The translations under genes and the position numbers were made by a program. A DNA stretch of 60,505 nt, counting the filler. It is 6 parts of 6 records of this genome, joined end to end, with 100 filler letters (N's around TTAATTAATTAA, not from the genome) between each part and the next. Parts side by side here need not be neighbours in the genome. Positions count along the whole stretch, not along the records: positions 32,919 to 43,199 come from SRR22947727_664; 5 more parts are not named here. One strand, given 5' to 3'. Positions 1 through 60,505 of the stretch are shown piece by piece. The notes under the pieces are model-generated. The model saw only the letters and a program-made list of their open reading frames with translations. It searched no databases and had not been told where the DNA came from. Each line of letters begins with the position of its first letter. Positions within the stretch are counted from its first letter, which is position 1.

Positions 1-636
1 AAAAATAAGCAGTAAAGAACTTAGTGATGTTAGGAAAACTAAAAGGAAAATGAAAATATAAATTAAGCTCACTCCAGAAATAAATACAGTGGCTACCCAT
101 GAACAGGTTAGTAGTATAGACTGGCCTAAATCTGGCTGATCTATTAACAAAATTAGAATAGAACAAAGTAATATAAAGCTTAAAAAATATTTAATTTGAG
201 GATTTTTAAATTTTTCAAGTGTTAATATTTTAGCTGTCATTAAAATAAAAAATGGTTTTAAAATTTCTATTGGTTGTAGTCTAAAAAAATAAAAATCTAT
301 CCATCGTTTAGCTCCTTTTACTTCAACACCTATCATTGGAACTAAAGCTAAAATTATAAAAGTTAAAATAAAAAATGGCACAATATATTTTATAAATATA
401 TCTGTTTTAATAAATGAAATAGAAATCATAATTGAGATAGCTAAAAAAGTAAAAATAAGATGCTTAGTAAAAAAAAAATAATAATCCTTGTTGAGTCTCT
501 CTCCAGCTAGAAATGACGTGGAAGAGAAAGAAAAAAATAAACCCAAAAAAAACAAAATAAAAAAACTAAATAGAATTTTTTTGTCAATAAATCTCCAGTA
601 ATTCGTAAGTTGATATTTAAATGTATCTTCTTGCAT
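1..636 (-). CDS. ftsW: FtsW/RodA (SEDS) peptidoglycan glycosyltransferase, 3' part outside window
   Basis: Not in ORF track; manual translation MQEDTFKYQLTNYWRFIDKK...VKGAKRWIDFYFFRLQPIEILKP...QPDLGQ shows SEDS motifs; directly downstream of murD. Confidence 0.93.
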   Translation of the reverse strand, partial: MQEDTFKYQLTNYWRFIDKKILFSFFILFFLGLFFSFSSTSFLAGERLNKDYYFFFTKHLIFTFLAISIMISISFIKTDIFIKYIVPFFILTFIILALVPMIGVEVKGAKRWIDFYFFRLQPIEILKPFFILMTAKILTLEKFKNPQIKYFLSFILLCSILILLIDQPDLGQSILLTCSWVATVFISGVSLIYIFIFLLVFLTSLSSLLLIF

Positions 637-1894
637 ATTTCCTACATAAAATTTTAAATTTTTCACCTCTTTTTTCAAAATTTTTAAATTGATCAAATGA
701 GGCCGCTGCGGGACTTAATAAAACGACTTTTTCATTTTTTTTTTGTAACTTAATATCGTTGAAAATCTGAATAATTGAATTCTTAAGATTTCTTGTAACT
801 GAAAAATTGATTATGTTTTTAATTTGATTTTTAAAAAAATTTATATTTTTGCCTATCAAATAGCATTTAATGATATTCTTTTTTAATTTTCCTAATTTTA
901 TTTTATCACCTTTTTTAGGTAGTCCTCCCAATATCCAGTAGATGTTTTCAATACCAGATAAGGCAAGTTGTGATGCTGCAAATGAAGTTGCTTTAGAGTC
1001 ATTAATAAAAGTAATATTTCTTTTTTTTAAAAAAAACTCAAATCTATGAGGCAGCCCCCTAAAAGCATTCATAGCTGAAATAAAAGATTTTTCACTAATT
1101 TTTAACAATTTAGCGAAGGTATATACAAAACTCACATTTTCATCATTGATATTAGAAGTTAAATATTTGTTATTTATTTTTAACTTTATTTTTTCATAAT
1201 CTTTATTTTTAGGAATAACTAATTTACTTAGAAATTTTTTTTTTATAAAATTTTTTTTTAATTTTTTATTAACTATTGCAATATTTTTTTTCTTTTGTAG
1301 TTGAAAAATTTTTAGCTTTGAAGCAAGATAGGCAGCTTTGCTCCCATGCCAATTTAAATGATCATTACTGAAATTAAGAAAAAAAGCATAATCTGGATAA
1401 ATAAATTTAGAATGTGAAAGCTGAAATGAAGATGCTTCTATAACAACATAATTATTTTTATTATATTTTTCATTTAATATTGGTGTGCCAATATTTCCTA
1501 CTAATGATGACTTTAATTTATTTTTGTGCAGAAGGTGCGTTAATAATTTACAAGTTGTAGATTTACCATTAGTACCTGTAACCACTATGGTTTTAAGATT
1601 TTTTTTTGTTAAATAAAACAAATCTATATCTGTTATTATTTTTTTTTTGAATTTATTTAGTTTTTTATTCTTTATTAAACTTATACCAGGTGACAATACA
1701 ATGAAATCAACTTGATTTAGTGTTTGAGCTAAATTCTTTGCTTTAAAGTTTTTATATTTAATTTTTTTATTATCATCCCATATCTTAAAGTTTTTTATTT
1801 TATTTTTATTAAAAAATTTGATTACTGAAATACCGGTCGAACCTAGACCATAAACAAGGAACGAACGTTCTTTGAGTTCTTGAATTTGATTCAT
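617..1894 (-). CDS. murD: UDP-MurNAc-L-Ala:D-Glu ligase
   Basis: GLGSTG, SPGI, TGTNGKSTT, EASSFQL, GLPHRFE, NDSKAT, LLSPAAASFDQF motifs; dcw position. Confidence 0.97.
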   Translation of the reverse strand: MNQIQELKERSFLVYGLGSTGISVIKFFNKNKIKNFKIWDDNKKIKYKNFKAKNLAQTLNQVDFIVLSPGISLIKNKKLNKFKKKIITDIDLFYLTKKNLKTIVVTGTNGKSTTCKLLTHLLHKNKLKSSLVGNIGTPILNEKYNKNNYVVIEASSFQLSHSKFIYPDYAFFLNFSNDHLNWHGSKAAYLASKLKIFQLQKKKNIAIVNKKLKKNFIKKKFLSKLVIPKNKDYEKIKLKINNKYLTSNINDENVSFVYTFAKLLKISEKSFISAMNAFRGLPHRFEFFLKKRNITFINDSKATSFAASQLALSGIENIYWILGGLPKKGDKIKLGKLKKNIIKCYLIGKNINFFKNQIKNIINFSVTRNLKNSIIQIFNDIKLQKKNEKVVLLSPAAASFDQFKNFEKRGEKFKILCRKYARRYI

Positions 1895-1897
1895 ATT

Positions 1898-2983
1898 TTA
1901 CCTTAGTTTTAATGTTGCTAGTCCTACTAATGCTAGAATAATAGCAATTATCCAAAATCGAATTACGATTGTTGATTCTGCCCACCCTTTTTTTTCAAAG
2001 TGATGGTGAATTGGCGCCATTTTAAAAATTCTTTTACCAGTTAATTTATAGGAGACCACTTGAATAATTACTGAAACTGTTTCCAAAACAAATAAACCTC
2101 CAATGATTGCTAATACGATCTCGTGTTTAACTATAATTGCTATAGCTGCTAATGAACCTCCTAAAGAAAGTGAACCTGTGTCCCCCATAAAAATTTTTGC
2201 TGGGGGAGCGTTATACCATAGAAAACCTAAACAGGCTCCGACTACTGAACCGCAAAAAATAGATAACTCGCCTACATCAGGAATATATTGGATCTGTAAA
2301 TATTCAGAAAAAATTGTATTGCCAACAACATATGAAATTAATGTAAAAGAAATTGCCACCAACATTACCGGCACAGTTGCTAATCCATCTAAACCATCAG
2401 TTAAATTTACAGCATTAGATGCGCCAATAATAACGAACAAACCAAAAGGTAAAAAAAATAAACCCATATACCATATTAAATTTTTAAAAAATGGAAAATA
2501 AAGATTGAATAAATATTCATGTTCAGAATATTTTACTAAAATAAACAAAGTAATTGCGCTAATTATAATTTGACCAATAAATTTATATTTAGATTTAAGT
2601 CCTCTAGAGTTTTTAAACTTTATCTTTAATGCGTCATCTAATAAACCTAGCGCACCCAAAGCTAAGCAAACAAAAATTAAAGTCCAAATATATATATTTT
2701 TTAAATCAGCCCATAAAAGTGTGCTAAATAAAATACCAATAATAATAATAACTCCACCCATAGTGGGTGTGCCAGATTTTTTTATAATGTGATCGATTGG
2801 GCCATCTTGTCTTATTGGTCCCGTTATCATATTTTCTGAAAATAATTTAATAAAAGGTCCTCCAATTATAAATACAACGACCAAAGAAGTAACAACGGCC
2901 AATCCAGTTCTAAATGTAAGATATTTAAACACATTTAAAAAAGAATATTGGTCAATTAAAGAAGTTAATAAATTAAATAACAT
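1898..2983 (-). CDS. mraY: Phospho-MurNAc-pentapeptide translocase
   Basis: KSGTPTMGG, NAVNLTDGLDGL, FMGDTGSL, MAPIHHHFE. Confidence 0.98.
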   Translation of the reverse strand: MLFNLLTSLIDQYSFLNVFKYLTFRTGLAVVTSLVVVFIIGGPFIKLFSENMITGPIRQDGPIDHIIKKSGTPTMGGVIIIIGILFSTLLWADLKNIYIWTLIFVCLALGALGLLDDALKIKFKNSRGLKSKYKFIGQIIISAITLFILVKYSEHEYLFNLYFPFFKNLIWYMGLFFLPFGLFVIIGASNAVNLTDGLDGLATVPVMLVAISFTLISYVVGNTIFSEYLQIQYIPDVGELSIFCGSVVGACLGFLWYNAPPAKIFMGDTGSLSLGGSLAAIAIIVKHEIVLAIIGGLFVLETVSVIIQVVSYKLTGKRIFKMAPIHHHFEKKGWAESTIVIRFWIIAIILALVGLATLKLR

Positions 2984-5743
2984 CTAAATTCCTTTTATCA
3001 TTTTTTTACTAAAATCATTAAGTCCTGTAGAGTTTGAGCCTTTAATCATTAAATAGTCATTGTTTGAAATTATTTTGCTTAAACTTAAATCTATATCTTC
3101 ATCATTTTGAAAAATATTTCCTCTTTTTTCTCTATTAATATGTTTATAAGTGAAAAGAGTTTTTTTTCCCTTAATGAATAATTTGTCAATATCAGAATTG
3201 TTAATAACTTTAGATAATTCTTCATGAAACTTTTTAGATTTAGAACCTAATTCAAGCATATCTCCAAGTATTAAATATTTCTTAAATTTCTCTTTTTTGA
3301 TTAAGCTTAGCTTTTTAATAGCATTTTTTACTGATAAAGGATTTGCATTATAACTCTCATCAATAAATTTAAATTTTTTCTTATATCGTAAAATAATATA
3401 TTTTTTTCCTCTTCCTTCTGGTGAATTAAAATTTTTAAATTTTGTTAAAACTTTTAAAAAGTCAATCTTAAGTTCTTTTAAAACCGCTAAAGACGCTAAA
3501 ACATTGTAAATATTAATGTCTCTAATTTCAAAATTTATCTTTTGTTTTTTTATTTTAATAATAACTTTTGAATTGTTTTTTTGATTAATAATTTTTTCAA
3601 GGCGCACATCGGATTTTTTATGTCTTCCAAAAGTAGTGACATTTAATTTATATTTTTTAGCTTTTTTATATAAATAATTAAAAAATTTATCATCTCTATT
3701 TAAAATTATCGTTCCTCCAACTTTAATATTTTCTATCATTTCTGACTTAGCTTTTGCTATGCCGTTAATATTTTTAAAATTTTCTATATGCGCTTCGCCA
3801 ATATTTGTAATTATTCCAATTTTTGGTTTAATTAAGCTGGTTAAATTTCGAATTTCTCCAGAATTACTCATGCCAACCTCAAATACTCCAAACTTATCTT
3901 CATAGCTTAAATTTGATAAACTAATGGGAACTCCAAGATGGTTGTTAAATGATCTAGGTGAAAAATGAGTTTTTCCAAAGTATTTTAGTAAATCTTTGAT
4001 TAAGTTTTTTAAGGATGTTTTGCCAGCACTTCCCGTAATAGCAATGATATTAGCTTGAGTATATTTGCGTTTTAGTTTGGCAAAACTATTCAGGAATAAT
4101 ATTGTATTTTTGATTTTTATTATTTTTTTACTTTTTCTAACATTATAGGCAGTAGCAACGCATCCAGCCCCTTTTTTTAGCGCTATATTTATGTATTTAT
4201 TTCCATCATGATATTTTCCTTTAATTGCTAGAAATAAATTTTCTTTTTTGATTGTCCTTGTGTCGGTTGAAAGGCCATTAAATTTAAAATTTTTTGGTTT
4301 GTTTATAATTTCTTTTAAAATCAAATTATTCTGTAAGTAATTTTGATTTTTACTGTATTTAATTTTATGTTTAAGATTTATTTTCATTATAATTTGTTTA
4401 TCTGAAATATTTAATATTTTATTTTTGTAAATTTGTTTATCTTCATGACCTTTCCCCGCAACTAAAATTATTTCACCAGGTTCAGCATTTTGGATGGCTT
4501 TTTTAATAGCCAATTCTCTTTTACCAATATTAAAAACTTTATTTTTTGAAATATACTTTAAAAGTTGAATCCTTATTTTTAGAGGGCTTTCACTTCTTGG
4601 ATTGTCATCAGTAATATAAATTTTTTTACAATTAATATCTGCTATCTTTGCCATTAGTGGCCTCTTTTTTTTGTCTCTTTCACCCCCACAACCAAATACT
4701 AGGGTTATGTTGTCTCCAAAATCTTGTTTTAAAGATTTTAGAGTTTGCAATAAAGCGTCTGGGGTATGAGCATAATCTATGAAAACTTTAATATTATTTT
4801 TAAATTTTTTAATAAGTTCTAATCGGCCGTTGACATCTTTTATTTTTTTTAAGGATTGAAATATAAATTTTTCTTTTATTCCACATATTTTTGCTGCCTG
4901 ATATGCCATTGCTAAATTTTTTACTTTAAAGCTATTAGATGAATATTTTGTGATCATTTTAATTTTTTCTAATTGCTTGCTAATGTCAATGACTTTTAAG
5001 TTTTTTTTATTTGCTATCGAACACAGTTTAGTGAATGGTTGAATATTTTTATCTGTTATAATTGTAGTATTTTTACCTAAAATTTCTTTAAATAATAATA
5101 ATTTTGCATCTAAATATGACTTCATAGTTTTGTGGTAATCGAGGTGGTCCTGGCTAAAATTTGTAAAAATTCCTGCTTTAAATTTAATATCGTGCATTCT
5201 TTTTTGGTGCAAACCGTGGCTTGATGCTTCTATAAAGACATTGTCAATTTTTTTTTTTTTTAAATATTGTAAATTTTTATGCAGTGAGATTGTATCCGGC
5301 GAGGTAAGATTTGTTTTAATAATTTTATTGTTATATTTTATTCCCAAAGTTCCAATTGTTGCTACAGGTATTTTATTACTTTTTAGAATTTGATAAAAAG
5401 TATCTGCTACTGAGGTCTTTCCATTAGTTCCTGTTACAGCAAAAATATTTTTAGGTTTTAATGGATAAAATTTTGAAGCTATTTTGCTTAAAAGATGTCT
5501 TATCTTATTTGTTTTTATTTTTAGAATATTTTTGGTTTTATTTTTACAAGCTTTAGAACAAACTACAACTGTGGCACCATTAAGAATCGCCTCAGGTATA
5601 AATTTTTCACCATTTGTTTTATTGCCTTTAATGGCAAAAAAAATATAATTTTTTTTAATTTCCTTGCTATTAGTTGAAATTCCAGAAATAAAAAAATCTT
5701 TTTTATTTTCAGGAATATTTTTAATTAAATTTTTCAACAACAT
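2984..5743 (-). CDS. murE-murF: Fused MurE-MurF ligase (919 aa)
   Basis: N-half GTNGKTS, EASSHG, DHLDYH, DYAHTPDAL, FGCGG, DDNPR, GKGHE (MurE, meso-DAP type); C-half GSAGKTS, SFNNHLGVP, DESYNANP, LGDMLELG (MurF); no stop between. Confidence 0.95.
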   Translation of the reverse strand: MLLKNLIKNIPENKKDFFISGISTNSKEIKKNYIFFAIKGNKTNGEKFIPEAILNGATVVVCSKACKNKTKNILKIKTNKIRHLLSKIASKFYPLKPKNIFAVTGTNGKTSVADTFYQILKSNKIPVATIGTLGIKYNNKIIKTNLTSPDTISLHKNLQYLKKKKIDNVFIEASSHGLHQKRMHDIKFKAGIFTNFSQDHLDYHKTMKSYLDAKLLLFKEILGKNTTIITDKNIQPFTKLCSIANKKNLKVIDISKQLEKIKMITKYSSNSFKVKNLAMAYQAAKICGIKEKFIFQSLKKIKDVNGRLELIKKFKNNIKVFIDYAHTPDALLQTLKSLKQDFGDNITLVFGCGGERDKKKRPLMAKIADINCKKIYITDDNPRSESPLKIRIQLLKYISKNKVFNIGKRELAIKKAIQNAEPGEIILVAGKGHEDKQIYKNKILNISDKQIIMKINLKHKIKYSKNQNYLQNNLILKEIINKPKNFKFNGLSTDTRTIKKENLFLAIKGKYHDGNKYINIALKKGAGCVATAYNVRKSKKIIKIKNTILFLNSFAKLKRKYTQANIIAITGSAGKTSLKNLIKDLLKYFGKTHFSPRSFNNHLGVPISLSNLSYEDKFGVFEVGMSNSGEIRNLTSLIKPKIGIITNIGEAHIENFKNINGIAKAKSEMIENIKVGGTIILNRDDKFFNYLYKKAKKYKLNVTTFGRHKKSDVRLEKIINQKNNSKVIIKIKKQKINFEIRDINIYNVLASLAVLKELKIDFLKVLTKFKNFNSPEGRGKKYIILRYKKKFKFIDESYNANPLSVKNAIKKLSLIKKEKFKKYLILGDMLELGSKSKKFHEELSKVINNSDIDKLFIKGKKTLFTYKHINREKRGNIFQNDEDIDLSLSKIISNNDYLMIKGSNSTGLNDFSKKMIKGI

Positions 5744-7442
5744 ACTGGTCAGTAAACTCTTTGTTATTTATGGCTAAAATTGGCCCAATTTTTTCTATTA
5801 TTTTGCCCGCAACATAAACAGAATTCCAACCAGAGGTATTATAGGGAGCTTTAGTTTTAACCCCTCTATATTCATAAATAAGATCTTTATTGATCTTAGG
5901 GTTTTCTAACATTACAAATAAAGTATAATTGGGCTTATTTGAGGGAAATATAGAAATAAAAGTGTTTATTCTATTTTTTTTATCACCGTAACTCTCAGCA
6001 GTTCCAGTTTTTCCGCCCACATAATATCCATCTTTATCAGCTAAACTTGCTGTTCCTTCATTGCTGCTCACAACTTTTCTTAAAATTTTTCTTAGTTCAT
6101 TACTAGTTTCATTGGAAATTATTTTTTCTAATTTTTTAGTCTTTTTATCATGAATTATGCTTGGTACAAATAATTCACCTCCATTTACCATCGCAGCATA
6201 TAAAGATGTGGCTTGAAGAGGTGTGGTAGTGATTCCATGTCCAAATGATACTGTTTCTAATTTACATTTATTCCAATTTAACAAATGTGGGACTCCAACC
6301 TCTTCTAATTCGATCTTAGGATTCTTTGTTATTTTAGTTTTTTTAATAAAATTCTTGTAATGGCTCTCGCCAATTTTTTTTGCCAGGATCACTGATCCTA
6401 AATTAGAAGATCTTATCAAAATATCTTCTACTGATAAGCTTGAAGGATGTTCTTTCATATCTTTAATTTCGTGTATAGAGCATTTGATTTTTTTTGGGAT
6501 ATCTTTAATAACTGTATGAGCTTCAACTAGATCATGGTCAAGTGCTAAAGCTATGGTAAAAGTTTTAAAAATTGAACCAAGTTCATAGACGCCTTTGGTA
6601 ATTTTATTAATGTACTTATCATCCTTTATTTCAGCTCTTTGATTAATATCAAAATTTGGCAGTGAAACTAAGGATATTATCTTACCGCTATTTACATCCA
6701 TTAATAATGCACCACCACCAGTCGCTTGAAAAGTTTTTATTGCATCATCTAATTCTTTATTTATTATATATTGAATATTGCTATCTAAAGATAATTTTAA
6801 AGGATGTTTTAATAAATTTTTGTTTTTTAGATCTCTATCAAAATATTTTTCTACACCAGAAATTCCATAATTATCATAATCAACCTGACCAATAATGTGA
6901 CTAAATAAATTTCCGTGGGTGTACATTCTTGCTTGAAAAGGTTCGAATTTTATTGCCTTTTCTCCAAGTGCCCAGAATTTATCTTTTTCAGCCTGGTCAA
7001 TTCTTTTCTTAATTCTAAAGTATTTATTTTGATTTATTTTTTCTTGAATTTCATTAAAGGGTAAGTCAGGAAAATTGAGTCTTAATTTAATTAAAAAATT
7101 TTTTTTATCTTTGATAAACTTCGGATTAATTGCAACGTGAAAGGTATTAATATTTCTAGAAATTATTACATTATTTCTATCAACTATATCTCTCCTTAAA
7201 AGTGAAAATTCCGAGTTGTGTTTTTCTAAATTAAAGATTTCTTTTTTATTTAGAGATATATAAGTAATTTTAATTGAAAAAATTAGTATTAGAGAAAAAA
7301 AGAAAAAAAATAATAAGTAAATTCTATCTTGCAAATTATTTGACTTTTTTAATGTCTTATTTTTTTTATTTGTTTCTAAATAATCTTCAAAATAAAAACT
7401 TGCTTGGTTAATATTATTGTTTTTTTTGATTTTCTTTTTCAT
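5721..7442 (-). CDS. ftsI: Class B penicillin-binding protein (division transpeptidase)
   Basis: N-terminal TM, RRDIVDRN, SxxK (GSIFK), SxN (SSN), KTG; dcw position. Confidence 0.95.
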   Translation of the reverse strand: MKKKIKKNNNINQASFYFEDYLETNKKNKTLKKSNNLQDRIYLLFFFFFSLILIFSIKITYISLNKKEIFNLEKHNSEFSLLRRDIVDRNNVIISRNINTFHVAINPKFIKDKKNFLIKLRLNFPDLPFNEIQEKINQNKYFRIKKRIDQAEKDKFWALGEKAIKFEPFQARMYTHGNLFSHIIGQVDYDNYGISGVEKYFDRDLKNKNLLKHPLKLSLDSNIQYIINKELDDAIKTFQATGGGALLMDVNSGKIISLVSLPNFDINQRAEIKDDKYINKITKGVYELGSIFKTFTIALALDHDLVEAHTVIKDIPKKIKCSIHEIKDMKEHPSSLSVEDILIRSSNLGSVILAKKIGESHYKNFIKKTKITKNPKIELEEVGVPHLLNWNKCKLETVSFGHGITTTPLQATSLYAAMVNGGELFVPSIIHDKKTKKLEKIISNETSNELRKILRKVVSSNEGTASLADKDGYYVGGKTGTAESYGDKKNRINTFISIFPSNKPNYTLFVMLENPKINKDLIYEYRGVKTKAPYNTSGWNSVYVAGKIIEKIGPILAINNKEFTDQYVVEKFN

Positions 7443-7755
7443 TTAAATTATTTAAGGTTGAAAATTTATTTTGGCTAAAAGTAAATGCAGAAATATTTAA
7501 AAATATTTTTGAATGTTTAATTGGTTTGTAATTATTATTTTCAATTAAACTTAATTTAGTTTCTATTTTTGCAGGTGACGAGAGATAATGAAAGTCTAAT
7601 TGAGCCTCATTAACATTTTTTTCCTTTGATATTATTTTAACATTTAAATTGATAATTTTTTTTTCTAATAACCTAGATTCATTTTTTATAAGTGAAGTAA
7701 TAATTAAAAAAGTTAAAAATAAAGTAGTGCAAATAATATATTTTGTTCTAAACAT
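7414..7755 (-). CDS. ftsL: Cell division protein FtsL-like
   Basis: One N-terminal TM plus coiled coil ending YLSSPAKIE; lies between rsmH and ftsI. Confidence 0.75.
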   Translation of the reverse strand: MFRTKYIICTTLFLTFLIITSLIKNESRLLEKKIINLNVKIISKEKNVNEAQLDFHYLSSPAKIETKLSLIENNNYKPIKHSKIFLNISAFTFSQNKFSTLNNLNEKENQKKQ

Positions 7756-8758
7756 TAATAGCCTCTAGATCCAAAAGTTTTTTAAAGTTTTTTAATAGTT
7801 CCTCTGGCAATTCAAATTTGTTTTTGCTTCTAATCGCAAATCTTAATTTTGCAGATCGTGATCTATTATTTATATTTATTTCTTCTTTGGAGGGTCTTAG
7901 AACTCTGTTTCTATATTCATTGAATAAAGCTTTTTCTATAACTTTTTTTTCTGGAAAATATCTAGATGGTCTAGATTTATTTGTAGAAAAATTTGTAAAA
8001 AAATATTTTACAATTCTGTCTTCTAATGAATGAAAACTAATTACTAAAATTTTGCCTCCTGGTTTTAATCTTTTAGTAGCATTAATAACTCCAATTAATA
8101 ATTCTGTTATTTCTTTATTAACAAAAATCCTGAGTGCTTGAAAAGTTTTTGTGCATGGGTTTATTTTATTAAAAAAAATTTTTCTTTTACTTTTTTCAAT
8201 AATTTTAACTAAGTCAGCAGTATTAGTAATTTTTTTTTCACTACGATGTTTTACAATATTTTTAGCAATTTTGAATGCTTCCTTTTCTTCTCCTAAAATT
8301 TTTATAACTGTTCTTAAGTCCACTTCACTTAAATTGTTAACTGCCTCCAAAGCTGAAAATTCATTTAGTCCCATACCCATATCTAATTTTTTTTTCGATT
8401 TAAATGAGAACCCTCTATTTAGATCATCTAACTGAATGGAAGATAAGCCCAGATCAAAAATTACTGCATCAACATAGTCGTTAGAAATACTATCAAGCTG
8501 ACTAAATTTTTTCTGATAAAATTTAAATCTTTTTGGAAATTTGAGTTCAAGTTCTTTTGCTATTGGTAATACCTTTTTATCTCTATCAAATGCCTGAACG
8601 TAAGTTTTTGAAAACTTAAGAATTTCTCTAGAATAGCCACCGCTACCAAATGTGCAGTCAATAAATCTTCCTCCTTTGAATGGTGAAGATATTTTTAAAA
8701 CCTCATTCAACATCACTGGAAAATGGAAGAGTTCCAGTGATGAAGTAGGATTGTTCAT
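7748..8758 (-). CDS. rsmH: 16S rRNA m4C1402 methyltransferase
   Basis: HFPVMLNE, DCTFGSGGYS, FDLGLSSIQLD, RGFSF, ISFHSLEDR, RSRSAKLR. Confidence 0.97.
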   Translation of the reverse strand: MNNPTSSLELFHFPVMLNEVLKISSPFKGGRFIDCTFGSGGYSREILKFSKTYVQAFDRDKKVLPIAKELELKFPKRFKFYQKKFSQLDSISNDYVDAVIFDLGLSSIQLDDLNRGFSFKSKKKLDMGMGLNEFSALEAVNNLSEVDLRTVIKILGEEKEAFKIAKNIVKHRSEKKITNTADLVKIIEKSKRKIFFNKINPCTKTFQALRIFVNKEITELLIGVINATKRLKPGGKILVISFHSLEDRIVKYFFTNFSTNKSRPSRYFPEKKVIEKALFNEYRNRVLRPSKEEININNRSRSAKLRFAIRSKNKFELPEELLKNFKKLLDLEAINV

Positions 8759-8776
8759 GGGTGTAAAGTTTGGACA

Positions 8777-10276
8777 TTAAAACTTTTGTTTTCGTAGAAA
8801 TGCTGGAATTTCAAAATCTTCTTCCTCATTTAAATCCTGATTAAATAATTGTTCCTTGTTATCACTATTATTTAGATCGCTATTTTCTGAATTATAATCT
8901 TCTAATTGATTACTTTGTTCTTCAGAAAATAATTTTGGAGTGTATTCTTCTTCGCTATTTTCATTTATAGCCAAATTATTTATATCATCCTCTATATTAT
9001 TTTTTTCAATATAGGATGCACTTTCAATTGAAACGCCTGTTGGGATATTATCTAAATTATTTTTTGTTTCTGTTGATGTGCTGATTAACTTTTCATTTTC
9101 TATATTATTTTCAATTTCATTTGTTGAAATGGTTTGCTGTTCCTCCTGTATTTCATAACTTTCATCAAGCTTTAAAGCAGTAGCACCATGAATTGAATTT
9201 ATAGCAGTATTTTCAGTCTTAGGTTTGTGGGAAAATAAGTTTTCTGAATAGCCTACATTTCTATTCTGAATCCGAGAGACCATATTTAGAATTGTTTTAT
9301 TTTCATCTCTATGGCCGTCAAGTGCTGTTGCAACTATAGAAACTCTTATTTTACCTGTCATATTCTCATCTTTAATTGCGCCAAAAATTAATTCGGCTTC
9401 AGGATCTACTTCTGCTCTAATTTTATTAACTGATTGATCAACTTCAAATAAAGTTAGATCATTACCACCAGTTATATTTATCAATAAACCTTTTGCTCCT
9501 TGAAGAGAATATTCGTCAATTAGAGGATTATTAAGAGCCATTTCTGTGGCTGCCATTGCTCTATTCTCTCCATCTGCTTCTCCTGTTCCCATCATTGCTT
9601 TGCCCATTGAACTCATTACAGTTTCAACATCCGCAAAATCAAGATTGATCATGCCTGGTCTAACCATTAGATCTGTAACACTTTGCACTCCATGTTTTAA
9701 AACATTGTTCGATAGATTGAATGACTCTTCAAAAGTAGTTGTCTCACTTGCAATTTTAAAAAGATTTTGATTTGGTACAACTATAACTGTATCTAGATGT
9801 TTTTTAAATTGTTCCAGTCCTTCAATAGCTCTTCTCATTCTTTTAGGGCCTTCGTAAGAAAAGGGTAAGGTAGTAACACCTACAGTTAAAATATTTAATT
9901 CTCTTGCTGCCCTTGCTATTACATGTGAAGCCCCTGTTCCAGTTCCACCACCCATTCCTGATGTAATAAAAACCATGTTTGCACCTTGTATGTAACTTGT
10001 AATTTCATTTAAAGACTCGTCAGCTGCGGCTTGACCAATGTCATGTTTTGCTCCAGCGCCTAAACCTTTTGTTAAATTCATTCCAATTTGAATTTTTGCA
10101 TGTGCTTTACTCATTTTTAAATCTTGTGCATCTGTGTTTACTGCAACAAATTCAACACCTTCCATGCCAGCTTCAATCATTGCATTAATTGCATTCCCTC
10201 CAGCGCCACCTACTCCTAATACTAATATTCTAGGTTTTAATTCTCTTAGTTCTCCGCCACCTATATTTATACTCAT
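8777..10276 (-). CDS. ftsZ: Cell division GTPase FtsZ (499 aa from preferred start)
   Basis: [25 protein letters not shown]-terminal [13 protein letters not shown] at 10276 overlaps mraZ stop (ATGA) and follows GGGAGA RBS. Confidence 0.98.
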
Positions 10277-10737
10277 GATATTTCTCCCTTTTGTTTGTTT
10301 TCCCATTTTAAATTTGATCTATTTTGAAATGCTTTTTTTCTAGCAACAACTTTAAATTTCTCAAAATTAATTGGCTCCCATATTTGAAAAGTTTTTCCAA
10401 GCCCAACAAACAAAACATTATTTTTAATTTTTGCATGATTAAGTAACTTCTCAGAAAGAGAGATACGTCCTTCAGTGTCAAATTGTAAATTTTCACTTTC
10501 TGACAATATTGATGTCGCAAAAAAATCTCTTTTTTCTTCAAAAGGATTTAATGAGTCTATTGTGTTTGAAAGCTTTTCTATCCTATCAGGAGAACAAGCT
10601 TCTAGTGCCGTGTGATTGAATGAGGGATAGCTTATAAAGCTGTTATAGCCCGTTGAATTTAAGTGAGATCTAAATGTTGCTGGCACTGAAACACGTCCCT
10701 TCTTGTCTATTTTGTTTTCGTAACTTGATAAAAACAT
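10273..10737 (-). CDS. mraZ: dcw cluster transcriptional repressor MraZ
   Basis: IDKKGRVSVPATFR and FDTEGRI repeats, FVGLGKTFQIW; first protein gene of the cluster. Confidence 0.97.
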   Translation of the reverse strand: MFLSSYENKIDKKGRVSVPATFRSHLNSTGYNSFISYPSFNHTALEACSPDRIEKLSNTIDSLNPFEEKRDFFATSILSESENLQFDTEGRISLSEKLLNHAKIKNNVLFVGLGKTFQIWEPINFEKFKVVARKKAFQNRSNLKWENKQKGEIS

Positions 10738-10788
10738 TTTTAATTAAAAACCTATTAGTATTTATATTTTTCAATCTACCCTCCATTA

Positions 10789-10813
10789 TGGGATTATTTG
10801 GGATAGTATGGGT
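10789..10813. promoter_or_regulatory. MraZ-binding direct repeats (3x TGGGN, 10-bp period)
   Basis: TGGGA-ttatt-TGGGA-tagta-TGGGT at 10789, 10799, 10809, upstream of mraZ; matches the known MraZ operator architecture. Confidence 0.85.
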
Positions 10814-10830
10814 TTTTAAGAATTAGTCAA
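10803..10830 (-). promoter_or_regulatory. Putative sigma70 promoter of mraZ-ftsZ-dcw
   Basis: Minus strand TTGACT-N16-TACTAT, overlapping the MraZ boxes. Confidence 0.6.
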
Positions 10831-10861
10831 TACTATAATAATTTACAGTATTTTGCGTAAA

Positions 10862-10876
10862 GTACAAAAGTAGAAC
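10862..10876 (-). promoter_or_regulatory. Candidate alphaproteobacterial LexA (SOS) box
   Basis: Minus strand GTTC-TACTTTT-GTAC, one mismatch to GTTC-N7-GTTC. Confidence 0.35.
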
Positions 10877-10897
10877 ATTATTTTAGAAATATTTTTT

Positions 10898-11137
10898 GCC
10901 AGATAATTTATAAGCCGGGTTCTGTCATTGAAGATGTTATTTCTCTAGGCTTAAATTCACATTTAAACTCAAGCGGTTAACCCAGAAGACTAACGAAAGA
11001 CCGTTTTTAGTGCTTTCACACAATATCTTCTCTATTTAACCTTGCTCCCAGTGGGGTTTGCCTTGCGTTTTTTGTTACCAAAAAACCGGTGAGCTCTTAC
11101 CTCGCCGTTTCACCCTTGCCTTGATAAGGCGGTTTAT
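10898..11137 (-). ncRNA. rnpB: RNase P RNA (class A), 5' end truncated by contig break
   Basis: Minus strand has GGGTGAAACGGCGAGGTAAGAGCTCACC, GGCAAACCCCACTGGGAGCAAGG and 3' ACAGAACCCGGCTTAT; upstream of mraZ. Confidence 0.95.
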
Positions 11138-11237
11138 NNNNNNNNNNNNNNNNNNNNNNNNNNNNNNNNNNNNNNNNNNNNTTAATTAATTAANNNNNNN
11201 NNNNNNNNNNNNNNNNNNNNNNNNNNNNNNNNNNNNN
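11138..11237. other. Artificial contig spacer
   Basis: N44-TTAATTAATTAA-N44 (stops in six frames). Confidence 0.98.
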
Positions 11238-12811
11238 GCAGCTCTTGCCATTTGTGATAATTTTTGAATGTAGTTTTCTATTTCTTTGCCAGCAACAAGC
11301 ATTAAATCTGACATTTCATCAACTACTACAACAATGTAAGGCATCTTTAATTTATGCTTAGCATTGTAGCCATCGATGTTTCTTACTCCAACTTTGCTCA
11401 TAAGTTTGTATCTACTATTCATTTCTTTCACTGTCCAAGCCAAAGCAGATGTTGCTTTCTTCGCATCGGTTATTACCGGAGTTAATAAATGAGGAATACC
11501 TTCGTAAGTTGATAGCTCTAACATCTTAGGATCAATTAAAATAAATTTACAAAGATCAGGATTTAATTTGTAAAGTAGTGAAACAATAATCGTATTGATG
11601 CAAACTGACTTCCCAGAACCTGTAGTGCCAGCAATTAATAAGTGAGGCATTGATGTAAGATCACCAACTATTGGCATGCCAGAGATGCTTTTCCCAAGTG
11701 CAATAGGTAATTTTACATCTTTCTTTTGAAACTTTTCGTAAGAGATAATTTCTCTAAGAGAAACACTTTCTCTCGTTTCGTTAGGTATCTCGATACCAAC
11801 TGTATTTTTACCCGGGATAACAGAAACTCTTGCAGATGTTGAGCTAGTATTACGTGCTAAATCTTCAGATAAATTTATTATCTTTGCAACTTTTACCCCT
11901 GGAGCTGGTTCAAATTCATATAAACTAACAACAGGGCCATTATTGATAGTTTTAATGTTTCCATCAATTCCAAAATCTAAAAGAATTTTTTCCATAAACT
12001 CACCATCAGGTCGATTTTCATTTAATTCAGATGCACTAAGTTTAGTTGAGCTTTTTTCTAAATATTCTATTGCTGGTAATTTATATTTTGATCTTAAACT
12101 TGTTGCTGGTTTGTCCGATTTAGTTAAGTCATCAAAAGAAAATGATTGTTGTGGCCTTTCAATTATTTTATCTCTCTCTTCGGATGGCTCTACTTCTAAA
12201 TTTACATCTGGAATTGTATTTTCTTTTTTTTTAAATAAAGATGTTATTGTTGAAAAAGTTCCAATAATTATTTTCTTTATATTTAAATCAGCAGAAAAAA
12301 TAAAAAAGAATAAGGTCAGTAATAGCAATCCATATGCAGAGTATGTATTATCAATATAAGGAAACCAAGTGCTTAAAAATTCATAACCAATCTTGCCAAC
12401 AAAACCCGAGTTGCCATTATCGATAAGCCAAAATGAATTATTAAAAGTAATATAAATAAAAATGGAACCTAAGATCAAATATGAAACCATCAAAAATAAT
12501 TTTAAAATTATTTTTTTGATCTCTTTTTGAATTATTAAATTAATTCCCCAAAATAAAAAATTAGCTAAAATTAAAAATGAAACGAGACCAAAGCTCTGCA
12601 GGAGAAAATCAGCTATACTGCTTCCATAGATCCCAAAGAAATTTTTAATCTCAAAGTCTCTATCACCATATACAAATGACGGATCTTCTGGTGAATACGT
12701 AGTAAAAGCTATTGCTAAACCGATACTTGTTGAAATTAAGATTAATCCAACAAATTCAAAGGTTCGTTTTTTTAAAAAATTTGTTACACTGTCTAAAAAG
12801 TTTGTATTCAT
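11238..12811 (-). CDS. ftsK: DNA translocase FtsK, 3' truncated
   Basis: N-terminal TM domain, GPVVSLYEFEPAPGVK, PHLLIAGTTGSGKSV, IDPKMLEL, VVVVDEMSDLM. Confidence 0.97.
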
Positions 12812-12867
12812 ATCGAATCGTTTTACATACTTTTTACCATTTTTATGAAAGTGAGAAAAATTTTAAT

Positions 12868-13965
12868 ATGAAAAAGCAAAGAATATGTATAGTTGGAGAC
12901 GGTCTTTCAGGCTTAATGGCTGCTTTGGCATTAAATAAAATAGAAGGTTTAGAAGTTCATTTAATATCTAAAAAAAACAAGTATTCTAAAGATAAAAGAA
13001 CGACAGCTATTTCAGCCTCTAACCATGCGTTTTTTCACCAGGTGATAGACAAACTCGATAAAAAGTTATTTTGGCCTTCAAAAAAAATTGATCTTTTCTA
13101 CGAGAGAAAAGACCAGAAAATTAATTTCTTGAACTTTAAAGAAGACAGCAAAAATCTTATGTACGTTTTTGAGAACGACAAAATTAAAGAATTTTTAATT
13201 AAAGAAATAAAAAAAAAAAAAATTAAAACGCTTCAAAAAAATATTAATGAATTAAAAGATTTAGATGTTTACGATATGAAAATACTTTGCTTAGGCAGAT
13301 ACTCAAAAATCTATCAAAGTATAGTTGATAAAAGATCCATAAATATAGACTATAAAGAAATCGCTATCACAGGATATGTAAAACACAATTTGAAGAATTT
13401 AAATACTGCTCAATATTTCTTAAAAGAAGGCCCGCTAGCAATACTCCCTTTTTCAATAAATAATTTTTCTTTTGTGTGGAGTGTAGATAAAGAGTTTCCG
13501 AAAAAAGATTTTAACTTAGTTGTTAGATCTAAAATTTGTCAAGTTTTAAAAACTAAAAAAATACAGATTACAAATCAACAATCATATCCATTGATGCTTA
13601 ATTTAAAACGAACTTATTATAAAAATGATATTCTTATTCTGGGTGAAGGGTTACACACAGTTCACCCTGTAGCAGGACAAGGCTTTAATCTTGTATTAAG
13701 AGATATAAATAAATTACAAGAGATAATTAAATATTATATGGGATTAGGTATGTCCCTAAAAAGCACATCTGCTCTTGAAGATTTTACTAATAATAGAAAA
13801 GCAGAAAATATTATTACAGGTATAGGTATTGATCTAACTCATAATTTTTTTAAAAAAAATAAGTTATTAGATCCATTTAAAGAAACAATTTTGAAAAATA
13901 TTTCGAAAAATAATACTCTTAAAAAAATAAGCAAATTTATTTCTAATCAAGGTTTATCAATTTAA
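12868..13965 (+). CDS. UbiH/UbiF-family FAD-dependent hydroxylase
   Basis: Start reset to MKKQRICIVGDGLSGL (Rossmann); DKRTTAI, GPLAILP, GEGLHTVHPVAGQGFNL. Confidence 0.85.
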   Translation: MKKQRICIVGDGLSGLMAALALNKIEGLEVHLISKKNKYSKDKRTTAISASNHAFFHQVIDKLDKKLFWPSKKIDLFYERKDQKINFLNFKEDSKNLMYVFENDKIKEFLIKEIKKKKIKTLQKNINELKDLDVYDMKILCLGRYSKIYQSIVDKRSINIDYKEIAITGYVKHNLKNLNTAQYFLKEGPLAILPFSINNFSFVWSVDKEFPKKDFNLVVRSKICQVLKTKKIQITNQQSYPLMLNLKRTYYKNDILILGEGLHTVHPVAGQGFNLVLRDINKLQEIIKYYMGLGMSLKSTSALEDFTNNRKAENIITGIGIDLTHNFFKKNKLLDPFKETILKNISKNNTLKKISKFISNQGLSI

Positions 13966-13969
13966 TTCA

Positions 13970-15298
13970 ATGAACATTTACGCTCTTTCATCAGGTAGAG
14001 GTCCGTCAGGAATAGCTATTGTTAGGATCTCTGGTAAAGAAACTCTTAAAATTTGTAAGAATTTAACTAAACTAAAAGACATTAATGCTAACGAGGTAAA
14101 TTATTGCCAATTCTATGATCCAAAAAACGACAAAGTAATAGACCCAGAGGCTCTATTGTTGTGGTTCCCTGCGCCTAATAGCTATACTGGTGATGATTTA
14201 GCTGAGTTTCAGGTCCACGGAAGTAATGCTGTAATCAATGCTTTATTAAAGGCATTATCAGAACAAGATAATTGTAGATTAGCCGAACCTGGTGAATTTA
14301 CGAAGATAGCTTTTCAAAATGATAAAATCGATCTCTTAAAAGCTGAAAGTATAGGTGATTTAATCCATTCAGAGACTGAGCTTCAAAGAGATCAAGCTGT
14401 TAAATTAGTACAAGGAAATGCATCAAATTACTATAATGATTTAAGAGAAAAATTAATAAAGTCATTATCTTATATTGAAGCCAAAATAGATTTTGCTGAG
14501 GACGATTTACCTGAAAAAGTTTTAAAAGAATTACAAAATTCTATTAAAGAGATTCATAAAGATATTCATAAAATAATTGAAGATAATAAAATTGGAGAAA
14601 AAATAAGAGATGGATTTAGAGTTTCTATAACAGGCGAAGTGAATGCAGGTAAATCTTCTCTTTTAAATTTAATAGCAAAAAGAGATGTTGCTATTGTTTC
14701 AGATGAAGCAGGAACTACAAGAGATGTAATCGAGACATATTTAAATATAGATGGTTATCCTGTGATCTTAGCTGATACTGCAGGCATAAGAGATGCTAAA
14801 AATGAAGTTGAAAAAAAAGGTATATCTTTAGCGTTAGGACAATCAAAAGAAGCAGATTTGAATATTGTTGTTATAGATAATTCCTCGAAAAGCGTAAACA
14901 GTGAAATTAAAAAAATGATCAACAAAGATACAATAGTTTTGCTAAATAAATCAGACGTACTAGATGAACAAAATCATAAATTTGATGCAGATACAGTATT
15001 AGCGTCAGTCAAAGAAAATAAAAACATTGATAATTTGATAAAAAAAATAAAAGAAAAATTAAGTAAAAAGTTTACGTCTAATAATACTGCTTTAATTACA
15101 AGAGAACGACATAGAGTTAAACTTAATGAATGCTTAAAAGAAATAGATAACTTTCTTAAAAAAGATCAAAATAAAGACCTTGAATTAGCCGCTGAAGATC
15201 TAAGAATGGCTACACGACATCTTGGAAGTATCGTAGGGAAAGTGGACGTTGAAGAAATACTTGGATCTATATTTAAAGACTTCTGTATAGGCAAATAA
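13970..15298 (+). CDS. mnmE: tRNA modification GTPase
   Basis: GIAIVRISG, SYTGDD, GEVNAGKSSL, GTTRD, DTAGIR, NKSD, C-terminal FCIGK. Confidence 0.98.
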   Translation: MNIYALSSGRGPSGIAIVRISGKETLKICKNLTKLKDINANEVNYCQFYDPKNDKVIDPEALLLWFPAPNSYTGDDLAEFQVHGSNAVINALLKALSEQDNCRLAEPGEFTKIAFQNDKIDLLKAESIGDLIHSETELQRDQAVKLVQGNASNYYNDLREKLIKSLSYIEAKIDFAEDDLPEKVLKELQNSIKEIHKDIHKIIEDNKIGEKIRDGFRVSITGEVNAGKSSLLNLIAKRDVAIVSDEAGTTRDVIETYLNIDGYPVILADTAGIRDAKNEVEKKGISLALGQSKEADLNIVVIDNSSKSVNSEIKKMINKDTIVLLNKSDVLDEQNHKFDADTVLASVKENKNIDNLIKKIKEKLSKKFTSNNTALITRERHRVKLNECLKEIDNFLKKDQNKDLELAAEDLRMATRHLGSIVGKVDVEEILGSIFKDFCIGK

Positions 15299-15340
15299 AA
15301 TACCTCTTGTATTACTAATTTACCGCGTTACATTCATATC

Positions 15341-17215
15341 ATGAAGAAACAGAGCTATGATGTAGTAGTAATAGGGGGTGGTCACGCCGGATGCGAGGCA
15401 GCAGCTGCATCCGCTAGAATGGGCGTCAATACAGCTCTTTTCACACACAAAATAGAGACAATCGGTGAGATGTCGTGTAATCCCGCTATTGGAGGGCTTG
15501 GCAAGGGTCATCTTGTTAGAGAAATAGATGCTCTAGACGGCGTTATGGGCGTCGTAGCTGATAAATCAGGTATTCAGTTCAGATTATTAAATAGAAGCAG
15601 AGGACCAGCCGTTCAAGGCCCAAGAACACAGTCTGATAGAGCTCTTTATAAAGAACACATGCAAAAAATATTACTGAATTATAAAAATTTATCTGTTGTA
15701 GCTGATCCCGTTACAAAATTTATATTTGATGATAATGAAAACAAAGTTATTGGTTTTTTATGTCAAAGCGGGAAAGAAATTAGATGTAAAGAATTAATTT
15801 TAACTACAGGCACTTTTTTGAATGGTCTAATTCATATAGGGGAGACGCAAATTCCTGCTGGTCGATTTGACGAAAAACCTTCTACAGGGCTTAGCGAACA
15901 GTTAGAAAAATATGATATGAAAATTGGTAGGTTAAAAACAGGAACTCCACCAAGGTTAGATGGTGATACGATTAATTATGATGAATTAGAAATGCAGCCT
16001 GCTGATGATGATCCGAATTATTTTTCATTTTTAACAAACAAACTTTATAACAAACAAATTAAATGTGGAATGACTTACACAAATAATACCGTACATAAAA
16101 TTATTAGTGACAATATTTCTAAGAGCGCTATGTACTCAGGCAATATTAAAGGGGTCGGGCCAAGATATTGCCCTGCCATTGAGGATAAAATAGTTAAATT
16201 TAAGGAGAAAGAAAAGCACCAGATATTTTTAGAGCCTGAAGGTTTAAAGGACAATACTGTTTACCCAAATGGTATCTCAACTTCTCTTCCAGAGGATATA
16301 CAGCTTGAAATATTGGCTAATATTAAGGGTTTAGAGCAGGTTAAGATGAAGAGAGCAGGCTATGCGATAGAGTATGATTATGTTGATCCCAGAGAATTAA
16401 GAGCCACATTAGAGACTAAAAAAATTAAATCTCTGTTTCTTGCAGGACAAATTAACGGAACCACTGGTTATGAAGAAGCTGCAGCACAAGGTTTAATAGC
16501 AGGTATTAACGCTGCAATAAAAGTTTTAAAAAAAGATGAATTAATTTTAGATCGATCAACATCTTATATTGGAGTGATGATAGATGATCTAATTACAAAA
16601 GGTGTTTCTGAACCTTACCGTATGTTTACCTCTAGAGCTGAATACAGATTGACTCTTAGAGCAGATAATGCCGACCAAAGATTAACTGACCTTGGAATAA
16701 ATTTAAACTTGGTAAATGAAAATAGAAAAAAAATATTTTTAGAAAAGAAAAAAAATATTTTTGCACTAACTAAATCCTTGCAATCTAACTATCTTACCCC
16801 TAACGAAGCAAAGAAACATAATATTAAAATTGCAATGGACGGTGTAAAAAGGTCAGTTCTTCAGATCATTGGTCAAAGAAATCTAAATATGGCTAAAATA
16901 AGGCAAGTTTTTCCTAACATACCCCTTTATAATAAGTCCATAGATAATCAAGTTGTAATTGATGCTCATTATGCAGGATACCTTGATCGACAGTCTCACG
17001 ACATTAAATCTTTCAAAAAAGATGAAGCGGTAGTTATACCAGCTAAGATAAACTATGATTGTTTAAGTGGTCTTTCAAATGAGATCAAAAGCAAGCTCAA
17101 TAAAGTACGTCCCAAAACCTTAGGTCAAGCGATTCGTATCGATGGCGTGACGCCTGCAGCGATTATTATAATTCTTTCTCATATTAAAAAATTAAAACAT
17201 AAAGTTTCTGCTTAA
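15341..17215 (+). CDS. mnmG: tRNA uridine-5-carboxymethylaminomethyl modification enzyme (GidA)
   Basis: [59 protein letters not shown]. Confidence 0.98.
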
Positions 17216-17823
17216 TGCATGAACAAAATGTTATTAAATTACTGAAATCTGATCTTAAATTTAGCGAGTCATCCATTGGTAGACTTAGAATATTTGTTAA
17301 AAGTGTAATTGATGCGAACAAAGAGTATAATTTAATTTCGAAAAACACCGAAAATGACATATGGCATCGTCATATTCTTGATTCAGCCCAGTTGGTTAAG
17401 TTTATAAATTTCAAACGTGGTTCATTATCTGATTTAGGGTCGGGAGCAGGTTTTCCAGGAATAGTGCTGGCTATTTTCAATAGTAATTTAGACTTTCACG
17501 TGAAATTGTATGAAAAATCACCTGTAAAATCAGCTTTTTTACAAAAAATCGTCAAAGAATTAGATTTAAATGCACAAATTTTTAATAATATTTATGATAA
17601 TAAAATTGAATCAGAATATATAGTTTGTAGAGCGTTTAAGAAATTAGATAGAATAATACAAGTTTCACGTGAAATTGCAAAAAAACCACATAAACTGATA
17701 ATTTTAAAAGGTCAAAATGCTCAAGAAGAGGCAAATAGTGCTTTTAAAAATAATAAATACCCTTATAAGTTAGAAAATAGCATGACAAATAATGATTCAA
17801 AAATTTTCATAGCCGATTTTTAA
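17215..17823 (+). CDS. rsmG: 16S rRNA m7G527 methyltransferase (GidB)
   Basis: RHILDSAQL, DLGSGAGFPG, CRAF; between mnmG and parA. Confidence 0.95.
   Translation: MHEQNVIKLLKSDLKFSESSIGRLRIFVKSVIDANKEYNLISKNTENDIWHRHILDSAQLVKFINFKRGSLSDLGSGAGFPGIVLAIFNSNLDFHVKLYEKSPVKSAFLQKIVKELDLNAQIFNNIYDNKIESEYIVCRAFKKLDRIIQVSREIAKKPHKLIILKGQNAQEEANSAFKNNKYPYKLENSMTNNDSKIFIADF
17492..17507. other. parS-like palindrome 1
   Basis: ACTTTCACGTGAAATT; core TTTCACGTGAAA identical to parS consensus TGTTTCACGTGAAACA. Confidence 0.7.
17661..17676. other. parS-like palindrome 2
   Basis: AGTTTCACGTGAAATT, 13/16 to parS consensus, 150 bp upstream of parA. Confidence 0.75.
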
Positions 17824-17825
17824 AA

Positions 17826-18617
17826 ATGACAACTATAATTTCAGTAATCAATCAAAAAGGTGGGGTCGGAAAGACGACAACAGTTATTAATCTGGCAGCA
17901 TCACTGTCCATTATGGGTCAAACAAATCTTGTTATTGATTTAGATCCACAGGGCAATGCCACTACAGGTCTTGGTAAGAATAACAATGACGAGGAGAACA
18001 ACATCTATAATTTATTAATAAAAAAAAATAATTTAAATGACTCGATTCAAAAAACCAATATTAAAAATCTAGATATTATTGGTTCACATGTAAATTTATC
18101 AGGTCTTGAAGTAGAAACAGCAAGTGACTCAAAGAGAGCGTTTGTTTTAAAAGAAATTTTATCAAATGAAAAAAATGGAGTACTTAAAAAATATGACAAT
18201 ATATTTATCGATTGTCCTCCATCTTTGAGTCTTTTAACTATAATGTCATTAGTTGCATCTGACGAATTGCTAGTACCTTTACAAACAGAGTTTTTCGCTT
18301 TGGAGGGAATAACACAATTAGTAAAAACAATAGATAGAATTAAAGAGAATTTAAATCCTAGCCTTTCTATCAGAGGTATACTTCTAACTATGTTTGATAA
18401 ACGAAATAAACTTTCATCTGAAGTCGACAGAGAAGCAAGAAATTATTTTAAAGACAAAGTGTATCAAACTGTTATCCAAAGAAATGTAAGATTATCAGAA
18501 GCGCCATCTCATGGCTTACCTTGTGTCATATATGATAAAAATTGCGTAGGTAGCAAGTCCTATCTAAAACTAGCTGAAGAATTTTCAAAAAAAACCAAAA
18601 TAGAAAGCGCAGCATGA
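17826..18617 (+). CDS. parA: Chromosome partitioning ATPase ParA/Soj
   Basis: NQKGGVGKTTT, DLDPQGNA, IDCPPSL, RNVRLSEAPSHG. Confidence 0.97.
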   Translation: MTTIISVINQKGGVGKTTTVINLAASLSIMGQTNLVIDLDPQGNATTGLGKNNNDEENNIYNLLIKKNNLNDSIQKTNIKNLDIIGSHVNLSGLEVETASDSKRAFVLKEILSNEKNGVLKKYDNIFIDCPPSLSLLTIMSLVASDELLVPLQTEFFALEGITQLVKTIDRIKENLNPSLSIRGILLTMFDKRNKLSSEVDREARNYFKDKVYQTVIQRNVRLSEAPSHGLPCVIYDKNCVGSKSYLKLAEEFSKKTKIESAA

Positions 18618-19474
18618 AAACAAGTAAAAAAAAAGGTTTAGGAAGAGGGCTTTCCGCTTTATTTGGAGACGACACTCCAAAAGAAAAAATTATTGAAAAA
18701 AAAAATTTAAACAAAGTATCTATTAGCGATCTTAGTCGAAATCCATTTCAGCCAAGGGAATTTTTTCACGAGACAAAACTTAAAGAATTAGCCGAATCCA
18801 TCAAGAAAAATGGCGTAATTCAGCCTATTGCAGTAAGACCAAAAAAATCAGAGTCAGGTAAATATGAAATTGTTGCTGGAGAAAGAAGATGGCTAGCAGC
18901 ACAAAAAGCTGGCTTACACGATATACCAGTAATCATACTAGATCTAAGTGATGTTGAGTCGCTTGAAGTTGCAATTGTAGAAAACATTCAAAGAGATGAC
19001 CTTAATCCAATTGAAGAAGGAAAAGGGTATAAAAGATTAATGCAAGAGTTCAAATATGACCATGAAAGTATTTCTAAATTAATGTCTAAAAGTCGAAGTC
19101 ATGTTAGCAACACTTTAAGATTATTAACTCTTCCCACAGATATCATTGCTATGCTGGAGGAGGGCACACTTACATCAGGGCAGGCTAGGCCCTTAATTGG
19201 AATAGCCAATGCCTCAGCTATTGCCGAAGAAATAGTAGCAAATAATTATAGCGCCAGAAAAGTTGAGTATTTAGTTAAATCTAAAAAAGGTTTAAAGTCA
19301 CAAGATAAGACTTATGATGTCAATATATTGAAAGCCCAAGAACGTATTGAAAAAATTATTGGTTTAAAAGTTTTAATTTCTAATAAAAAAAATAATTCAG
19401 GAAAACTTACTATCTTATACAAAGATTTAGAACAATTTGAGCTGTTATCAGATTTACTTACGAGAACAAGCTAG
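18614..19474 (+). CDS. parB: Chromosome partitioning protein ParB
   Basis: GLGRGLSAL, NPFQPR, AGERRWLAA, ENIQRDDLNPIEE, HTH SRSHVSNTLRLL. Confidence 0.97.
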   Translation: MKTSKKKGLGRGLSALFGDDTPKEKIIEKKNLNKVSISDLSRNPFQPREFFHETKLKELAESIKKNGVIQPIAVRPKKSESGKYEIVAGERRWLAAQKAGLHDIPVIILDLSDVESLEVAIVENIQRDDLNPIEEGKGYKRLMQEFKYDHESISKLMSKSRSHVSNTLRLLTLPTDIIAMLEEGTLTSGQARPLIGIANASAIAEEIVANNYSARKVEYLVKSKKGLKSQDKTYDVNILKAQERIEKIIGLKVLISNKKNNSGKLTILYKDLEQFELLSDLLTRTS

Positions 19475-20446
19475 TTGACATATATCAAGTATTAACTTTT
19501 TGAGTAGTACAGTTTTATCGATATCTGCTCTAGATTTGATGTTTACTTCAAGATTATATGTGTTTTCTAAAGCTCGACTAAGTTTATAATAGTCCCATAT
19601 CTTTGCTTGGTCTAAAAAATTAGATTTATCCTTCCAGAATATCGGAGGTTTTAAAGAATTAATTGTTTCTGTAAAATTTTTATTTTTAGACAACGAAATT
19701 AATTCTTTAAGTTTATATAATCTCTTATTTATCGAAGCTATATAGAATGGAATCTTTTCTGTTTCTAAACTAACGCTGCTCAGTAGTTTGTTGGTAAACG
19801 ATTTATTACCTTTCAAAGCACTTTCTTTTATCGCTTCAAATTCCGAGTCACTTTTTTGATTAGTAAGTTTATCTAATTCGTTAAATTTAATAGCTTTATC
19901 TATAAAGTATATTTTTATTTTTTCTAATTCGTTATTAACTTTTATCCTATCTAAACCACTATTTTCTATTAATAAATTTATGACTTGCTGCGTCACACCA
20001 GAGTAACCTTTCAACTTGTCACTTATTATCTTTTTAATGCTTATAACATTGTCTGCATAGCAAGGCACTATTCCTAGCATTTTAGATTTTTCAAAGTGAA
20101 ATCTTAATTTTGACTTTTTATCTAATAAATTGCTGAAAAGATAAATTTTATCTTTACTAATCTCGGGTTCAATTTCTTCAATTATCTTCAGAATTTTATC
20201 ACTAACATTATCAATTAAAATAATCTTTTGATCTTCAAAAAGTGAATTAGTATTAATTTCATTAAAAATAATGTTTTGATTCTTAATAATCTCATCTTGA
20301 GTTAACTTTAAAATTTTTATTTTGTTATTTTCATTTAATTTTTTTTTTAGGTCGTTTATTAAGCCTAAATTTTCACCATAAAATAAAACAATATTGTTAT
20401 CTAATAATTTAATGTTTTGTTCTAATAAATAGCTTTTATGAATCAT
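19454..20446 (-). CDS. holA: DNA polymerase III delta subunit
   Basis: LFYGENLGL, SLFEDQKII, KKSKLR, PCY, PPIFWKDK; leuS-lptE-holA order. Confidence 0.88.
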   Translation of the reverse strand: MIHKSYLLEQNIKLLDNNIVLFYGENLGLINDLKKKLNENNKIKILKLTQDEIIKNQNIIFNEINTNSLFEDQKIILIDNVSDKILKIIEEIEPEISKDKIYLFSNLLDKKSKLRFHFEKSKMLGIVPCYADNVISIKKIISDKLKGYSGVTQQVINLLIENSGLDRIKVNNELEKIKIYFIDKAIKFNELDKLTNQKSDSEFEAIKESALKGNKSFTNKLLSSVSLETEKIPFYIASINKRLYKLKELISLSKNKNFTETINSLKPPIFWKDKSNFLDQAKIWDYYKLSRALENTYNLEVNIKSRADIDKTVLLKKLILDICQLACSRK

Positions 20447-20900
20447 TAAAATCTAAACTTATTTTTAGTAAAATTTCGTCTGCCATCTCATCAATCAAAT
20501 TATCGATTAATTTTTTTTCATTATTTAGTGTTTCAACTTTATTATCCGCAACATTGAAATTTGCAGCTTTATTAATTGTTAAAATTTTTGTGATATTTTC
20601 CGGCAATATCATATATTTTACGTTTGAGACAATTTTAATTTCATATTTAGTAATTTTATTTTGAATATTTTTTTCTTTAATGAGCTTTACTTTTTCTGAA
20701 TCGATATTAATTTTTATGAAGTTTTTATTAAGATCACTATTGTTAATTTTAATTCTATTTTTTAAAGCATAGCTTATCTTTTTATCACCCTCAGCATTTA
20801 CTTCTAAAATATTAAAGCCATATGTGTTTTTGACTACTTTAAAGCCACAACTTGTTAGAAGTAATAGAAAAAAAACTAAATTTATTAATTTATATTTCAT
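20436..20900 (-). CDS. lptE: LptE-like lipoprotein
   Basis: Lipobox LLTSCGF; between leuS and holA. Confidence 0.75.
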
Positions 20901-23269
20901 TTTTTTATTATGTAGTTAATAATTTTATTCTTAACATAAATAGTTTTTAAAATCTTATTATCCTCAATAAATTTTTTAGCCTTTGAACTATTTAAAACAA
21001 TTTCATTAATTTCTTTTTCATCAAGATTTTTTTTAGTTTTAATAATATCTCTTGTTTTGCCATTTATCTGAACTGCAAAGCTTATTTCCTCTTGTGAATT
21101 TTTTCTTATATTTGGCCATTTATCTGGTGAGTCACAATTTAAAAATTCTAGACATTCATGAGCTAAATGTGGGGTAAATGGGATCATTAATTTCATAATT
21201 TTTGTGATATTATTTTTAAGGCATTTGTTATCTAGTTCTAGCTTTAAGTATTTATTAAAAATTTTATAAGTTTCGTAAAAATGAGCTATAGTTACATTGA
21301 ACTTAAAATCATCAATAGTGCTATCTATCTTGCTAATCAAGTTTTCAATTTCTAAATTAAATTTATCAATTAATCTTTTATCAATTTTTTTTTCTTCTCT
21401 AGAAATAATCTCTATATTTAAATTCCAAATTTTTTGTAAGAATTTATTAGATGAAGCTACCCCAACATCTGACCATTGAACATCTTTTTCTGGAGGGCTG
21501 TCAGACATAATAAACCATCTAACTGCGTCTGCTCCATATTGTTTTATCATTATCTCAGGATCAATAGTATTTTTTTTGGATTTGGACATAGATTCAGGTG
21601 GACCTATTTTAATTTTCTGCTTTGTACCTTTTTTAATTGCGGTGTTGTTAGATAGTTTTTCAATTTCTTCTGGATATAGCCAATTACCTTCATTATCTTT
21701 GTAAGTTTCATGACAAACCATTCCTTGAGTAAACAAATTTTTAAAAGGCTCATTAAGATTAATTGTTTTGTTACAGTAGGCAATAGCTTTTGTAAAAAAT
21801 CTTGAGTACAAAAGATGTAATATTGCATGTTCAATGCCTCCAATATATTGATCAACTGGCATCCAGTATTTTAGAGCCTCATTATCAAAAGGCGACTTTT
21901 CTAATTTAGGCGAACAAAACCTTAAAAAATACCATGAAGAATCAACAAAGGTATCTAATGTATCAGTTTCTCTAATAGCTGGTTTTCCGGTTGATTTTTC
22001 GGAAGAATATTTCCAAGTAGGATGAGTTTCTAAGGGATTTCCTTTAGAGTTCAAATCTATATCTGACGGCAGAACAACAGGTAGCTCGCTTTTATCAACT
22101 GGAACAACACTGCCATCGTCTAAGTATATCATCGGTATAGGGCAACCCCAGTAACGTTGTCTTGAAATACCCCAGTCTTTTAATCGATATAATGTTTTTC
22201 GTATACCAATTTTTTTCTCTTCAATAATACTTATTATTTTTTCTTTAGCTGATAAGACATCTAGATTATTTAAAAAATCTGAATTTATGATTTTGCCACT
22301 ACCTGTGAAAGCCTCATTTAAAATACTATCTTTTCCATCAGAAACAACTCTAATAACTTCTAAGTTATATTTTTTTGCAAAGTCAAAATCTCTCTGATCA
22401 TGAGCGGGACATCCAAAAATTGCTCCAGTTCCATAGTCCATTAAAACAAAGTTAGCAAAAAATACAGGAATTTTTTTATTTTTAATAAAAGGATGTTTTG
22501 CAAATAAATTTGTATTAAATCCTAGTTTATCTGCATTTGCCAAGGCTTCTTCAGTTGTACCCGTCTTGTTGGTTTCTTCCTTAAATTTTTTGAATTTTTC
22601 ATTGTTAAAAAATTTTTTATTTAAAGGATGATCTGTAGATATCGCAATAAAACTAGCACCAAAAATAGTATCTGGTCTTGTAGTAAAAACTTTGATTTGA
22701 TCTTCTAATCCTAATAATTCAAAATTAATCTCACAGCCAAAAGATTTGCCAATCCAGTTTTTTTGCATCAGCTTCACTTTATTTGGCCATCCATCTAATT
22801 TTTCTAGATCACTTAGCAATGTTTCTGAGAATTTTGTTATATTAAAGAACCATTGTGATAGTTTTTTCCTTTCTACTACTGCGTTCGATCTCCATCCTCT
22901 GCCATTAATAACCTGTTCATTGGCAAGTACCGTTTTCTCTACGGGATCCCAATTTACGTACGTTTCTTTTCTTGAAACTAGTCCGTGATTATAAAAGTCA
23001 ATAAATAATTCTTGTTGATGTTTATAATAGTCTTCATTGCACGTTGAAATTTCTAAATCCCAATCAATAGAAAGTCCTAGTAATTTTAACTGGTTTTTCA
23101 TTGTATCAATATTTTTATCCGTCCAAGTTTTGGGATGTAAGTTATTTAATTTTGATGCATTTTCTGCTGGCAATCCAAACGAGTCCCAACCCATAGGGTG
23201 TAAAACATTAAATCCATTTAAAAATTTATAGCGAGCTACAACATCACCTATTGTATAATTTCGAACGTG
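20897..23269 (-). CDS. leuS: Leucyl-tRNA synthetase, 5' truncated
   Basis: Frame continues to contig edge (HVRNYTIGD...[14 protein letters not shown]); [40 protein letters not shown]. Confidence 0.98.
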
Positions 23270-23369
23270 NNNNNNNNNNNNNNNNNNNNNNNNNNNNNNN
23301 NNNNNNNNNNNNNTTAATTAATTAANNNNNNNNNNNNNNNNNNNNNNNNNNNNNNNNNNNNNNNNNNNN
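23270..23369. other. Artificial contig spacer
   Basis: N44-TTAATTAATTAA-N44. Confidence 0.98.
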
Positions 23370-24038
23370 CTCATCTCTAAAACAAGGTGCAATTTGAAAA
23401 TATTTGTCAAAACCTGCCATCATTAATAATTGCTTAAATTGTTGAGGAGCTTGAGGCAAAGCGTAGAATTGACCATGATGAATTCTAGACGGCACCAAAT
23501 AATCTCTTGCGCCTTCAGGAGAAGTAGAAGTTAAAATAGGCGTTTGAAACTCAATGAAGCCCTTTGAAGTCATTTTTTCTCTAATTGATGAAATAATTTT
23601 ACTTCTAAGGATAATATTATTATGAAGTTTATTTCTTCTTAAATCTAAAAATCTATTTTTTAACCTAACCTCTTCACCATAATCAATGTCAGAGTTTACT
23701 GGAAGTGGCAAGATTTCAGAAGAAGATAGTAAAATAAAGGATTTAATTTTAATTTCAATTTCACCAGTTGTAATACTTTTGTTTATTGTTTCTGGAGATC
23801 TTTCTATTACTAGCCCCTTAATAGTTATTACACTTTCATGATTGAGGGTTGAAATATCATCAAATGATTGATGTTTAGCATCAACAACGCACTGTGTTAT
23901 TCCGTAATTATCTCTTAGATCAACAAATATTAAATTGCCATGATCTCTTATAGTATCAACCCAGCCACTTAAGATAACGTCTTCATTTAAATTAGAAATA
24001 TTTAACTCAGAGCAAAGATGGGTTCTATATTTATTCAT
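23370..24038 (-). CDS. aspS: Aspartyl-tRNA synthetase, 3' truncated
   Basis: [52 protein letters not shown]. Confidence 0.97.
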
Positions 24039-24050
24039 TTTTTTTGGTCT

Positions 24051-24683
24051 TTATATTATTTCTTTAATTAATGGTATTGTTAATTGTCTTTTTTTTTCAA
24101 GGGACAATCTATCAAGTTTATCTATAAAAATATAAATATCAAAATAAGTTCTAGTAAGTCTCTTGAAAATAAAATCAAAAATTTCATTATTCTTAATAAT
24201 TATTTGCTTATCAGAAAATAATTTAATCATTAACATTTTACACATTTCGTCATCAGGAGATTCAATCTCCAAATAAAGAAATTCTCTTAATCTTGAATAA
24301 AGATCCTTAAATTTAAAATTATAAGAATTTATATTTTTTGATGAAGTAAAATATATTTTAAGATTATTTAAATTACAATGATTAATTAAATGAAAAAGAT
24401 TTTCTTCAGAAGAAATGCCTAAGAAATCATCAACAACAACATTTCTTTTTACTTCAATAATCTTAGAAAAATTATTATTATAAATAATTGCATTATTTTT
24501 ATTTTTCCAAAGGGATGCTAAATGAGATTTACCTGATTTTTTTGGACCAAATAACATAATATTCTGATTTAAATCATCGATCATAGTTAAATCATAAGCC
24601 TTCTGATTAGTTTGATTTACAAAATAATTTTCAGAATCTTTTTTTGCAGAAAACTGATAATTAAAAAAATTTTGATAACTCAT
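24051..24683 (-). CDS. hda: HdaA/DnaA-related AAA+ protein
   Basis: N-terminal QNFFNY (clamp-motif-like), YFV...N..A, GPKKSGKSHL, LFHLIN, DLYSRL, LTIPLIKEI. Confidence 0.8.
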   Translation of the reverse strand: MSYQNFFNYQFSAKKDSENYFVNQTNQKAYDLTMIDDLNQNIMLFGPKKSGKSHLASLWKNKNNAIIYNNNFSKIIEVKRNVVVDDFLGISSEENLFHLINHCNLNNLKIYFTSSKNINSYNFKFKDLYSRLREFLYLEIESPDDEMCKMLMIKLFSDKQIIIKNNEIFDFIFKRLTRTYFDIYIFIDKLDRLSLEKKRQLTIPLIKEII

Positions 24684-25711
24684 ATTAATTTTATATTACA
24701 TAAATCGTTTTGATAAAATAAATTTAGTCTTCTTCGTTCAAGAGAATTTTTAAAATTCTCAATATCTCCTAAAAATATAATAGAATATAAATTGCTATTT
24801 AACTCTATCATTTTTAAAGTTAAATTTTGTACTAAAATATTAGATTTTAATAAACCACTAACATATCGCAACTCATTAATGTTATTTATTTTTATTTTGC
24901 ATTCTAGTTTATTATTTATAGAAGTATTAATTTGATTGATTTCTTTCCATTTATTAATAGTTTTCAATAAAATATTATCAAAAAGTTTATCATAACTTAA
25001 ATTTTTATTAGAAATTTTTGAAATAAAGTATTTTTGATTATTATAAAATAAATAAACATCATAAGAAATATTATTGTTTAAATTTATAGCATTTATTAAA
25101 ATTTGATAGTCAGTTTCATATTTTTTATTTAATTGATTATTTTGATTAAATACGTCATTTATAAAATGATTTTCATTAAAAATGAAACGGTCATTAAAAT
25201 CAAGATTTGGTATTTTAAAATACTTTTTGTAAGTTTGATTAACCGTAGTATTTAAATATTTATAATAAATATTTTCATCAGAAAACAAATAAGTATTTAA
25301 TTCATTTTTTTCTAAAATGATTAATAAAAATTTATCAGGAAATGTATTTATAAATTCAATTTTATTTTCAATAAAATAATTAATAATTAGTTTTTCATTA
25401 AAATTTACTTTAATTTTTGCATAATAATTATTATTAATGATTTTTTCATTATTAATTTTATAATTTAATATAAATGAATTTATAAAATTAATATTATTCA
25501 AATTGATTTTCTTCTGATTTTTTTTTGTTAATAATTTTTTTATTAAATTTTGAAAACTTTTAATTTTTATCTCATTAATTTTTTTTTCTTTAATTAGATT
25601 TATATTATTACTTGAAAAATTTAATTCATATTCCTTAGTTTCAAAAATGATGTTACCAAATAAACATTTTGAAGTTAAAAAGACAATTAAAAATATATAT
25701 ATAATTCGCAT
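24680..25711 (-). CDS. Exported hypothetical protein (DUF2066-like by position and motif)
   Basis: Signal peptide, NEKI..NNYYAKIKVNFN; upstream of hda as in other Alphaproteobacteria. Confidence 0.55.
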   Translation of the reverse strand: MRIIYIFLIVFLTSKCLFGNIIFETKEYELNFSSNNINLIKEKKINEIKIKSFQNLIKKLLTKKNQKKINLNNINFINSFILNYKINNEKIINNNYYAKIKVNFNEKLIINYFIENKIEFINTFPDKFLLIILEKNELNTYLFSDENIYYKYLNTTVNQTYKKYFKIPNLDFNDRFIFNENHFINDVFNQNNQLNKKYETDYQILINAINLNNNISYDVYLFYNNQKYFISKISNKNLSYDKLFDNILLKTINKWKEINQINTSINNKLECKIKINNINELRYVSGLLKSNILVQNLTLKMIELNSNLYSIIFLGDIENFKNSLERRRLNLFYQNDLCNIKLI

Positions 25712-25752
25712 TTAATTCTTGAAAGATTTTAATTAATATTTAGAACAATCAT

Positions 25753-25881
25753 ATGGATTACTCTAAAGATAATATATCTAAAGATAAGGCTAAAACATGG
25801 AAAAGTTTCAACAAATTAACAATTTACACAATAATATTTATAATTTTTGTTTTATTATTTATTTTTTATTTATTTAGCTAG
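25753..25881 (+). CDS. 42-aa single-TM protein resembling aa3 cytochrome c oxidase subunit IV
   Basis: Manual translation [44 protein letters not shown]-x-x-F-x-K before the TM; stop overlaps ndk stop. Confidence 0.5.
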
Positions 25882-26294
25882 CCTACTATTTCTTCATCTT
25901 GAAAGAAAAAACTAATTTCTATTTTAGCATTTTCCTCAGAGTCAGAACCATGTACTGAGTTTTCTTGAACATTTAATGCAAAAAGTTTTCTGATAGTTCC
26001 CTCTTCTGCATTTTCTGGATTTGTAGCCCCCATAATTGATCTATATACATCAACACAATTTTCCCCACTCAATACTTGAACAATAACAGGTTCTGAGCAC
26101 ATATATTGAACTAAATCTCTAAAAAAAGGTCTCTCTTTATGAACAGAATAGAAACTTTCAGCTTGATCTGTCGATAATTTAATTCTTTTTTGAGCAATTA
26201 TTCTTAAACCACTGTCTTCAATTACCTTGTTAATACTTCCAGTAATGTTTCGTTTTGTTGCATCAGGCTTAATAATAGAAAAGGTTTGATTCAT
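25878..26294 (-). CDS. ndk: Nucleoside diphosphate kinase
   Basis: [34 protein letters not shown]. Confidence 0.98.
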
Positions 26295-26439
26295 CTTTTT
26301 TTTCCTTTGTTATATTTTATGGATTTATTAATTTAGATGATTTGCTTTGTCCACAACTGAAACAAATATAAAGTATTTAAATAATAATAAACTAATAGAA
26401 ACATAAGTGTTATTAAAATATATCTATTCTAAATTTATA

Positions 26440-27456
26440 ATGAATAAAATTGAAAAATATATTTTTTTTGAAATTTCTAAGGGTTGTTTATTAATTCTCT
26501 TCATATTTTTATCAATATCTTGGTTATTGCAATTTACAAGATTAGTCTCATTAACTAACTTAATACAAGTAGATATCTTTACAATATTATATCTTTCAAT
26601 ATTCTTAATACCTAATTTAGTAACAATCATATTACCTATTGTAATTATGTTTGGTTTAGTATTATCATTTTTAAAATTGCATAGAGATAAAGAAATTATC
26701 AGTATTTATGCACTAGGTTTAAAAACAAATGCTATAATCAAATCTTTATTTTTTTTTTCTTTTATACTAATTTTATTTTTATCAATTTTTAGCATGTATT
26801 TATCACCAAAAATATACAATGAATATAAAATAAAAGAACATGAAATTAGAAATAAAATTGATTTTGAAAAAATAATTGTATCAAATTTTCTAGAGATCAA
26901 CAAAAACACATTTCTTGATTTTAAAAAAAATAATAAAAAATATGAAGAGGTATTCATTAAGTTTAAAGATGATAAAGATAATTTTATATTTGCACAAGAA
27001 GCAACAATCACACAAGATATAAATAAATTTATATTTAAATTAGTAAATGGATTTAGAGTAACGATAGTTGAAAAAAATAAAATTGAAAAATTAGAATTTG
27101 AAACCTACAAACTAAATATTTTAAATTATAATTTTCAAAAATATGATAATTTTGATAAAAATACTTTCAGTATATTCGACGACATAAAAAATAAAGATTA
27201 TTTGAATATAGTGCATAAAATTACAGATATTATAATTGTAATAACGATAATTCTTTTTTTTTACTTTAATAATATTAAATATTACAAGTTTAACTTATAT
27301 TATTTAACTTTTTTTTTATTTATTTCATCAGGATTATTGATTCTAAATCAGGTTATAAAAAATTTAGAAATTAATTATGTTATGAATATATTAATTATTT
27401 CTTCAATTTTTATATTTTCCTTAATTTATTTTTTTATAAGTAAAAAAAATGTATAA
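26440..27456 (+). CDS. lptF: LPS export permease LptF
   Basis: TMs plus LHRDKEIISIYALG (YjgP/Q motif); first of lptF-lptG-lptD; ATG 26440 preferred over GTG 26407. Confidence 0.8.
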   Translation: MNKIEKYIFFEISKGCLLILFIFLSISWLLQFTRLVSLTNLIQVDIFTILYLSIFLIPNLVTIILPIVIMFGLVLSFLKLHRDKEIISIYALGLKTNAIIKSLFFFSFILILFLSIFSMYLSPKIYNEYKIKEHEIRNKIDFEKIIVSNFLEINKNTFLDFKKNNKKYEEVFIKFKDDKDNFIFAQEATITQDINKFIFKLVNGFRVTIVEKNKIEKLEFETYKLNILNYNFQKYDNFDKNTFSIFDDIKNKDYLNIVHKITDIIIVITIILFFYFNNIKYYKFNLYYLTFFLFISSGLLILNQVIKNLEINYVMNILIISSIFIFSLIYFFISKKNV

Positions 27457-28528
27457 AATAAAAACTTATTTACTTAATGAATCAATAAAATATGTATTAA
27501 TTAATCAATTTTTAATTTTATTTTTTATCGTATTTATTAATTTAATTGAGCTATCAAGAATTATTGATAAAGAAAATCAGAATTTATTAAATTACTTATA
27601 TTTAAGTTTTCTAAAAATACCATCAATAGTTAATGAAACTAGTCCATTTGTTATAATCATATCTACTGCATTTTTATTTAGATACTTAATTAAGAACAAT
27701 GAATTAATTGCTATGAGAAATATTGGCTTTTCAATTTTTGATATATTTCAACCTATCAGTATTGGAATTTTTTTATATGGTTTATTTATCCTAATATTTG
27801 TTAACCCTATCACAGCTATATCTGAAATTAAATATGATAAATTTTTAAATAATCAAAATGAAAATATATATTCTATAAAATTTTCTGAAAATAATTTATT
27901 GATCAAAAATAAAAATTCAAATGAAGGTATTTATTATATAAATATTAAAAATTTTGATATTAAAGAGATGATTGCTAATGATATTCAAATTTTATCGATA
28001 CAAAAAGAAAGTAAAAATTTTTTGCAATCTGATTATGGAATAATGAAAGATAATTATTTTATCCTTTATGATGTAAATATGTTTGATGTTTTAAGTGATC
28101 AATATTTTAATCATAAAGAATTTAAATTAGATTTGAATTTTTCCAAAGAAAGTATTCTGAGATCAAATATAAATTATAAAAATATACCTTATTATAATTA
28201 TATAAGTCATGTAAAAACTATGAAAAAATTTAACCTTTACTCATCAGCTGTTGGATTATTTTATTTATCAGAGGTATTAAAACCAATATTTATGATTGTG
28301 TTAGCTTTTGTTGTTATGAGTTTTTCTGCTAAATTTAAGAGGAATGAAAGTTTTTTTAAAATTTTATTTAATGCTGTTTTAATAGGTTTTGCTTTTTATG
28401 TATTAAGAGAAGTAATTAATAAATTTACTATAACTTTTAACTCTAATTTTTTATTCTCATATTTTATAATTTTTATTATACCTTTCATTATTGGAATTTA
28501 CAAAACTATACAAATAGAAAATGATTAA
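27449..28528 (+). CDS. lptG: LPS export permease LptG
   Basis: KIPSIVNETSPF, NNELIAMRNIGFS. Confidence 0.82.
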   Translation: MYKIKTYLLNESIKYVLINQFLILFFIVFINLIELSRIIDKENQNLLNYLYLSFLKIPSIVNETSPFVIIISTAFLFRYLIKNNELIAMRNIGFSIFDIFQPISIGIFLYGLFILIFVNPITAISEIKYDKFLNNQNENIYSIKFSENNLLIKNKNSNEGIYYINIKNFDIKEMIANDIQILSIQKESKNFLQSDYGIMKDNYFILYDVNMFDVLSDQYFNHKEFKLDLNFSKESILRSNINYKNIPYYNYISHVKTMKKFNLYSSAVGLFYLSEVLKPIFMIVLAFVVMSFSAKFKRNESFFKILFNAVLIGFAFYVLREVINKFTITFNSNFLFSYFIIFIIPFIIGIYKTIQIEND

Positions 28529-30764
28529 TAAATTTTTCAAAAAAAATATTTTTCATATATTTGTTTTATTATTTTTTTTTCTTATTACTAACCAGCAAAA
28601 TGCAAAGGAGATATTGATTTATGCAGATGAAATATCTTACGATCAGCAAAACAACATAATAGCTAAAGGCAAAGCTAAAATACTTTATGATAATAATATT
28701 ATTTCATCTGATTTAATTATTTATTCACAATCAACAGGGAATATAAATCTACCAATTGAATTTAGTCTTAAAGATGAAAGAAATAATTACTATTTTGGTT
28801 CAAGTGGCGCTTTTGAATCTAACTTTGAATTAGGAAAAATTGAAGATGTTAAGGTTTTGCTAGAAGACGGATCAAGAATTGTTGGTAAGCAGATTAAAAG
28901 AGAAGGTAATATCGATATTATATCAAAAGGTGTCTATTCACCCTGTAATAGTAAAATAAGAATTGCAGATTTTTTATGCCCAATTTGGCAGATTGAAAGT
29001 GAAAAAATGTTACATGATTACGGCACGTTATTTCTTTATCAAAAACACTCAAAAATGAGAGTTTTCAATTTACCAGTGTTTTATACGCCATATTTATTAA
29101 CTCCATCACCTTTGCGAAAAGAGAGAAAAAGTGGGTTTTTAACTCCATCTATAAATCTAAATTTTTTTGATACTAAAATATCTCAATCAACTTCTTTTCC
29201 ATATTATTTTAACTTAAGTCAGGACAAAGAATTAACATTTACACCTATTATAAATTATGGGGGGGGTATTGATTCTTCTCAAAGATTTAATTTTGATTAT
29301 AATCAAATTTTATCAGGTGGAAATTTAAAAACTAATTTAACTTTTGATACAACATTTGAAGATAAAAATTCTGAAAAATGGTTAAAAGAAGGAAGTTTTA
29401 TAAACGAGTATAATCAAAAGATTGATGAAAAATTTCATTTAAAAATTAGTTCAGCTTTAGAAACATCTAAGAATTACATACAGAAAACAAACCCTAATAA
29501 TGATTTAAGTTATGCAAGTTCCCTTAATACTTCAGTTAATATTTATGGGTACAATTTAAATAAAATTGATGACAAGTTAAGTTTAAATGTAACTAATTAT
29601 CAAAGTAATCAAAATAATGAAGACAATAAGACTTTACCAACAATACTGCCATACATAAATTTTTATTCTGGTGAAAATAATATTAAAAATTTTAATTATA
29701 GTAATAGCTTGGAATTTTATAATATTTTCAGAAATGGCACAACAGACATACATGCTAAAAGTCAGCAAAAAATATCTTCTTTGATTGATGTTAACAAAGA
29801 AACGAATATTTATCCAGCTAAAATTAAATTTCAATCAAATATATATAATCAATTTTATAATACAGAGGATAAAAAAATAGACAATAAATACGTTGTCAGT
29901 AATTATTTTAGAACTTTTTTAATATTTGGTATTACTGCTGAAACTCCTTTTAAAATCAAAAATTTTAAAAATAAATTAACCTATACTCCTAAAATTAAAT
30001 TAGTTATTACTCCTGGCATTTCAAATAGTAACAAACTTTCAAATGAAGATTCTTCCATAAACTCTTATACAATAAATAATAATACAAATTTAAATAGATA
30101 TTCGGGAACAGATAAATTAGATAACTCCAAAAGGCTTGATTTAAGTTTCAATATAAAGAATGATGTTTTAAATGGAACTCTTTGGACTACTTATGAATTT
30201 ACTAATAACAGCAATTATCACTACTCTCAAGGTAATGAGAAAAAACTGAGTGATTTTTTAGGCAATCTTAGCCATACTAAAAAAAATTATAACACATCAT
30301 ATAACTTTAGATTTGACCCAAACAATAACTATATGAAAAACCAAGATATCCAATTAGGATATGAAAATAAAATAGGTAGTTATAATTTCAGTTACTTAGA
30401 CCAAAAAAGCAAGACTGAAGAAATAATTGTATCAGATAAAGAAACTCTAAATTATGAATTTGTTTCAAAGAAACTATTTAAATATTCAAAAGTTTCGTAC
30501 ACTGGTTTATATGATATAAAAAAGTCAATGAACACTGAAAATGTTATTTCATATAGTTACTTTGATGAATGTTTTGGTGTAAATATAGATTTCAAGAGAA
30601 ACTCTTATGCTGAAGAAAGTTTAAAACCACAGGATATTATGACTATTATGTTTTCTTTTAAAAACCTTGGATCATACAAGTCAACAAATCTTGCAGTTTC
30701 AGAGACCGACAAACAAGATATTGAATGGGAAAGCAAAAGTGTAAACAATGATTTATTTAATTAA
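28521..30764 (+). CDS. lptD: LPS assembly outer membrane protein LptD
   Basis: IYADEISYD, YSPC...CPIWQI, PVFYTPY, RKSGFLTP, PYYFNL, YFDEC. Confidence 0.9.
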   Translation: MINKFFKKNIFHIFVLLFFFLITNQQNAKEILIYADEISYDQQNNIIAKGKAKILYDNNIISSDLIIYSQSTGNINLPIEFSLKDERNNYYFGSSGAFESNFELGKIEDVKVLLEDGSRIVGKQIKREGNIDIISKGVYSPCNSKIRIADFLCPIWQIESEKMLHDYGTLFLYQKHSKMRVFNLPVFYTPYLLTPSPLRKERKSGFLTPSINLNFFDTKISQSTSFPYYFNLSQDKELTFTPIINYGGGIDSSQRFNFDYNQILSGGNLKTNLTFDTTFEDKNSEKWLKEGSFINEYNQKIDEKFHLKISSALETSKNYIQKTNPNNDLSYASSLNTSVNIYGYNLNKIDDKLSLNVTNYQSNQNNEDNKTLPTILPYINFYSGENNIKNFNYSNSLEFYNIFRNGTTDIHAKSQQKISSLIDVNKETNIYPAKIKFQSNIYNQFYNTEDKKIDNKYVVSNYFRTFLIFGITAETPFKIKNFKNKLTYTPKIKLVITPGISNSNKLSNEDSSINSYTINNNTNLNRYSGTDKLDNSKRLDLSFNIKNDVLNGTLWTTYEFTNNSNYHYSQGNEKKLSDFLGNLSHTKKNYNTSYNFRFDPNNNYMKNQDIQLGYENKIGSYNFSYLDQKSKTEEIIVSDKETLNYEFVSKKLFKYSKVSYTGLYDIKKSMNTENVISYSYFDECFGVNIDFKRNSYAEESLKPQDIMTIMFSFKNLGSYKSTNLAVSETDKQDIEWESKSVNNDLFN

Positions 30765-31830
30765 GTTCTTTTTTTTTCTAACAATTAGTCATTATTCATT
30801 TGCAAATGAAAATAAAACTAATCAAATATTATTTAAAATAAATAACAAAGTTTTTACAAATATAGATTTGGAAGAAAGGGAAGAATATGTTTCTATAATA
30901 AATAATATTAGACAATCTGAATTTACTGAATCAGACAATACTGAAATTCTAAATGATTATATTTCTTCACTAATTTTTTATGAATATTATATTACAAAAA
31001 AAATAGCTATAAATAACTTAAATGATGAAATTGAATTAATTTATAAAAAAAACACTAACAATTTTGAGAAATTCGATCAAATAAAAATCAATAACTTTAA
31101 ATTTCATACAAAAATAGATTTAGTAAGAAATAAGATTATTGAACAAAAAATAAACTCTAAAAAAAGCAGTTTATTTCAAGAAGCAAATAAGGACGACCTG
31201 ATATATAATTATAATTTGCAATATCTAATAATAAAAGAAAATTTATTAGAAAAAGGAATAATTAAAAATATTGATAGTAGAAAAAAATTTAATAATCTTA
31301 AAAATTTTTTAATAGAAAAAGAAATTAATTTTTTTTTTAAAGAAGAAGATATTAATAATAATACTATAATATCTAATAAAATTAAAAATATAATTAATCA
31401 AAATATTCAGATTTATTCCTATAATGAAAATGAATATATTAATTTAATATCAATCAATAAAAACTTAGAAAGTTATGAAGGCATTTATGTTAAATTAATA
31501 AATTTTAAATCAAACACACCTTTTGAAACAAAAGACTTGCTATGTGATAAGCTTAATCAAACGATTGATATTGATAAAACAGTTTTCAAAGAATATGAGT
31601 ATTCAAAATTAAATAATAACATTAAAAGTAATTTAAAATCAATTAATGACTTTATTATTTTTAATGAAAATAATGAATACAATTATATTATTTTATGTGA
31701 CCTCACTTATGATGAAGATTTATTAAAAAATATTAACTTTAACAAAAGTGTAAATAGCATGGTAAGTAAAATACAAAAAAATTTCTTAAAAAAATATAAA
31801 AATGAATATAAGTTTATCAAAATTAAATAA
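30748..31830 (+). CDS. SurA-like periplasmic chaperone (divergent)
   Basis: Signal peptide, ILFKINNKVFTNIDL N-terminal motif, ILCD; between lptD and pdxA. Confidence 0.6.
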   Translation: MIYLIKFFFFLTISHYSFANENKTNQILFKINNKVFTNIDLEEREEYVSIINNIRQSEFTESDNTEILNDYISSLIFYEYYITKKIAINNLNDEIELIYKKNTNNFEKFDQIKINNFKFHTKIDLVRNKIIEQKINSKKSSLFQEANKDDLIYNYNLQYLIIKENLLEKGIIKNIDSRKKFNNLKNFLIEKEINFFFKEEDINNNTIISNKIKNIINQNIQIYSYNENEYINLISINKNLESYEGIYVKLINFKSNTPFETKDLLCDKLNQTIDIDKTVFKEYEYSKLNNNIKSNLKSINDFIIFNENNEYNYIILCDLTYDEDLLKNINFNKSVNSMVSKIQKNFLKKYKNEYKFIKIK

Positions 31831-32776
31831 AAAATTTATCTGCGTTACTATTGGTGATATAGAAGGTATAGGCATACATTTACTTTTAAAAGAATTTAAG
31901 AAAGAGAAAATAAAAAATTTTATATTAATAACTAATATCAACATTTTTAATAAATATATAAAATTTTCAAAAAATAAAATTAATTTATTAGATGAATTAA
32001 ATTTTAGTAATTACGATAAAAAAAAACTTAATATATATAGCTTCAAAACGAAAAATAAAAATACTAATACATTAGATGCCTTAAAATATGCATATGATTT
32101 TACAAAGAAAAATTTTTTCATAGGCATATTAACACTTCCATTAAATAAATTTAAACTGAAAAAATCAGTAAATGATAGATTTATTGATCAAACAACTTTT
32201 TTTTCAAATAAAGAAAGTCAAAAATATAGTAATATGATTTTTTATTATAAGAATAAATTTTTTACCCCTCTTACTATTCATGTAGAGCTCAAAAAAGTGC
32301 ACAAATTATTTAAAAATAAAATTATGATGACAAAAAAAATTGAAAATCTGTATTCAACATTAATAAATGATTTTAAAATTAAAAAACCAAAAATAATTAT
32401 GACAGGCATTAACCCGCACGCTGGAGAAAATAATACTATATCAAAAGATGATGTCAGATACTTATCGCCAATCATCACCCAGTTAAAAAAAAAAGGTATA
32501 TTTATACGTGGACCTATTTCTGGAGATGCAATCATAAATACTGAAAACTTAAAAAAATATGATATGTTTATTTTTACTTACCATGATCAAGCCTTAATTC
32601 CATTTAAGATGTTATCGAATTATAAAGGAGTAAACTTTACATCCAATCTAAATATTATAAGAGTCTCTCCTAGTCATGGAACAGCTGAAAATTTAATCGG
32701 TTCAAATAAAGTTATATCGCAAGGTATTATTAATTGCTTTAATTTAATAAAAAAAATAGAAAGAAACAGAATTTAA
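31802..32776 (+). CDS. pdxA: 4-hydroxythreonine-4-phosphate dehydrogenase
   Basis: TIH, NPHAGE, GPISGD, YHDQALIPFK, RVSPSHGTA; surA-pdxA-rsmA order. Confidence 0.9.
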   Translation: MNISLSKLNKKFICVTIGDIEGIGIHLLLKEFKKEKIKNFILITNINIFNKYIKFSKNKINLLDELNFSNYDKKKLNIYSFKTKNKNTNTLDALKYAYDFTKKNFFIGILTLPLNKFKLKKSVNDRFIDQTTFFSNKESQKYSNMIFYYKNKFFTPLTIHVELKKVHKLFKNKIMMTKKIENLYSTLINDFKIKKPKIIMTGINPHAGENNTISKDDVRYLSPIITQLKKKGIFIRGPISGDAIINTENLKKYDMFIFTYHDQALIPFKMLSNYKGVNFTSNLNIIRVSPSHGTAENLIGSNKVISQGIINCFNLIKKIERNRI

Positions 32777-32777
32777 A

Positions 32778-32818
32778 TTGTTCATAGCTAAAAAATCTTT
32801 AGGTCAAAATTTTTTAAT
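32778..32818 (+). CDS. rsmA: 16S rRNA dimethyltransferase KsgA, N-terminal fragment
   Basis: TTG start, MFIAKKSLGQNFL, then contig break. Confidence 0.85.
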
Positions 32819-32918
32819 NNNNNNNNNNNNNNNNNNNNNNNNNNNNNNNNNNNNNNNNNNNNTTAATTAATTAANNNNNNNNNNNNNNNNNNNNNNNNNN
32901 NNNNNNNNNNNNNNNNNN
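32819..32918. other. Artificial contig spacer
   Basis: N44-TTAATTAATTAA-N44. Confidence 0.98.
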
Positions 32919-32919
32919 A

Positions 32920-33102
32920 ATATTTTTTGCTTGGAGCTTAATTCAAACATTAGCTGATGATGGATTTACAGTGTTTGCGGTCTCAATTTCACAAACCCTT
33001 ATGTGGATTGGAATTTCTATTGTGGCAGGAGTAGTTGCAGCAATACTCCCAGCAATAAGAGCTTCTAGACAAAATATATTAGAAGCAATCTCTTATGAAT
33101 AA
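32920..33102 (+). CDS. FtsX/MacB-like ABC permease, C-terminal fragment
   Basis: Manual translation ...AGVVAAILPAIRASRQNILEAISYE*. Confidence 0.8.
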   Translation: MFFAWSLIQTLADDGFTVFAVSISQTLMWIGISIVAGVVAAILPAIRASRQNILEAISYE

Positions 33103-33134
33103 CAAATAAAACATAAGCATATAGAATTAATACC

Positions 33135-34433
33135 ATGCATGAAAAAAATACTGTCGAAATTTTAAGTGAACTTGTTGCAATTGAATCAATAAGTTCTGAT
33201 CAAAATCATCAAGAAGATGTGATGAAATCTGCTCAATATGTAGAGAAGTTATTTTTAGAGTTAGGACTAGAAACCAAAATAGCTACATCTGGAAACAGTA
33301 GACCAGCTGTATTAGCTCAAACAGCAATAGACCCAAAGAAAAAAACAGTTTTATTGTATGCCCACCATGACGTACAACCTGTCGGTGATATTGACAAATG
33401 GAAGACAGAACCATTTACCCCAGAAATTATTGATGGAAGACTATATGGCAGAGGTTCTGGAGATAATAAAGCTGGTGTGGTAACGCATTATGAAGTATTA
33501 AAAGCTTTAAAAGATAATCTTCCAGTAAATATAAAGGTATTTATTGAAGGAGAAGAGGAAATAGGATCTCCATGTATGGCTGAGTTTTTAGATGAGTACC
33601 AAGATGATTTAGAAGCAGATGTAATCATCATTGCAGATTCAGGAAACATTAAAATAGGCACACCAACAGTGACTACCTCTCTAAGGGGACTGGTAGACGG
33701 AGTTATTGTCGTTGAACAACCAATGAGAGCAGTTCACTCTGGCCTTGGTGGAGGTGTTGTCCCGGATGCATTTATGGTACTTAGTAAAATAATTGCTTCA
33801 TTTCACAATGAAAAAGGCGAGCTGCAAATTGAAGGGTTAACCCCAAGCGATATGGAAGTATTAGAACTTGAAGAAAAAGACATAAAGGAAATCTTTGGCT
33901 CCAAGGATATTAATTTATTCGAACTAGATAGTATCTCCAAGAGATTGTGGCTTGAGCCAGCTTTAAGCATCTTAGCTATTGATGCGCCTTCAACCGATGA
34001 AGCTGTTAATTTACTTATTCCAAATGCTAAAGCTAAGGTAAGTTTGCGATTACCACCTACTGAAAATCCTGAACACGCAATGAAAATGCTTGAAGAACAT
34101 ATTATGAAAAATATTCCATGGGGTGCAAAGGTTAGTTTTGAACCTGAAGCAATGGGTTCAGGCATTATTGCAGACCCTAATAAAGAATTTACTAAAATAT
34201 TAGTTAAAAACTTTGAAGAGGTTTGGGAGAACAATGCAGCATATATGGGTGTAGGCGGATCAATACCTTTTGCTAATGACTTTGTAGAAAAGTTCCCTAA
34301 TGCAGAGTTGGTGCTTATTGGAGCTGGAGATGAAGAAATGGGTAACGCCCATGCTCCGAATGAAAGTGTTCAAATTGAAGATATTGAAAATCTTATCAAA
34401 AGTTTAATAAAGACTTTAAAAGATTTTTCTTAA
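33135..34433 (+). CDS. M20/M25/M40 metallo-dipeptidase
   Basis: YAHHDVQP, GRGSGDNKAG, EGEEEIGS, TTSLRG, GGSIPF, AHAPNE. Confidence 0.92.
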   Translation: MHEKNTVEILSELVAIESISSDQNHQEDVMKSAQYVEKLFLELGLETKIATSGNSRPAVLAQTAIDPKKKTVLLYAHHDVQPVGDIDKWKTEPFTPEIIDGRLYGRGSGDNKAGVVTHYEVLKALKDNLPVNIKVFIEGEEEIGSPCMAEFLDEYQDDLEADVIIIADSGNIKIGTPTVTTSLRGLVDGVIVVEQPMRAVHSGLGGGVVPDAFMVLSKIIASFHNEKGELQIEGLTPSDMEVLELEEKDIKEIFGSKDINLFELDSISKRLWLEPALSILAIDAPSTDEAVNLLIPNAKAKVSLRLPPTENPEHAMKMLEEHIMKNIPWGAKVSFEPEAMGSGIIADPNKEFTKILVKNFEEVWENNAAYMGVGGSIPFANDFVEKFPNAELVLIGAGDEEMGNAHAPNESVQIEDIENLIKSLIKTLKDFS

Positions 34434-34732
34434 CTCCTTAAAGCTTCCCTCATTAATGGGATTGCTTCCATGGCCTTCATACCTTTATCTGTAATTTTAT
34501 ATTCAACATGAGGAGGAATGGATTTAAAATCTTTTCTTGTTACAAGTTTATTTTCAGTAAGTTGTTTTAAAGTTTCTATTAGCATTTTCTCTGAAATTTC
34601 GGGGATTTCTCTCTTGATAGCACTAAATCTCTTAGATTCTTCTAACTTTGACAATACAAGTAGTGGCCATTTCCCACCTAATACTTTCAAAACAGCCCTT
34701 ATTGGACAATCAGTTTTATACTCAATTCCCAT
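34430..34732 (-). CDS. HxlR/DUF24 winged-helix transcriptional regulator
   Basis: DCPI...LGGKW, KRFSAIKREIPEISEKML, PPHVEYKIT; N-terminal Cys; ATG 34732 preferred over GTG 34747. Confidence 0.92.
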   Translation of the reverse strand: MGIEYKTDCPIRAVLKVLGGKWPLLVLSKLEESKRFSAIKREIPEISEKMLIETLKQLTENKLVTRKDFKSIPPHVEYKITDKGMKAMEAIPLMREALRS

Positions 34733-34777
34733 ATTCCAATTATACACGAACCTAAAGGTATGTGTACTATAAATTAT

Positions 34778-34795
34778 ATACTATAAAAAAAGTAT
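34778..34795. promoter_or_regulatory. Candidate HxlR-family operator
   Basis: Inverted repeat ATACT-N8-AGTAT in the divergent intergenic region. Confidence 0.4.
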
Positions 34796-34846
34796 GTACT
34801 ATATTTATAATGGGTGTATGGTTAGTAACTAATATATAAGGAGAAA

Positions 34847-35062
34847 ATGAAAAATTGGAATTCAATTTTAAGATGGGTCCACTTGTTTTTCGGTGGAGCT
34901 ATAAATGGCTACTTTTTTTACACAGTAGTTCTTGGGAACACAGCAACTGAAATGATGGTAAGCCTTGTAATGCTTTCAGGTGGTCTAGCATTCTGGACTG
35001 GATTAGCAAAATGGCAACTACCAAGAATAAGGAAATGGAGAAAGAAGGTAAACAGTGCCTAA
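34847..35062 (+). CDS. Small two-TM membrane protein
   Basis: 71 aa, AAGGAG RBS, LRWVHL and TGLAKWQ, divergent from HxlR. Confidence 0.75.
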   Translation: MKNWNSILRWVHLFFGGAINGYFFYTVVLGNTATEMMVSLVMLSGGLAFWTGLAKWQLPRIRKWRKKVNSA

Positions 35063-35165
35063 AGAATGTGGATGTGGAAGAAGTACCACCGGATTCTGTC
35101 AAGGCCTTCACTCCCTAAGTGAAGAGCAGTGGGAAGAAAAGAAGAAATCTGCTTCTAAAGAATAA
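35055..35165 (+). CDS. 36-aa Cys/His mini-protein, CDGSH-like
   Basis: GTG start after GAAGG, overlapping upstream stop; MPKECGCGRSTTGFCQGLHSLSEEQWEEKKKSASKE. Confidence 0.65.
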   Translation: MPKECGCGRSTTGFCQGLHSLSEEQWEEKKKSASKE

Positions 35166-35174
35166 AATACAACA

Positions 35175-35211
35175 AAAGGAATGTTCTAGTATTTTACTAG
35201 AATATTCCTTT
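35175..35211. repeat. 17-bp inverted repeat (terminator, RNA hairpin or operator)
   Basis: AAAGGAATGTTCTAGTA-TTT-TACTAGAATATTCCTTT, one mismatch (G-U pair in plus-strand RNA). Confidence 0.7.
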
Positions 35212-35228
35212 AGGTACACGGAGAGAAA

Positions 35229-36263
35229 ATGGAAATCGGAATAGATTCATTCGCCAAGAAAACTCAGACGAATGAAGGAGGTAATGTCGTAGATGATGCA
35301 CATGCAATGTCCGAGCTCATAGAGAGAATAGAACATGCAGATAAAGTAGGTTTAGATGTTTTTGGGATAGGAGAACACCATCGAGAAGAGTTTTTAGATT
35401 CTGCGGCACATAATATTCTTTCAGCAGCAGCAGCTAAAACTGAAAATATAAGACTTACAAGTGCAGTAGCTGTTATTAGTGCAATGGATCCAGTTCGACT
35501 ATTTCAAAACTATGCCACGCTTGATTTAATCTCAAATGGAAGAGCTGAAATCGTAGCTGGTAGAGGTTCTTTCACAGAAGCATTTCCACTTTTTGGCCTT
35601 GATTTTGCTGATTATGACAACCTATATGCTGAAAAGTTAAATTTATTATTAAAGATTAGAGATGAAGAACAAGTTACATGGTCAGGTAATTTCCGGCCAC
35701 CATTAGAGAATCAAACAATATACCCAAGACCATTACAGGAAAGGTTACCTATATGGGTTGGAGTAGGAGGAACACCTGCCTCTTTTGTAAGAGCTGGTGA
35801 GTTAGGGTTACCTCTCATGATTGCGGTCATTGGAGGAGAGACACATAGGTTTAGACCTTTGGTCGATCTTTATTATGAGGCTGCAGAAAAAGCCGGGCAC
35901 AAAAAGTCATCTTTAAAAGTTGGATTACATTCTTTAGGTTTTGTAGCTCACTCAAAAGGAGAAGCAATTGAAAAATACTACCCAGGTTATCGTGTTTGGT
36001 TTAATCAGATCGGTAAAGAGCGTGGTTGGCCACCTGTAACCATGGAGAGATTTGAGCAGCAAATAGATGATTTAGGAGCTTATGTTATTGGTAGCCCTCA
36101 GGAAGTAGCAGAAAAACTAGTTCGACACAGTGAAGCATTGGGCGGAATCTCACGCTTTACTTTTCAAATTGATAATGCTGGATTAACGCATGAAGATTTA
36201 ATGGAGACATACTCTCTTATTGGTGAAAAAGTCAAGCCATTGGTAAAGTCAATAATTAACTAA
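35229..36263 (+). CDS. LLM-class (luciferase-like) flavin-dependent oxidoreductase
   Basis: MEIGIDSFA, GLDVFGIGEHH, RLTSAV, DPVR, SNGRAEIVAGRGSF, GVGGTPAS. Confidence 0.93.
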   Translation: MEIGIDSFAKKTQTNEGGNVVDDAHAMSELIERIEHADKVGLDVFGIGEHHREEFLDSAAHNILSAAAAKTENIRLTSAVAVISAMDPVRLFQNYATLDLISNGRAEIVAGRGSFTEAFPLFGLDFADYDNLYAEKLNLLLKIRDEEQVTWSGNFRPPLENQTIYPRPLQERLPIWVGVGGTPASFVRAGELGLPLMIAVIGGETHRFRPLVDLYYEAAEKAGHKKSSLKVGLHSLGFVAHSKGEAIEKYYPGYRVWFNQIGKERGWPPVTMERFEQQIDDLGAYVIGSPQEVAEKLVRHSEALGGISRFTFQIDNAGLTHEDLMETYSLIGEKVKPLVKSIIN

Positions 36264-36378
36264 ATTTTTAAAATATCTAATAAATCTGTTTAACAATTAT
36301 TTAACATATTTCTCTGCAAGCAATATAAATTTTTTGTAATCTACTCTTAATAAATAAAAATTAGAGATAGGAAAATTT

Positions 36379-37011
36379 ATGGACACTTTTATGGACGAAA
36401 TAAAAAATATTAAAATGCTCACAAGAGTCGTAGCTGTTGCAGTGTTGATTAACTTTGTAATAATCGCCCTATTAGTGGGACCTGATGCTGTTGGATTTGA
36501 TCCAACTTATGGGCCAATTACTGGGATATTAAACTTTGTAATAGCATTCTGTACATCAGGTGTTCTTATGGGAATATATGTTGTATTTGACGTAAAAAAG
36601 ACTTTTGACCTAGCTCATATGCACAATGTATTATTTGTAGCTGTTTGTGCTCAAATGCTTTTTGCGTTAGGTGCTGTCTTCAATTACAACAGTGTATTCG
36701 AAACAGTTTTAGATACTGATACCATTTGGGCAGTTTCAGGATCATTTAATAACACTGTATTTATCCTCTACGGTCTTTACGCATATCTGTTAGTTACACG
36801 TGATCACAATAACTTACTAAGCAAGAGAACTCAGAATGTTGGTAAAATTTTTGCTGGAATAATAGTTCCAGTACAAATTCTCACTTTATTTGGACTAGTT
36901 CCTCAAGTGGTATTTGCACCTTTATTTGTTTTAGGAGGAGTTATCCTTTACCCACTCTTCATGATTGGAATAGGAGATGCGATAGGTAACTACCAGAAAA
37001 CAGAAGGATAA
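36379..37011 (+). CDS. Hypothetical multi-pass membrane protein
   Basis: 210-aa ORF with about six hydrophobic segments; no family recognised. Confidence 0.75.
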   Translation: MDTFMDEIKNIKMLTRVVAVAVLINFVIIALLVGPDAVGFDPTYGPITGILNFVIAFCTSGVLMGIYVVFDVKKTFDLAHMHNVLFVAVCAQMLFALGAVFNYNSVFETVLDTDTIWAVSGSFNNTVFILYGLYAYLLVTRDHNNLLSKRTQNVGKIFAGIIVPVQILTLFGLVPQVVFAPLFVLGGVILYPLFMIGIGDAIGNYQKTEG

Positions 37012-37036
37012 TTCACCTACACAAGAAAGGTAAAAT

Positions 37037-37672
37037 ATGTATTTTAGAATAACCATCCCAGCTTTACAGGATGGAAAAAAAGATGAGGCTGTATCATTTG
37101 TTAAAGAAAATGTTATGACATCTTTTGATGACACGCCAGGGCTACTTTCAATGACTGCTGCTATAACTGGGGAAACCTCATTTATTAATATGGCTGCCTG
37201 GGAAAGTAAAGAGGCTGTAGAAGCAGTAGCTGAAAAAATTCAAGCAACTTTGGCAGATGCAGCATCTTTCATGGCCGCACCACCGGTAATTTATGAAGGT
37301 GATGCAGTGTTTGGAAATGTCTACAAAAGCATAGGCGTAGGTGAAGAAAAACCAAGTTACTTAAGATTAGTTGTGGGTGTCGCTAAAGATACCGATGCAG
37401 TCTTAAACTTTTTAAAAGAAAAGGTAGAACCTATTTATGAAGATTCAGATGGTCTTCAAATAACAGGAGCAGTCTTTGATGGTAATAGTGCTATTAGTTG
37501 GAACTTTTGGGACTCAAAAGAAGCTATGGATGCCGCAGTAGAGAAACTACAAGCAGCACTAGATAGTGAAGCAGAATCTGATTTATTTGATGGTGAGACG
37601 TTAGCATATATGGGACCCGTGTTTGCAGCTAGTCTATTTAGAGATTTTAACGAAGGAGACTCCCCACTATAG
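37037..37672 (+). CDS. Tandem ABM-like (dimeric alpha/beta barrel) protein
   Basis: Two similar halves: YFRI..PGL..WESKEAVEA and YLRL..DGL..WDSKEAMDA. Confidence 0.7.
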   Translation: MYFRITIPALQDGKKDEAVSFVKENVMTSFDDTPGLLSMTAAITGETSFINMAAWESKEAVEAVAEKIQATLADAASFMAAPPVIYEGDAVFGNVYKSIGVGEEKPSYLRLVVGVAKDTDAVLNFLKEKVEPIYEDSDGLQITGAVFDGNSAISWNFWDSKEAMDAAVEKLQAALDSEAESDLFDGETLAYMGPVFAASLFRDFNEGDSPL

Positions 37673-37674
37673 AA

Positions 37675-38031
37675 ATGGATGACTACATAATAAAAAGGTT
37701 TGACAACCCTGATGAAGTCAGAGAATTCGATAAAGGAAAATACGAAGTCATTAACTTACCCGGCATGACGATAGGTAAAGCTACTTATTACAAAGGGTGG
37801 AAATGGTCTGTGGACGTCTCTCCACTCTCAGGCACAGAATTTTGTGAGACGGAACATTTAGGAATGGTGATTTCAGGCACTGCAACAGTTGCAATTGAAG
37901 GTGAACCCGTGAGGGAAATTACAGCAGGAGATCTTTTTTATGTTTCACAAAAACGACATGATAGTTGGGTTGTTGGAGATGAAGATTATGTATCAATCCA
38001 TTTTGCCGGTGCCGAAAAGTATGCCGATTAG
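37675..38031 (+). CDS. Cupin domain protein
   Basis: PDEVREF, GWKWS, C...HLGMVISG, AGDLF...HDSWVVG. Confidence 0.85.
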   Translation: MDDYIIKRFDNPDEVREFDKGKYEVINLPGMTIGKATYYKGWKWSVDVSPLSGTEFCETEHLGMVISGTATVAIEGEPVREITAGDLFYVSQKRHDSWVVGDEDYVSIHFAGAEKYAD

Positions 38032-38062
38032 TAAAATATAAAACTCAATAGAATACGCTTAT

Positions 38063-39136
38063 ATGCCTAGCCAAAGAAGATATGATATTGATGCATTGAG
38101 ATCTATTGCAATGTTCTTACTTATTTTTTATCACCTTGGAATTTCTTTTACTTCTATTGCTCCATATATCGCATTTGTTCAAAACAAACGAGTCACAGAT
38201 AGTTTATGGATTATTCTCAGCTTTCTGAACACCTGGAGAATTCCCCTTGTTTTTTTGATAGCTGGAATTGCCCTCCGTTTATCTTTTCAAAAAAGAGGTA
38301 AATCTCAAATCTTAAAAGAAAGATTAAAAATGTTGGGACTTCCTTATATTTTTGGATCGCTTACCTTTGGAGCTGCCTCTGTCGCAATAGCTACAACTTA
38401 TTATGAGGGGTGGTCGGATGAATATCTTTGGATAGGCATGTATACAATTTTTGATGGCATTCATCTATGGTTTTTAAAAAATATTCTTTTTTACTGCTTG
38501 GTGCTTATTCCTTTACTGAATCTAATTTCAAATAAAGATTCAAAAGTAAATATTATTTCAAAGCTTTTAGACAAACCTGCTGGAGTATTTGTGTTTTCTA
38601 TCCCAGTAATTCTAGAGGGACATTTGTTCATGAATATAGACTATGCTTCATACGCAAATACCAGTCATGGTTTTGTCTTAGGATTTATATGGTTTTTTAT
38701 GGGTATTGTCCTTGTTTCTCAGGGTGATAGTTTCTGGAATTCAAATAAAAGAAATTGGAAAATACATCTATTTTTAGGATTTAGTTTGTATTTTTATAGA
38801 TTAATAAATAGTTTTGAAAGTGGCCTAGCTCTTGATAATCGCTTAATTGCATTTGAGTCATTTAATTTTATACTCGCAATGCTCGGATTGGGCGCGACCT
38901 ATTTAAATACAAATTCACCTCAGCTCACCTACTACAAGACAGCTGTTTATCCGGTTTACATCGTACACCTACCCGTCCAGATGGCATTAATGTCTTACTT
39001 TGCAGGCGTAAATATCCATCCAATTATTAAATTCCCTCTAGTTCTATTCTTAATAGTTTTTTTAAGTTTGACGATTTACCATGCCATTAAAAATATAAAA
39101 TTTCTGAGACCACTTTTTGGACTTAGAAATAAATAG
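38063..39136 (+). CDS. Acyltransferase-3 family (OpgC/MdoC-like) membrane protein
   Basis: RRYDIDALR..YH, WRIPLVFLIAG, ERLK.L..P, HLWFL, YPVYIVHLP. Confidence 0.88.
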   Translation: MPSQRRYDIDALRSIAMFLLIFYHLGISFTSIAPYIAFVQNKRVTDSLWIILSFLNTWRIPLVFLIAGIALRLSFQKRGKSQILKERLKMLGLPYIFGSLTFGAASVAIATTYYEGWSDEYLWIGMYTIFDGIHLWFLKNILFYCLVLIPLLNLISNKDSKVNIISKLLDKPAGVFVFSIPVILEGHLFMNIDYASYANTSHGFVLGFIWFFMGIVLVSQGDSFWNSNKRNWKIHLFLGFSLYFYRLINSFESGLALDNRLIAFESFNFILAMLGLGATYLNTNSPQLTYYKTAVYPVYIVHLPVQMALMSYFAGVNIHPIIKFPLVLFLIVFLSLTIYHAIKNIKFLRPLFGLRNK

Positions 39137-39146
39137 AGAGCTATTT

Positions 39147-39272
39147 ATGAATAACAGAATCTTGATGAGGATAATCATAACTACAATATTCATTATTTAC
39201 TTATTTGTATCCGATGGTTATCTGGCAAGAAGACTGGTTCAGCTACCTGAGCTACTATTAAATAATTTTTAA
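39147..39272 (+). CDS. Possible 41-aa single-TM protein
   Basis: Manual translation MNNRILMRIIITTIFIIYLFVSDGYLARRLVQLPELLLNNF; AGAGAG upstream; fills the intergenic gap. Confidence 0.4.
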   Translation: MNNRILMRIIITTIFIIYLFVSDGYLARRLVQLPELLLNNF

Positions 39273-39286
39273 CCTATGGTTGTCTT

Positions 39287-39661
39287 ATGAAATTAACTGA
39301 TTTTTCAACTGTTCAGTACATTAACCTAATTACCTACAGGCGAGACAACACTCCAGTATCGACAGCTGTTTGGGTTGTTGGGATCGAGGATGCCTTATAT
39401 GTGACAACAGGTAAGGTCTCCGGAAAAGTTAAGCGAATTAGAAATAATGGGAAAGCAACGATTCACGAAACTAATCAGTCAGGCTCACAAAAACTTTCAG
39501 AGGACTTAGACCTCTATGCAACAATTGTTGAAGACCAAGTAGAGAAGCAGAATGGTATAAAAGCAATAACTAAGAAATATGGTCTTATGGCAAAGATGAT
39601 GATGCGAGGACCTGATGAAGGTAGAGCTATCATCAAGCTAACCAACTCTAAACAACACTAA
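39287..39661 (+). CDS. PPOX-class probable F420-dependent oxidoreductase
   Basis: YINLITYRRDNTPVSTAVW, GKVKRIRNN, KKYG; split-barrel family typical of Actinobacteria. Confidence 0.88.
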   Translation: MKLTDFSTVQYINLITYRRDNTPVSTAVWVVGIEDALYVTTGKVSGKVKRIRNNGKATIHETNQSGSQKLSEDLDLYATIVEDQVEKQNGIKAITKKYGLMAKMMMRGPDEGRAIIKLTNSKQH

Positions 39662-39663
39662 TT

Positions 39664-39716
39664 TCACAAGAATAATTTATTTGTGAAAAAAAAATCACAA
39701 ACTTTATTTATTGTGA
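39664..39716. repeat. Two tandem TCACAA...TTGTGA inverted repeats between convergent genes
   Basis: TCACAA-N11-TTGTGA-A8-TCACAA-N10-TTGTGA. Confidence 0.55.
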
Positions 39717-39718
39717 AG

Positions 39719-40888
39719 TTATTTAATCAAATTTATAAAAAGTGAGGATGCAAGCAATAAGCATCCAAAAAGTCCAAAATATGCAGTTATCACAGGGTAA
39801 AGTCTTTTAGATTCTTCAATTTTGATTACAGAATAGTTTGTAATTGAATAATACAAGAGAACAAAGAAAGAGCTTAGTTTTATTGCTTCAACTACATCAA
39901 AATACAATATTCCAACCACTACAACAATAGAGACAAGAATATCTGCAATATAAGCTGAGTTATATTTACTGTGGATACCACTAAGAGAGTTAGGTAGATA
40001 GTTATCTCTAGACATGGCAACAACCACTCTGCTTATCCCCGGTATGAGTGCTAGCAGCACGGAAGCTGTTGCAATTGTTGAGGCTATGGAAATTAGAAAT
40101 GAAAAATTAGAAAATCGTGATATATCAAAAGCAACTTTAAGCGGGGTTAAAGAGTTTTGAATTATGTCCGGATTAATAATTCCCAATGTGACATAAGTAG
40201 TTAAGAAGTATATCGATACAGTTATCCCAAGACCCGTAAGAATTGCTTTTGGAATAATTTTTTCTGGATTCTCGACTTCCTCACCAAATGTTGCCAAGCG
40301 AGAATAACCAGTAAATGCAAAAAACCAAATACTACTGCTTAAAAGTAATGACTCAAATGTTAATCCTTTTGTAATAGGGATAACAAAATTAAAATTATCT
40401 GAAGAAACTACAGAAAAAATGTAGAACAGAAGAATACCCAATACAGAATAGACAAACCATTTTGCAACAGAGGCAGTCTTCGCTGCACCAAAATAACTAA
40501 CAGTACCAACAATAAAAACTAAAGTTATACCTGCAATCTTGTGTGATGATGGATATAAATAGTGTCCAAAAGTTAAAGCTATAGCAATGGAGCTAATAAT
40601 TTTACCAATGATAAAAGTTGTACCCGCAATAAGTGAGCTAGAGTTCCCTAAAACTTTTCTGGCATATGCATAGGTACCACCTGTCTTGGGATAGAGTCTT
40701 GCGAGCTGTGCAGAAGAGCTAGCATTCGAGAATGCTAAAGTACTAGCAACTAATAACCCAAACAATAAAGAATAAGAAGAAATAATTGCTGCAGGTGCAA
40801 TATTTATAAATAAACCGGCACCAATCATTGAACTCAATCCCAAAAAGATTGAGTTGCGCAAGGTTAAAGTTCTTTTAAAGTGTTTCAT
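39719..40888 (-). CDS. APC-family amino acid permease
   Basis: GLSSMIGAGLF, SSAQLA..YP.TGGTY, FFAFTGYSRLATFGEEV, SRVVVAMSRD; ATG 40888 preferred. Confidence 0.92.
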   Translation of the reverse strand: MKHFKRTLTLRNSIFLGLSSMIGAGLFINIAPAAIISSYSLLFGLLVASTLAFSNASSSAQLARLYPKTGGTYAYARKVLGNSSSLIAGTTFIIGKIISSIAIALTFGHYLYPSSHKIAGITLVFIVGTVSYFGAAKTASVAKWFVYSVLGILLFYIFSVVSSDNFNFVIPITKGLTFESLLLSSSIWFFAFTGYSRLATFGEEVENPEKIIPKAILTGLGITVSIYFLTTYVTLGIINPDIIQNSLTPLKVAFDISRFSNFSFLISIASTIATASVLLALIPGISRVVVAMSRDNYLPNSLSGIHSKYNSAYIADILVSIVVVVGILYFDVVEAIKLSSFFVLLYYSITNYSVIKIEESKRLYPVITAYFGLFGCLLLASSLFINLIK

Positions 40889-40932
40889 GCTAGTTATTTG
40901 TATTACCATCTAATAATATAGAAAATATAAAA

Positions 40933-41916
40933 ATGTTTGATAAATTAGCACCCGTACCAATAAACAACTCAAAACACAGAAACTTAATGATTTTTTCTAT
41001 GAGCTGGTTCCTTATAGGAACATGGATTGATGCAAGCGCTCACAGTTACCTCAATGGAGATTTAGAAACTTTTTTTACGCCATGGCATGCTGTGTTGTAT
41101 TCCGGATATGCGTTTTCTGTACTTTCCACAATGTATATTAAAAATTCAATAAAAGATTACAGAATAGACATTGGTGTTTTGGGTGCAGTTATTTTTGGAA
41201 TTGGTGGTGGACTCGATTTGCTTTGGCATACCTTTCTTGGAATAGAACAGGGAGTTGAACCATTAGTGTCTCCATCCCACCTAATGCTTTTTCTCGGTGC
41301 TTTTTTGATGTTGGCCTACGTATTTGCTTCTAGACCAAATAAAGAAAGCCTAGATACTCCTGCTGTAATTACAGTCGGTGCTGCTTTTAGTTTGATTACA
41401 TTTATTACACAGTTTCTACACCCTTACCTGAATGTTGGAGAATTCTTTTGGTACGGGATTGAAGAACTTGCAGCAGGTTCATTATTTTTCCAGGCGTTAT
41501 TAGCAAGTATGATATTTGTCTTCATCATTAGATTTAAACCTACTAAAAATCAAATATTCATAATGTACACCATGTCATTTTTGTACCTATCTTTTCACTC
41601 TGTGCTTGGCGATCAAGAACTCTTGGTTGCAAAACTATTTTGGGGAGCATTATTTGGTTATTTAGGTTCTCAAATCACTAATTGGTATTACAACACAGAA
41701 AGTAAACAAAAAATGCAAATAGCTACTTCTCTAGTTGCAGGCTCCTATGGTCTCCTTTTCGTTCTTTATCTATTTGCTGCAAGTATTTACTTTGAGCAGG
41801 AGATGGTTTGGAGATTCTATGGCCTAGGAGGACTTGTTACGGTGCCACTCCTTTTTGGTTATATGATTGGTGGTTTAGGTGTTAGTCCTGTTACTAAGGA
41901 AATTATTAATAATTAA
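40933..41916 (+). CDS. Multi-pass membrane protein with two D-x3-H...P-x-H motifs (PmoC/AmoC-like metal site candidate)
   Basis: WIDASAH..ETFFTPWH and LDLLWHTF..E..VSPSH; many hydrophobic segments; ORF is solid, function is inferred. Confidence 0.7.
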   Translation: MFDKLAPVPINNSKHRNLMIFSMSWFLIGTWIDASAHSYLNGDLETFFTPWHAVLYSGYAFSVLSTMYIKNSIKDYRIDIGVLGAVIFGIGGGLDLLWHTFLGIEQGVEPLVSPSHLMLFLGAFLMLAYVFASRPNKESLDTPAVITVGAAFSLITFITQFLHPYLNVGEFFWYGIEELAAGSLFFQALLASMIFVFIIRFKPTKNQIFIMYTMSFLYLSFHSVLGDQELLVAKLFWGALFGYLGSQITNWYYNTESKQKMQIATSLVAGSYGLLFVLYLFAASIYFEQEMVWRFYGLGGLVTVPLLFGYMIGGLGVSPVTKEIINN

Positions 41917-41917
41917 A

Positions 41918-42613
41918 CTAGTAAGTTTTAAGTTCGTCGCCATCCATAAAAGATACGTTATTGAATTCTTTTAATCTGAAGAAATGACCTGATGAAATTT
42001 TTGTAGATTTCAAAATTGTATGACCCGCATGTCTTGGTAGAAACTTTCTCCACGTCCATGGATACAAAGGCATATTTAAAAAATAAGAAATAAGTACAGA
42101 CATTGTTCCTGCATGAGAGATAATTATGAGCTTTTCTGTCTCATTATCATCAAGATTAAAAAGTCTGTCATATTTGTTATCAATACTGACTATTCCAAGC
42201 TCTGAAAGATTTTCACCAAGTTTTGTAATTATATTTTCACTAAAAGTTTTCATATACTCACCATGATTAGTGACCAACCATTCCTCAAAAGACTTACTAT
42301 TACGCTTAATGAAAAATTCTTCAATCTCTTTATTTGACTTACCGATGAGGTCTACTTCTTCACTATCTCGCATTTCCTGTAGCCAGTCGTGAACAATAAT
42401 ATCTTCAGATACTCCGACTTCTTTGAACGGTGCAAGAGTTTGTTGAGCACGCAAAAGTGGCGATACCCATATTTTATCTACTTCTCCCTTAGTAAAAATA
42501 CTAGAAGATAGGAATGCTTGCCTAGTTCCCTTTTCAGTTAAACCAGGATCAAGATTATATTGATCATTTTTTAACCACTCTGGTTGCCCATGTCTTATAA
42601 GTACAATTTCCAT
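41918..42613 (-). CDS. Histidine phosphatase (phosphoglycerate mutase-like) family protein
   Basis: LIRHGQP, LTEKG..QA, SPLLRAQQT, ISHAGT; ATG 42613 preferred. Confidence 0.9.
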   Translation of the reverse strand: MEIVLIRHGQPEWLKNDQYNLDPGLTEKGTRQAFLSSSIFTKGEVDKIWVSPLLRAQQTLAPFKEVGVSEDIIVHDWLQEMRDSEEVDLIGKSNKEIEEFFIKRNSKSFEEWLVTNHGEYMKTFSENIITKLGENLSELGIVSIDNKYDRLFNLDDNETEKLIIISHAGTMSVLISYFLNMPLYPWTWRKFLPRHAGHTILKSTKISSGHFFRLKEFNNVSFMDGDELKTY

Positions 42614-42665
42614 TACAAAAACAATAGCCAAATTGAGTTATTCTGATAGGAAAAGAAATAAAATA

Positions 42666-43106
42666 ATGAATAGAAAACTTTATAGAACACCACAGAAGAT
42701 GCTGCCAATACTTCTTACTGGCTTCTCTCTTTCATATGTATCTATTGACAATATTTTTAATGGCCCTTTTAGGAATTTTTTAAAAAACTATATTTCACTG
42801 AATGAATTTGGGTCAAACATTCGTGAGGAAGTTTTATACTATCTCATTTTACTCGTAGGGGGTTTCCAACTCTTTACTGCTGTACAAAGTATTTTTCAGC
42901 CAGTTCTTGAAATATCAGAACACAAAATAGCCATGAGGACTTCTGAAAAACTTCTTACAGTTGTTAAAGACATACAAGACCTGCAGGCAGCAGTTCTGCA
43001 TGAAGACTATGTTAGATTTACATTTAATGATGAGACCTATTCTGTATTTGTCGAAAACATTGAGGCAGACGAGTTAGAGAGCCTACTGAATGAATTAAAT
43101 ATCTAA
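42666..43106 (+). CDS. Hypothetical membrane-anchored protein
   Basis: ORF with two hydrophobic segments and a soluble C-terminus; no family recognised. Confidence 0.65.
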   Translation: MNRKLYRTPQKMLPILLTGFSLSYVSIDNIFNGPFRNFLKNYISLNEFGSNIREEVLYYLILLVGGFQLFTAVQSIFQPVLEISEHKIAMRTSEKLLTVVKDIQDLQAAVLHEDYVRFTFNDETYSVFVENIEADELESLLNELNI

Positions 43107-43199
43107 AATGTTCGCGAAAAATAGATTAATGATTTTCTTGCCAAACTGACCATTATTAGGTAAATTTATTAAACACTAAAGAAAAAGAAGTCGCAAGAC

Positions 43200-43299
43200 N
43201 NNNNNNNNNNNNNNNNNNNNNNNNNNNNNNNNNNNNNNNNNNNTTAATTAATTAANNNNNNNNNNNNNNNNNNNNNNNNNNNNNNNNNNNNNNNNNNNN
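43200..43299. other. Artificial contig spacer
   Basis: N44-TTAATTAATTAA-N44. Confidence 0.98.
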
Positions 43300-44639
43300 T
43301 GATTATCATATAAGAAATCATATTGAATATGATCATTCATTTTATTCCAGTCTTCTGGAGTTACAATATTTTTTAATATTAGTTGAGTGCGAAGCATATC
43401 ATTAAACATACTTGCAAATCGTTTTCTTAAACGGCCAACAAACTTTGAAAATTTAAGTTCGTCTCTTAAAATTTCAGATGAACGTCCCAAGTTAAATCCA
43501 TCACCACCACCGGCAATTCTAGATTCTGGAACGCCGAGTGCTCTATAAAGTTTTTTCTGGAAATACTCAATATCAGAAAGTTCTCCTAAATTCTGACCAC
43601 CAGGAAGAGTTGTGATTTCGGTTCCTCTACCACCCTCTCTTCTTGGAAGCCAGAAATCTTCCATCATACTCATAAACTTTTTATCATCACGAACTTCGCC
43701 CGTATTTGCATCATATACAAGTTTATTTCTATAACGACTCATAACTTCTTTGAGATATTGCTCTGCCTTTACTTTCGGCAAATTGCCAACATCAATATAA
43801 AAAATACGACGCTCTGGTGCCCTAGAAAGTCTGTAAATAACAAGAGAATCCTCAATCATTCGAAGTTGATTGAGTGCCTTAATCGCTTTATGAAGATATG
43901 ATAGTACAGTACCCTGATTTCTGTCTACTAGACCGGAGGTACAATAACTAATCGAATCCTTTGAAATTTTTACAGAATTTTTTGCCGCAGATCCATATCC
44001 ATATGCTCCACCCGATTGACTTGATGATGGAGTATATACAAAATACTCTTCAATCTCTGGGTATGCAACCTGATTCGCATTTAAATTGGCAAGTGATGAT
44101 ATATTTGGCCCAGATTTATTACTTGTTTTTTTCTCTTGACGAACGTGCTTGATCTTCATTGGATCAATGTATCTTAATTCCTGAATTCCTTCCTCAGGTT
44201 TCTTCAAATCAATAACTTTGAGATAAAATAGTCTTCCGTCAATATACCAATTTCTAAAAATTTCGTGACACTTCTTATCGAAGTCCATTATTTCTTTAAT
44301 ATTCTTAAACTCTTCTCTTATAGCAGTTTTGAGTTTATCACTAGCATTTAAATTTGTTAGTTCAATTTCAACCGGAGAGTCATATAAGTCACTCACAAGC
44401 GCCTCATTCACAACATCTTCTATTGCTCCGTCACATTCTGGATGAAGTGACATTTCTCTATATCTTTTAATTAGATCATATTCTGTTCTATAAACACCCT
44501 CAATATCAATTGTTTGTCCATAAAATCCCGATTGAATATAATGATCAACCCCGTCATCATTACTTTGAGGAACGGGGGAGACTATGGACTTAGATTTTTT
44601 TTCACCATCCTCAATCGAAAAACCAAAAAGTTTCGCCAT
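43300..44639 (-). CDS. g20: T4-like portal vertex protein gp20, 3' truncated
   Basis: MAKLFGFSI, YLHKAIKALNQLRMIEDSLVIYRLSRAPERRIFYIDVGNLP, EDFWLPRREGGRGTEITTLPGG. Confidence 0.97.
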
Positions 44640-44667
44640 CTTATAAACTTAAACTCTTAATATGATA

Positions 44668-44675
44668 TATTTAGT
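44668..44675 (-). promoter_or_regulatory. T4-like late promoter candidate for g20
   Basis: ACTAAATA on minus strand overlapping g19 stop; related to T4 TATAAATA. Confidence 0.55.
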
Positions 44676-45261
44676 TAATATCCACACCACCCGCCTTAGC
44701 AGAGTCGCCCTTAATAGCTTCCCACCAAAGAACTTGCATTTCTACGGTAAATTCCTGAATACCATCAGTTCCGTAATCGAGTTGAATCGCACTGATATTT
44801 GTTGGGAATAAATCATAAAAATGATATGCTCTCAGAGTTGAACCATCACGATCTAACTGATAAACAAAGGCATCAGCAGTATATTCTGCCGAATCAGTAA
44901 CACCGGTATTGTCTGATACTCTATTAATGGTATTCATCCAGTTTTCAAATGCCGAACGAATTATAAAGTCGGTATCATTAAGAACCGTAATTGTCCAAGT
45001 TGCGAAGGTGCGATCTCCGGCTAATTTTAAAGTTCTTCCCCTAAATGCAACTGTTAAAGGATTTATAATCGAATCGGGGAGTGCCACAGCTTTGATTAAG
45101 AATCTTGATTTGTCAAGAACATTAGTGTCGGCAGGAGCGGCAGATGGGAAAGAAATAACAACCTCAAAAAGGTTACTTCTAGCACCACCACCAGTCAGCT
45201 TGCTCTTGAAGTCTGTAATTTTCCTTAAAGGAGGTGGATTTAATTGATTTCTGGTAGCCAT
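44671..45261 (-). CDS. g19: T4-like tail tube protein gp19
   Basis: GGGARSNLFEV, FRGRTLKLAGDRTF..WTITVLND, FPTNISAIQL. Confidence 0.95.
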   Translation of the reverse strand: MATRNQLNPPPLRKITDFKSKLTGGGARSNLFEVVISFPSAAPADTNVLDKSRFLIKAVALPDSIINPLTVAFRGRTLKLAGDRTFATWTITVLNDTDFIIRSAFENWMNTINRVSDNTGVTDSAEYTADAFVYQLDRDGSTLRAYHFYDLFPTNISAIQLDYGTDGIQEFTVEMQVLWWEAIKGDSAKAGGVDIN

Positions 45262-45281
45262 TGTTGTTTAACCTCTGTTAA

Positions 45282-47450
45282 TTAAAATTTACCGATTACT
45301 TCTTCAAAATCAACACCAGTCTTGGTGGCAATAAAGGTAAGACCGATGAAGTTAATCGATCTTGCTGGCTTAATGTAAATATCTGCCACGAATTCATTGG
45401 CATCAATAACTGCTGCCGTATTATTAGTTTCATCAGCAATTACAACATAATCAAAAATACCTCTCTTTGCCTGAACATCACGCAAGAACGGTTCAATTGT
45501 ATTTACAAAATTAGTTCTTGTAATTTCATCGTTAAATTCAAAGAGCACATCCTTGGAAGCACGAGAAATGGCATCTTCCAGATAAAGGAAGAGTCTGCGA
45601 ACGTTGATTCTATCGAATGCCGATGTTCTTCCTAATCCTGTTTTGTCTCCAAATAGAATAATGCCTGCTCCTGGTGAGAAAATAACCGGGTTAATTCTCT
45701 TTGTATAAAGACGATCTCTTTGTGATTTACTTGGAGTATAGGCAAGTTTAATCGCATTTAGAATGGCACCTCTTGCCGTTCCGGCAGGTGAATACCAGGG
45801 GAAGAAGTTAGTATCGGTGCGAGCACATAAACCGGCGATGTCGCCATTTAGAGGCACATAGCGATAGGTATTAGCGAACCTATCGTACATATACTTATAA
45901 CCAGAATCAAATACGGCAAAAGATGAAGATGCTACTGGAGCAAAGAAACTAACCACATTTGTTGTGATGTCTTCCGACGATCTTACTGTGACACCTCCCT
46001 CTCCACCATCCGCAAGAGCAGTATCTCTGGATGGGGAAATAAATGCGATTGCATCCTTTCTTAATTCGGCAACAGAGATAAGTTTATTTGCCAATTCTTG
46101 CGAATCTGCCTTCGAACGGCCACCACCTGCCAACAGAAAATCTATATCAATACTTTCTGTATTTTCGAACAAATCGTAACCATCCTTGATTTCGGCAAGA
46201 GTTGCGGTTAAAGCACCAGCAGTTGTAATTCCGGTTTGACCATTATAATTTACACCACCAGCCAAAGTGGAAGTAACATTACCAGAAGTACCAAAAATAA
46301 TATTTTCTGCTGGTTGATCCCAGGCATTATCGGTTGTTAGGTCAAATTGATTTGCATCATATCCTGTCGTTGTAAGACCGGCAGGTGAACCACCGGCAAA
46401 AATGTATGCAGAATTCGCGGCAATATACTTTCTCCAATAAGCAGTGCTTCCTGCCGAAAATTCAGCATCAGTTGCCTTGGAAAGACCCAAATGCCTTTCA
46501 AGAACTGTTCCGGCATTACCAGTAATACTTCCTAAATCATCAATAAGAACAACGTGAACTTCATCAAATCTAGATCCTCTTGGTGCTGCAAATGCCGAAG
46601 TTCCGGGAGCCTGTGCAATACTATTCCATTGGATGCTAGAATTAGTCAAAGTAATGTATTGTTGACTGAACCAATCAACTTCGCTGGTATAAGATGTAGA
46701 TCCCAGAGCAACCAAAGCACTGTTGTCTATTCCCGTTGTTACGATGCCAACAGTTCCACTTTCGGTAAAGCAGTAATTTCCGTCTTGCTCATAATCAACG
46801 GTAGTTTCTGTATTTCCGGATGATACACGACTTAAAATTTTAACTGAAACTGAACCAGCGCCAATTTCAGTAATAATTCCTTTTAGATAAGAACCTGTTA
46901 AATCAATTGAAGTTCCGGAAGAAGTATCTACTTTTCCAGTAAGAGATTGAGTTAATCCGTAACCAACTTGGGCAAGCGTGGTTACAATACCACTTAAAAT
47001 TTGGTCTGCTTTGGCATCAACGATTCCAACTTTAATGCCATTTGCCCAAGAACCAGGATTTCTTGCTGCAACTACGACATTAGTAATAGTATTTTCATCA
47101 TATCCAAGTTCTTCATAATTATCTAAACTTTTAATCTTGACACTACTTGCGGTTCCGACAAAAGCATTTTTGAGGTCAGTGTCGTCTGCTCTGATTACTT
47201 GCAGCGATCCACCATAAGAAAGGTAAGATGATGCAACCATCCAACTTTCATAATGCCTATCTGTAGCATAAGGTTGTCCAAAATTATTCAGTAAATCATT
47301 TTCGCTTTCAATTAAAGTAGGCGAATCTACAGGTCCTTTTGCAAATGGTGAAACAATTGCTCCCATTTGAGTAGCTCCTGGTTGAACCCTACCAGAAGTA
47401 AGATCAATTTCCTTTACTACGATTCCAGGAGATGCTAAATTTAGTGGCAT
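45282..47450 (-). CDS. g18: T4-like tail sheath protein gp18
   Basis: LASPGIVVKEID, DSGYKYMYDRF, PWYSPAG..RG, SAFDRINVRRLF, IKPARSINFI. Confidence 0.97.
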   Translation of the reverse strand: MPLNLASPGIVVKEIDLTSGRVQPGATQMGAIVSPFAKGPVDSPTLIESENDLLNNFGQPYATDRHYESWMVASSYLSYGGSLQVIRADDTDLKNAFVGTASSVKIKSLDNYEELGYDENTITNVVVAARNPGSWANGIKVGIVDAKADQILSGIVTTLAQVGYGLTQSLTGKVDTSSGTSIDLTGSYLKGIITEIGAGSVSVKILSRVSSGNTETTVDYEQDGNYCFTESGTVGIVTTGIDNSALVALGSTSYTSEVDWFSQQYITLTNSSIQWNSIAQAPGTSAFAAPRGSRFDEVHVVLIDDLGSITGNAGTVLERHLGLSKATDAEFSAGSTAYWRKYIAANSAYIFAGGSPAGLTTTGYDANQFDLTTDNAWDQPAENIIFGTSGNVTSTLAGGVNYNGQTGITTAGALTATLAEIKDGYDLFENTESIDIDFLLAGGGRSKADSQELANKLISVAELRKDAIAFISPSRDTALADGGEGGVTVRSSEDITTNVVSFFAPVASSSFAVFDSGYKYMYDRFANTYRYVPLNGDIAGLCARTDTNFFPWYSPAGTARGAILNAIKLAYTPSKSQRDRLYTKRINPVIFSPGAGIILFGDKTGLGRTSAFDRINVRRLFLYLEDAISRASKDVLFEFNDEITRTNFVNTIEPFLRDVQAKRGIFDYVVIADETNNTAAVIDANEFVADIYIKPARSINFIGLTFIATKTGVDFEEVIGKF

Positions 47451-47486
47451 CTTTGTTCTCCGTGTTATCCCGATTTATTCTAGAAG

Positions 47487-47494
47487 TATTTATT
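47487..47494 (-). promoter_or_regulatory. T4-like late promoter for g18
   Basis: AATAAATA on minus strand 36 bp upstream of g18 start, followed by GGAG RBS. Confidence 0.7.
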
Positions 47495-47534
47495 AAAAAG
47501 TTTATTTTCATTGGGGAAACGGTCAATGAACAAC

Positions 47535-47771
47535 TTACCAGTCAGGATAATGCCAATTGTGAGATTGTGTATGCTTTTTTCTATTTTTAGTAATTCTTGT
47601 TTTGGTGCATTCCTTACATTCGTAGGCATATGCAGAAGGAAGGGCACCCTTTCCTTTGCGAGTTAGATAATAATCATCAATCAAACTTTTTGTTTTTTTA
47701 CATATTCTACATTGACGTTCTAAAAAAAGTAGGTGTTGAGTATTGATTTGATCATCAATATCAAAATTCAT
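47535..47771 (-). CDS. Small phage protein with two CxxC (Zn-finger-like)
   Basis: CRIC...CKEC, ends YPDW; ATG 47771 overlaps gp17 stop (TAATG). Confidence 0.8.
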   Translation of the reverse strand: MNFDIDDQINTQHLLFLERQCRICKKTKSLIDDYYLTRKGKGALPSAYAYECKECTKTRITKNRKKHTQSHNWHYPDW

Positions 47772-49492
47772 TATTGGTAATCCCACATATATGAACGATC
47801 ACCATATTCGTCGACATTCCATATTTCTTGAGATTCGAATTTATTTTCTTTTGTGGCAATCAACCACCTATCACCCGTTTCTTTCTCTATAAAGACACTC
47901 ATATCTTCCAATCCGTCTGAAATAAATCCAAATGGTGCCATATCCTGATCTATTTGATTTTTTTGTTCTTCATATATTCTCTTACGAATATCATTATTAG
48001 TCATCTCCTTAAAATAATTTTGAGCGACTAACCAGGCAAAAATTACCAAGCACATCGCAAGGTCGTCATTACAACCTTCCTCGGCTTCATACGAGTTATG
48101 TCTTTGAGTAAATGTTGTAAGCTCACTAATAATGTCATAGTCACTTACAAATAGTTTATCATCCTCAATAAGTAATTTTAAGTTGGAGCATCCCAACTTT
48201 TTAACTGCCGCAGTCGTTCTGATTCCAAGTTGAGATTTTTTACCACTAAATCCAGTTCCAACTAACTGCCCAGCTCTTCCTCTCATAGCACACATTAAGA
48301 TATTATCATATTCTAAATCATAATGAAGAATATTAGCGACCTGATCTCCAATATCATTAACTTCTATAAGTAACCAGGCATTATCATATCCTTTTGCAAC
48401 TTCATTTATAATGCTGGGAAATAGCATCGGTTTAATTTCATTATTTTTGTATTTTGCCACAACTCTATAAGGAAACTGTGTAATATCAAAAACAACAAAT
48501 GCTGAATAGTCATTACCCATTCCACGAGCAACATCAACTGTAATCAAGTAACTGTGGTCTTCCTTTGGTTCTTCATAAACATCAAGACCTTTACTTCTTT
48601 TTAATGGATCATCATAAACTAATATTTTAAGTTTGGATGGATTAATGAGAGTTCCTATGGACCCTAAAAATTCACAAAGGTGCTCTGCCTTAAATTGTTG
48701 CTCACTTGTGTTTGCAATTGTTTGTGCCTTCCATTCCTCATCTCTTCCGGGAACTTCGGACCAATGAACCTCTGTGGCAACAAATTCACTCTTTTTTCTT
48801 TCTGCATCGTGCCACATACGATAAAAGTGATTCATACCCTTTGGAGTGGATACTATAATTACTTTAGTCGTCTTACCTGATGAAATTGTGGGATATACTG
48901 ATGCAAAGAAATCATCGGCAATATGATTGGGAACGAATGCAAATTCGTCCAAGAAAATAATATTAAATGACATTCCTCGAACAGCAGAAGCAGAAGTCGA
49001 TGCCGCAATAATTTTTGATCCATTTTCCAATTCTAATGATCCTTTATTCCAAGAAATAATGCCTTGCTGCATCCATTTTGGAAGATTCTCATATGAGAGT
49101 TGTAGTCTTTGTAATATTTCTCTTGATGTTGTTGCTTTGTTTGCCAGAATACCAACATTTACATTATCGTTAAAAACGATATAATGTAACAAGTAAGACA
49201 CCACCGTTGTTGTCTTACCAACCTGACGTGGCATTTTACAAATATTAAATCGGTGCTTGTGAAAATTACTAACCAATTTTTCTTGAAAAGGCCACATATC
49301 AAATCCAATCAGACCTTCATCAACATTAACAATCTTAATATATTTCTTGGCAAAATAAACAGGATCCTCCTTACAAGTTAAAAACTCAATAACTTGATCT
49401 TCGGTAAATTGAATCGGAGTATTTGCCCTTTTTAGATTTGGGTTAGATAGATATGCATCACCCTCTTTTAATTGTATATCTTCAATTTGCAT
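47771..49492 (-). CDS. g17: T4-like terminase large subunit gp17
   Basis: YLSNPNLK, Walker A PRQVGKTT, Walker B IIFLDEFAF, STPKGMNHFY, VDVARG, NDDLAM. Confidence 0.97.
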   Translation of the reverse strand: MQIEDIQLKEGDAYLSNPNLKRANTPIQFTEDQVIEFLTCKEDPVYFAKKYIKIVNVDEGLIGFDMWPFQEKLVSNFHKHRFNICKMPRQVGKTTTVVSYLLHYIVFNDNVNVGILANKATTSREILQRLQLSYENLPKWMQQGIISWNKGSLELENGSKIIAASTSASAVRGMSFNIIFLDEFAFVPNHIADDFFASVYPTISSGKTTKVIIVSTPKGMNHFYRMWHDAERKKSEFVATEVHWSEVPGRDEEWKAQTIANTSEQQFKAEHLCEFLGSIGTLINPSKLKILVYDDPLKRSKGLDVYEEPKEDHSYLITVDVARGMGNDYSAFVVFDITQFPYRVVAKYKNNEIKPMLFPSIINEVAKGYDNAWLLIEVNDIGDQVANILHYDLEYDNILMCAMRGRAGQLVGTGFSGKKSQLGIRTTAAVKKLGCSNLKLLIEDDKLFVSDYDIISELTTFTQRHNSYEAEEGCNDDLAMCLVIFAWLVAQNYFKEMTNNDIRKRIYEEQKNQIDQDMAPFGFISDGLEDMSVFIEKETGDRWLIATKENKFESQEIWNVDEYGDRSYMWDYQ

Positions 49493-49493
49493 A

Positions 49494-49833
49494 CTAACAA
49501 TTCCACTTTCTTAATGATAATGCTTTTCTTGTTGGACGACCTTTTTCATCTTTCATAGGACCGGGCATTCCTCCCATACGAGCACAGAAAGACTTTCTAC
49601 GCTTTGCATCCTTTGATCCTGGTTCTAATTTTGATGGTTCTGTCGTAACCGCAGTCTGTAACTTTGATCCAGGATTTTCTCTTCTGTATGATGCCACTCC
49701 TTTTGCATTTAATCCACCTTCGGGATTCTTACCTTCCTTTCTTTGCCAGGCAGCGGATGCTTCGCCCATAAATTGCGAGAATGTTCTGTTGCCTTCTTTG
49801 ACACAACGATTGTAAGTTTTTCCAAAAAGTTTT
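49494..49833 (-). CDS. Phage hypothetical protein (DUF6321-like C-terminus), 5' truncated
   Basis: AWQRKEGKNPEGGLN...RRKSFCARMGGM...RKWNC; frame stays open to contig edge (LFGKTYNRCVKEGNRTFSQFMGE). Confidence 0.75.
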
Positions 49834-49933
49834 NNNNNNNNNNNNNNNNNNNNNNNNNNNNNNNNNNNNNNNNNNNNTTAATTAATTAANNNNNNNNNNN
49901 NNNNNNNNNNNNNNNNNNNNNNNNNNNNNNNNN
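49834..49933. other. Artificial contig spacer
   Basis: N44-TTAATTAATTAA-N44. Confidence 0.98.
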
Positions 49934-50468
49934 ATTAAATTTGAAATTTACAAAAAATACTAAAAAATACCTTTTAAAAGATCTCCTAACTTCTGAAAAA
50001 AATCTTTTAACGTTTAATGTTGATCACAGTTCAAACTTTAATGGTAATAAAATTTTAATATCTAACAAAGATTTTACCATTAATCAGCATACGTTTGATC
50101 TTTTAAAACTTAATACATTCTCTATCCTTTTATCAAAAACTGGTCTTATATTAGAAATATTTGATAATAGTTTAAAAAATCCATTTTTAGAGAATGAAAT
50201 TGAGTCATCTGCTTATACTGACGACAACCCTAGAAATGAAAATCCAAGTTTGATAAGAGAAAACTTAACAAAGCATTGTGATAATTTTTATAATATTCCC
50301 AATAGATTAAAAGCAATTAAAAAAGGTTTTGCATTATTAAAAAAAAATAACGGTATTTTATTTATAATTGGCAAAGGACATGAAGAAACGCAGGTATATA
50401 AAAATATAACACATAAATTTAGTGATATAGAAGAAAGTATAAAAATTGCAAAAAATATTAATTTCTAA
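49934..50468 (+). CDS. murE: MurE C-terminal fragment joined in frame to non-MurE sequence
   Basis: TDDNPRNE, NRLKAI, GKGHEETQ, FSDIE in the last ~85 aa; upstream ~90 aa lack DYAH and FGCGG. Confidence 0.65.
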
Positions 50469-51756
50469 GATTGTTAAAATTATTATTGAAAAGAATCCTA
50501 GATTTGTCTTTGACTCTAGAAATATAAAAAAAGGTGATATTTTTATTGGTATTAAAACAAAAAATGATGACGGAAGTAATTATATTGATTCTGCATTAAA
50601 AAAGGGTTGCTTATTAGCAATAATCAATTCAAAACATTCTAATAAAAAAGTTATTTACACAATGAATGTTACAAAGTTCATTAAGTTAATAGCATATGAA
50701 GTTCTCAATAAATACAAAGGAAAAGTTATTGCTATTACTGGTTCTGTTGGCAAAACTACAATGAAAGAAAATATATCTAATTATTTATTTAGTAAAAATA
50801 TTACTCATTTTAAATCTTATAAAAATTTTAATAATGAACTTGGATTAATATTTAATATTTTAAATATTAAATTTAATAGTACCTATTCAATTTTCGAGTT
50901 AGGTATTAGTAAGATAAATGAAATGAAAAAACTCACTAATATTCTTAATCCTCATTATGTTTTAATAACAAATATTGAGGATTCTCATATTGGTAATTTT
51001 GAGTCGTATAAATCTTTAATGTTAAATAAGTTATATTTACTAAATTCAAATAGACTTAGTTTTGGTTTAATTAATTTCAGAAAAAACATAAATTTAATTC
51101 CAAATAAATATAAGTCTAATAAAAAAATTAGTTTTATTAATTTGGAAAAAGATGTTGATAATTTAAAAATAAAAACATTAAAAAAATTATCCAAAATTAG
51201 TTTTAATTTTTCTACAAATAAATACTTCATAAAGTCAGAGTCTAATAATATCATTAATATTAAAATTGCTTTATTCACTTTTTTAGCTATGAAAAATATT
51301 GTCAGTACTTCTTTAAAAGATAATTTTTTCCATATTAAATCCTTATTGCCAGGACACGGATATATTATTAAAAATAATAAAAAATACACTATTTATGATC
51401 ATAGCTATAATGCAAGCCCATACTCTCTTAGGGAAAATCTTATGTCTTTTCTAAATATGCCATTATATAATAAATACGATATTATTATAATTGGTTCTAT
51501 GAAAGAGCTTGGTAAAGTTTCATCTTTTTATCACAAGCAAATTATTGAAATTGTAAAAAATAATAACAATATTTTTTTAATAGGTGATGAATTCTATAAA
51601 TTAATTAATAAGTATGAGTCTAAAAACCTAATCTTTTTTAGAAATTATTATGAATCTTTGCCTCATATAATTAAGAGATTAAATAAATGTAAGAATATAT
51701 TTATTATGGGTTCACATGGTAATAAACTTGATATGGTTGTTAAAGAATTATGTTAG
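50446..51756 (+). CDS. murF: UDP-MurNAc-tripeptide:D-Ala-D-Ala ligase
   Basis: FDSR, ITGSVGKTT, NFNNELGL, FELGIS, DHSYNASP, GSMKELG. Confidence 0.92.
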   Translation: MQKILISKIVKIIIEKNPRFVFDSRNIKKGDIFIGIKTKNDDGSNYIDSALKKGCLLAIINSKHSNKKVIYTMNVTKFIKLIAYEVLNKYKGKVIAITGSVGKTTMKENISNYLFSKNITHFKSYKNFNNELGLIFNILNIKFNSTYSIFELGISKINEMKKLTNILNPHYVLITNIEDSHIGNFESYKSLMLNKLYLLNSNRLSFGLINFRKNINLIPNKYKSNKKISFINLEKDVDNLKIKTLKKLSKISFNFSTNKYFIKSESNNIINIKIALFTFLAMKNIVSTSLKDNFFHIKSLLPGHGYIIKNNKKYTIYDHSYNASPYSLRENLMSFLNMPLYNKYDIIIIGSMKELGKVSSFYHKQIIEIVKNNNNIFLIGDEFYKLINKYESKNLIFFRNYYESLPHIIKRLNKCKNIFIMGSHGNKLDMVVKELC

Positions 51757-52823
51757 CAGATTTCTTATTTTCGTTTCAGAGTTTTAGTACCTTTTTTAAT
51801 CTTTTTGGTTATATTTCTTTTAGATCTGGTTTAGCTCTTATCTCTTCCTTTTTTATCGTCTTTTTGATTATGCCATACTGGATTAGTATACAAAATAGAC
51901 TCTTTCCATCGGGTCAACCTATTAGATCAGACGGCCCTGGTACCCATTTATCTAAAGAGGGTACTCCTGCACTTGGTGGTGTATTAATAATTTTTTCAAT
52001 TGTTATTAGTACGATTTTATGGACCTCTTCTTTTTCCAAATTTAGTTACATAGTAATTTTATCCTTTGTATTATTTGGACTACTTGGCTTTTCAGATGAT
52101 TATCTTAAAATTAAATATAGAAGAGGTGTTTCATCTAAAATAAAGTTTTTATTTCAAATTATAATTACGTTATTTTTATTATATCTCATTAATCAATACA
52201 TAATTGATTTAACCAGACTTTATCTTCCATTTTTTAAAAATTTTTCTCTTGAATTAGGTTTTTTTTACGTTTTCTTTGCTATTTTTGTGATTGTAGGTTC
52301 GACTAACGCAACAAATTTAACTGATGGTCTTGATGGTCTTGTATCAATGCCATTAATATTTGTTTTTTTAACGTTTGCAGTTTTTTCTTATATTATAGGA
52401 AATGCTATTTATTCAGAATACTTGCTATTAAATTTTGTTCCAAGCTCTGCTGAGTTAGTTATTGTTTGTACTGCTTCTATAGGAGCACTTTTAGCTTTCC
52501 TTTGGTTTAATTCACATCCTGCTGAAATTTTTATGGGAGATACTGGATCGCAATCATTGGGCGGTAGCCTAGCTGTAATATCAATATTATTAAAACAAGA
52601 ATTTGTTTTAGCCATAGCAGGTGGTTTATTTGTTATTGAAGCTATTTCTGTATCAATTCAGGTTATTTATTTTAGATTTACAAAAAAAAGATTTTTCCTA
52701 ATGGCACCTCTTCACCATCATTATGAAAAAAAAGGAATATCTGAACAAAAAATAGTTATTAGATTTTGGATAGTGGGTTTTATATTTTGCCTATTAGCTT
52801 TATCTTTATTGAAAATTAGATAG
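51750..52823 (+). CDS. mraY: Phospho-MurNAc-pentapeptide translocase
   Basis: KEGTPALGG, NATNLTDGLDGL, FMGDTGS, MAPLHHHYE. Confidence 0.97.
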   Translation: MLADFLFSFQSFSTFFNLFGYISFRSGLALISSFFIVFLIMPYWISIQNRLFPSGQPIRSDGPGTHLSKEGTPALGGVLIIFSIVISTILWTSSFSKFSYIVILSFVLFGLLGFSDDYLKIKYRRGVSSKIKFLFQIIITLFLLYLINQYIIDLTRLYLPFFKNFSLELGFFYVFFAIFVIVGSTNATNLTDGLDGLVSMPLIFVFLTFAVFSYIIGNAIYSEYLLLNFVPSSAELVIVCTASIGALLAFLWFNSHPAEIFMGDTGSQSLGGSLAVISILLKQEFVLAIAGGLFVIEAISVSIQVIYFRFTKKRFFLMAPLHHHYEKKGISEQKIVIRFWIVGFIFCLLALSLLKIR

Positions 52824-54086
52824 TTGATTGATTTTAATAAAATATTTTTTGTTTATGGCCTTGGTGTCAGTGGAACATCTGTAATTAAATTCTTAAGGAA
52901 TTATAAATATAATTTTAAAGCATATGATGATGATGATAGTAAAATTAAATTACTAAAAAAAAAAGAAATATGTAAAAAAGAAAACCTATTAAAAATTTTG
53001 GAAGAAGTTACTTACATATGCATATCTCCCTCTATTTCATTAAGAAATCATCCAATTTTATTAAAATTTAAGCGTAAAATTATTTTAGATTTAGATATTT
53101 TAGGATCTTTAATTGAAAAAGAAAATAATGTCAAAACTATAGGAATAACTGGTACTGAAGGTAAATCTAGTGTTGGAAATTATTTAAATAGTACTTTAAA
53201 TAAAAAAAATAAATCTATATTGCTAGGAAATATAGGTACAACAATACTACAAAAAAAAAATATACGTAAGATTATAAACAGTTATGATTATATTATTTTT
53301 GAGCTTAGTTCCTATCAATTAGATAAAATAAAATACCTTAAACTAAATATTGGCTGCATTACTAATCTATATCCTGATCACCTTAAGTATCACCTTAATT
53401 TTAAAAAATATATCGAAACAAAACTATCTATTAAAAATCTTCTTAAAATTAACGGCAGTGTTTTAATTAATCCAGGAACTTTAAAAGTAATTGATGATAA
53501 AAAGTTTAAAATAAGTAAGAAATTTAAACTTTTTAGAATAAAAAAAATAAGCACAACAAATGTATTTGTAAATGAAAACATCTCATTAGTTTCAGAAATT
53601 ATGTCTTTTTTTGGGCATACTATTAATTTAAATGAAAATATTGATATTAATAATCTTCCTTTTAGAAATCAAATTATTGTTAATACTAGAAAATTGAAAA
53701 TATATAATGATAGTAAATCCACTAATATTTTAAATTCAATTAAAACTTTTAATTTAATTAATAGTAATTCAAAAATTCTTATTTTAGGAGGTCTTCTTAA
53801 AAAAATTAATTTGGAAATACCAAAAATTCAAAATTCTACCATATTAATTTTTGGAAAGGACGTGGATAAATTTTATCAAATTCTTCATCACTCAAATTCA
53901 AATATTATTAAATTTCTAAACCTTAAAGATTTAGTTATTTTTTTATCTCATCTAATAAATGCAAGTAATAATACAAACCATGTCTTATTTTCACCTGGTG
54001 GTGAGTCTTTTGATTTTTATAAGAATTTTTCTGTCAGAGGAAATCATTTTAATAAATTAGTTAAGAAATATATTAATGAATCGTAA
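52824..54086 (+). CDS. murD: UDP-MurNAc-L-Ala:D-Glu ligase (divergent)
   Basis: GLGVSG, ITGTEGKSS, ELSSYQL, PDHL.YH, NDSKSTN, FSPGGESFD. Confidence 0.92.
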   Translation: MIDFNKIFFVYGLGVSGTSVIKFLRNYKYNFKAYDDDDSKIKLLKKKEICKKENLLKILEEVTYICISPSISLRNHPILLKFKRKIILDLDILGSLIEKENNVKTIGITGTEGKSSVGNYLNSTLNKKNKSILLGNIGTTILQKKNIRKIINSYDYIIFELSSYQLDKIKYLKLNIGCITNLYPDHLKYHLNFKKYIETKLSIKNLLKINGSVLINPGTLKVIDDKKFKISKKFKLFRIKKISTTNVFVNENISLVSEIMSFFGHTINLNENIDINNLPFRNQIIVNTRKLKIYNDSKSTNILNSIKTFNLINSNSKILILGGLLKKINLEIPKIQNSTILIFGKDVDKFYQILHHSNSNIIKFLNLKDLVIFLSHLINASNNTNHVLFSPGGESFDFYKNFSVRGNHFNKLVKKYINES

Positions 54087-55158
54087 TAATTACATTACAG
54101 ATAATTCCTTATTTTCTCTATTTTTGAAATCAATAGATAAAAAATTAATCTTTATTCCATTATCTTTAATTATCATTGGTATATTTACTCTGTTTTCTCT
54201 TAGAGCTGACTTAAACTTATTAAAACATATTATTTACGTTTCTATTTCACTTACCGCATTTATCGTTATTATTTTTCTAAAAAAAAATGATTTAAAAATT
54301 ATTCTAAACTTTTCATTATTTGCATTAATTAGTTTATTAATTTTTACACATTTTTTTGGCCATGCTGAAAACGGCTCTCAAAGATGGATTAAATATTTTG
54401 GTCTCTCACTTCAACCATCTGAGGTAATTAAAGGTCCGTTTATTTGTTTTATCTCATGGTTTTATTATTTAAGTCTGAAAAACACAAATTATAAAATTAT
54501 TTTCTTTCCATTTACAATTTCTGTTCTAGTTATTTCATTAATAGCTTCCCAACCAGATTTTGCTACTTCTATCTATTTTTTTATTTCCTTTTCTTTAGTT
54601 TCAATCCTCTATATTAGAAAAATCAAATTTTTATTTCTGCTTTCTCTTATTGGAATTTTTTTTATGACTTTAGTTATATTTCTTAACTCCTATATAAGAG
54701 ATAGGATTTTTGGTTTTTTTTTTAATACTAGCATTCAAGTTCAATCTAGTTTGGAGGCAATTAACAAAGGAGGTTTAATTGGTGTAGGTTTGGGAGAGGG
54801 TCAGTTAAAATATTCCATTCCAGAAAATCAAAATGATTTTATTTTTTCAATTATTATAGAAGAGGTAGGTATACTATTTGGTATAATAATAGTCTTTTTA
54901 TATCCTATGTATTTATATCTTGTTAAAAAAGCATCTGATTCTCTTGATAATCTTTTTTTAAAAAACACAGTTTTCGTTTTAGCTTTCATGACCTGTTTTC
55001 AGGCATTCGTAAATATTTCTACTTCTATTAATTTGTTTGTTCCAACTGGAATGCCTTTACCTTTTGTTAGTTCTGGAGGATCATCATTGCTTTCATATGC
55101 CATAATATTTGCTACAGTGTCTAACTTTACTAAAAATGAAAAAAGCACTTTTAATTAA
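54076..55158 (+). CDS. ftsW: FtsW SEDS glycosyltransferase
   Basis: NGSQRWI..LQPSEVIK, QPDF, PENQNDFIFSIIIEEVG, PTGMPLPFVSSGGSS. Confidence 0.92.
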   Translation: MNRNNYITDNSLFSLFLKSIDKKLIFIPLSLIIIGIFTLFSLRADLNLLKHIIYVSISLTAFIVIIFLKKNDLKIILNFSLFALISLLIFTHFFGHAENGSQRWIKYFGLSLQPSEVIKGPFICFISWFYYLSLKNTNYKIIFFPFTISVLVISLIASQPDFATSIYFFISFSLVSILYIRKIKFLFLLSLIGIFFMTLVIFLNSYIRDRIFGFFFNTSIQVQSSLEAINKGGLIGVGLGEGQLKYSIPENQNDFIFSIIIEEVGILFGIIIVFLYPMYLYLVKKASDSLDNLFLKNTVFVLAFMTCFQAFVNISTSINLFVPTGMPLPFVSSGGSSLLSYAIIFATVSNFTKNEKSTFN

Positions 55159-55816
55159 CCATCATAGGCCATTCGATTCCGGTCTTGTTTCTAAAGTATT
55201 ATTTGAGTCTCATTTTCTTATTTCAACTATCAATTCTAATGATGTTAAACTTTTAAATTTATCTGATATTAAAAATTATAATTTAGTAATCTTTTTTGGT
55301 GGAAATGCTAGTGCTAATGACCGTTCTCTTAGTATAAAGTCCGAGTTTAATTTAATTGAGATATTAGCTAAATATCAAATACCAACTATTGGTATATGTC
55401 TGGGTGCACAATTAATAGCTAAATTCTATGGTTCTAAAATTATATTTAATGATGATAAAAAAAGCGAAATCGGATATCGTGAGATCATTAATCCTGACTT
55501 AAATACTTTTAAAAAAAATAATGCAACTTTTATGCAATTTCATAATCAAGGTATTTGTCAAAATAAATTTATGAATGTACTTGGTTTTGGTAGGTCTTTT
55601 GAAGTTGACGCTTTTAAAATTAAAAAAATGCCTTTTTATGGCCTGCAATTCCACCCCGAAGTTGATGGTCCTACTATTCTAAGATGGTATTCAACTAATA
55701 GTGAGCGAATTTCTAAATATAAAGATAGTTTGAAAAAATCTCTCATTAATTATAAGAAATTTAGTCCCGAAAATTATATTTGGTTAAAAAGTTTTTTATT
55801 AAGAGTATTAAAATAA
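55136..55816 (+). CDS. Class I glutamine amidotransferase-like protein
   Basis: FFGG, GICLGAQ (Cys), EIGY, QFHPE (His-Glu); ATG 55136 preferred. Confidence 0.88.
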   Translation: MKKALLINHHRPFDSGLVSKVLFESHFLISTINSNDVKLLNLSDIKNYNLVIFFGGNASANDRSLSIKSEFNLIEILAKYQIPTIGICLGAQLIAKFYGSKIIFNDDKKSEIGYREIINPDLNTFKKNNATFMQFHNQGICQNKFMNVLGFGRSFEVDAFKIKKMPFYGLQFHPEVDGPTILRWYSTNSERISKYKDSLKKSLINYKKFSPENYIWLKSFLLRVLK

Positions 55817-56755
55817 ATGAAAATTAATTTTATTATGGATGATGAGTACCTTAATCATGACACAGGTAAGTCTCATCCTGAAAACATTGAAAGATATTTA
55901 ATTGTAAAATCCCTTATTGAAGAAAAATATTCTCAACATAATTTTATTAAACCTAGAGAAGTCTCTTTAGAGGAATTATATTCAATTCATCAAACTGAAT
56001 ATGTGAATAATATAATTAATTCTATTCCGGACAAAAATTTTTTTTATTATGACCCAGATACAATAGGAAGCTCAACAAGTTTGAAAAGCTATTTATTAGC
56101 TGCTGGTGGATCTATACTTGCTTTTGAAGAAATAATTAGAATGAATTATCTAAAAAAAAATAGTTCTTTTTTTTGTGCTCATAGACCTCCAGGCCATCAT
56201 GCTGAAGCATCAAAAGCAATGGGATTTGGTGTTTTCAATAATGTGGCAGTGTCAGCTGCTAATGCATTTAAAAATCCTAATATTAATAATATTCTTATTG
56301 TAGATTTTGACGTACATCATGGAAATGGCACACAGCACTCATTTGAAAATAATCCAAATATTGTTTATGCATCAAGTCATCAATTTCCTTTTTATCCTGG
56401 TTCAGGGGATATAGCTGAGACGGGGTGTGGTAATATTTATAATTGTCCTTTAGAGGCAGGTGTTAATTCAAAAGAATTTAGATACTTGTTTGAAAAGCAT
56501 ATAATTTCTCCAATTAATCGAGATTTTGATTTAATTTATTTTTCTGCAGGCTTTGATGCACATTATAAAGACCCTCTAGCTTCTATAAATTTAATTGACG
56601 AAGATTTTTATTGGGTTACAGATATAGTATTAAATAAATTTGGTGGTCAAACGCCTGTTATTTCTGTTCTTGAAGGAGGATATGATAAGGAGGGTTTAAA
56701 AAATGGCTTAGATGAACATTTAAAGGCTCTTTATGAATATAATAAAAATGAATAA
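55817..56755 (+). CDS. Histone deacetylase-family amidohydrolase
   Basis: HPE...R, RPPGHHA, DFDVHHGNGTQ, SAGFDAH..DPL, LEGGY. Confidence 0.95.
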   Translation: MKINFIMDDEYLNHDTGKSHPENIERYLIVKSLIEEKYSQHNFIKPREVSLEELYSIHQTEYVNNIINSIPDKNFFYYDPDTIGSSTSLKSYLLAAGGSILAFEEIIRMNYLKKNSSFFCAHRPPGHHAEASKAMGFGVFNNVAVSAANAFKNPNINNILIVDFDVHHGNGTQHSFENNPNIVYASSHQFPFYPGSGDIAETGCGNIYNCPLEAGVNSKEFRYLFEKHIISPINRDFDLIYFSAGFDAHYKDPLASINLIDEDFYWVTDIVLNKFGGQTPVISVLEGGYDKEGLKNGLDEHLKALYEYNKNE

Positions 56756-56975
56756 AAAAAATGATGAATTAAATTTTGAAGATTCTTTAATGAGGTTAGA
56801 GCAAATTGCAGAACTTTTAGAAAACGAAAATACCCCCCTTGAAGAGAGTATTTCTTTATTTGAGGAAGGAATTGCACTTAAAGAAATATGTGACCAAAAA
56901 CTTAAAAAAGCAAAATTAAAAATTGAAAAAATTATTAAATCTAAGAATACAATTACTACTGAAGACTTTGAATGA
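56748..56975 (+). CDS. xseB: Exodeoxyribonuclease VII small subunit
   Basis: FEDSLMRLEQI...LEESISLFEEG...C...L..A; upstream of ispA. Confidence 0.93.
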   Translation: MNKKNDELNFEDSLMRLEQIAELLENENTPLEESISLFEEGIALKEICDQKLKKAKLKIEKIIKSKNTITTEDFE

Positions 56976-57856
56976 GATTTAATGAAAAACAATTATCTCA
57001 ATTCAAAAAATTCTTTGAATTAAAAGCATCAAAAGAATTACAAAAATTAAAAAATCATGAAAAAAATATTTATGGATCTATTCAATATTCATTTTCAACA
57101 GGAGGAAAAAGATTAAGACCATTTTTAATATACTTTTTTGGTTCTTTTTTTAATTTAAATAAAAAAGCTTTAATGGATATGGGTATTACAGTAGAGCTAA
57201 CTCATACATACTCACTAATTCATGATGATTTACCTGCTATGGATGATGATGATATAAGAAGAGGTAAGCCAACAATTCATAAAAAATTTAATGAAGCTAC
57301 AGCTATTTTGTGTGGAGATGCACTTCAAGTAGTCGCTTTTCATAAAATCTCTAAATCAGCTCATATCTCTGATAGTCATAAAATTAAAATTATTGATCTA
57401 TTATGTCAATGTAGTGGTTTAAATGGTCTCATCAGTGGCCAGAGTTTAGATTTGAATATGACAAAATCATCCCCAATTAATAAAATTAATAAAATGCAAG
57501 ATTTAAAAACTGGAGCCTTATTTAAATTTTGTTTTGTATCATTGGGTATTTTAAAAAATTTTAATGCAAAACAAATTTCTCATCTAGAAAAACTTTCATT
57601 TGAATTTGGTAAAATTTTTCAAATTACTGATGATTTGCTAGATTTTCATGGTTCTTTTGAAAAAGTTGGAAAAAAGTTAAGAAAAGATTTTAACAAATCA
57701 AATATAGCATATAAAATTGGATACGAAAAATGCTTAGAAAAAATTTCTATTCACAAAAAAAATTTTATTAAGTATTGCGATAAATTAGAAATTAAAAATA
57801 GTGATATCATAAATATTGACTTACTATTAAGTTATATTATCAGAAGAGATTTTTAA
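56972..57856 (+). CDS. ispA: Farnesyl diphosphate synthase
   Basis: GGKRLRP, SLIHDDLPAMDDDDIRRG, GQSLD, KTGAL, FQITDDLLD. Confidence 0.93.
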   Translation: MRFNEKQLSQFKKFFELKASKELQKLKNHEKNIYGSIQYSFSTGGKRLRPFLIYFFGSFFNLNKKALMDMGITVELTHTYSLIHDDLPAMDDDDIRRGKPTIHKKFNEATAILCGDALQVVAFHKISKSAHISDSHKIKIIDLLCQCSGLNGLISGQSLDLNMTKSSPINKINKMQDLKTGALFKFCFVSLGILKNFNAKQISHLEKLSFEFGKIFQITDDLLDFHGSFEKVGKKLRKDFNKSNIAYKIGYEKCLEKISIHKKNFIKYCDKLEIKNSDIINIDLLLSYIIRRDF

Positions 57857-59718
57857 TGAAATTTATAAGTAAAATTAACAACCCTAGAGACTTAAAAAAA
57901 TATTCTATTAATGATTTAGAGCAAATATGCGGTGAATTAAGAAATTTTACTATTGACGCTGTATCAAAAACTGGAGGTCATCTTGGTGCCAGCTTGGGTG
58001 TAGTAGAATTGACGGTAGCATTGCATTATGTATTCAACACACCGCAAGATAAAATTATTTGGGATGTAGGGCATCAGGCCTATCCTCACAAAATACTTAC
58101 AGAACGTAAAAGTAAGATACACACGCTTAGAAAGAAAAATGGACTTTCGGGATTCACTAAAAGATCTGAGAGTATTTACGACCCATTTGGTGCTGCTCAT
58201 AGTTCTACTTCTCTAGCTGCGAATTTAGGTATGACTGTAGCTAGAGATATTTTGAAAAAAAAATTTGATGTAGTAAGTGTCATAGGTGATGGAGCAATTA
58301 GTGCCGGTATGGCATTTGAAGGTCTTAATAACATTGGTCATTTGAATAAAAATTCTCTTATCATCTTAAATGATAATGAAATGTCGATTGCTAAACCTGT
58401 TGGAGCTATGAGTAATTATCTAGTCAAGTTACTTAGTTCTAAAACTTATATAAACGTTAAGGATGCAATTAAAAAATTTACAAGTAATCTGCCTACAGAA
58501 GTTGAAACTTTCGCAAAAAAAACTGAGGAATACTTAAAAGGTTATATAACTGGTAATACTTTATTTGAAGAACTTGGTTTAAACTATATTGGTCCGATTG
58601 ATGGACACAATACAACTTTACTTGTTGAGTTATTTAAAAAATTTAAGAATAAAGAACTAACTGGCCCTATTTTTTTACACCTTGTTACCGAAAAAGGTAA
58701 AGGTTATGCACCAGCTGAACAGTCTTCTGATAAATTTCATGGTGTATCAAGTTTTGATATAAGTTCTGGTGCTCAAAAAAAATCTCAAGATATCACATAC
58801 ACCAAAGTAGTTTCAAAAACTTTACTACAGATTGGAAAAATTGATAAAAAAGTTGTAGCTATTACTGCAGCCATGCCTGGTGGAACAGGCCTTAGCGATT
58901 TTCAAAATAAATTTCCTGAAAGGTGTTTCGATGTTGGTATTGCTGAACAGCATGCTGTTACATTTGCAGCAGGTTTATCAACTCAAGATATAAAACCTTT
59001 TACCGCAATTTATTCTACTTTTCTTCAGAGAGCCTATGATCAAGTAGTTCACGATGTTGCAATTCAATCGTTACCTGTTCGTTTCTTAATAGATAGATCT
59101 GGATACGTTGGCGCAGATGGCGCCACTCATGCGGGTTCATTCGATTTAACTTACTTATCTTGTCTTCCTAATTTTATTGTTATGGCTCCTTCTGATGGGG
59201 ATGATTTAAAAAATATGATTTATACATCACTTTTTATTAATAAAAATCCTTCAGCGATTAGGTACCCAAGAGATACAGTTATTAATTATAATGAAAAAAC
59301 TAAATTTAAAAAAATTCCAATTGGAAAATGTAATATTATACAAAAAGGTAAAAAAATAGCTCTTTTAAATCTTGGAACTCGAATAGCTTCCGTTAAAGGT
59401 GTATCTAAATTGCTTGAAAAAAATCATAAAATTAAACCAACAATTATTGATATGAGATTTGCAAAACCTATTGATACATCTATTTTAAAAACTTTAACAA
59501 AAAATCATGATTGTTTTGTAACTATTGAGGAAAATTCAATTGGTGGTTTTTCCTCTCAAGTTAACAATTATTTCATTCAAATGAAAAAAACACCCATGCT
59601 TGTAAATTGTTTTATGCCTGATGAATTTCTTGATCATTCAGATATGAATGATCAATATACTACTGCAAAATTAGATACGGATAGTATTTATAAAAAAATA
59701 TCCAAGAAATATTTTTAA
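57856..59718 (+). CDS. dxs: 1-deoxy-D-xylulose-5-phosphate synthase
   Basis: GGHLGASLG, WDVGHQAYPHK, GDGA...NDN, IAEQHAV, YSTFLQRAYDQ, DGATH. Confidence 0.98.
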   Translation: MKFISKINNPRDLKKYSINDLEQICGELRNFTIDAVSKTGGHLGASLGVVELTVALHYVFNTPQDKIIWDVGHQAYPHKILTERKSKIHTLRKKNGLSGFTKRSESIYDPFGAAHSSTSLAANLGMTVARDILKKKFDVVSVIGDGAISAGMAFEGLNNIGHLNKNSLIILNDNEMSIAKPVGAMSNYLVKLLSSKTYINVKDAIKKFTSNLPTEVETFAKKTEEYLKGYITGNTLFEELGLNYIGPIDGHNTTLLVELFKKFKNKELTGPIFLHLVTEKGKGYAPAEQSSDKFHGVSSFDISSGAQKKSQDITYTKVVSKTLLQIGKIDKKVVAITAAMPGGTGLSDFQNKFPERCFDVGIAEQHAVTFAAGLSTQDIKPFTAIYSTFLQRAYDQVVHDVAIQSLPVRFLIDRSGYVGADGATHAGSFDLTYLSCLPNFIVMAPSDGDDLKNMIYTSLFINKNPSAIRYPRDTVINYNEKTKFKKIPIGKCNIIQKGKKIALLNLGTRIASVKGVSKLLEKNHKIKPTIIDMRFAKPIDTSILKTLTKNHDCFVTIEENSIGGFSSQVNNYFIQMKKTPMLVNCFMPDEFLDHSDMNDQYTTAKLDTDSIYKKISKKYF

Positions 59719-60505
59719 TTAATTTTTTTTGAATTATCGATCATAATGAGATCGGCTAACACAAAAGCTGTCATTGCTATGCCCACAGGTACTGCTCTAA
59801 TTCCAACACAAGGATCGTGACGACCTTTCGTAGAAATTGTTGTGTTTTTTTTATTTTTGGAGATAGTTTCCTTTTTAGCTAAAACGGAACTAGTAGGTTT
59901 TACGACATAACGGAATACAATATCCTGTCCTGAAGATATACCTCCAAGAATTCCTCCGGAATTATTAGTTAAAAATTTAATTTTATTTTTTTTTATTTCC
60001 ATTTTATCTGAAGAGGTCAATCCGTCTTGTTCAATAATATTAAAACCTGCTCCAAATTCTATTCCTTTGACTGCATTGATGGACATAATCGCTTTTGATA
60101 ATTCACTGTCTAATTTTTGGTATATTGGTTCCCCGATATTTACTGGCATATTGGAAACTCTTACTTCAATAATCGCTCCTAATGAAGATCCCTTCTTTCT
60201 ATGATCCAAAATCAATTTTTCCCAAATGGGTATCATTTTTTTATCAGGTGAAAAAAAAGGATTTTTATTTATTATTTTTGAGTCCCACTTCAATCCATCA
60301 ATTTTTTCTGATCCAATTTGTATTACTGCACTTTCAATCTTAATTTTTTTATATTTTGAATTTTTTATTAATATCTCTGATATAGCGCCTGCAGCAACTC
60401 TCATAGCGGTTTCCCTAGCACTTGATCTGCCTCCACCCCTATAATCATAATTCTTATACTTACTCCAGTATGTATAATCAGCATGTCCTGGTCTAAATTT
60501 ATTTT
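59715..60505 (-). CDS. aroC: Chorismate synthase, 5' part outside window
   Basis: Frame extends upstream (FRPGHADYTY...RGGGRSSARETAMRVAAG); SINAVKGIEFG, NNSGGILGGIS, KPTSS, GRHDPC. Confidence 0.97.
   Translation of the reverse strand, partial: NKFRPGHADYTYWSKYKNYDYRGGGRSSARETAMRVAAGAISEILIKNSKYKKIKIESAVIQIGSEKIDGLKWDSKIINKNPFFSPDKKMIPIWEKLILDHRKKGSSLGAIIEVRVSNMPVNIGEPIYQKLDSELSKAIMSINAVKGIEFGAGFNIIEQDGLTSSDKMEIKKNKIKFLTNNSGGILGGISSGQDIVFRYVVKPTSSVLAKKETISKNKKNTTISTKGRHDPCVGIRAVPVGIAMTAFVLADLIMIDNSKKIN

Follow-up and report, generated by a model that had tools for sequence, protein, structure and literature searches.

A ten-helix stand-alone membrane protein of marine Actinomarinales with a candidate metal-site module probably related, very distantly, to PmoC/AmoC

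In two enzymes that govern methane and nitrogen cycling, the CuC/CuD pocket of PmoC and AmoC is now the preferred candidate for the active site. Excerpts from PMC12801151 give the CuC ligands of PmoC as Asp/His/His, and the excerpted text of PMC11725843 and PMC13058606 proposes this PmoC site, the equivalent of the one described below, as the catalytic site. The pocket has been hard to study, since these three-subunit enzymes become inactive once taken out of the membrane (excerpt of PMC11725843). C-type proteins can be encoded apart from the A and B genes, as described in parts of PMC13058606 and PMC7674155 for lone additional copies of genuine amoC/pmoC, namely amoC3 of Nitrosomonas, orphan pmoC, and phage- and virus-borne pmoC/amoC. 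These lone copies belong to PF04896 in the ordinary way and show 60-80% similarity to the copies in operons, and their hosts (or the hosts of the phages) also have A and B; in contrast, the protein analysed here lies outside PF04896, and neither A nor B was found in the genomes searched from its host group. In a literature search made mostly on titles and abstracts, with subscription journals outside its scope, we found no publication describing such PmoC/AmoC relatives.

The window (the whole stretch of DNA that was analysed, 60,505 nucleotides including filler) contains an open reading frame at 40933..41916 on the + strand, stop codon included, which by ORF list, translation and AlphaFold2 model encodes a 327-aa ten-helix membrane protein. 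All six residues singled out in the preliminary description (D33, H37, H52, D95, H99, and H116) were found on the translation, and the whole protein has only 7 His and 0 Cys. A word index returned 433 homologs. Judged from loci 96-98% identical to the window gene, the host is Candidatus Actinomarina / Actinomarinales. Pfam matches also identified the two neighbours that had been named, an APC amino-acid permease upstream (divergent; PF00324, 4e-26) and a His_Phos_1 phosphatase downstream (convergent; 5e-20). Both lie on the opposite strand, and the gene is monocistronic. At the 5 Actinomarina loci checked, the upstream permease is retained in 4, the downstream gene is variable (phosphatase or PlsC-type acyltransferases) and on the opposite strand every time, and no operon partner was seen. 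RNA-library contigs from three studies span the gene but cover both opposite-strand neighbours equally, with DNA carry-over possible, so transcription cannot be inferred from them.

The family of the window protein comprises 1293 clusters at 50% identity. Its spread, across at least 596 genome matches, includes Actinomarinales, CPR groups, Chloroflexota, Paenibacillus, Deinococcus, a Heimdallarchaeote, Pirellulales, and Methylomirabilota. We observe the gene in 60 of 65 Actinomarinales genomes, one copy each, making it a single-copy core gene of this order; since these genomes are about 1 Mb, the gene is likely important to the cell. All members of the family and of the sister families described below are annotated as hypothetical. 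For the 327-aa protein, Pfam yielded 0 families at E<=1 and NCBIfam 0 at E<=10, and a search of PDB sequences with the protein, the full-length family profile or the N-domain profile returned no match at E<=10.

The AlphaFold2 model of the protein has ten helices (pLDDT 90, pTM 0.87), and a separate model of the N-domain reached pLDDT 87. The N-terminal four-helix bundle, residues 13-132 (40969..41328, +), is the most conserved portion of the family and, from conservation and from structural and merged-profile alignment, is a PmoC/AmoC-like candidate metal-site module. Triad 1, D33-x3-H37-x14-H52 (DASAH...ETFFTPWH; 41029..41088, +), is invariant and was aligned to the PmoC CuC Asp/His/His by HMMER and hhalign; triad 2, D95-x3-H99-x16-H116 (DLLWHTFLGIE...VSPSH, which includes the invariant E105; 41215..41280, +), is likewise invariant and was aligned to the CuD Asn/His/His by merged-profile alignment. 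The C-terminal six-helix domain, residues 142-315 (41356..41877, +), is delimited by the helices of the model and is less conserved. D33 and H37 lie at the C-terminal end of helix 13-39 and H52 at the start of helix 50-73; likewise, helix 80-102 has D95 and H99 at its end, and helix 114-132 has H116 at its beginning, so that each triad spans a helix hairpin. The model thus agrees with the earlier statement that each motif links two transmembrane helices, and it places all six residues at the same end of the bundle. Alternate loops carry 12 Lys+Arg and the motif-side loops 1, placing the motifs on the outer face; the protein is an inner-membrane protein with both termini inside. The triad 1 and triad 2 halves align with each other as an internal repeat (hhalign P 0.0049), and the bundle resembles the product of an ancient duplication of a two-helix hairpin in which [D]-x3-H ends one helix and P-x-H opens the next.

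The preliminary description had called for a check of ligand conservation among homologs, and we found no variation: in an alignment whose mean column identity is 25%, all 101 sequences carry the same residue at each of the six ligand positions. Also invariant in this alignment are G29, F47, Y56, G103, E105, S113, and P114. Both motifs are present in all 80 full-length homologs considered (the first 80 of 99), which together with the invariance at such low identity takes the motifs beyond chance.

The protein had been described as acting alone, with no pmoA/pmoB-like gene adjacent; the first statement is supported and the second holds. The adjacent genes are the permease and the phosphatase on the opposite strand, a search of 5 Actinomarina genomes (incomplete, 0.8-1.1 Mb) detected neither of the PmoA/PmoB families PF02461 and PF04744, and PF04896 (AmoC) was not found in the 1 Actinomarina genome searched for it (G127). 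Positive controls for these family searches succeeded in 4 of 4 cases, and no AmoC was found in 401 small-genome bacteria. Among 99 immediate neighbours at 51 non-Actinomarina loci, not one is a member of a recognised copper-handling family, and pmoA/B does not recur. In 7 of the 51 loci the gene upstream encodes a TetR-type regulator, and in 5 the gene directly downstream encodes a class-I SAM methyltransferase, mostly in Chloroflexota; these neighbours hint at small-molecule chemistry but are too sparse to support an interpretation.

We also identified unnamed sister families in Methylomirabilota and Actinomycetota, with the motifs WDIQWH..GRDSFWIPPH / DDLWHRLFGIDVTLWSPPH, and DVAWHIDLGRDKELFTPPH / DDMWHRAYGIDVTMWGPTH. 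Their N-terminal module is homologous to that of the window-protein family (hhalign 98.4%, E 7.9e-15; 98.1%, 8e-14), and neither Pfam nor NCBIfam has a name for them. Many of these proteins are ~600 aa with a C-terminal outer domain. Their triad spacings, x3/x12 and x3/x13, are identical to those of PmoC, whereas the window family has x14 and x16, and this sameness makes the sister families intermediate between the two. The sister families occur in 46 of 251 Actinomycetota genomes. Of 121 Methylomirabilota genomes, 43 match either them or the window family, and among the 9 genomes of the Methylomirabilota sample that are AmoC-positive just 1 strongly matches the window family. At 5 of 12 actinobacterial loci examined, the sister gene is followed by genes for a His-rich lipoprotein and a 430-aa membrane protein, both without a Pfam, NCBIfam or PDB match and both absent beside the window gene.

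Homology of the window family to PmoC/AmoC is not visible in direct tests. The N-domain of the family compared with PmoC by hhalign was not significant (P 0.078 and 0.088), the CuD half-domain gave P 0.18, and HMMER of the family against real PmoC with filters off scored about -1 bit. When hhalign compared the full-length family with an alignment of 9 PmoC sequences, it placed an unrelated region (0.2%), and this comparison was discarded. Support comes instead through the sister family, a merged profile and a language-model search. The sister family matched PmoC/AmoC with hhalign 67%, P 5.1e-5 (broader set 22%, P 9.4e-4). When searched against all 177,635 PDB sequences, the sister profile produced 4 matches at E<=10, the top three of which are AmoC (E 0.16, 0.17, 0.36) with the CuC hairpin aligned; the broader sister profile produced nothing at E<=10. 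A merged profile of 91 sequences compared with 25 PmoC/AmoC sequences gave hhalign 87.6%, P 3.5e-6 over 117 columns, and placed D33, H37, H52, D95, H99, and H116 on the PmoC D, H, H, N, H, and H. In the numbering of locus L081, triad 1 falls on PmoC D131/H135/H148 by both HMMER and hhalign, and N202/H206/H220 are the counterparts of triad 2 in the merged-profile and sister-family alignments only. The language-model search gave AmoC as the closest named family; among named clusters it ranked AmoC 2 and 3 (scores 0.87 and 0.86, below the usual atlas score of 0.9), these clusters sharing 194 and 189 of 256 features. Altogether, these results favour the remote relationship to the C subunit that had been suggested at the outset. 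The PmoC motif strings quoted there agree with the real sequences DGTWHQTVIRDTDFTPSH and NEWGHTFWIMEELFVAPLH; of the resemblance in context and spacing, the order and the local contexts (FTPxH) stand, but the spacings are not equal (x14/x16 versus x12/x13).

Structural comparisons of the N-domain point in the same direction. Foldseek ranked PmoC/AmoC chains 4, 18, 23, 25, and 40 among its top 50 matches, at 19-23% identity and E 1.1-2.7; their probability (0.66) was the highest in the list. As had been suggested for checking, the bundle was set against the PmoC fold: with VIA-align it superposes on PmoC residues 140-271 with Z 8.2-8.4, rmsd 3.6-3.7 A, 117-118 residues, and 18-21% identity, where Z ~13 is the usual threshold for helical bundles. 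The best chain is 7s4h_C (Z 8.4, rmsd 3.6 A, 118 residues, 18% identity), and the corresponding range in 7s4m_C is 113-244. In a second look, 9 chains attained Z>=8, and 4 of them are PmoC. With the full-length model, Foldseek returned nothing at E<=1e-3 and did not list PmoC, and in a wide VIA-align search with this model the top 50 (Z >= 7.9) held generic bundles and S components only, with no PmoC. Every positive line lies below its usual threshold (Foldseek E 1.1-2.7, VIA Z<13, atlas <0.9, AmoC E 0.16).

Based on these comparisons, the first four helices are probably a very distant homolog of the PmoC/AmoC four-helix core, set as a candidate metal module in a ten-helix stand-alone protein. 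The homology is supported but indirect, passing through intermediate families. The profile link over the four-helix core, with the ligands in register, would define a wider PmoC-like superfamily, which we propose here, having found no published definition of such a group. The window protein is most likely a stand-alone membrane protein for metal, probably copper; metal binding, copper and catalysis are inferred. In such a protein, D33/H37/H52 and D95/H99/H116 would coordinate one or two metal ions at the bundle's outer-leaflet end, with the invariant E105 and Y56 assisting. The metal would most likely be copper, by analogy with CuC/CuD, and the site may open to a pocket common with the C-terminal six-helix domain. 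This pocket could take a membrane-soluble or extracytoplasmic substrate that is transformed or sensed, and PmoA and PmoB would not be needed. The protein is not a methane or ammonia monooxygenase. The preliminary description likewise did not take the motifs as evidence of methane or ammonia oxidation.

The same module could serve a metal sensor, a metal-uptake protein or a metal-delivery protein rather than an enzyme, which we regard as somewhat unlikely. A domain scan of 20 long or representative relatives revealed one homolog (P0217, 995 aa) with PAS, HisKA, and HATPase_c after the module, as expected of a sensor, but this kinase fusion is 1 of 20. Sensor domains are among the top structural matches (LytS-N, Z 9.8-10.4; McpS, Z 12.0), but at 8-9% identity these are generic bundles. 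The C-terminal domain is weakly like ECF S components, which bind transport substrates. On the other hand, the neighbourhoods of homologs, another check that had been proposed, showed no metal-efflux, chaperone or regulator gene recurring next to the gene at the 51 loci scanned, and the equivalent PmoC site is proposed to be catalytic in the excerpted text of PMC11725843 and PMC13058606.

Alternatively, an unrelated four-helix bundle could have evolved two Asp/His/His sites at its helix ends independently, its likeness to PmoC then being a common solution for holding metal at the membrane surface. Such convergence is consistent with the non-significant direct profile comparisons, with the spacings and first CuD ligand that differ from PmoC, and with the generic nature of four-helix bundles, unrelated ones attaining Z 8-12 in VIA-align. 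The merged score bears on it in several ways. The real score of 50.0 compares with a maximum of 21.3 in 60 full column shuffles, a reversed PmoC profile gave P >= 0.058, and the family's C-domain against PmoC gave P 0.19. When PmoC profiles were shuffled in intact 12-column blocks, however, scores had a median of 26.5 and reached 50.3, indicating that the signal resides in short motif blocks and that convergence on a metal site would also be able to produce the score. Masking the six ligand columns left a score of 32.6 (P 0.0013), which argues against convergence, as does the sister family with its exact PmoC spacings and the non-ligand residues that it has in common with PmoC (W before the first His, an R-D pair, and F/T-P). 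In a block test, the four conserved blocks of the family ranked PmoC above 980 of 980 decoy ORFs for 8 of 9 PmoC sequences, and 8 of 3000 shuffles attained the PmoC score; long conserved blocks had given inconsistent placements in this test, and narrower blocks were used instead. Structural identity to PmoC is 18-21%, versus 4-8% for other bundles of similar Z, and three unbiased searches, of PDB sequences, with Foldseek, and of the language-model atlas, each retrieve AmoC/PmoC from all families. Taken together, we consider convergence unlikely.

A membrane zinc hydrolase or peptidase acting on extracytoplasmic proteins or lipids, with the His/Asp/Glu cluster as its site, is improbable. PD40/PDZ-type domains often present peptides to proteases, and zinc hydrolases commonly use His/His/Asp together with an invariant Glu. 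Of the 20 relatives scanned, 12 have a PD40 beta-propeller and one has a PDZ domain, in each case as an insertion that follows the conserved module in the would-be outer loop. However, the window protein and all Actinomarina forms have neither PD40 nor PDZ, there is no HExxH or similar motif and no peptidase or hydrolase family in Pfam or NCBIfam, and the nearest family in every search is a monooxygenase subunit. A further reading, with metal binding being a prediction, is that the Asp/His residues relay protons or act as the catalytic dyad of a transferase or transporter; His/Asp pairs also serve in acyltransferases and proton-coupled carriers. It is highly improbable given the two symmetric triads at helix ends, the Pro-x-His turn and the invariant Glu, which are of the CuC/CuD geometry class, and given no transferase or carrier family match.

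If the stand-alone PmoC-like metal protein favoured here carries the same two-site module in a one-gene protein, it would be a far easier system for learning what the site can do and with which metal, and family members are present in Paenibacillus and Deinococcus species that are harmless and in culture. Together with the sister families, this family would provide the first outgroups for the origin of copper membrane monooxygenases. The boldest form of this reading is a minimal single-subunit copper oxygenase, in which a CuC/CuD-type site would activate O2 without PmoA/PmoB and oxidise a membrane-soluble substrate, encoded by a core gene of a bacterium that ranks among the most abundant and most streamlined in the ocean, and ancestor-like for the three-subunit monooxygenases; we hold this to be rather unlikely.

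The C-terminal six helices (residues about 134-327) align with ECF-transporter S components (5EDL, 4Z7F, and 6ZG3 chain H) at Z 8.4-10.0 and 7-11% identity, a Z too low to be informative for helical proteins, and we take this as a resemblance of shape only; there are no ECF A/T genes near the window gene and no Pfam match. Known structures of PmoC/AmoC include 7S4H, 7S4M, 7YZY, and 9CL2 chain C, and for AMO 9CL6, 9PXF, and 9LEG. Unlike PmoC, the window protein has no PF04896 match above the curated cut-off, is without the two N-terminal helices and has six unrelated helices after the core (PmoC has six helices in all), carries Asp in place of Asn at the first CuD position with spacings x14 and x16 instead of x12 and x13, and comes from a genome group in which the genomes searched yielded no PmoA/PmoB. 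The hosts of its family are heterotrophs, CPR bacteria, and archaea, oxidising neither methane nor ammonia. Like PmoC/AmoC, it has (D/E)-T-x-F-T-P-x-H residues that extend beyond the ligands, and four consecutive helices whose two triads follow the same order and face the same side.

The ORF at 40933..41916 (+) encodes a 327-aa protein, and its translation contains all six residues named in the preliminary description: D33, H37 and H52 in one triad and D95, H99 and H116 in another. The two-triad pattern is real, as we find both motifs in 80/80 full-length homologs inspected (the first 80 of 99) and all six residues among the invariant columns of a 101-sequence alignment with 25% mean column identity (G29, D33, H37, F47, H52, Y56, D95, H99, G103, E105, S113, P114 and H116). 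Judged by this conservation, the two triads are under strong selection. AlphaFold2 with 101 homologs gives ten helices (pLDDT 90, pTM 0.87), in which each triad spans a helix hairpin: the Asp and first His lie within the final turns of one helix, and the following helix has the second His, which comes after a Pro, in its opening turn. The six triad residues share one end of helices 1-4 (residues 13-132), and positive charges in loops on the opposite versus the motif side number 12 to 1, placing the motifs on the outward face. The two hairpins align to one another (P 0.0049), and this sequence likeness suggests an internal duplication.

The gene lies in a segment of about 32919 to 43199, with 34-36% G+C around the ORF. 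Upstream is an APC amino-acid permease, whose start codon is 23 bases from that of the ORF, and downstream a histidine phosphatase; both are on the opposite strand, so the gene stands alone. Loci 96-98% identical to it are labelled Candidatus Actinomarina / Actinomarinales. Contigs from RNA libraries of three studies span the gene and, equally, its neighbours, and such coverage is therefore no proof of its transcription. Further upstream are two ordinary genes, encoding an Acyl_transf_3 membrane acyltransferase (38063-39136) and a small PNPOx-like protein (39287-39661) that scores under the family cut-off. The six segments are separated by five paired 44-N runs with 12 bases between (11138-11237, 23270-23369, 32819-32918, 43200-43299 and 49834-49933), which resemble places where contigs were joined or joints masked, making gene order across them untrustworthy. 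Genes at 43248-47450, in the adjoining segment (43300-49833), encode a gp19-type tail tube protein and a T4-type portal protein (PF07230, E 1.8e-170), the portal gene running into an N run at its 3′ end. This segment is a myovirus-like contig within the Actinomarina assembly, and it may derive from a phage captured together with the single cell it was infecting or may be an artefact of binning.

The 327-aa protein has no match in Pfam, NCBIfam or PDB sequences; those relatives that have a name in their source are always "hypothetical" or "uncharacterized". A word index returned 433 homologs, the family comprises 1293 representative clusters at E<=0.001 with residues 20-167 as the conserved part, and a genome scan confirmed at least 596 relatives. 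Hosts among the relatives listed include Actinomarinales, Peribacteria and other CPR groups, Chloroflexota, Paenibacillus, Deinococcus, a Heimdallarchaeote, Pirellulales and Methylomirabilota. Exactly one copy is present in 60 of 65 genomes (0.6-1.1 Mb, incomplete) from the order of a close relative, G127. Additional domains were sought in 20 long or representative relatives. In 12 of them a PD40 beta-propeller is inserted behind the conserved four-helix module, and further membrane helices come after it; a PDZ domain is present in one relative, PAS, HisKA and HATPase_c domains in another (995 aa), and six have no additional domain. The fusion-bearing long relatives are proteins P0146, P0151, P0166, P0180, P0196, P0203, P0204, P0214, P0260, P0267, P0209, P0190, P0213 and P0217.

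Genuine PmoC/AmoC genes for comparison were obtained by PF04896 search from 9 of 121 Methylomirabilota genomes and 15/15 genomes of a gammaproteobacterial order, a set later enlarged by an actinobacterial-type clade. Genomes flagged unpublished enter the tallies (nine in the gammaproteobacterial order, one in the Methylomirabilota N-domain search and five in the Actinomycetota search), and none of their sequences is in any alignment. The real PmoC motifs, DGTWHQTVIRDTDFTPSH and NEWGHTFWIMEELFVAPLH, fall in the same columns as the Nitrosospira briensis AmoC ligands, given in PMC12801151 as Asp134/His138/His151 for CuC and Asn205/His209/His223 for CuD. Direct profile comparison was not significant: hhalign gave 0.2% for the full-length family, on another region, and P 0.078 and 0.088 for the N-domain, and HMMER with filters off gave about -1 bit. 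The best local alignments by HMMER and by hhalign with a 9-sequence PmoC set put D33/H37/H52 on the CuC triad; with a 25-sequence set, hhalign placed the second hairpin, not the first, on the CuC hairpin.

Structure and block tests were also used. For the N-domain modelled alone (pLDDT 87), Foldseek found nothing at E<=1e-3, with PmoC/AmoC chains at ranks 4, 18, 23, 25 and 40, at the list's highest probability (0.66) and 19-23% identity. Realignment of 586 of the best 588 Foldseek chains with VIA-align left nine at Z>=8, four of them PmoC (7s4h_C 8.4, 7s4m_C 8.3, 7yzy_C 8.2, 9cl2 8.2), over 117-118 residues at 3.6-3.7 A rmsd and 18-21% identity (PmoC 140-271; 113-244 in 7s4m_C); non-PmoC bundles at like Z have 4-8% identity. 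A language-model search with the N-domain against named clusters ranked AmoC clusters second and third (0.87 and 0.86, a "lead" on the tool's scale; 194 and 189 of 256 features shared). In a block test PmoC scored above all 980 decoy ORFs in 8/9 cases, a score reached by 8/3000 shuffles, and in the reverse test 60 of 101 family members exceeded all decoys.

Sister families provide a bridge. The N-domain profile matched in 43 of 121 Methylomirabilota genomes, 19 at E<=1e-50, and a second class of matches at 27-48 bits forms a sister family whose motifs, WDIQWH..GRDSFWIPPH and DDLWHRLFGIDVTLWSPPH, have exactly the triad spacings of PmoC. A further sister clade, present in 46 of 251 genomes of Actinomycetota, has the motifs DVAWHIDLGRDKELFTPPH and DDMWHRAYGIDVTMWGPTH. 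By hhalign the sister family matches this family at 98.4% (E 7.9e-15) and 98.1% (8e-14), and 25 PmoC/AmoC sequences at 67% (P 5.1e-5; 22%, P 9.4e-4 for a broader sister set). Searched against all 177,635 PDB sequences, the sister profile gave four matches at E<=10, the best three being AmoC at the CuC hairpin (E 0.16, 0.17 and 0.36). A merged profile of 91 sequences aligned to PmoC/AmoC at 87.6% (P 3.5e-6) over 117 columns, with all six ligands in register. Controls for this merged-profile match gave P >= 0.058 for reversed PmoC profiles, P 0.19 for the family's C-terminal domain, a maximum of 21.3 in 60 full column shuffles versus the real 50.0, and 32.6 (P 0.0013) with the six ligand columns masked. 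Shuffles in 12-column blocks still scored a median of 26.5 and a maximum of 50.3, so the signal resides in short blocks. Each line of evidence is sub-threshold alone; jointly they point to one family among thousands, and we consider the N-terminal module probably homologous to PmoC/AmoC. We did not find such relatives described in the literature searched.

No PmoA or PmoB genes were found in five incomplete Actinomarina genomes (0.8-1.1 Mb), nor AmoC in one (positive controls 4/4), and a strong family match occurs in only 1 of 9 AmoC-positive Methylomirabilota genomes; the protein is thus not part of a CuMMO. One Methylomirabilota genome, G009, has all of pmoCAB and, at another place, a strong member of the stand-alone family; the two are thus not mutual alternatives. 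Gene neighbourhoods say little about function. Copper genes are absent from the 99 immediate neighbours of family genes; a TetR regulator is upstream at 7 of 51 loci and a SAM methyltransferase downstream at 5 of 51. In Chloroflexota (loci L026, L054, L066 and L077, also L041, L061, L064 and L068) the gene often has a divergent TetR-type regulator (TetR_C_8) on one side and, directly downstream on the other, a class-I SAM methyltransferase, replaced at one locus by a cytochrome P450. This neighbourhood may concern modification of a small hydrophobic molecule.

By analogy with PmoC, whose equivalent pocket is the proposed active site in PMC11725843 and PMC13058606, the triads most likely make up a metal-binding site on the outer side of the membrane. 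This predicted site would hold one or two metal ions, probably copper, and face a pocket formed together with the C-terminal six helices, which bear a weak resemblance to ECF S components (Z 8.4-10.0). The protein may be a catalyst, a sensor or a transporter. The PD40 and PDZ fusions keep alive a hydrolase role, and the kinase fusion a sensor role.

At five of 12 actinobacterial loci examined (L163, L164, L165, L167 and L170), a PmoC-like sister gene of ~600 aa is followed by two same-strand genes, encoding a small His-rich lipoprotein (DELHVHS.PEH ... ELH) and then a 427-442-aa polytopic membrane protein starting AHGLGGSTDLP. Neither partner has a match in Pfam, NCBIfam or PDB, and nothing we found indicates that they are homologous to PmoA or PmoB. 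In order and gene sizes, the trio is reminiscent of C-A-B operons.
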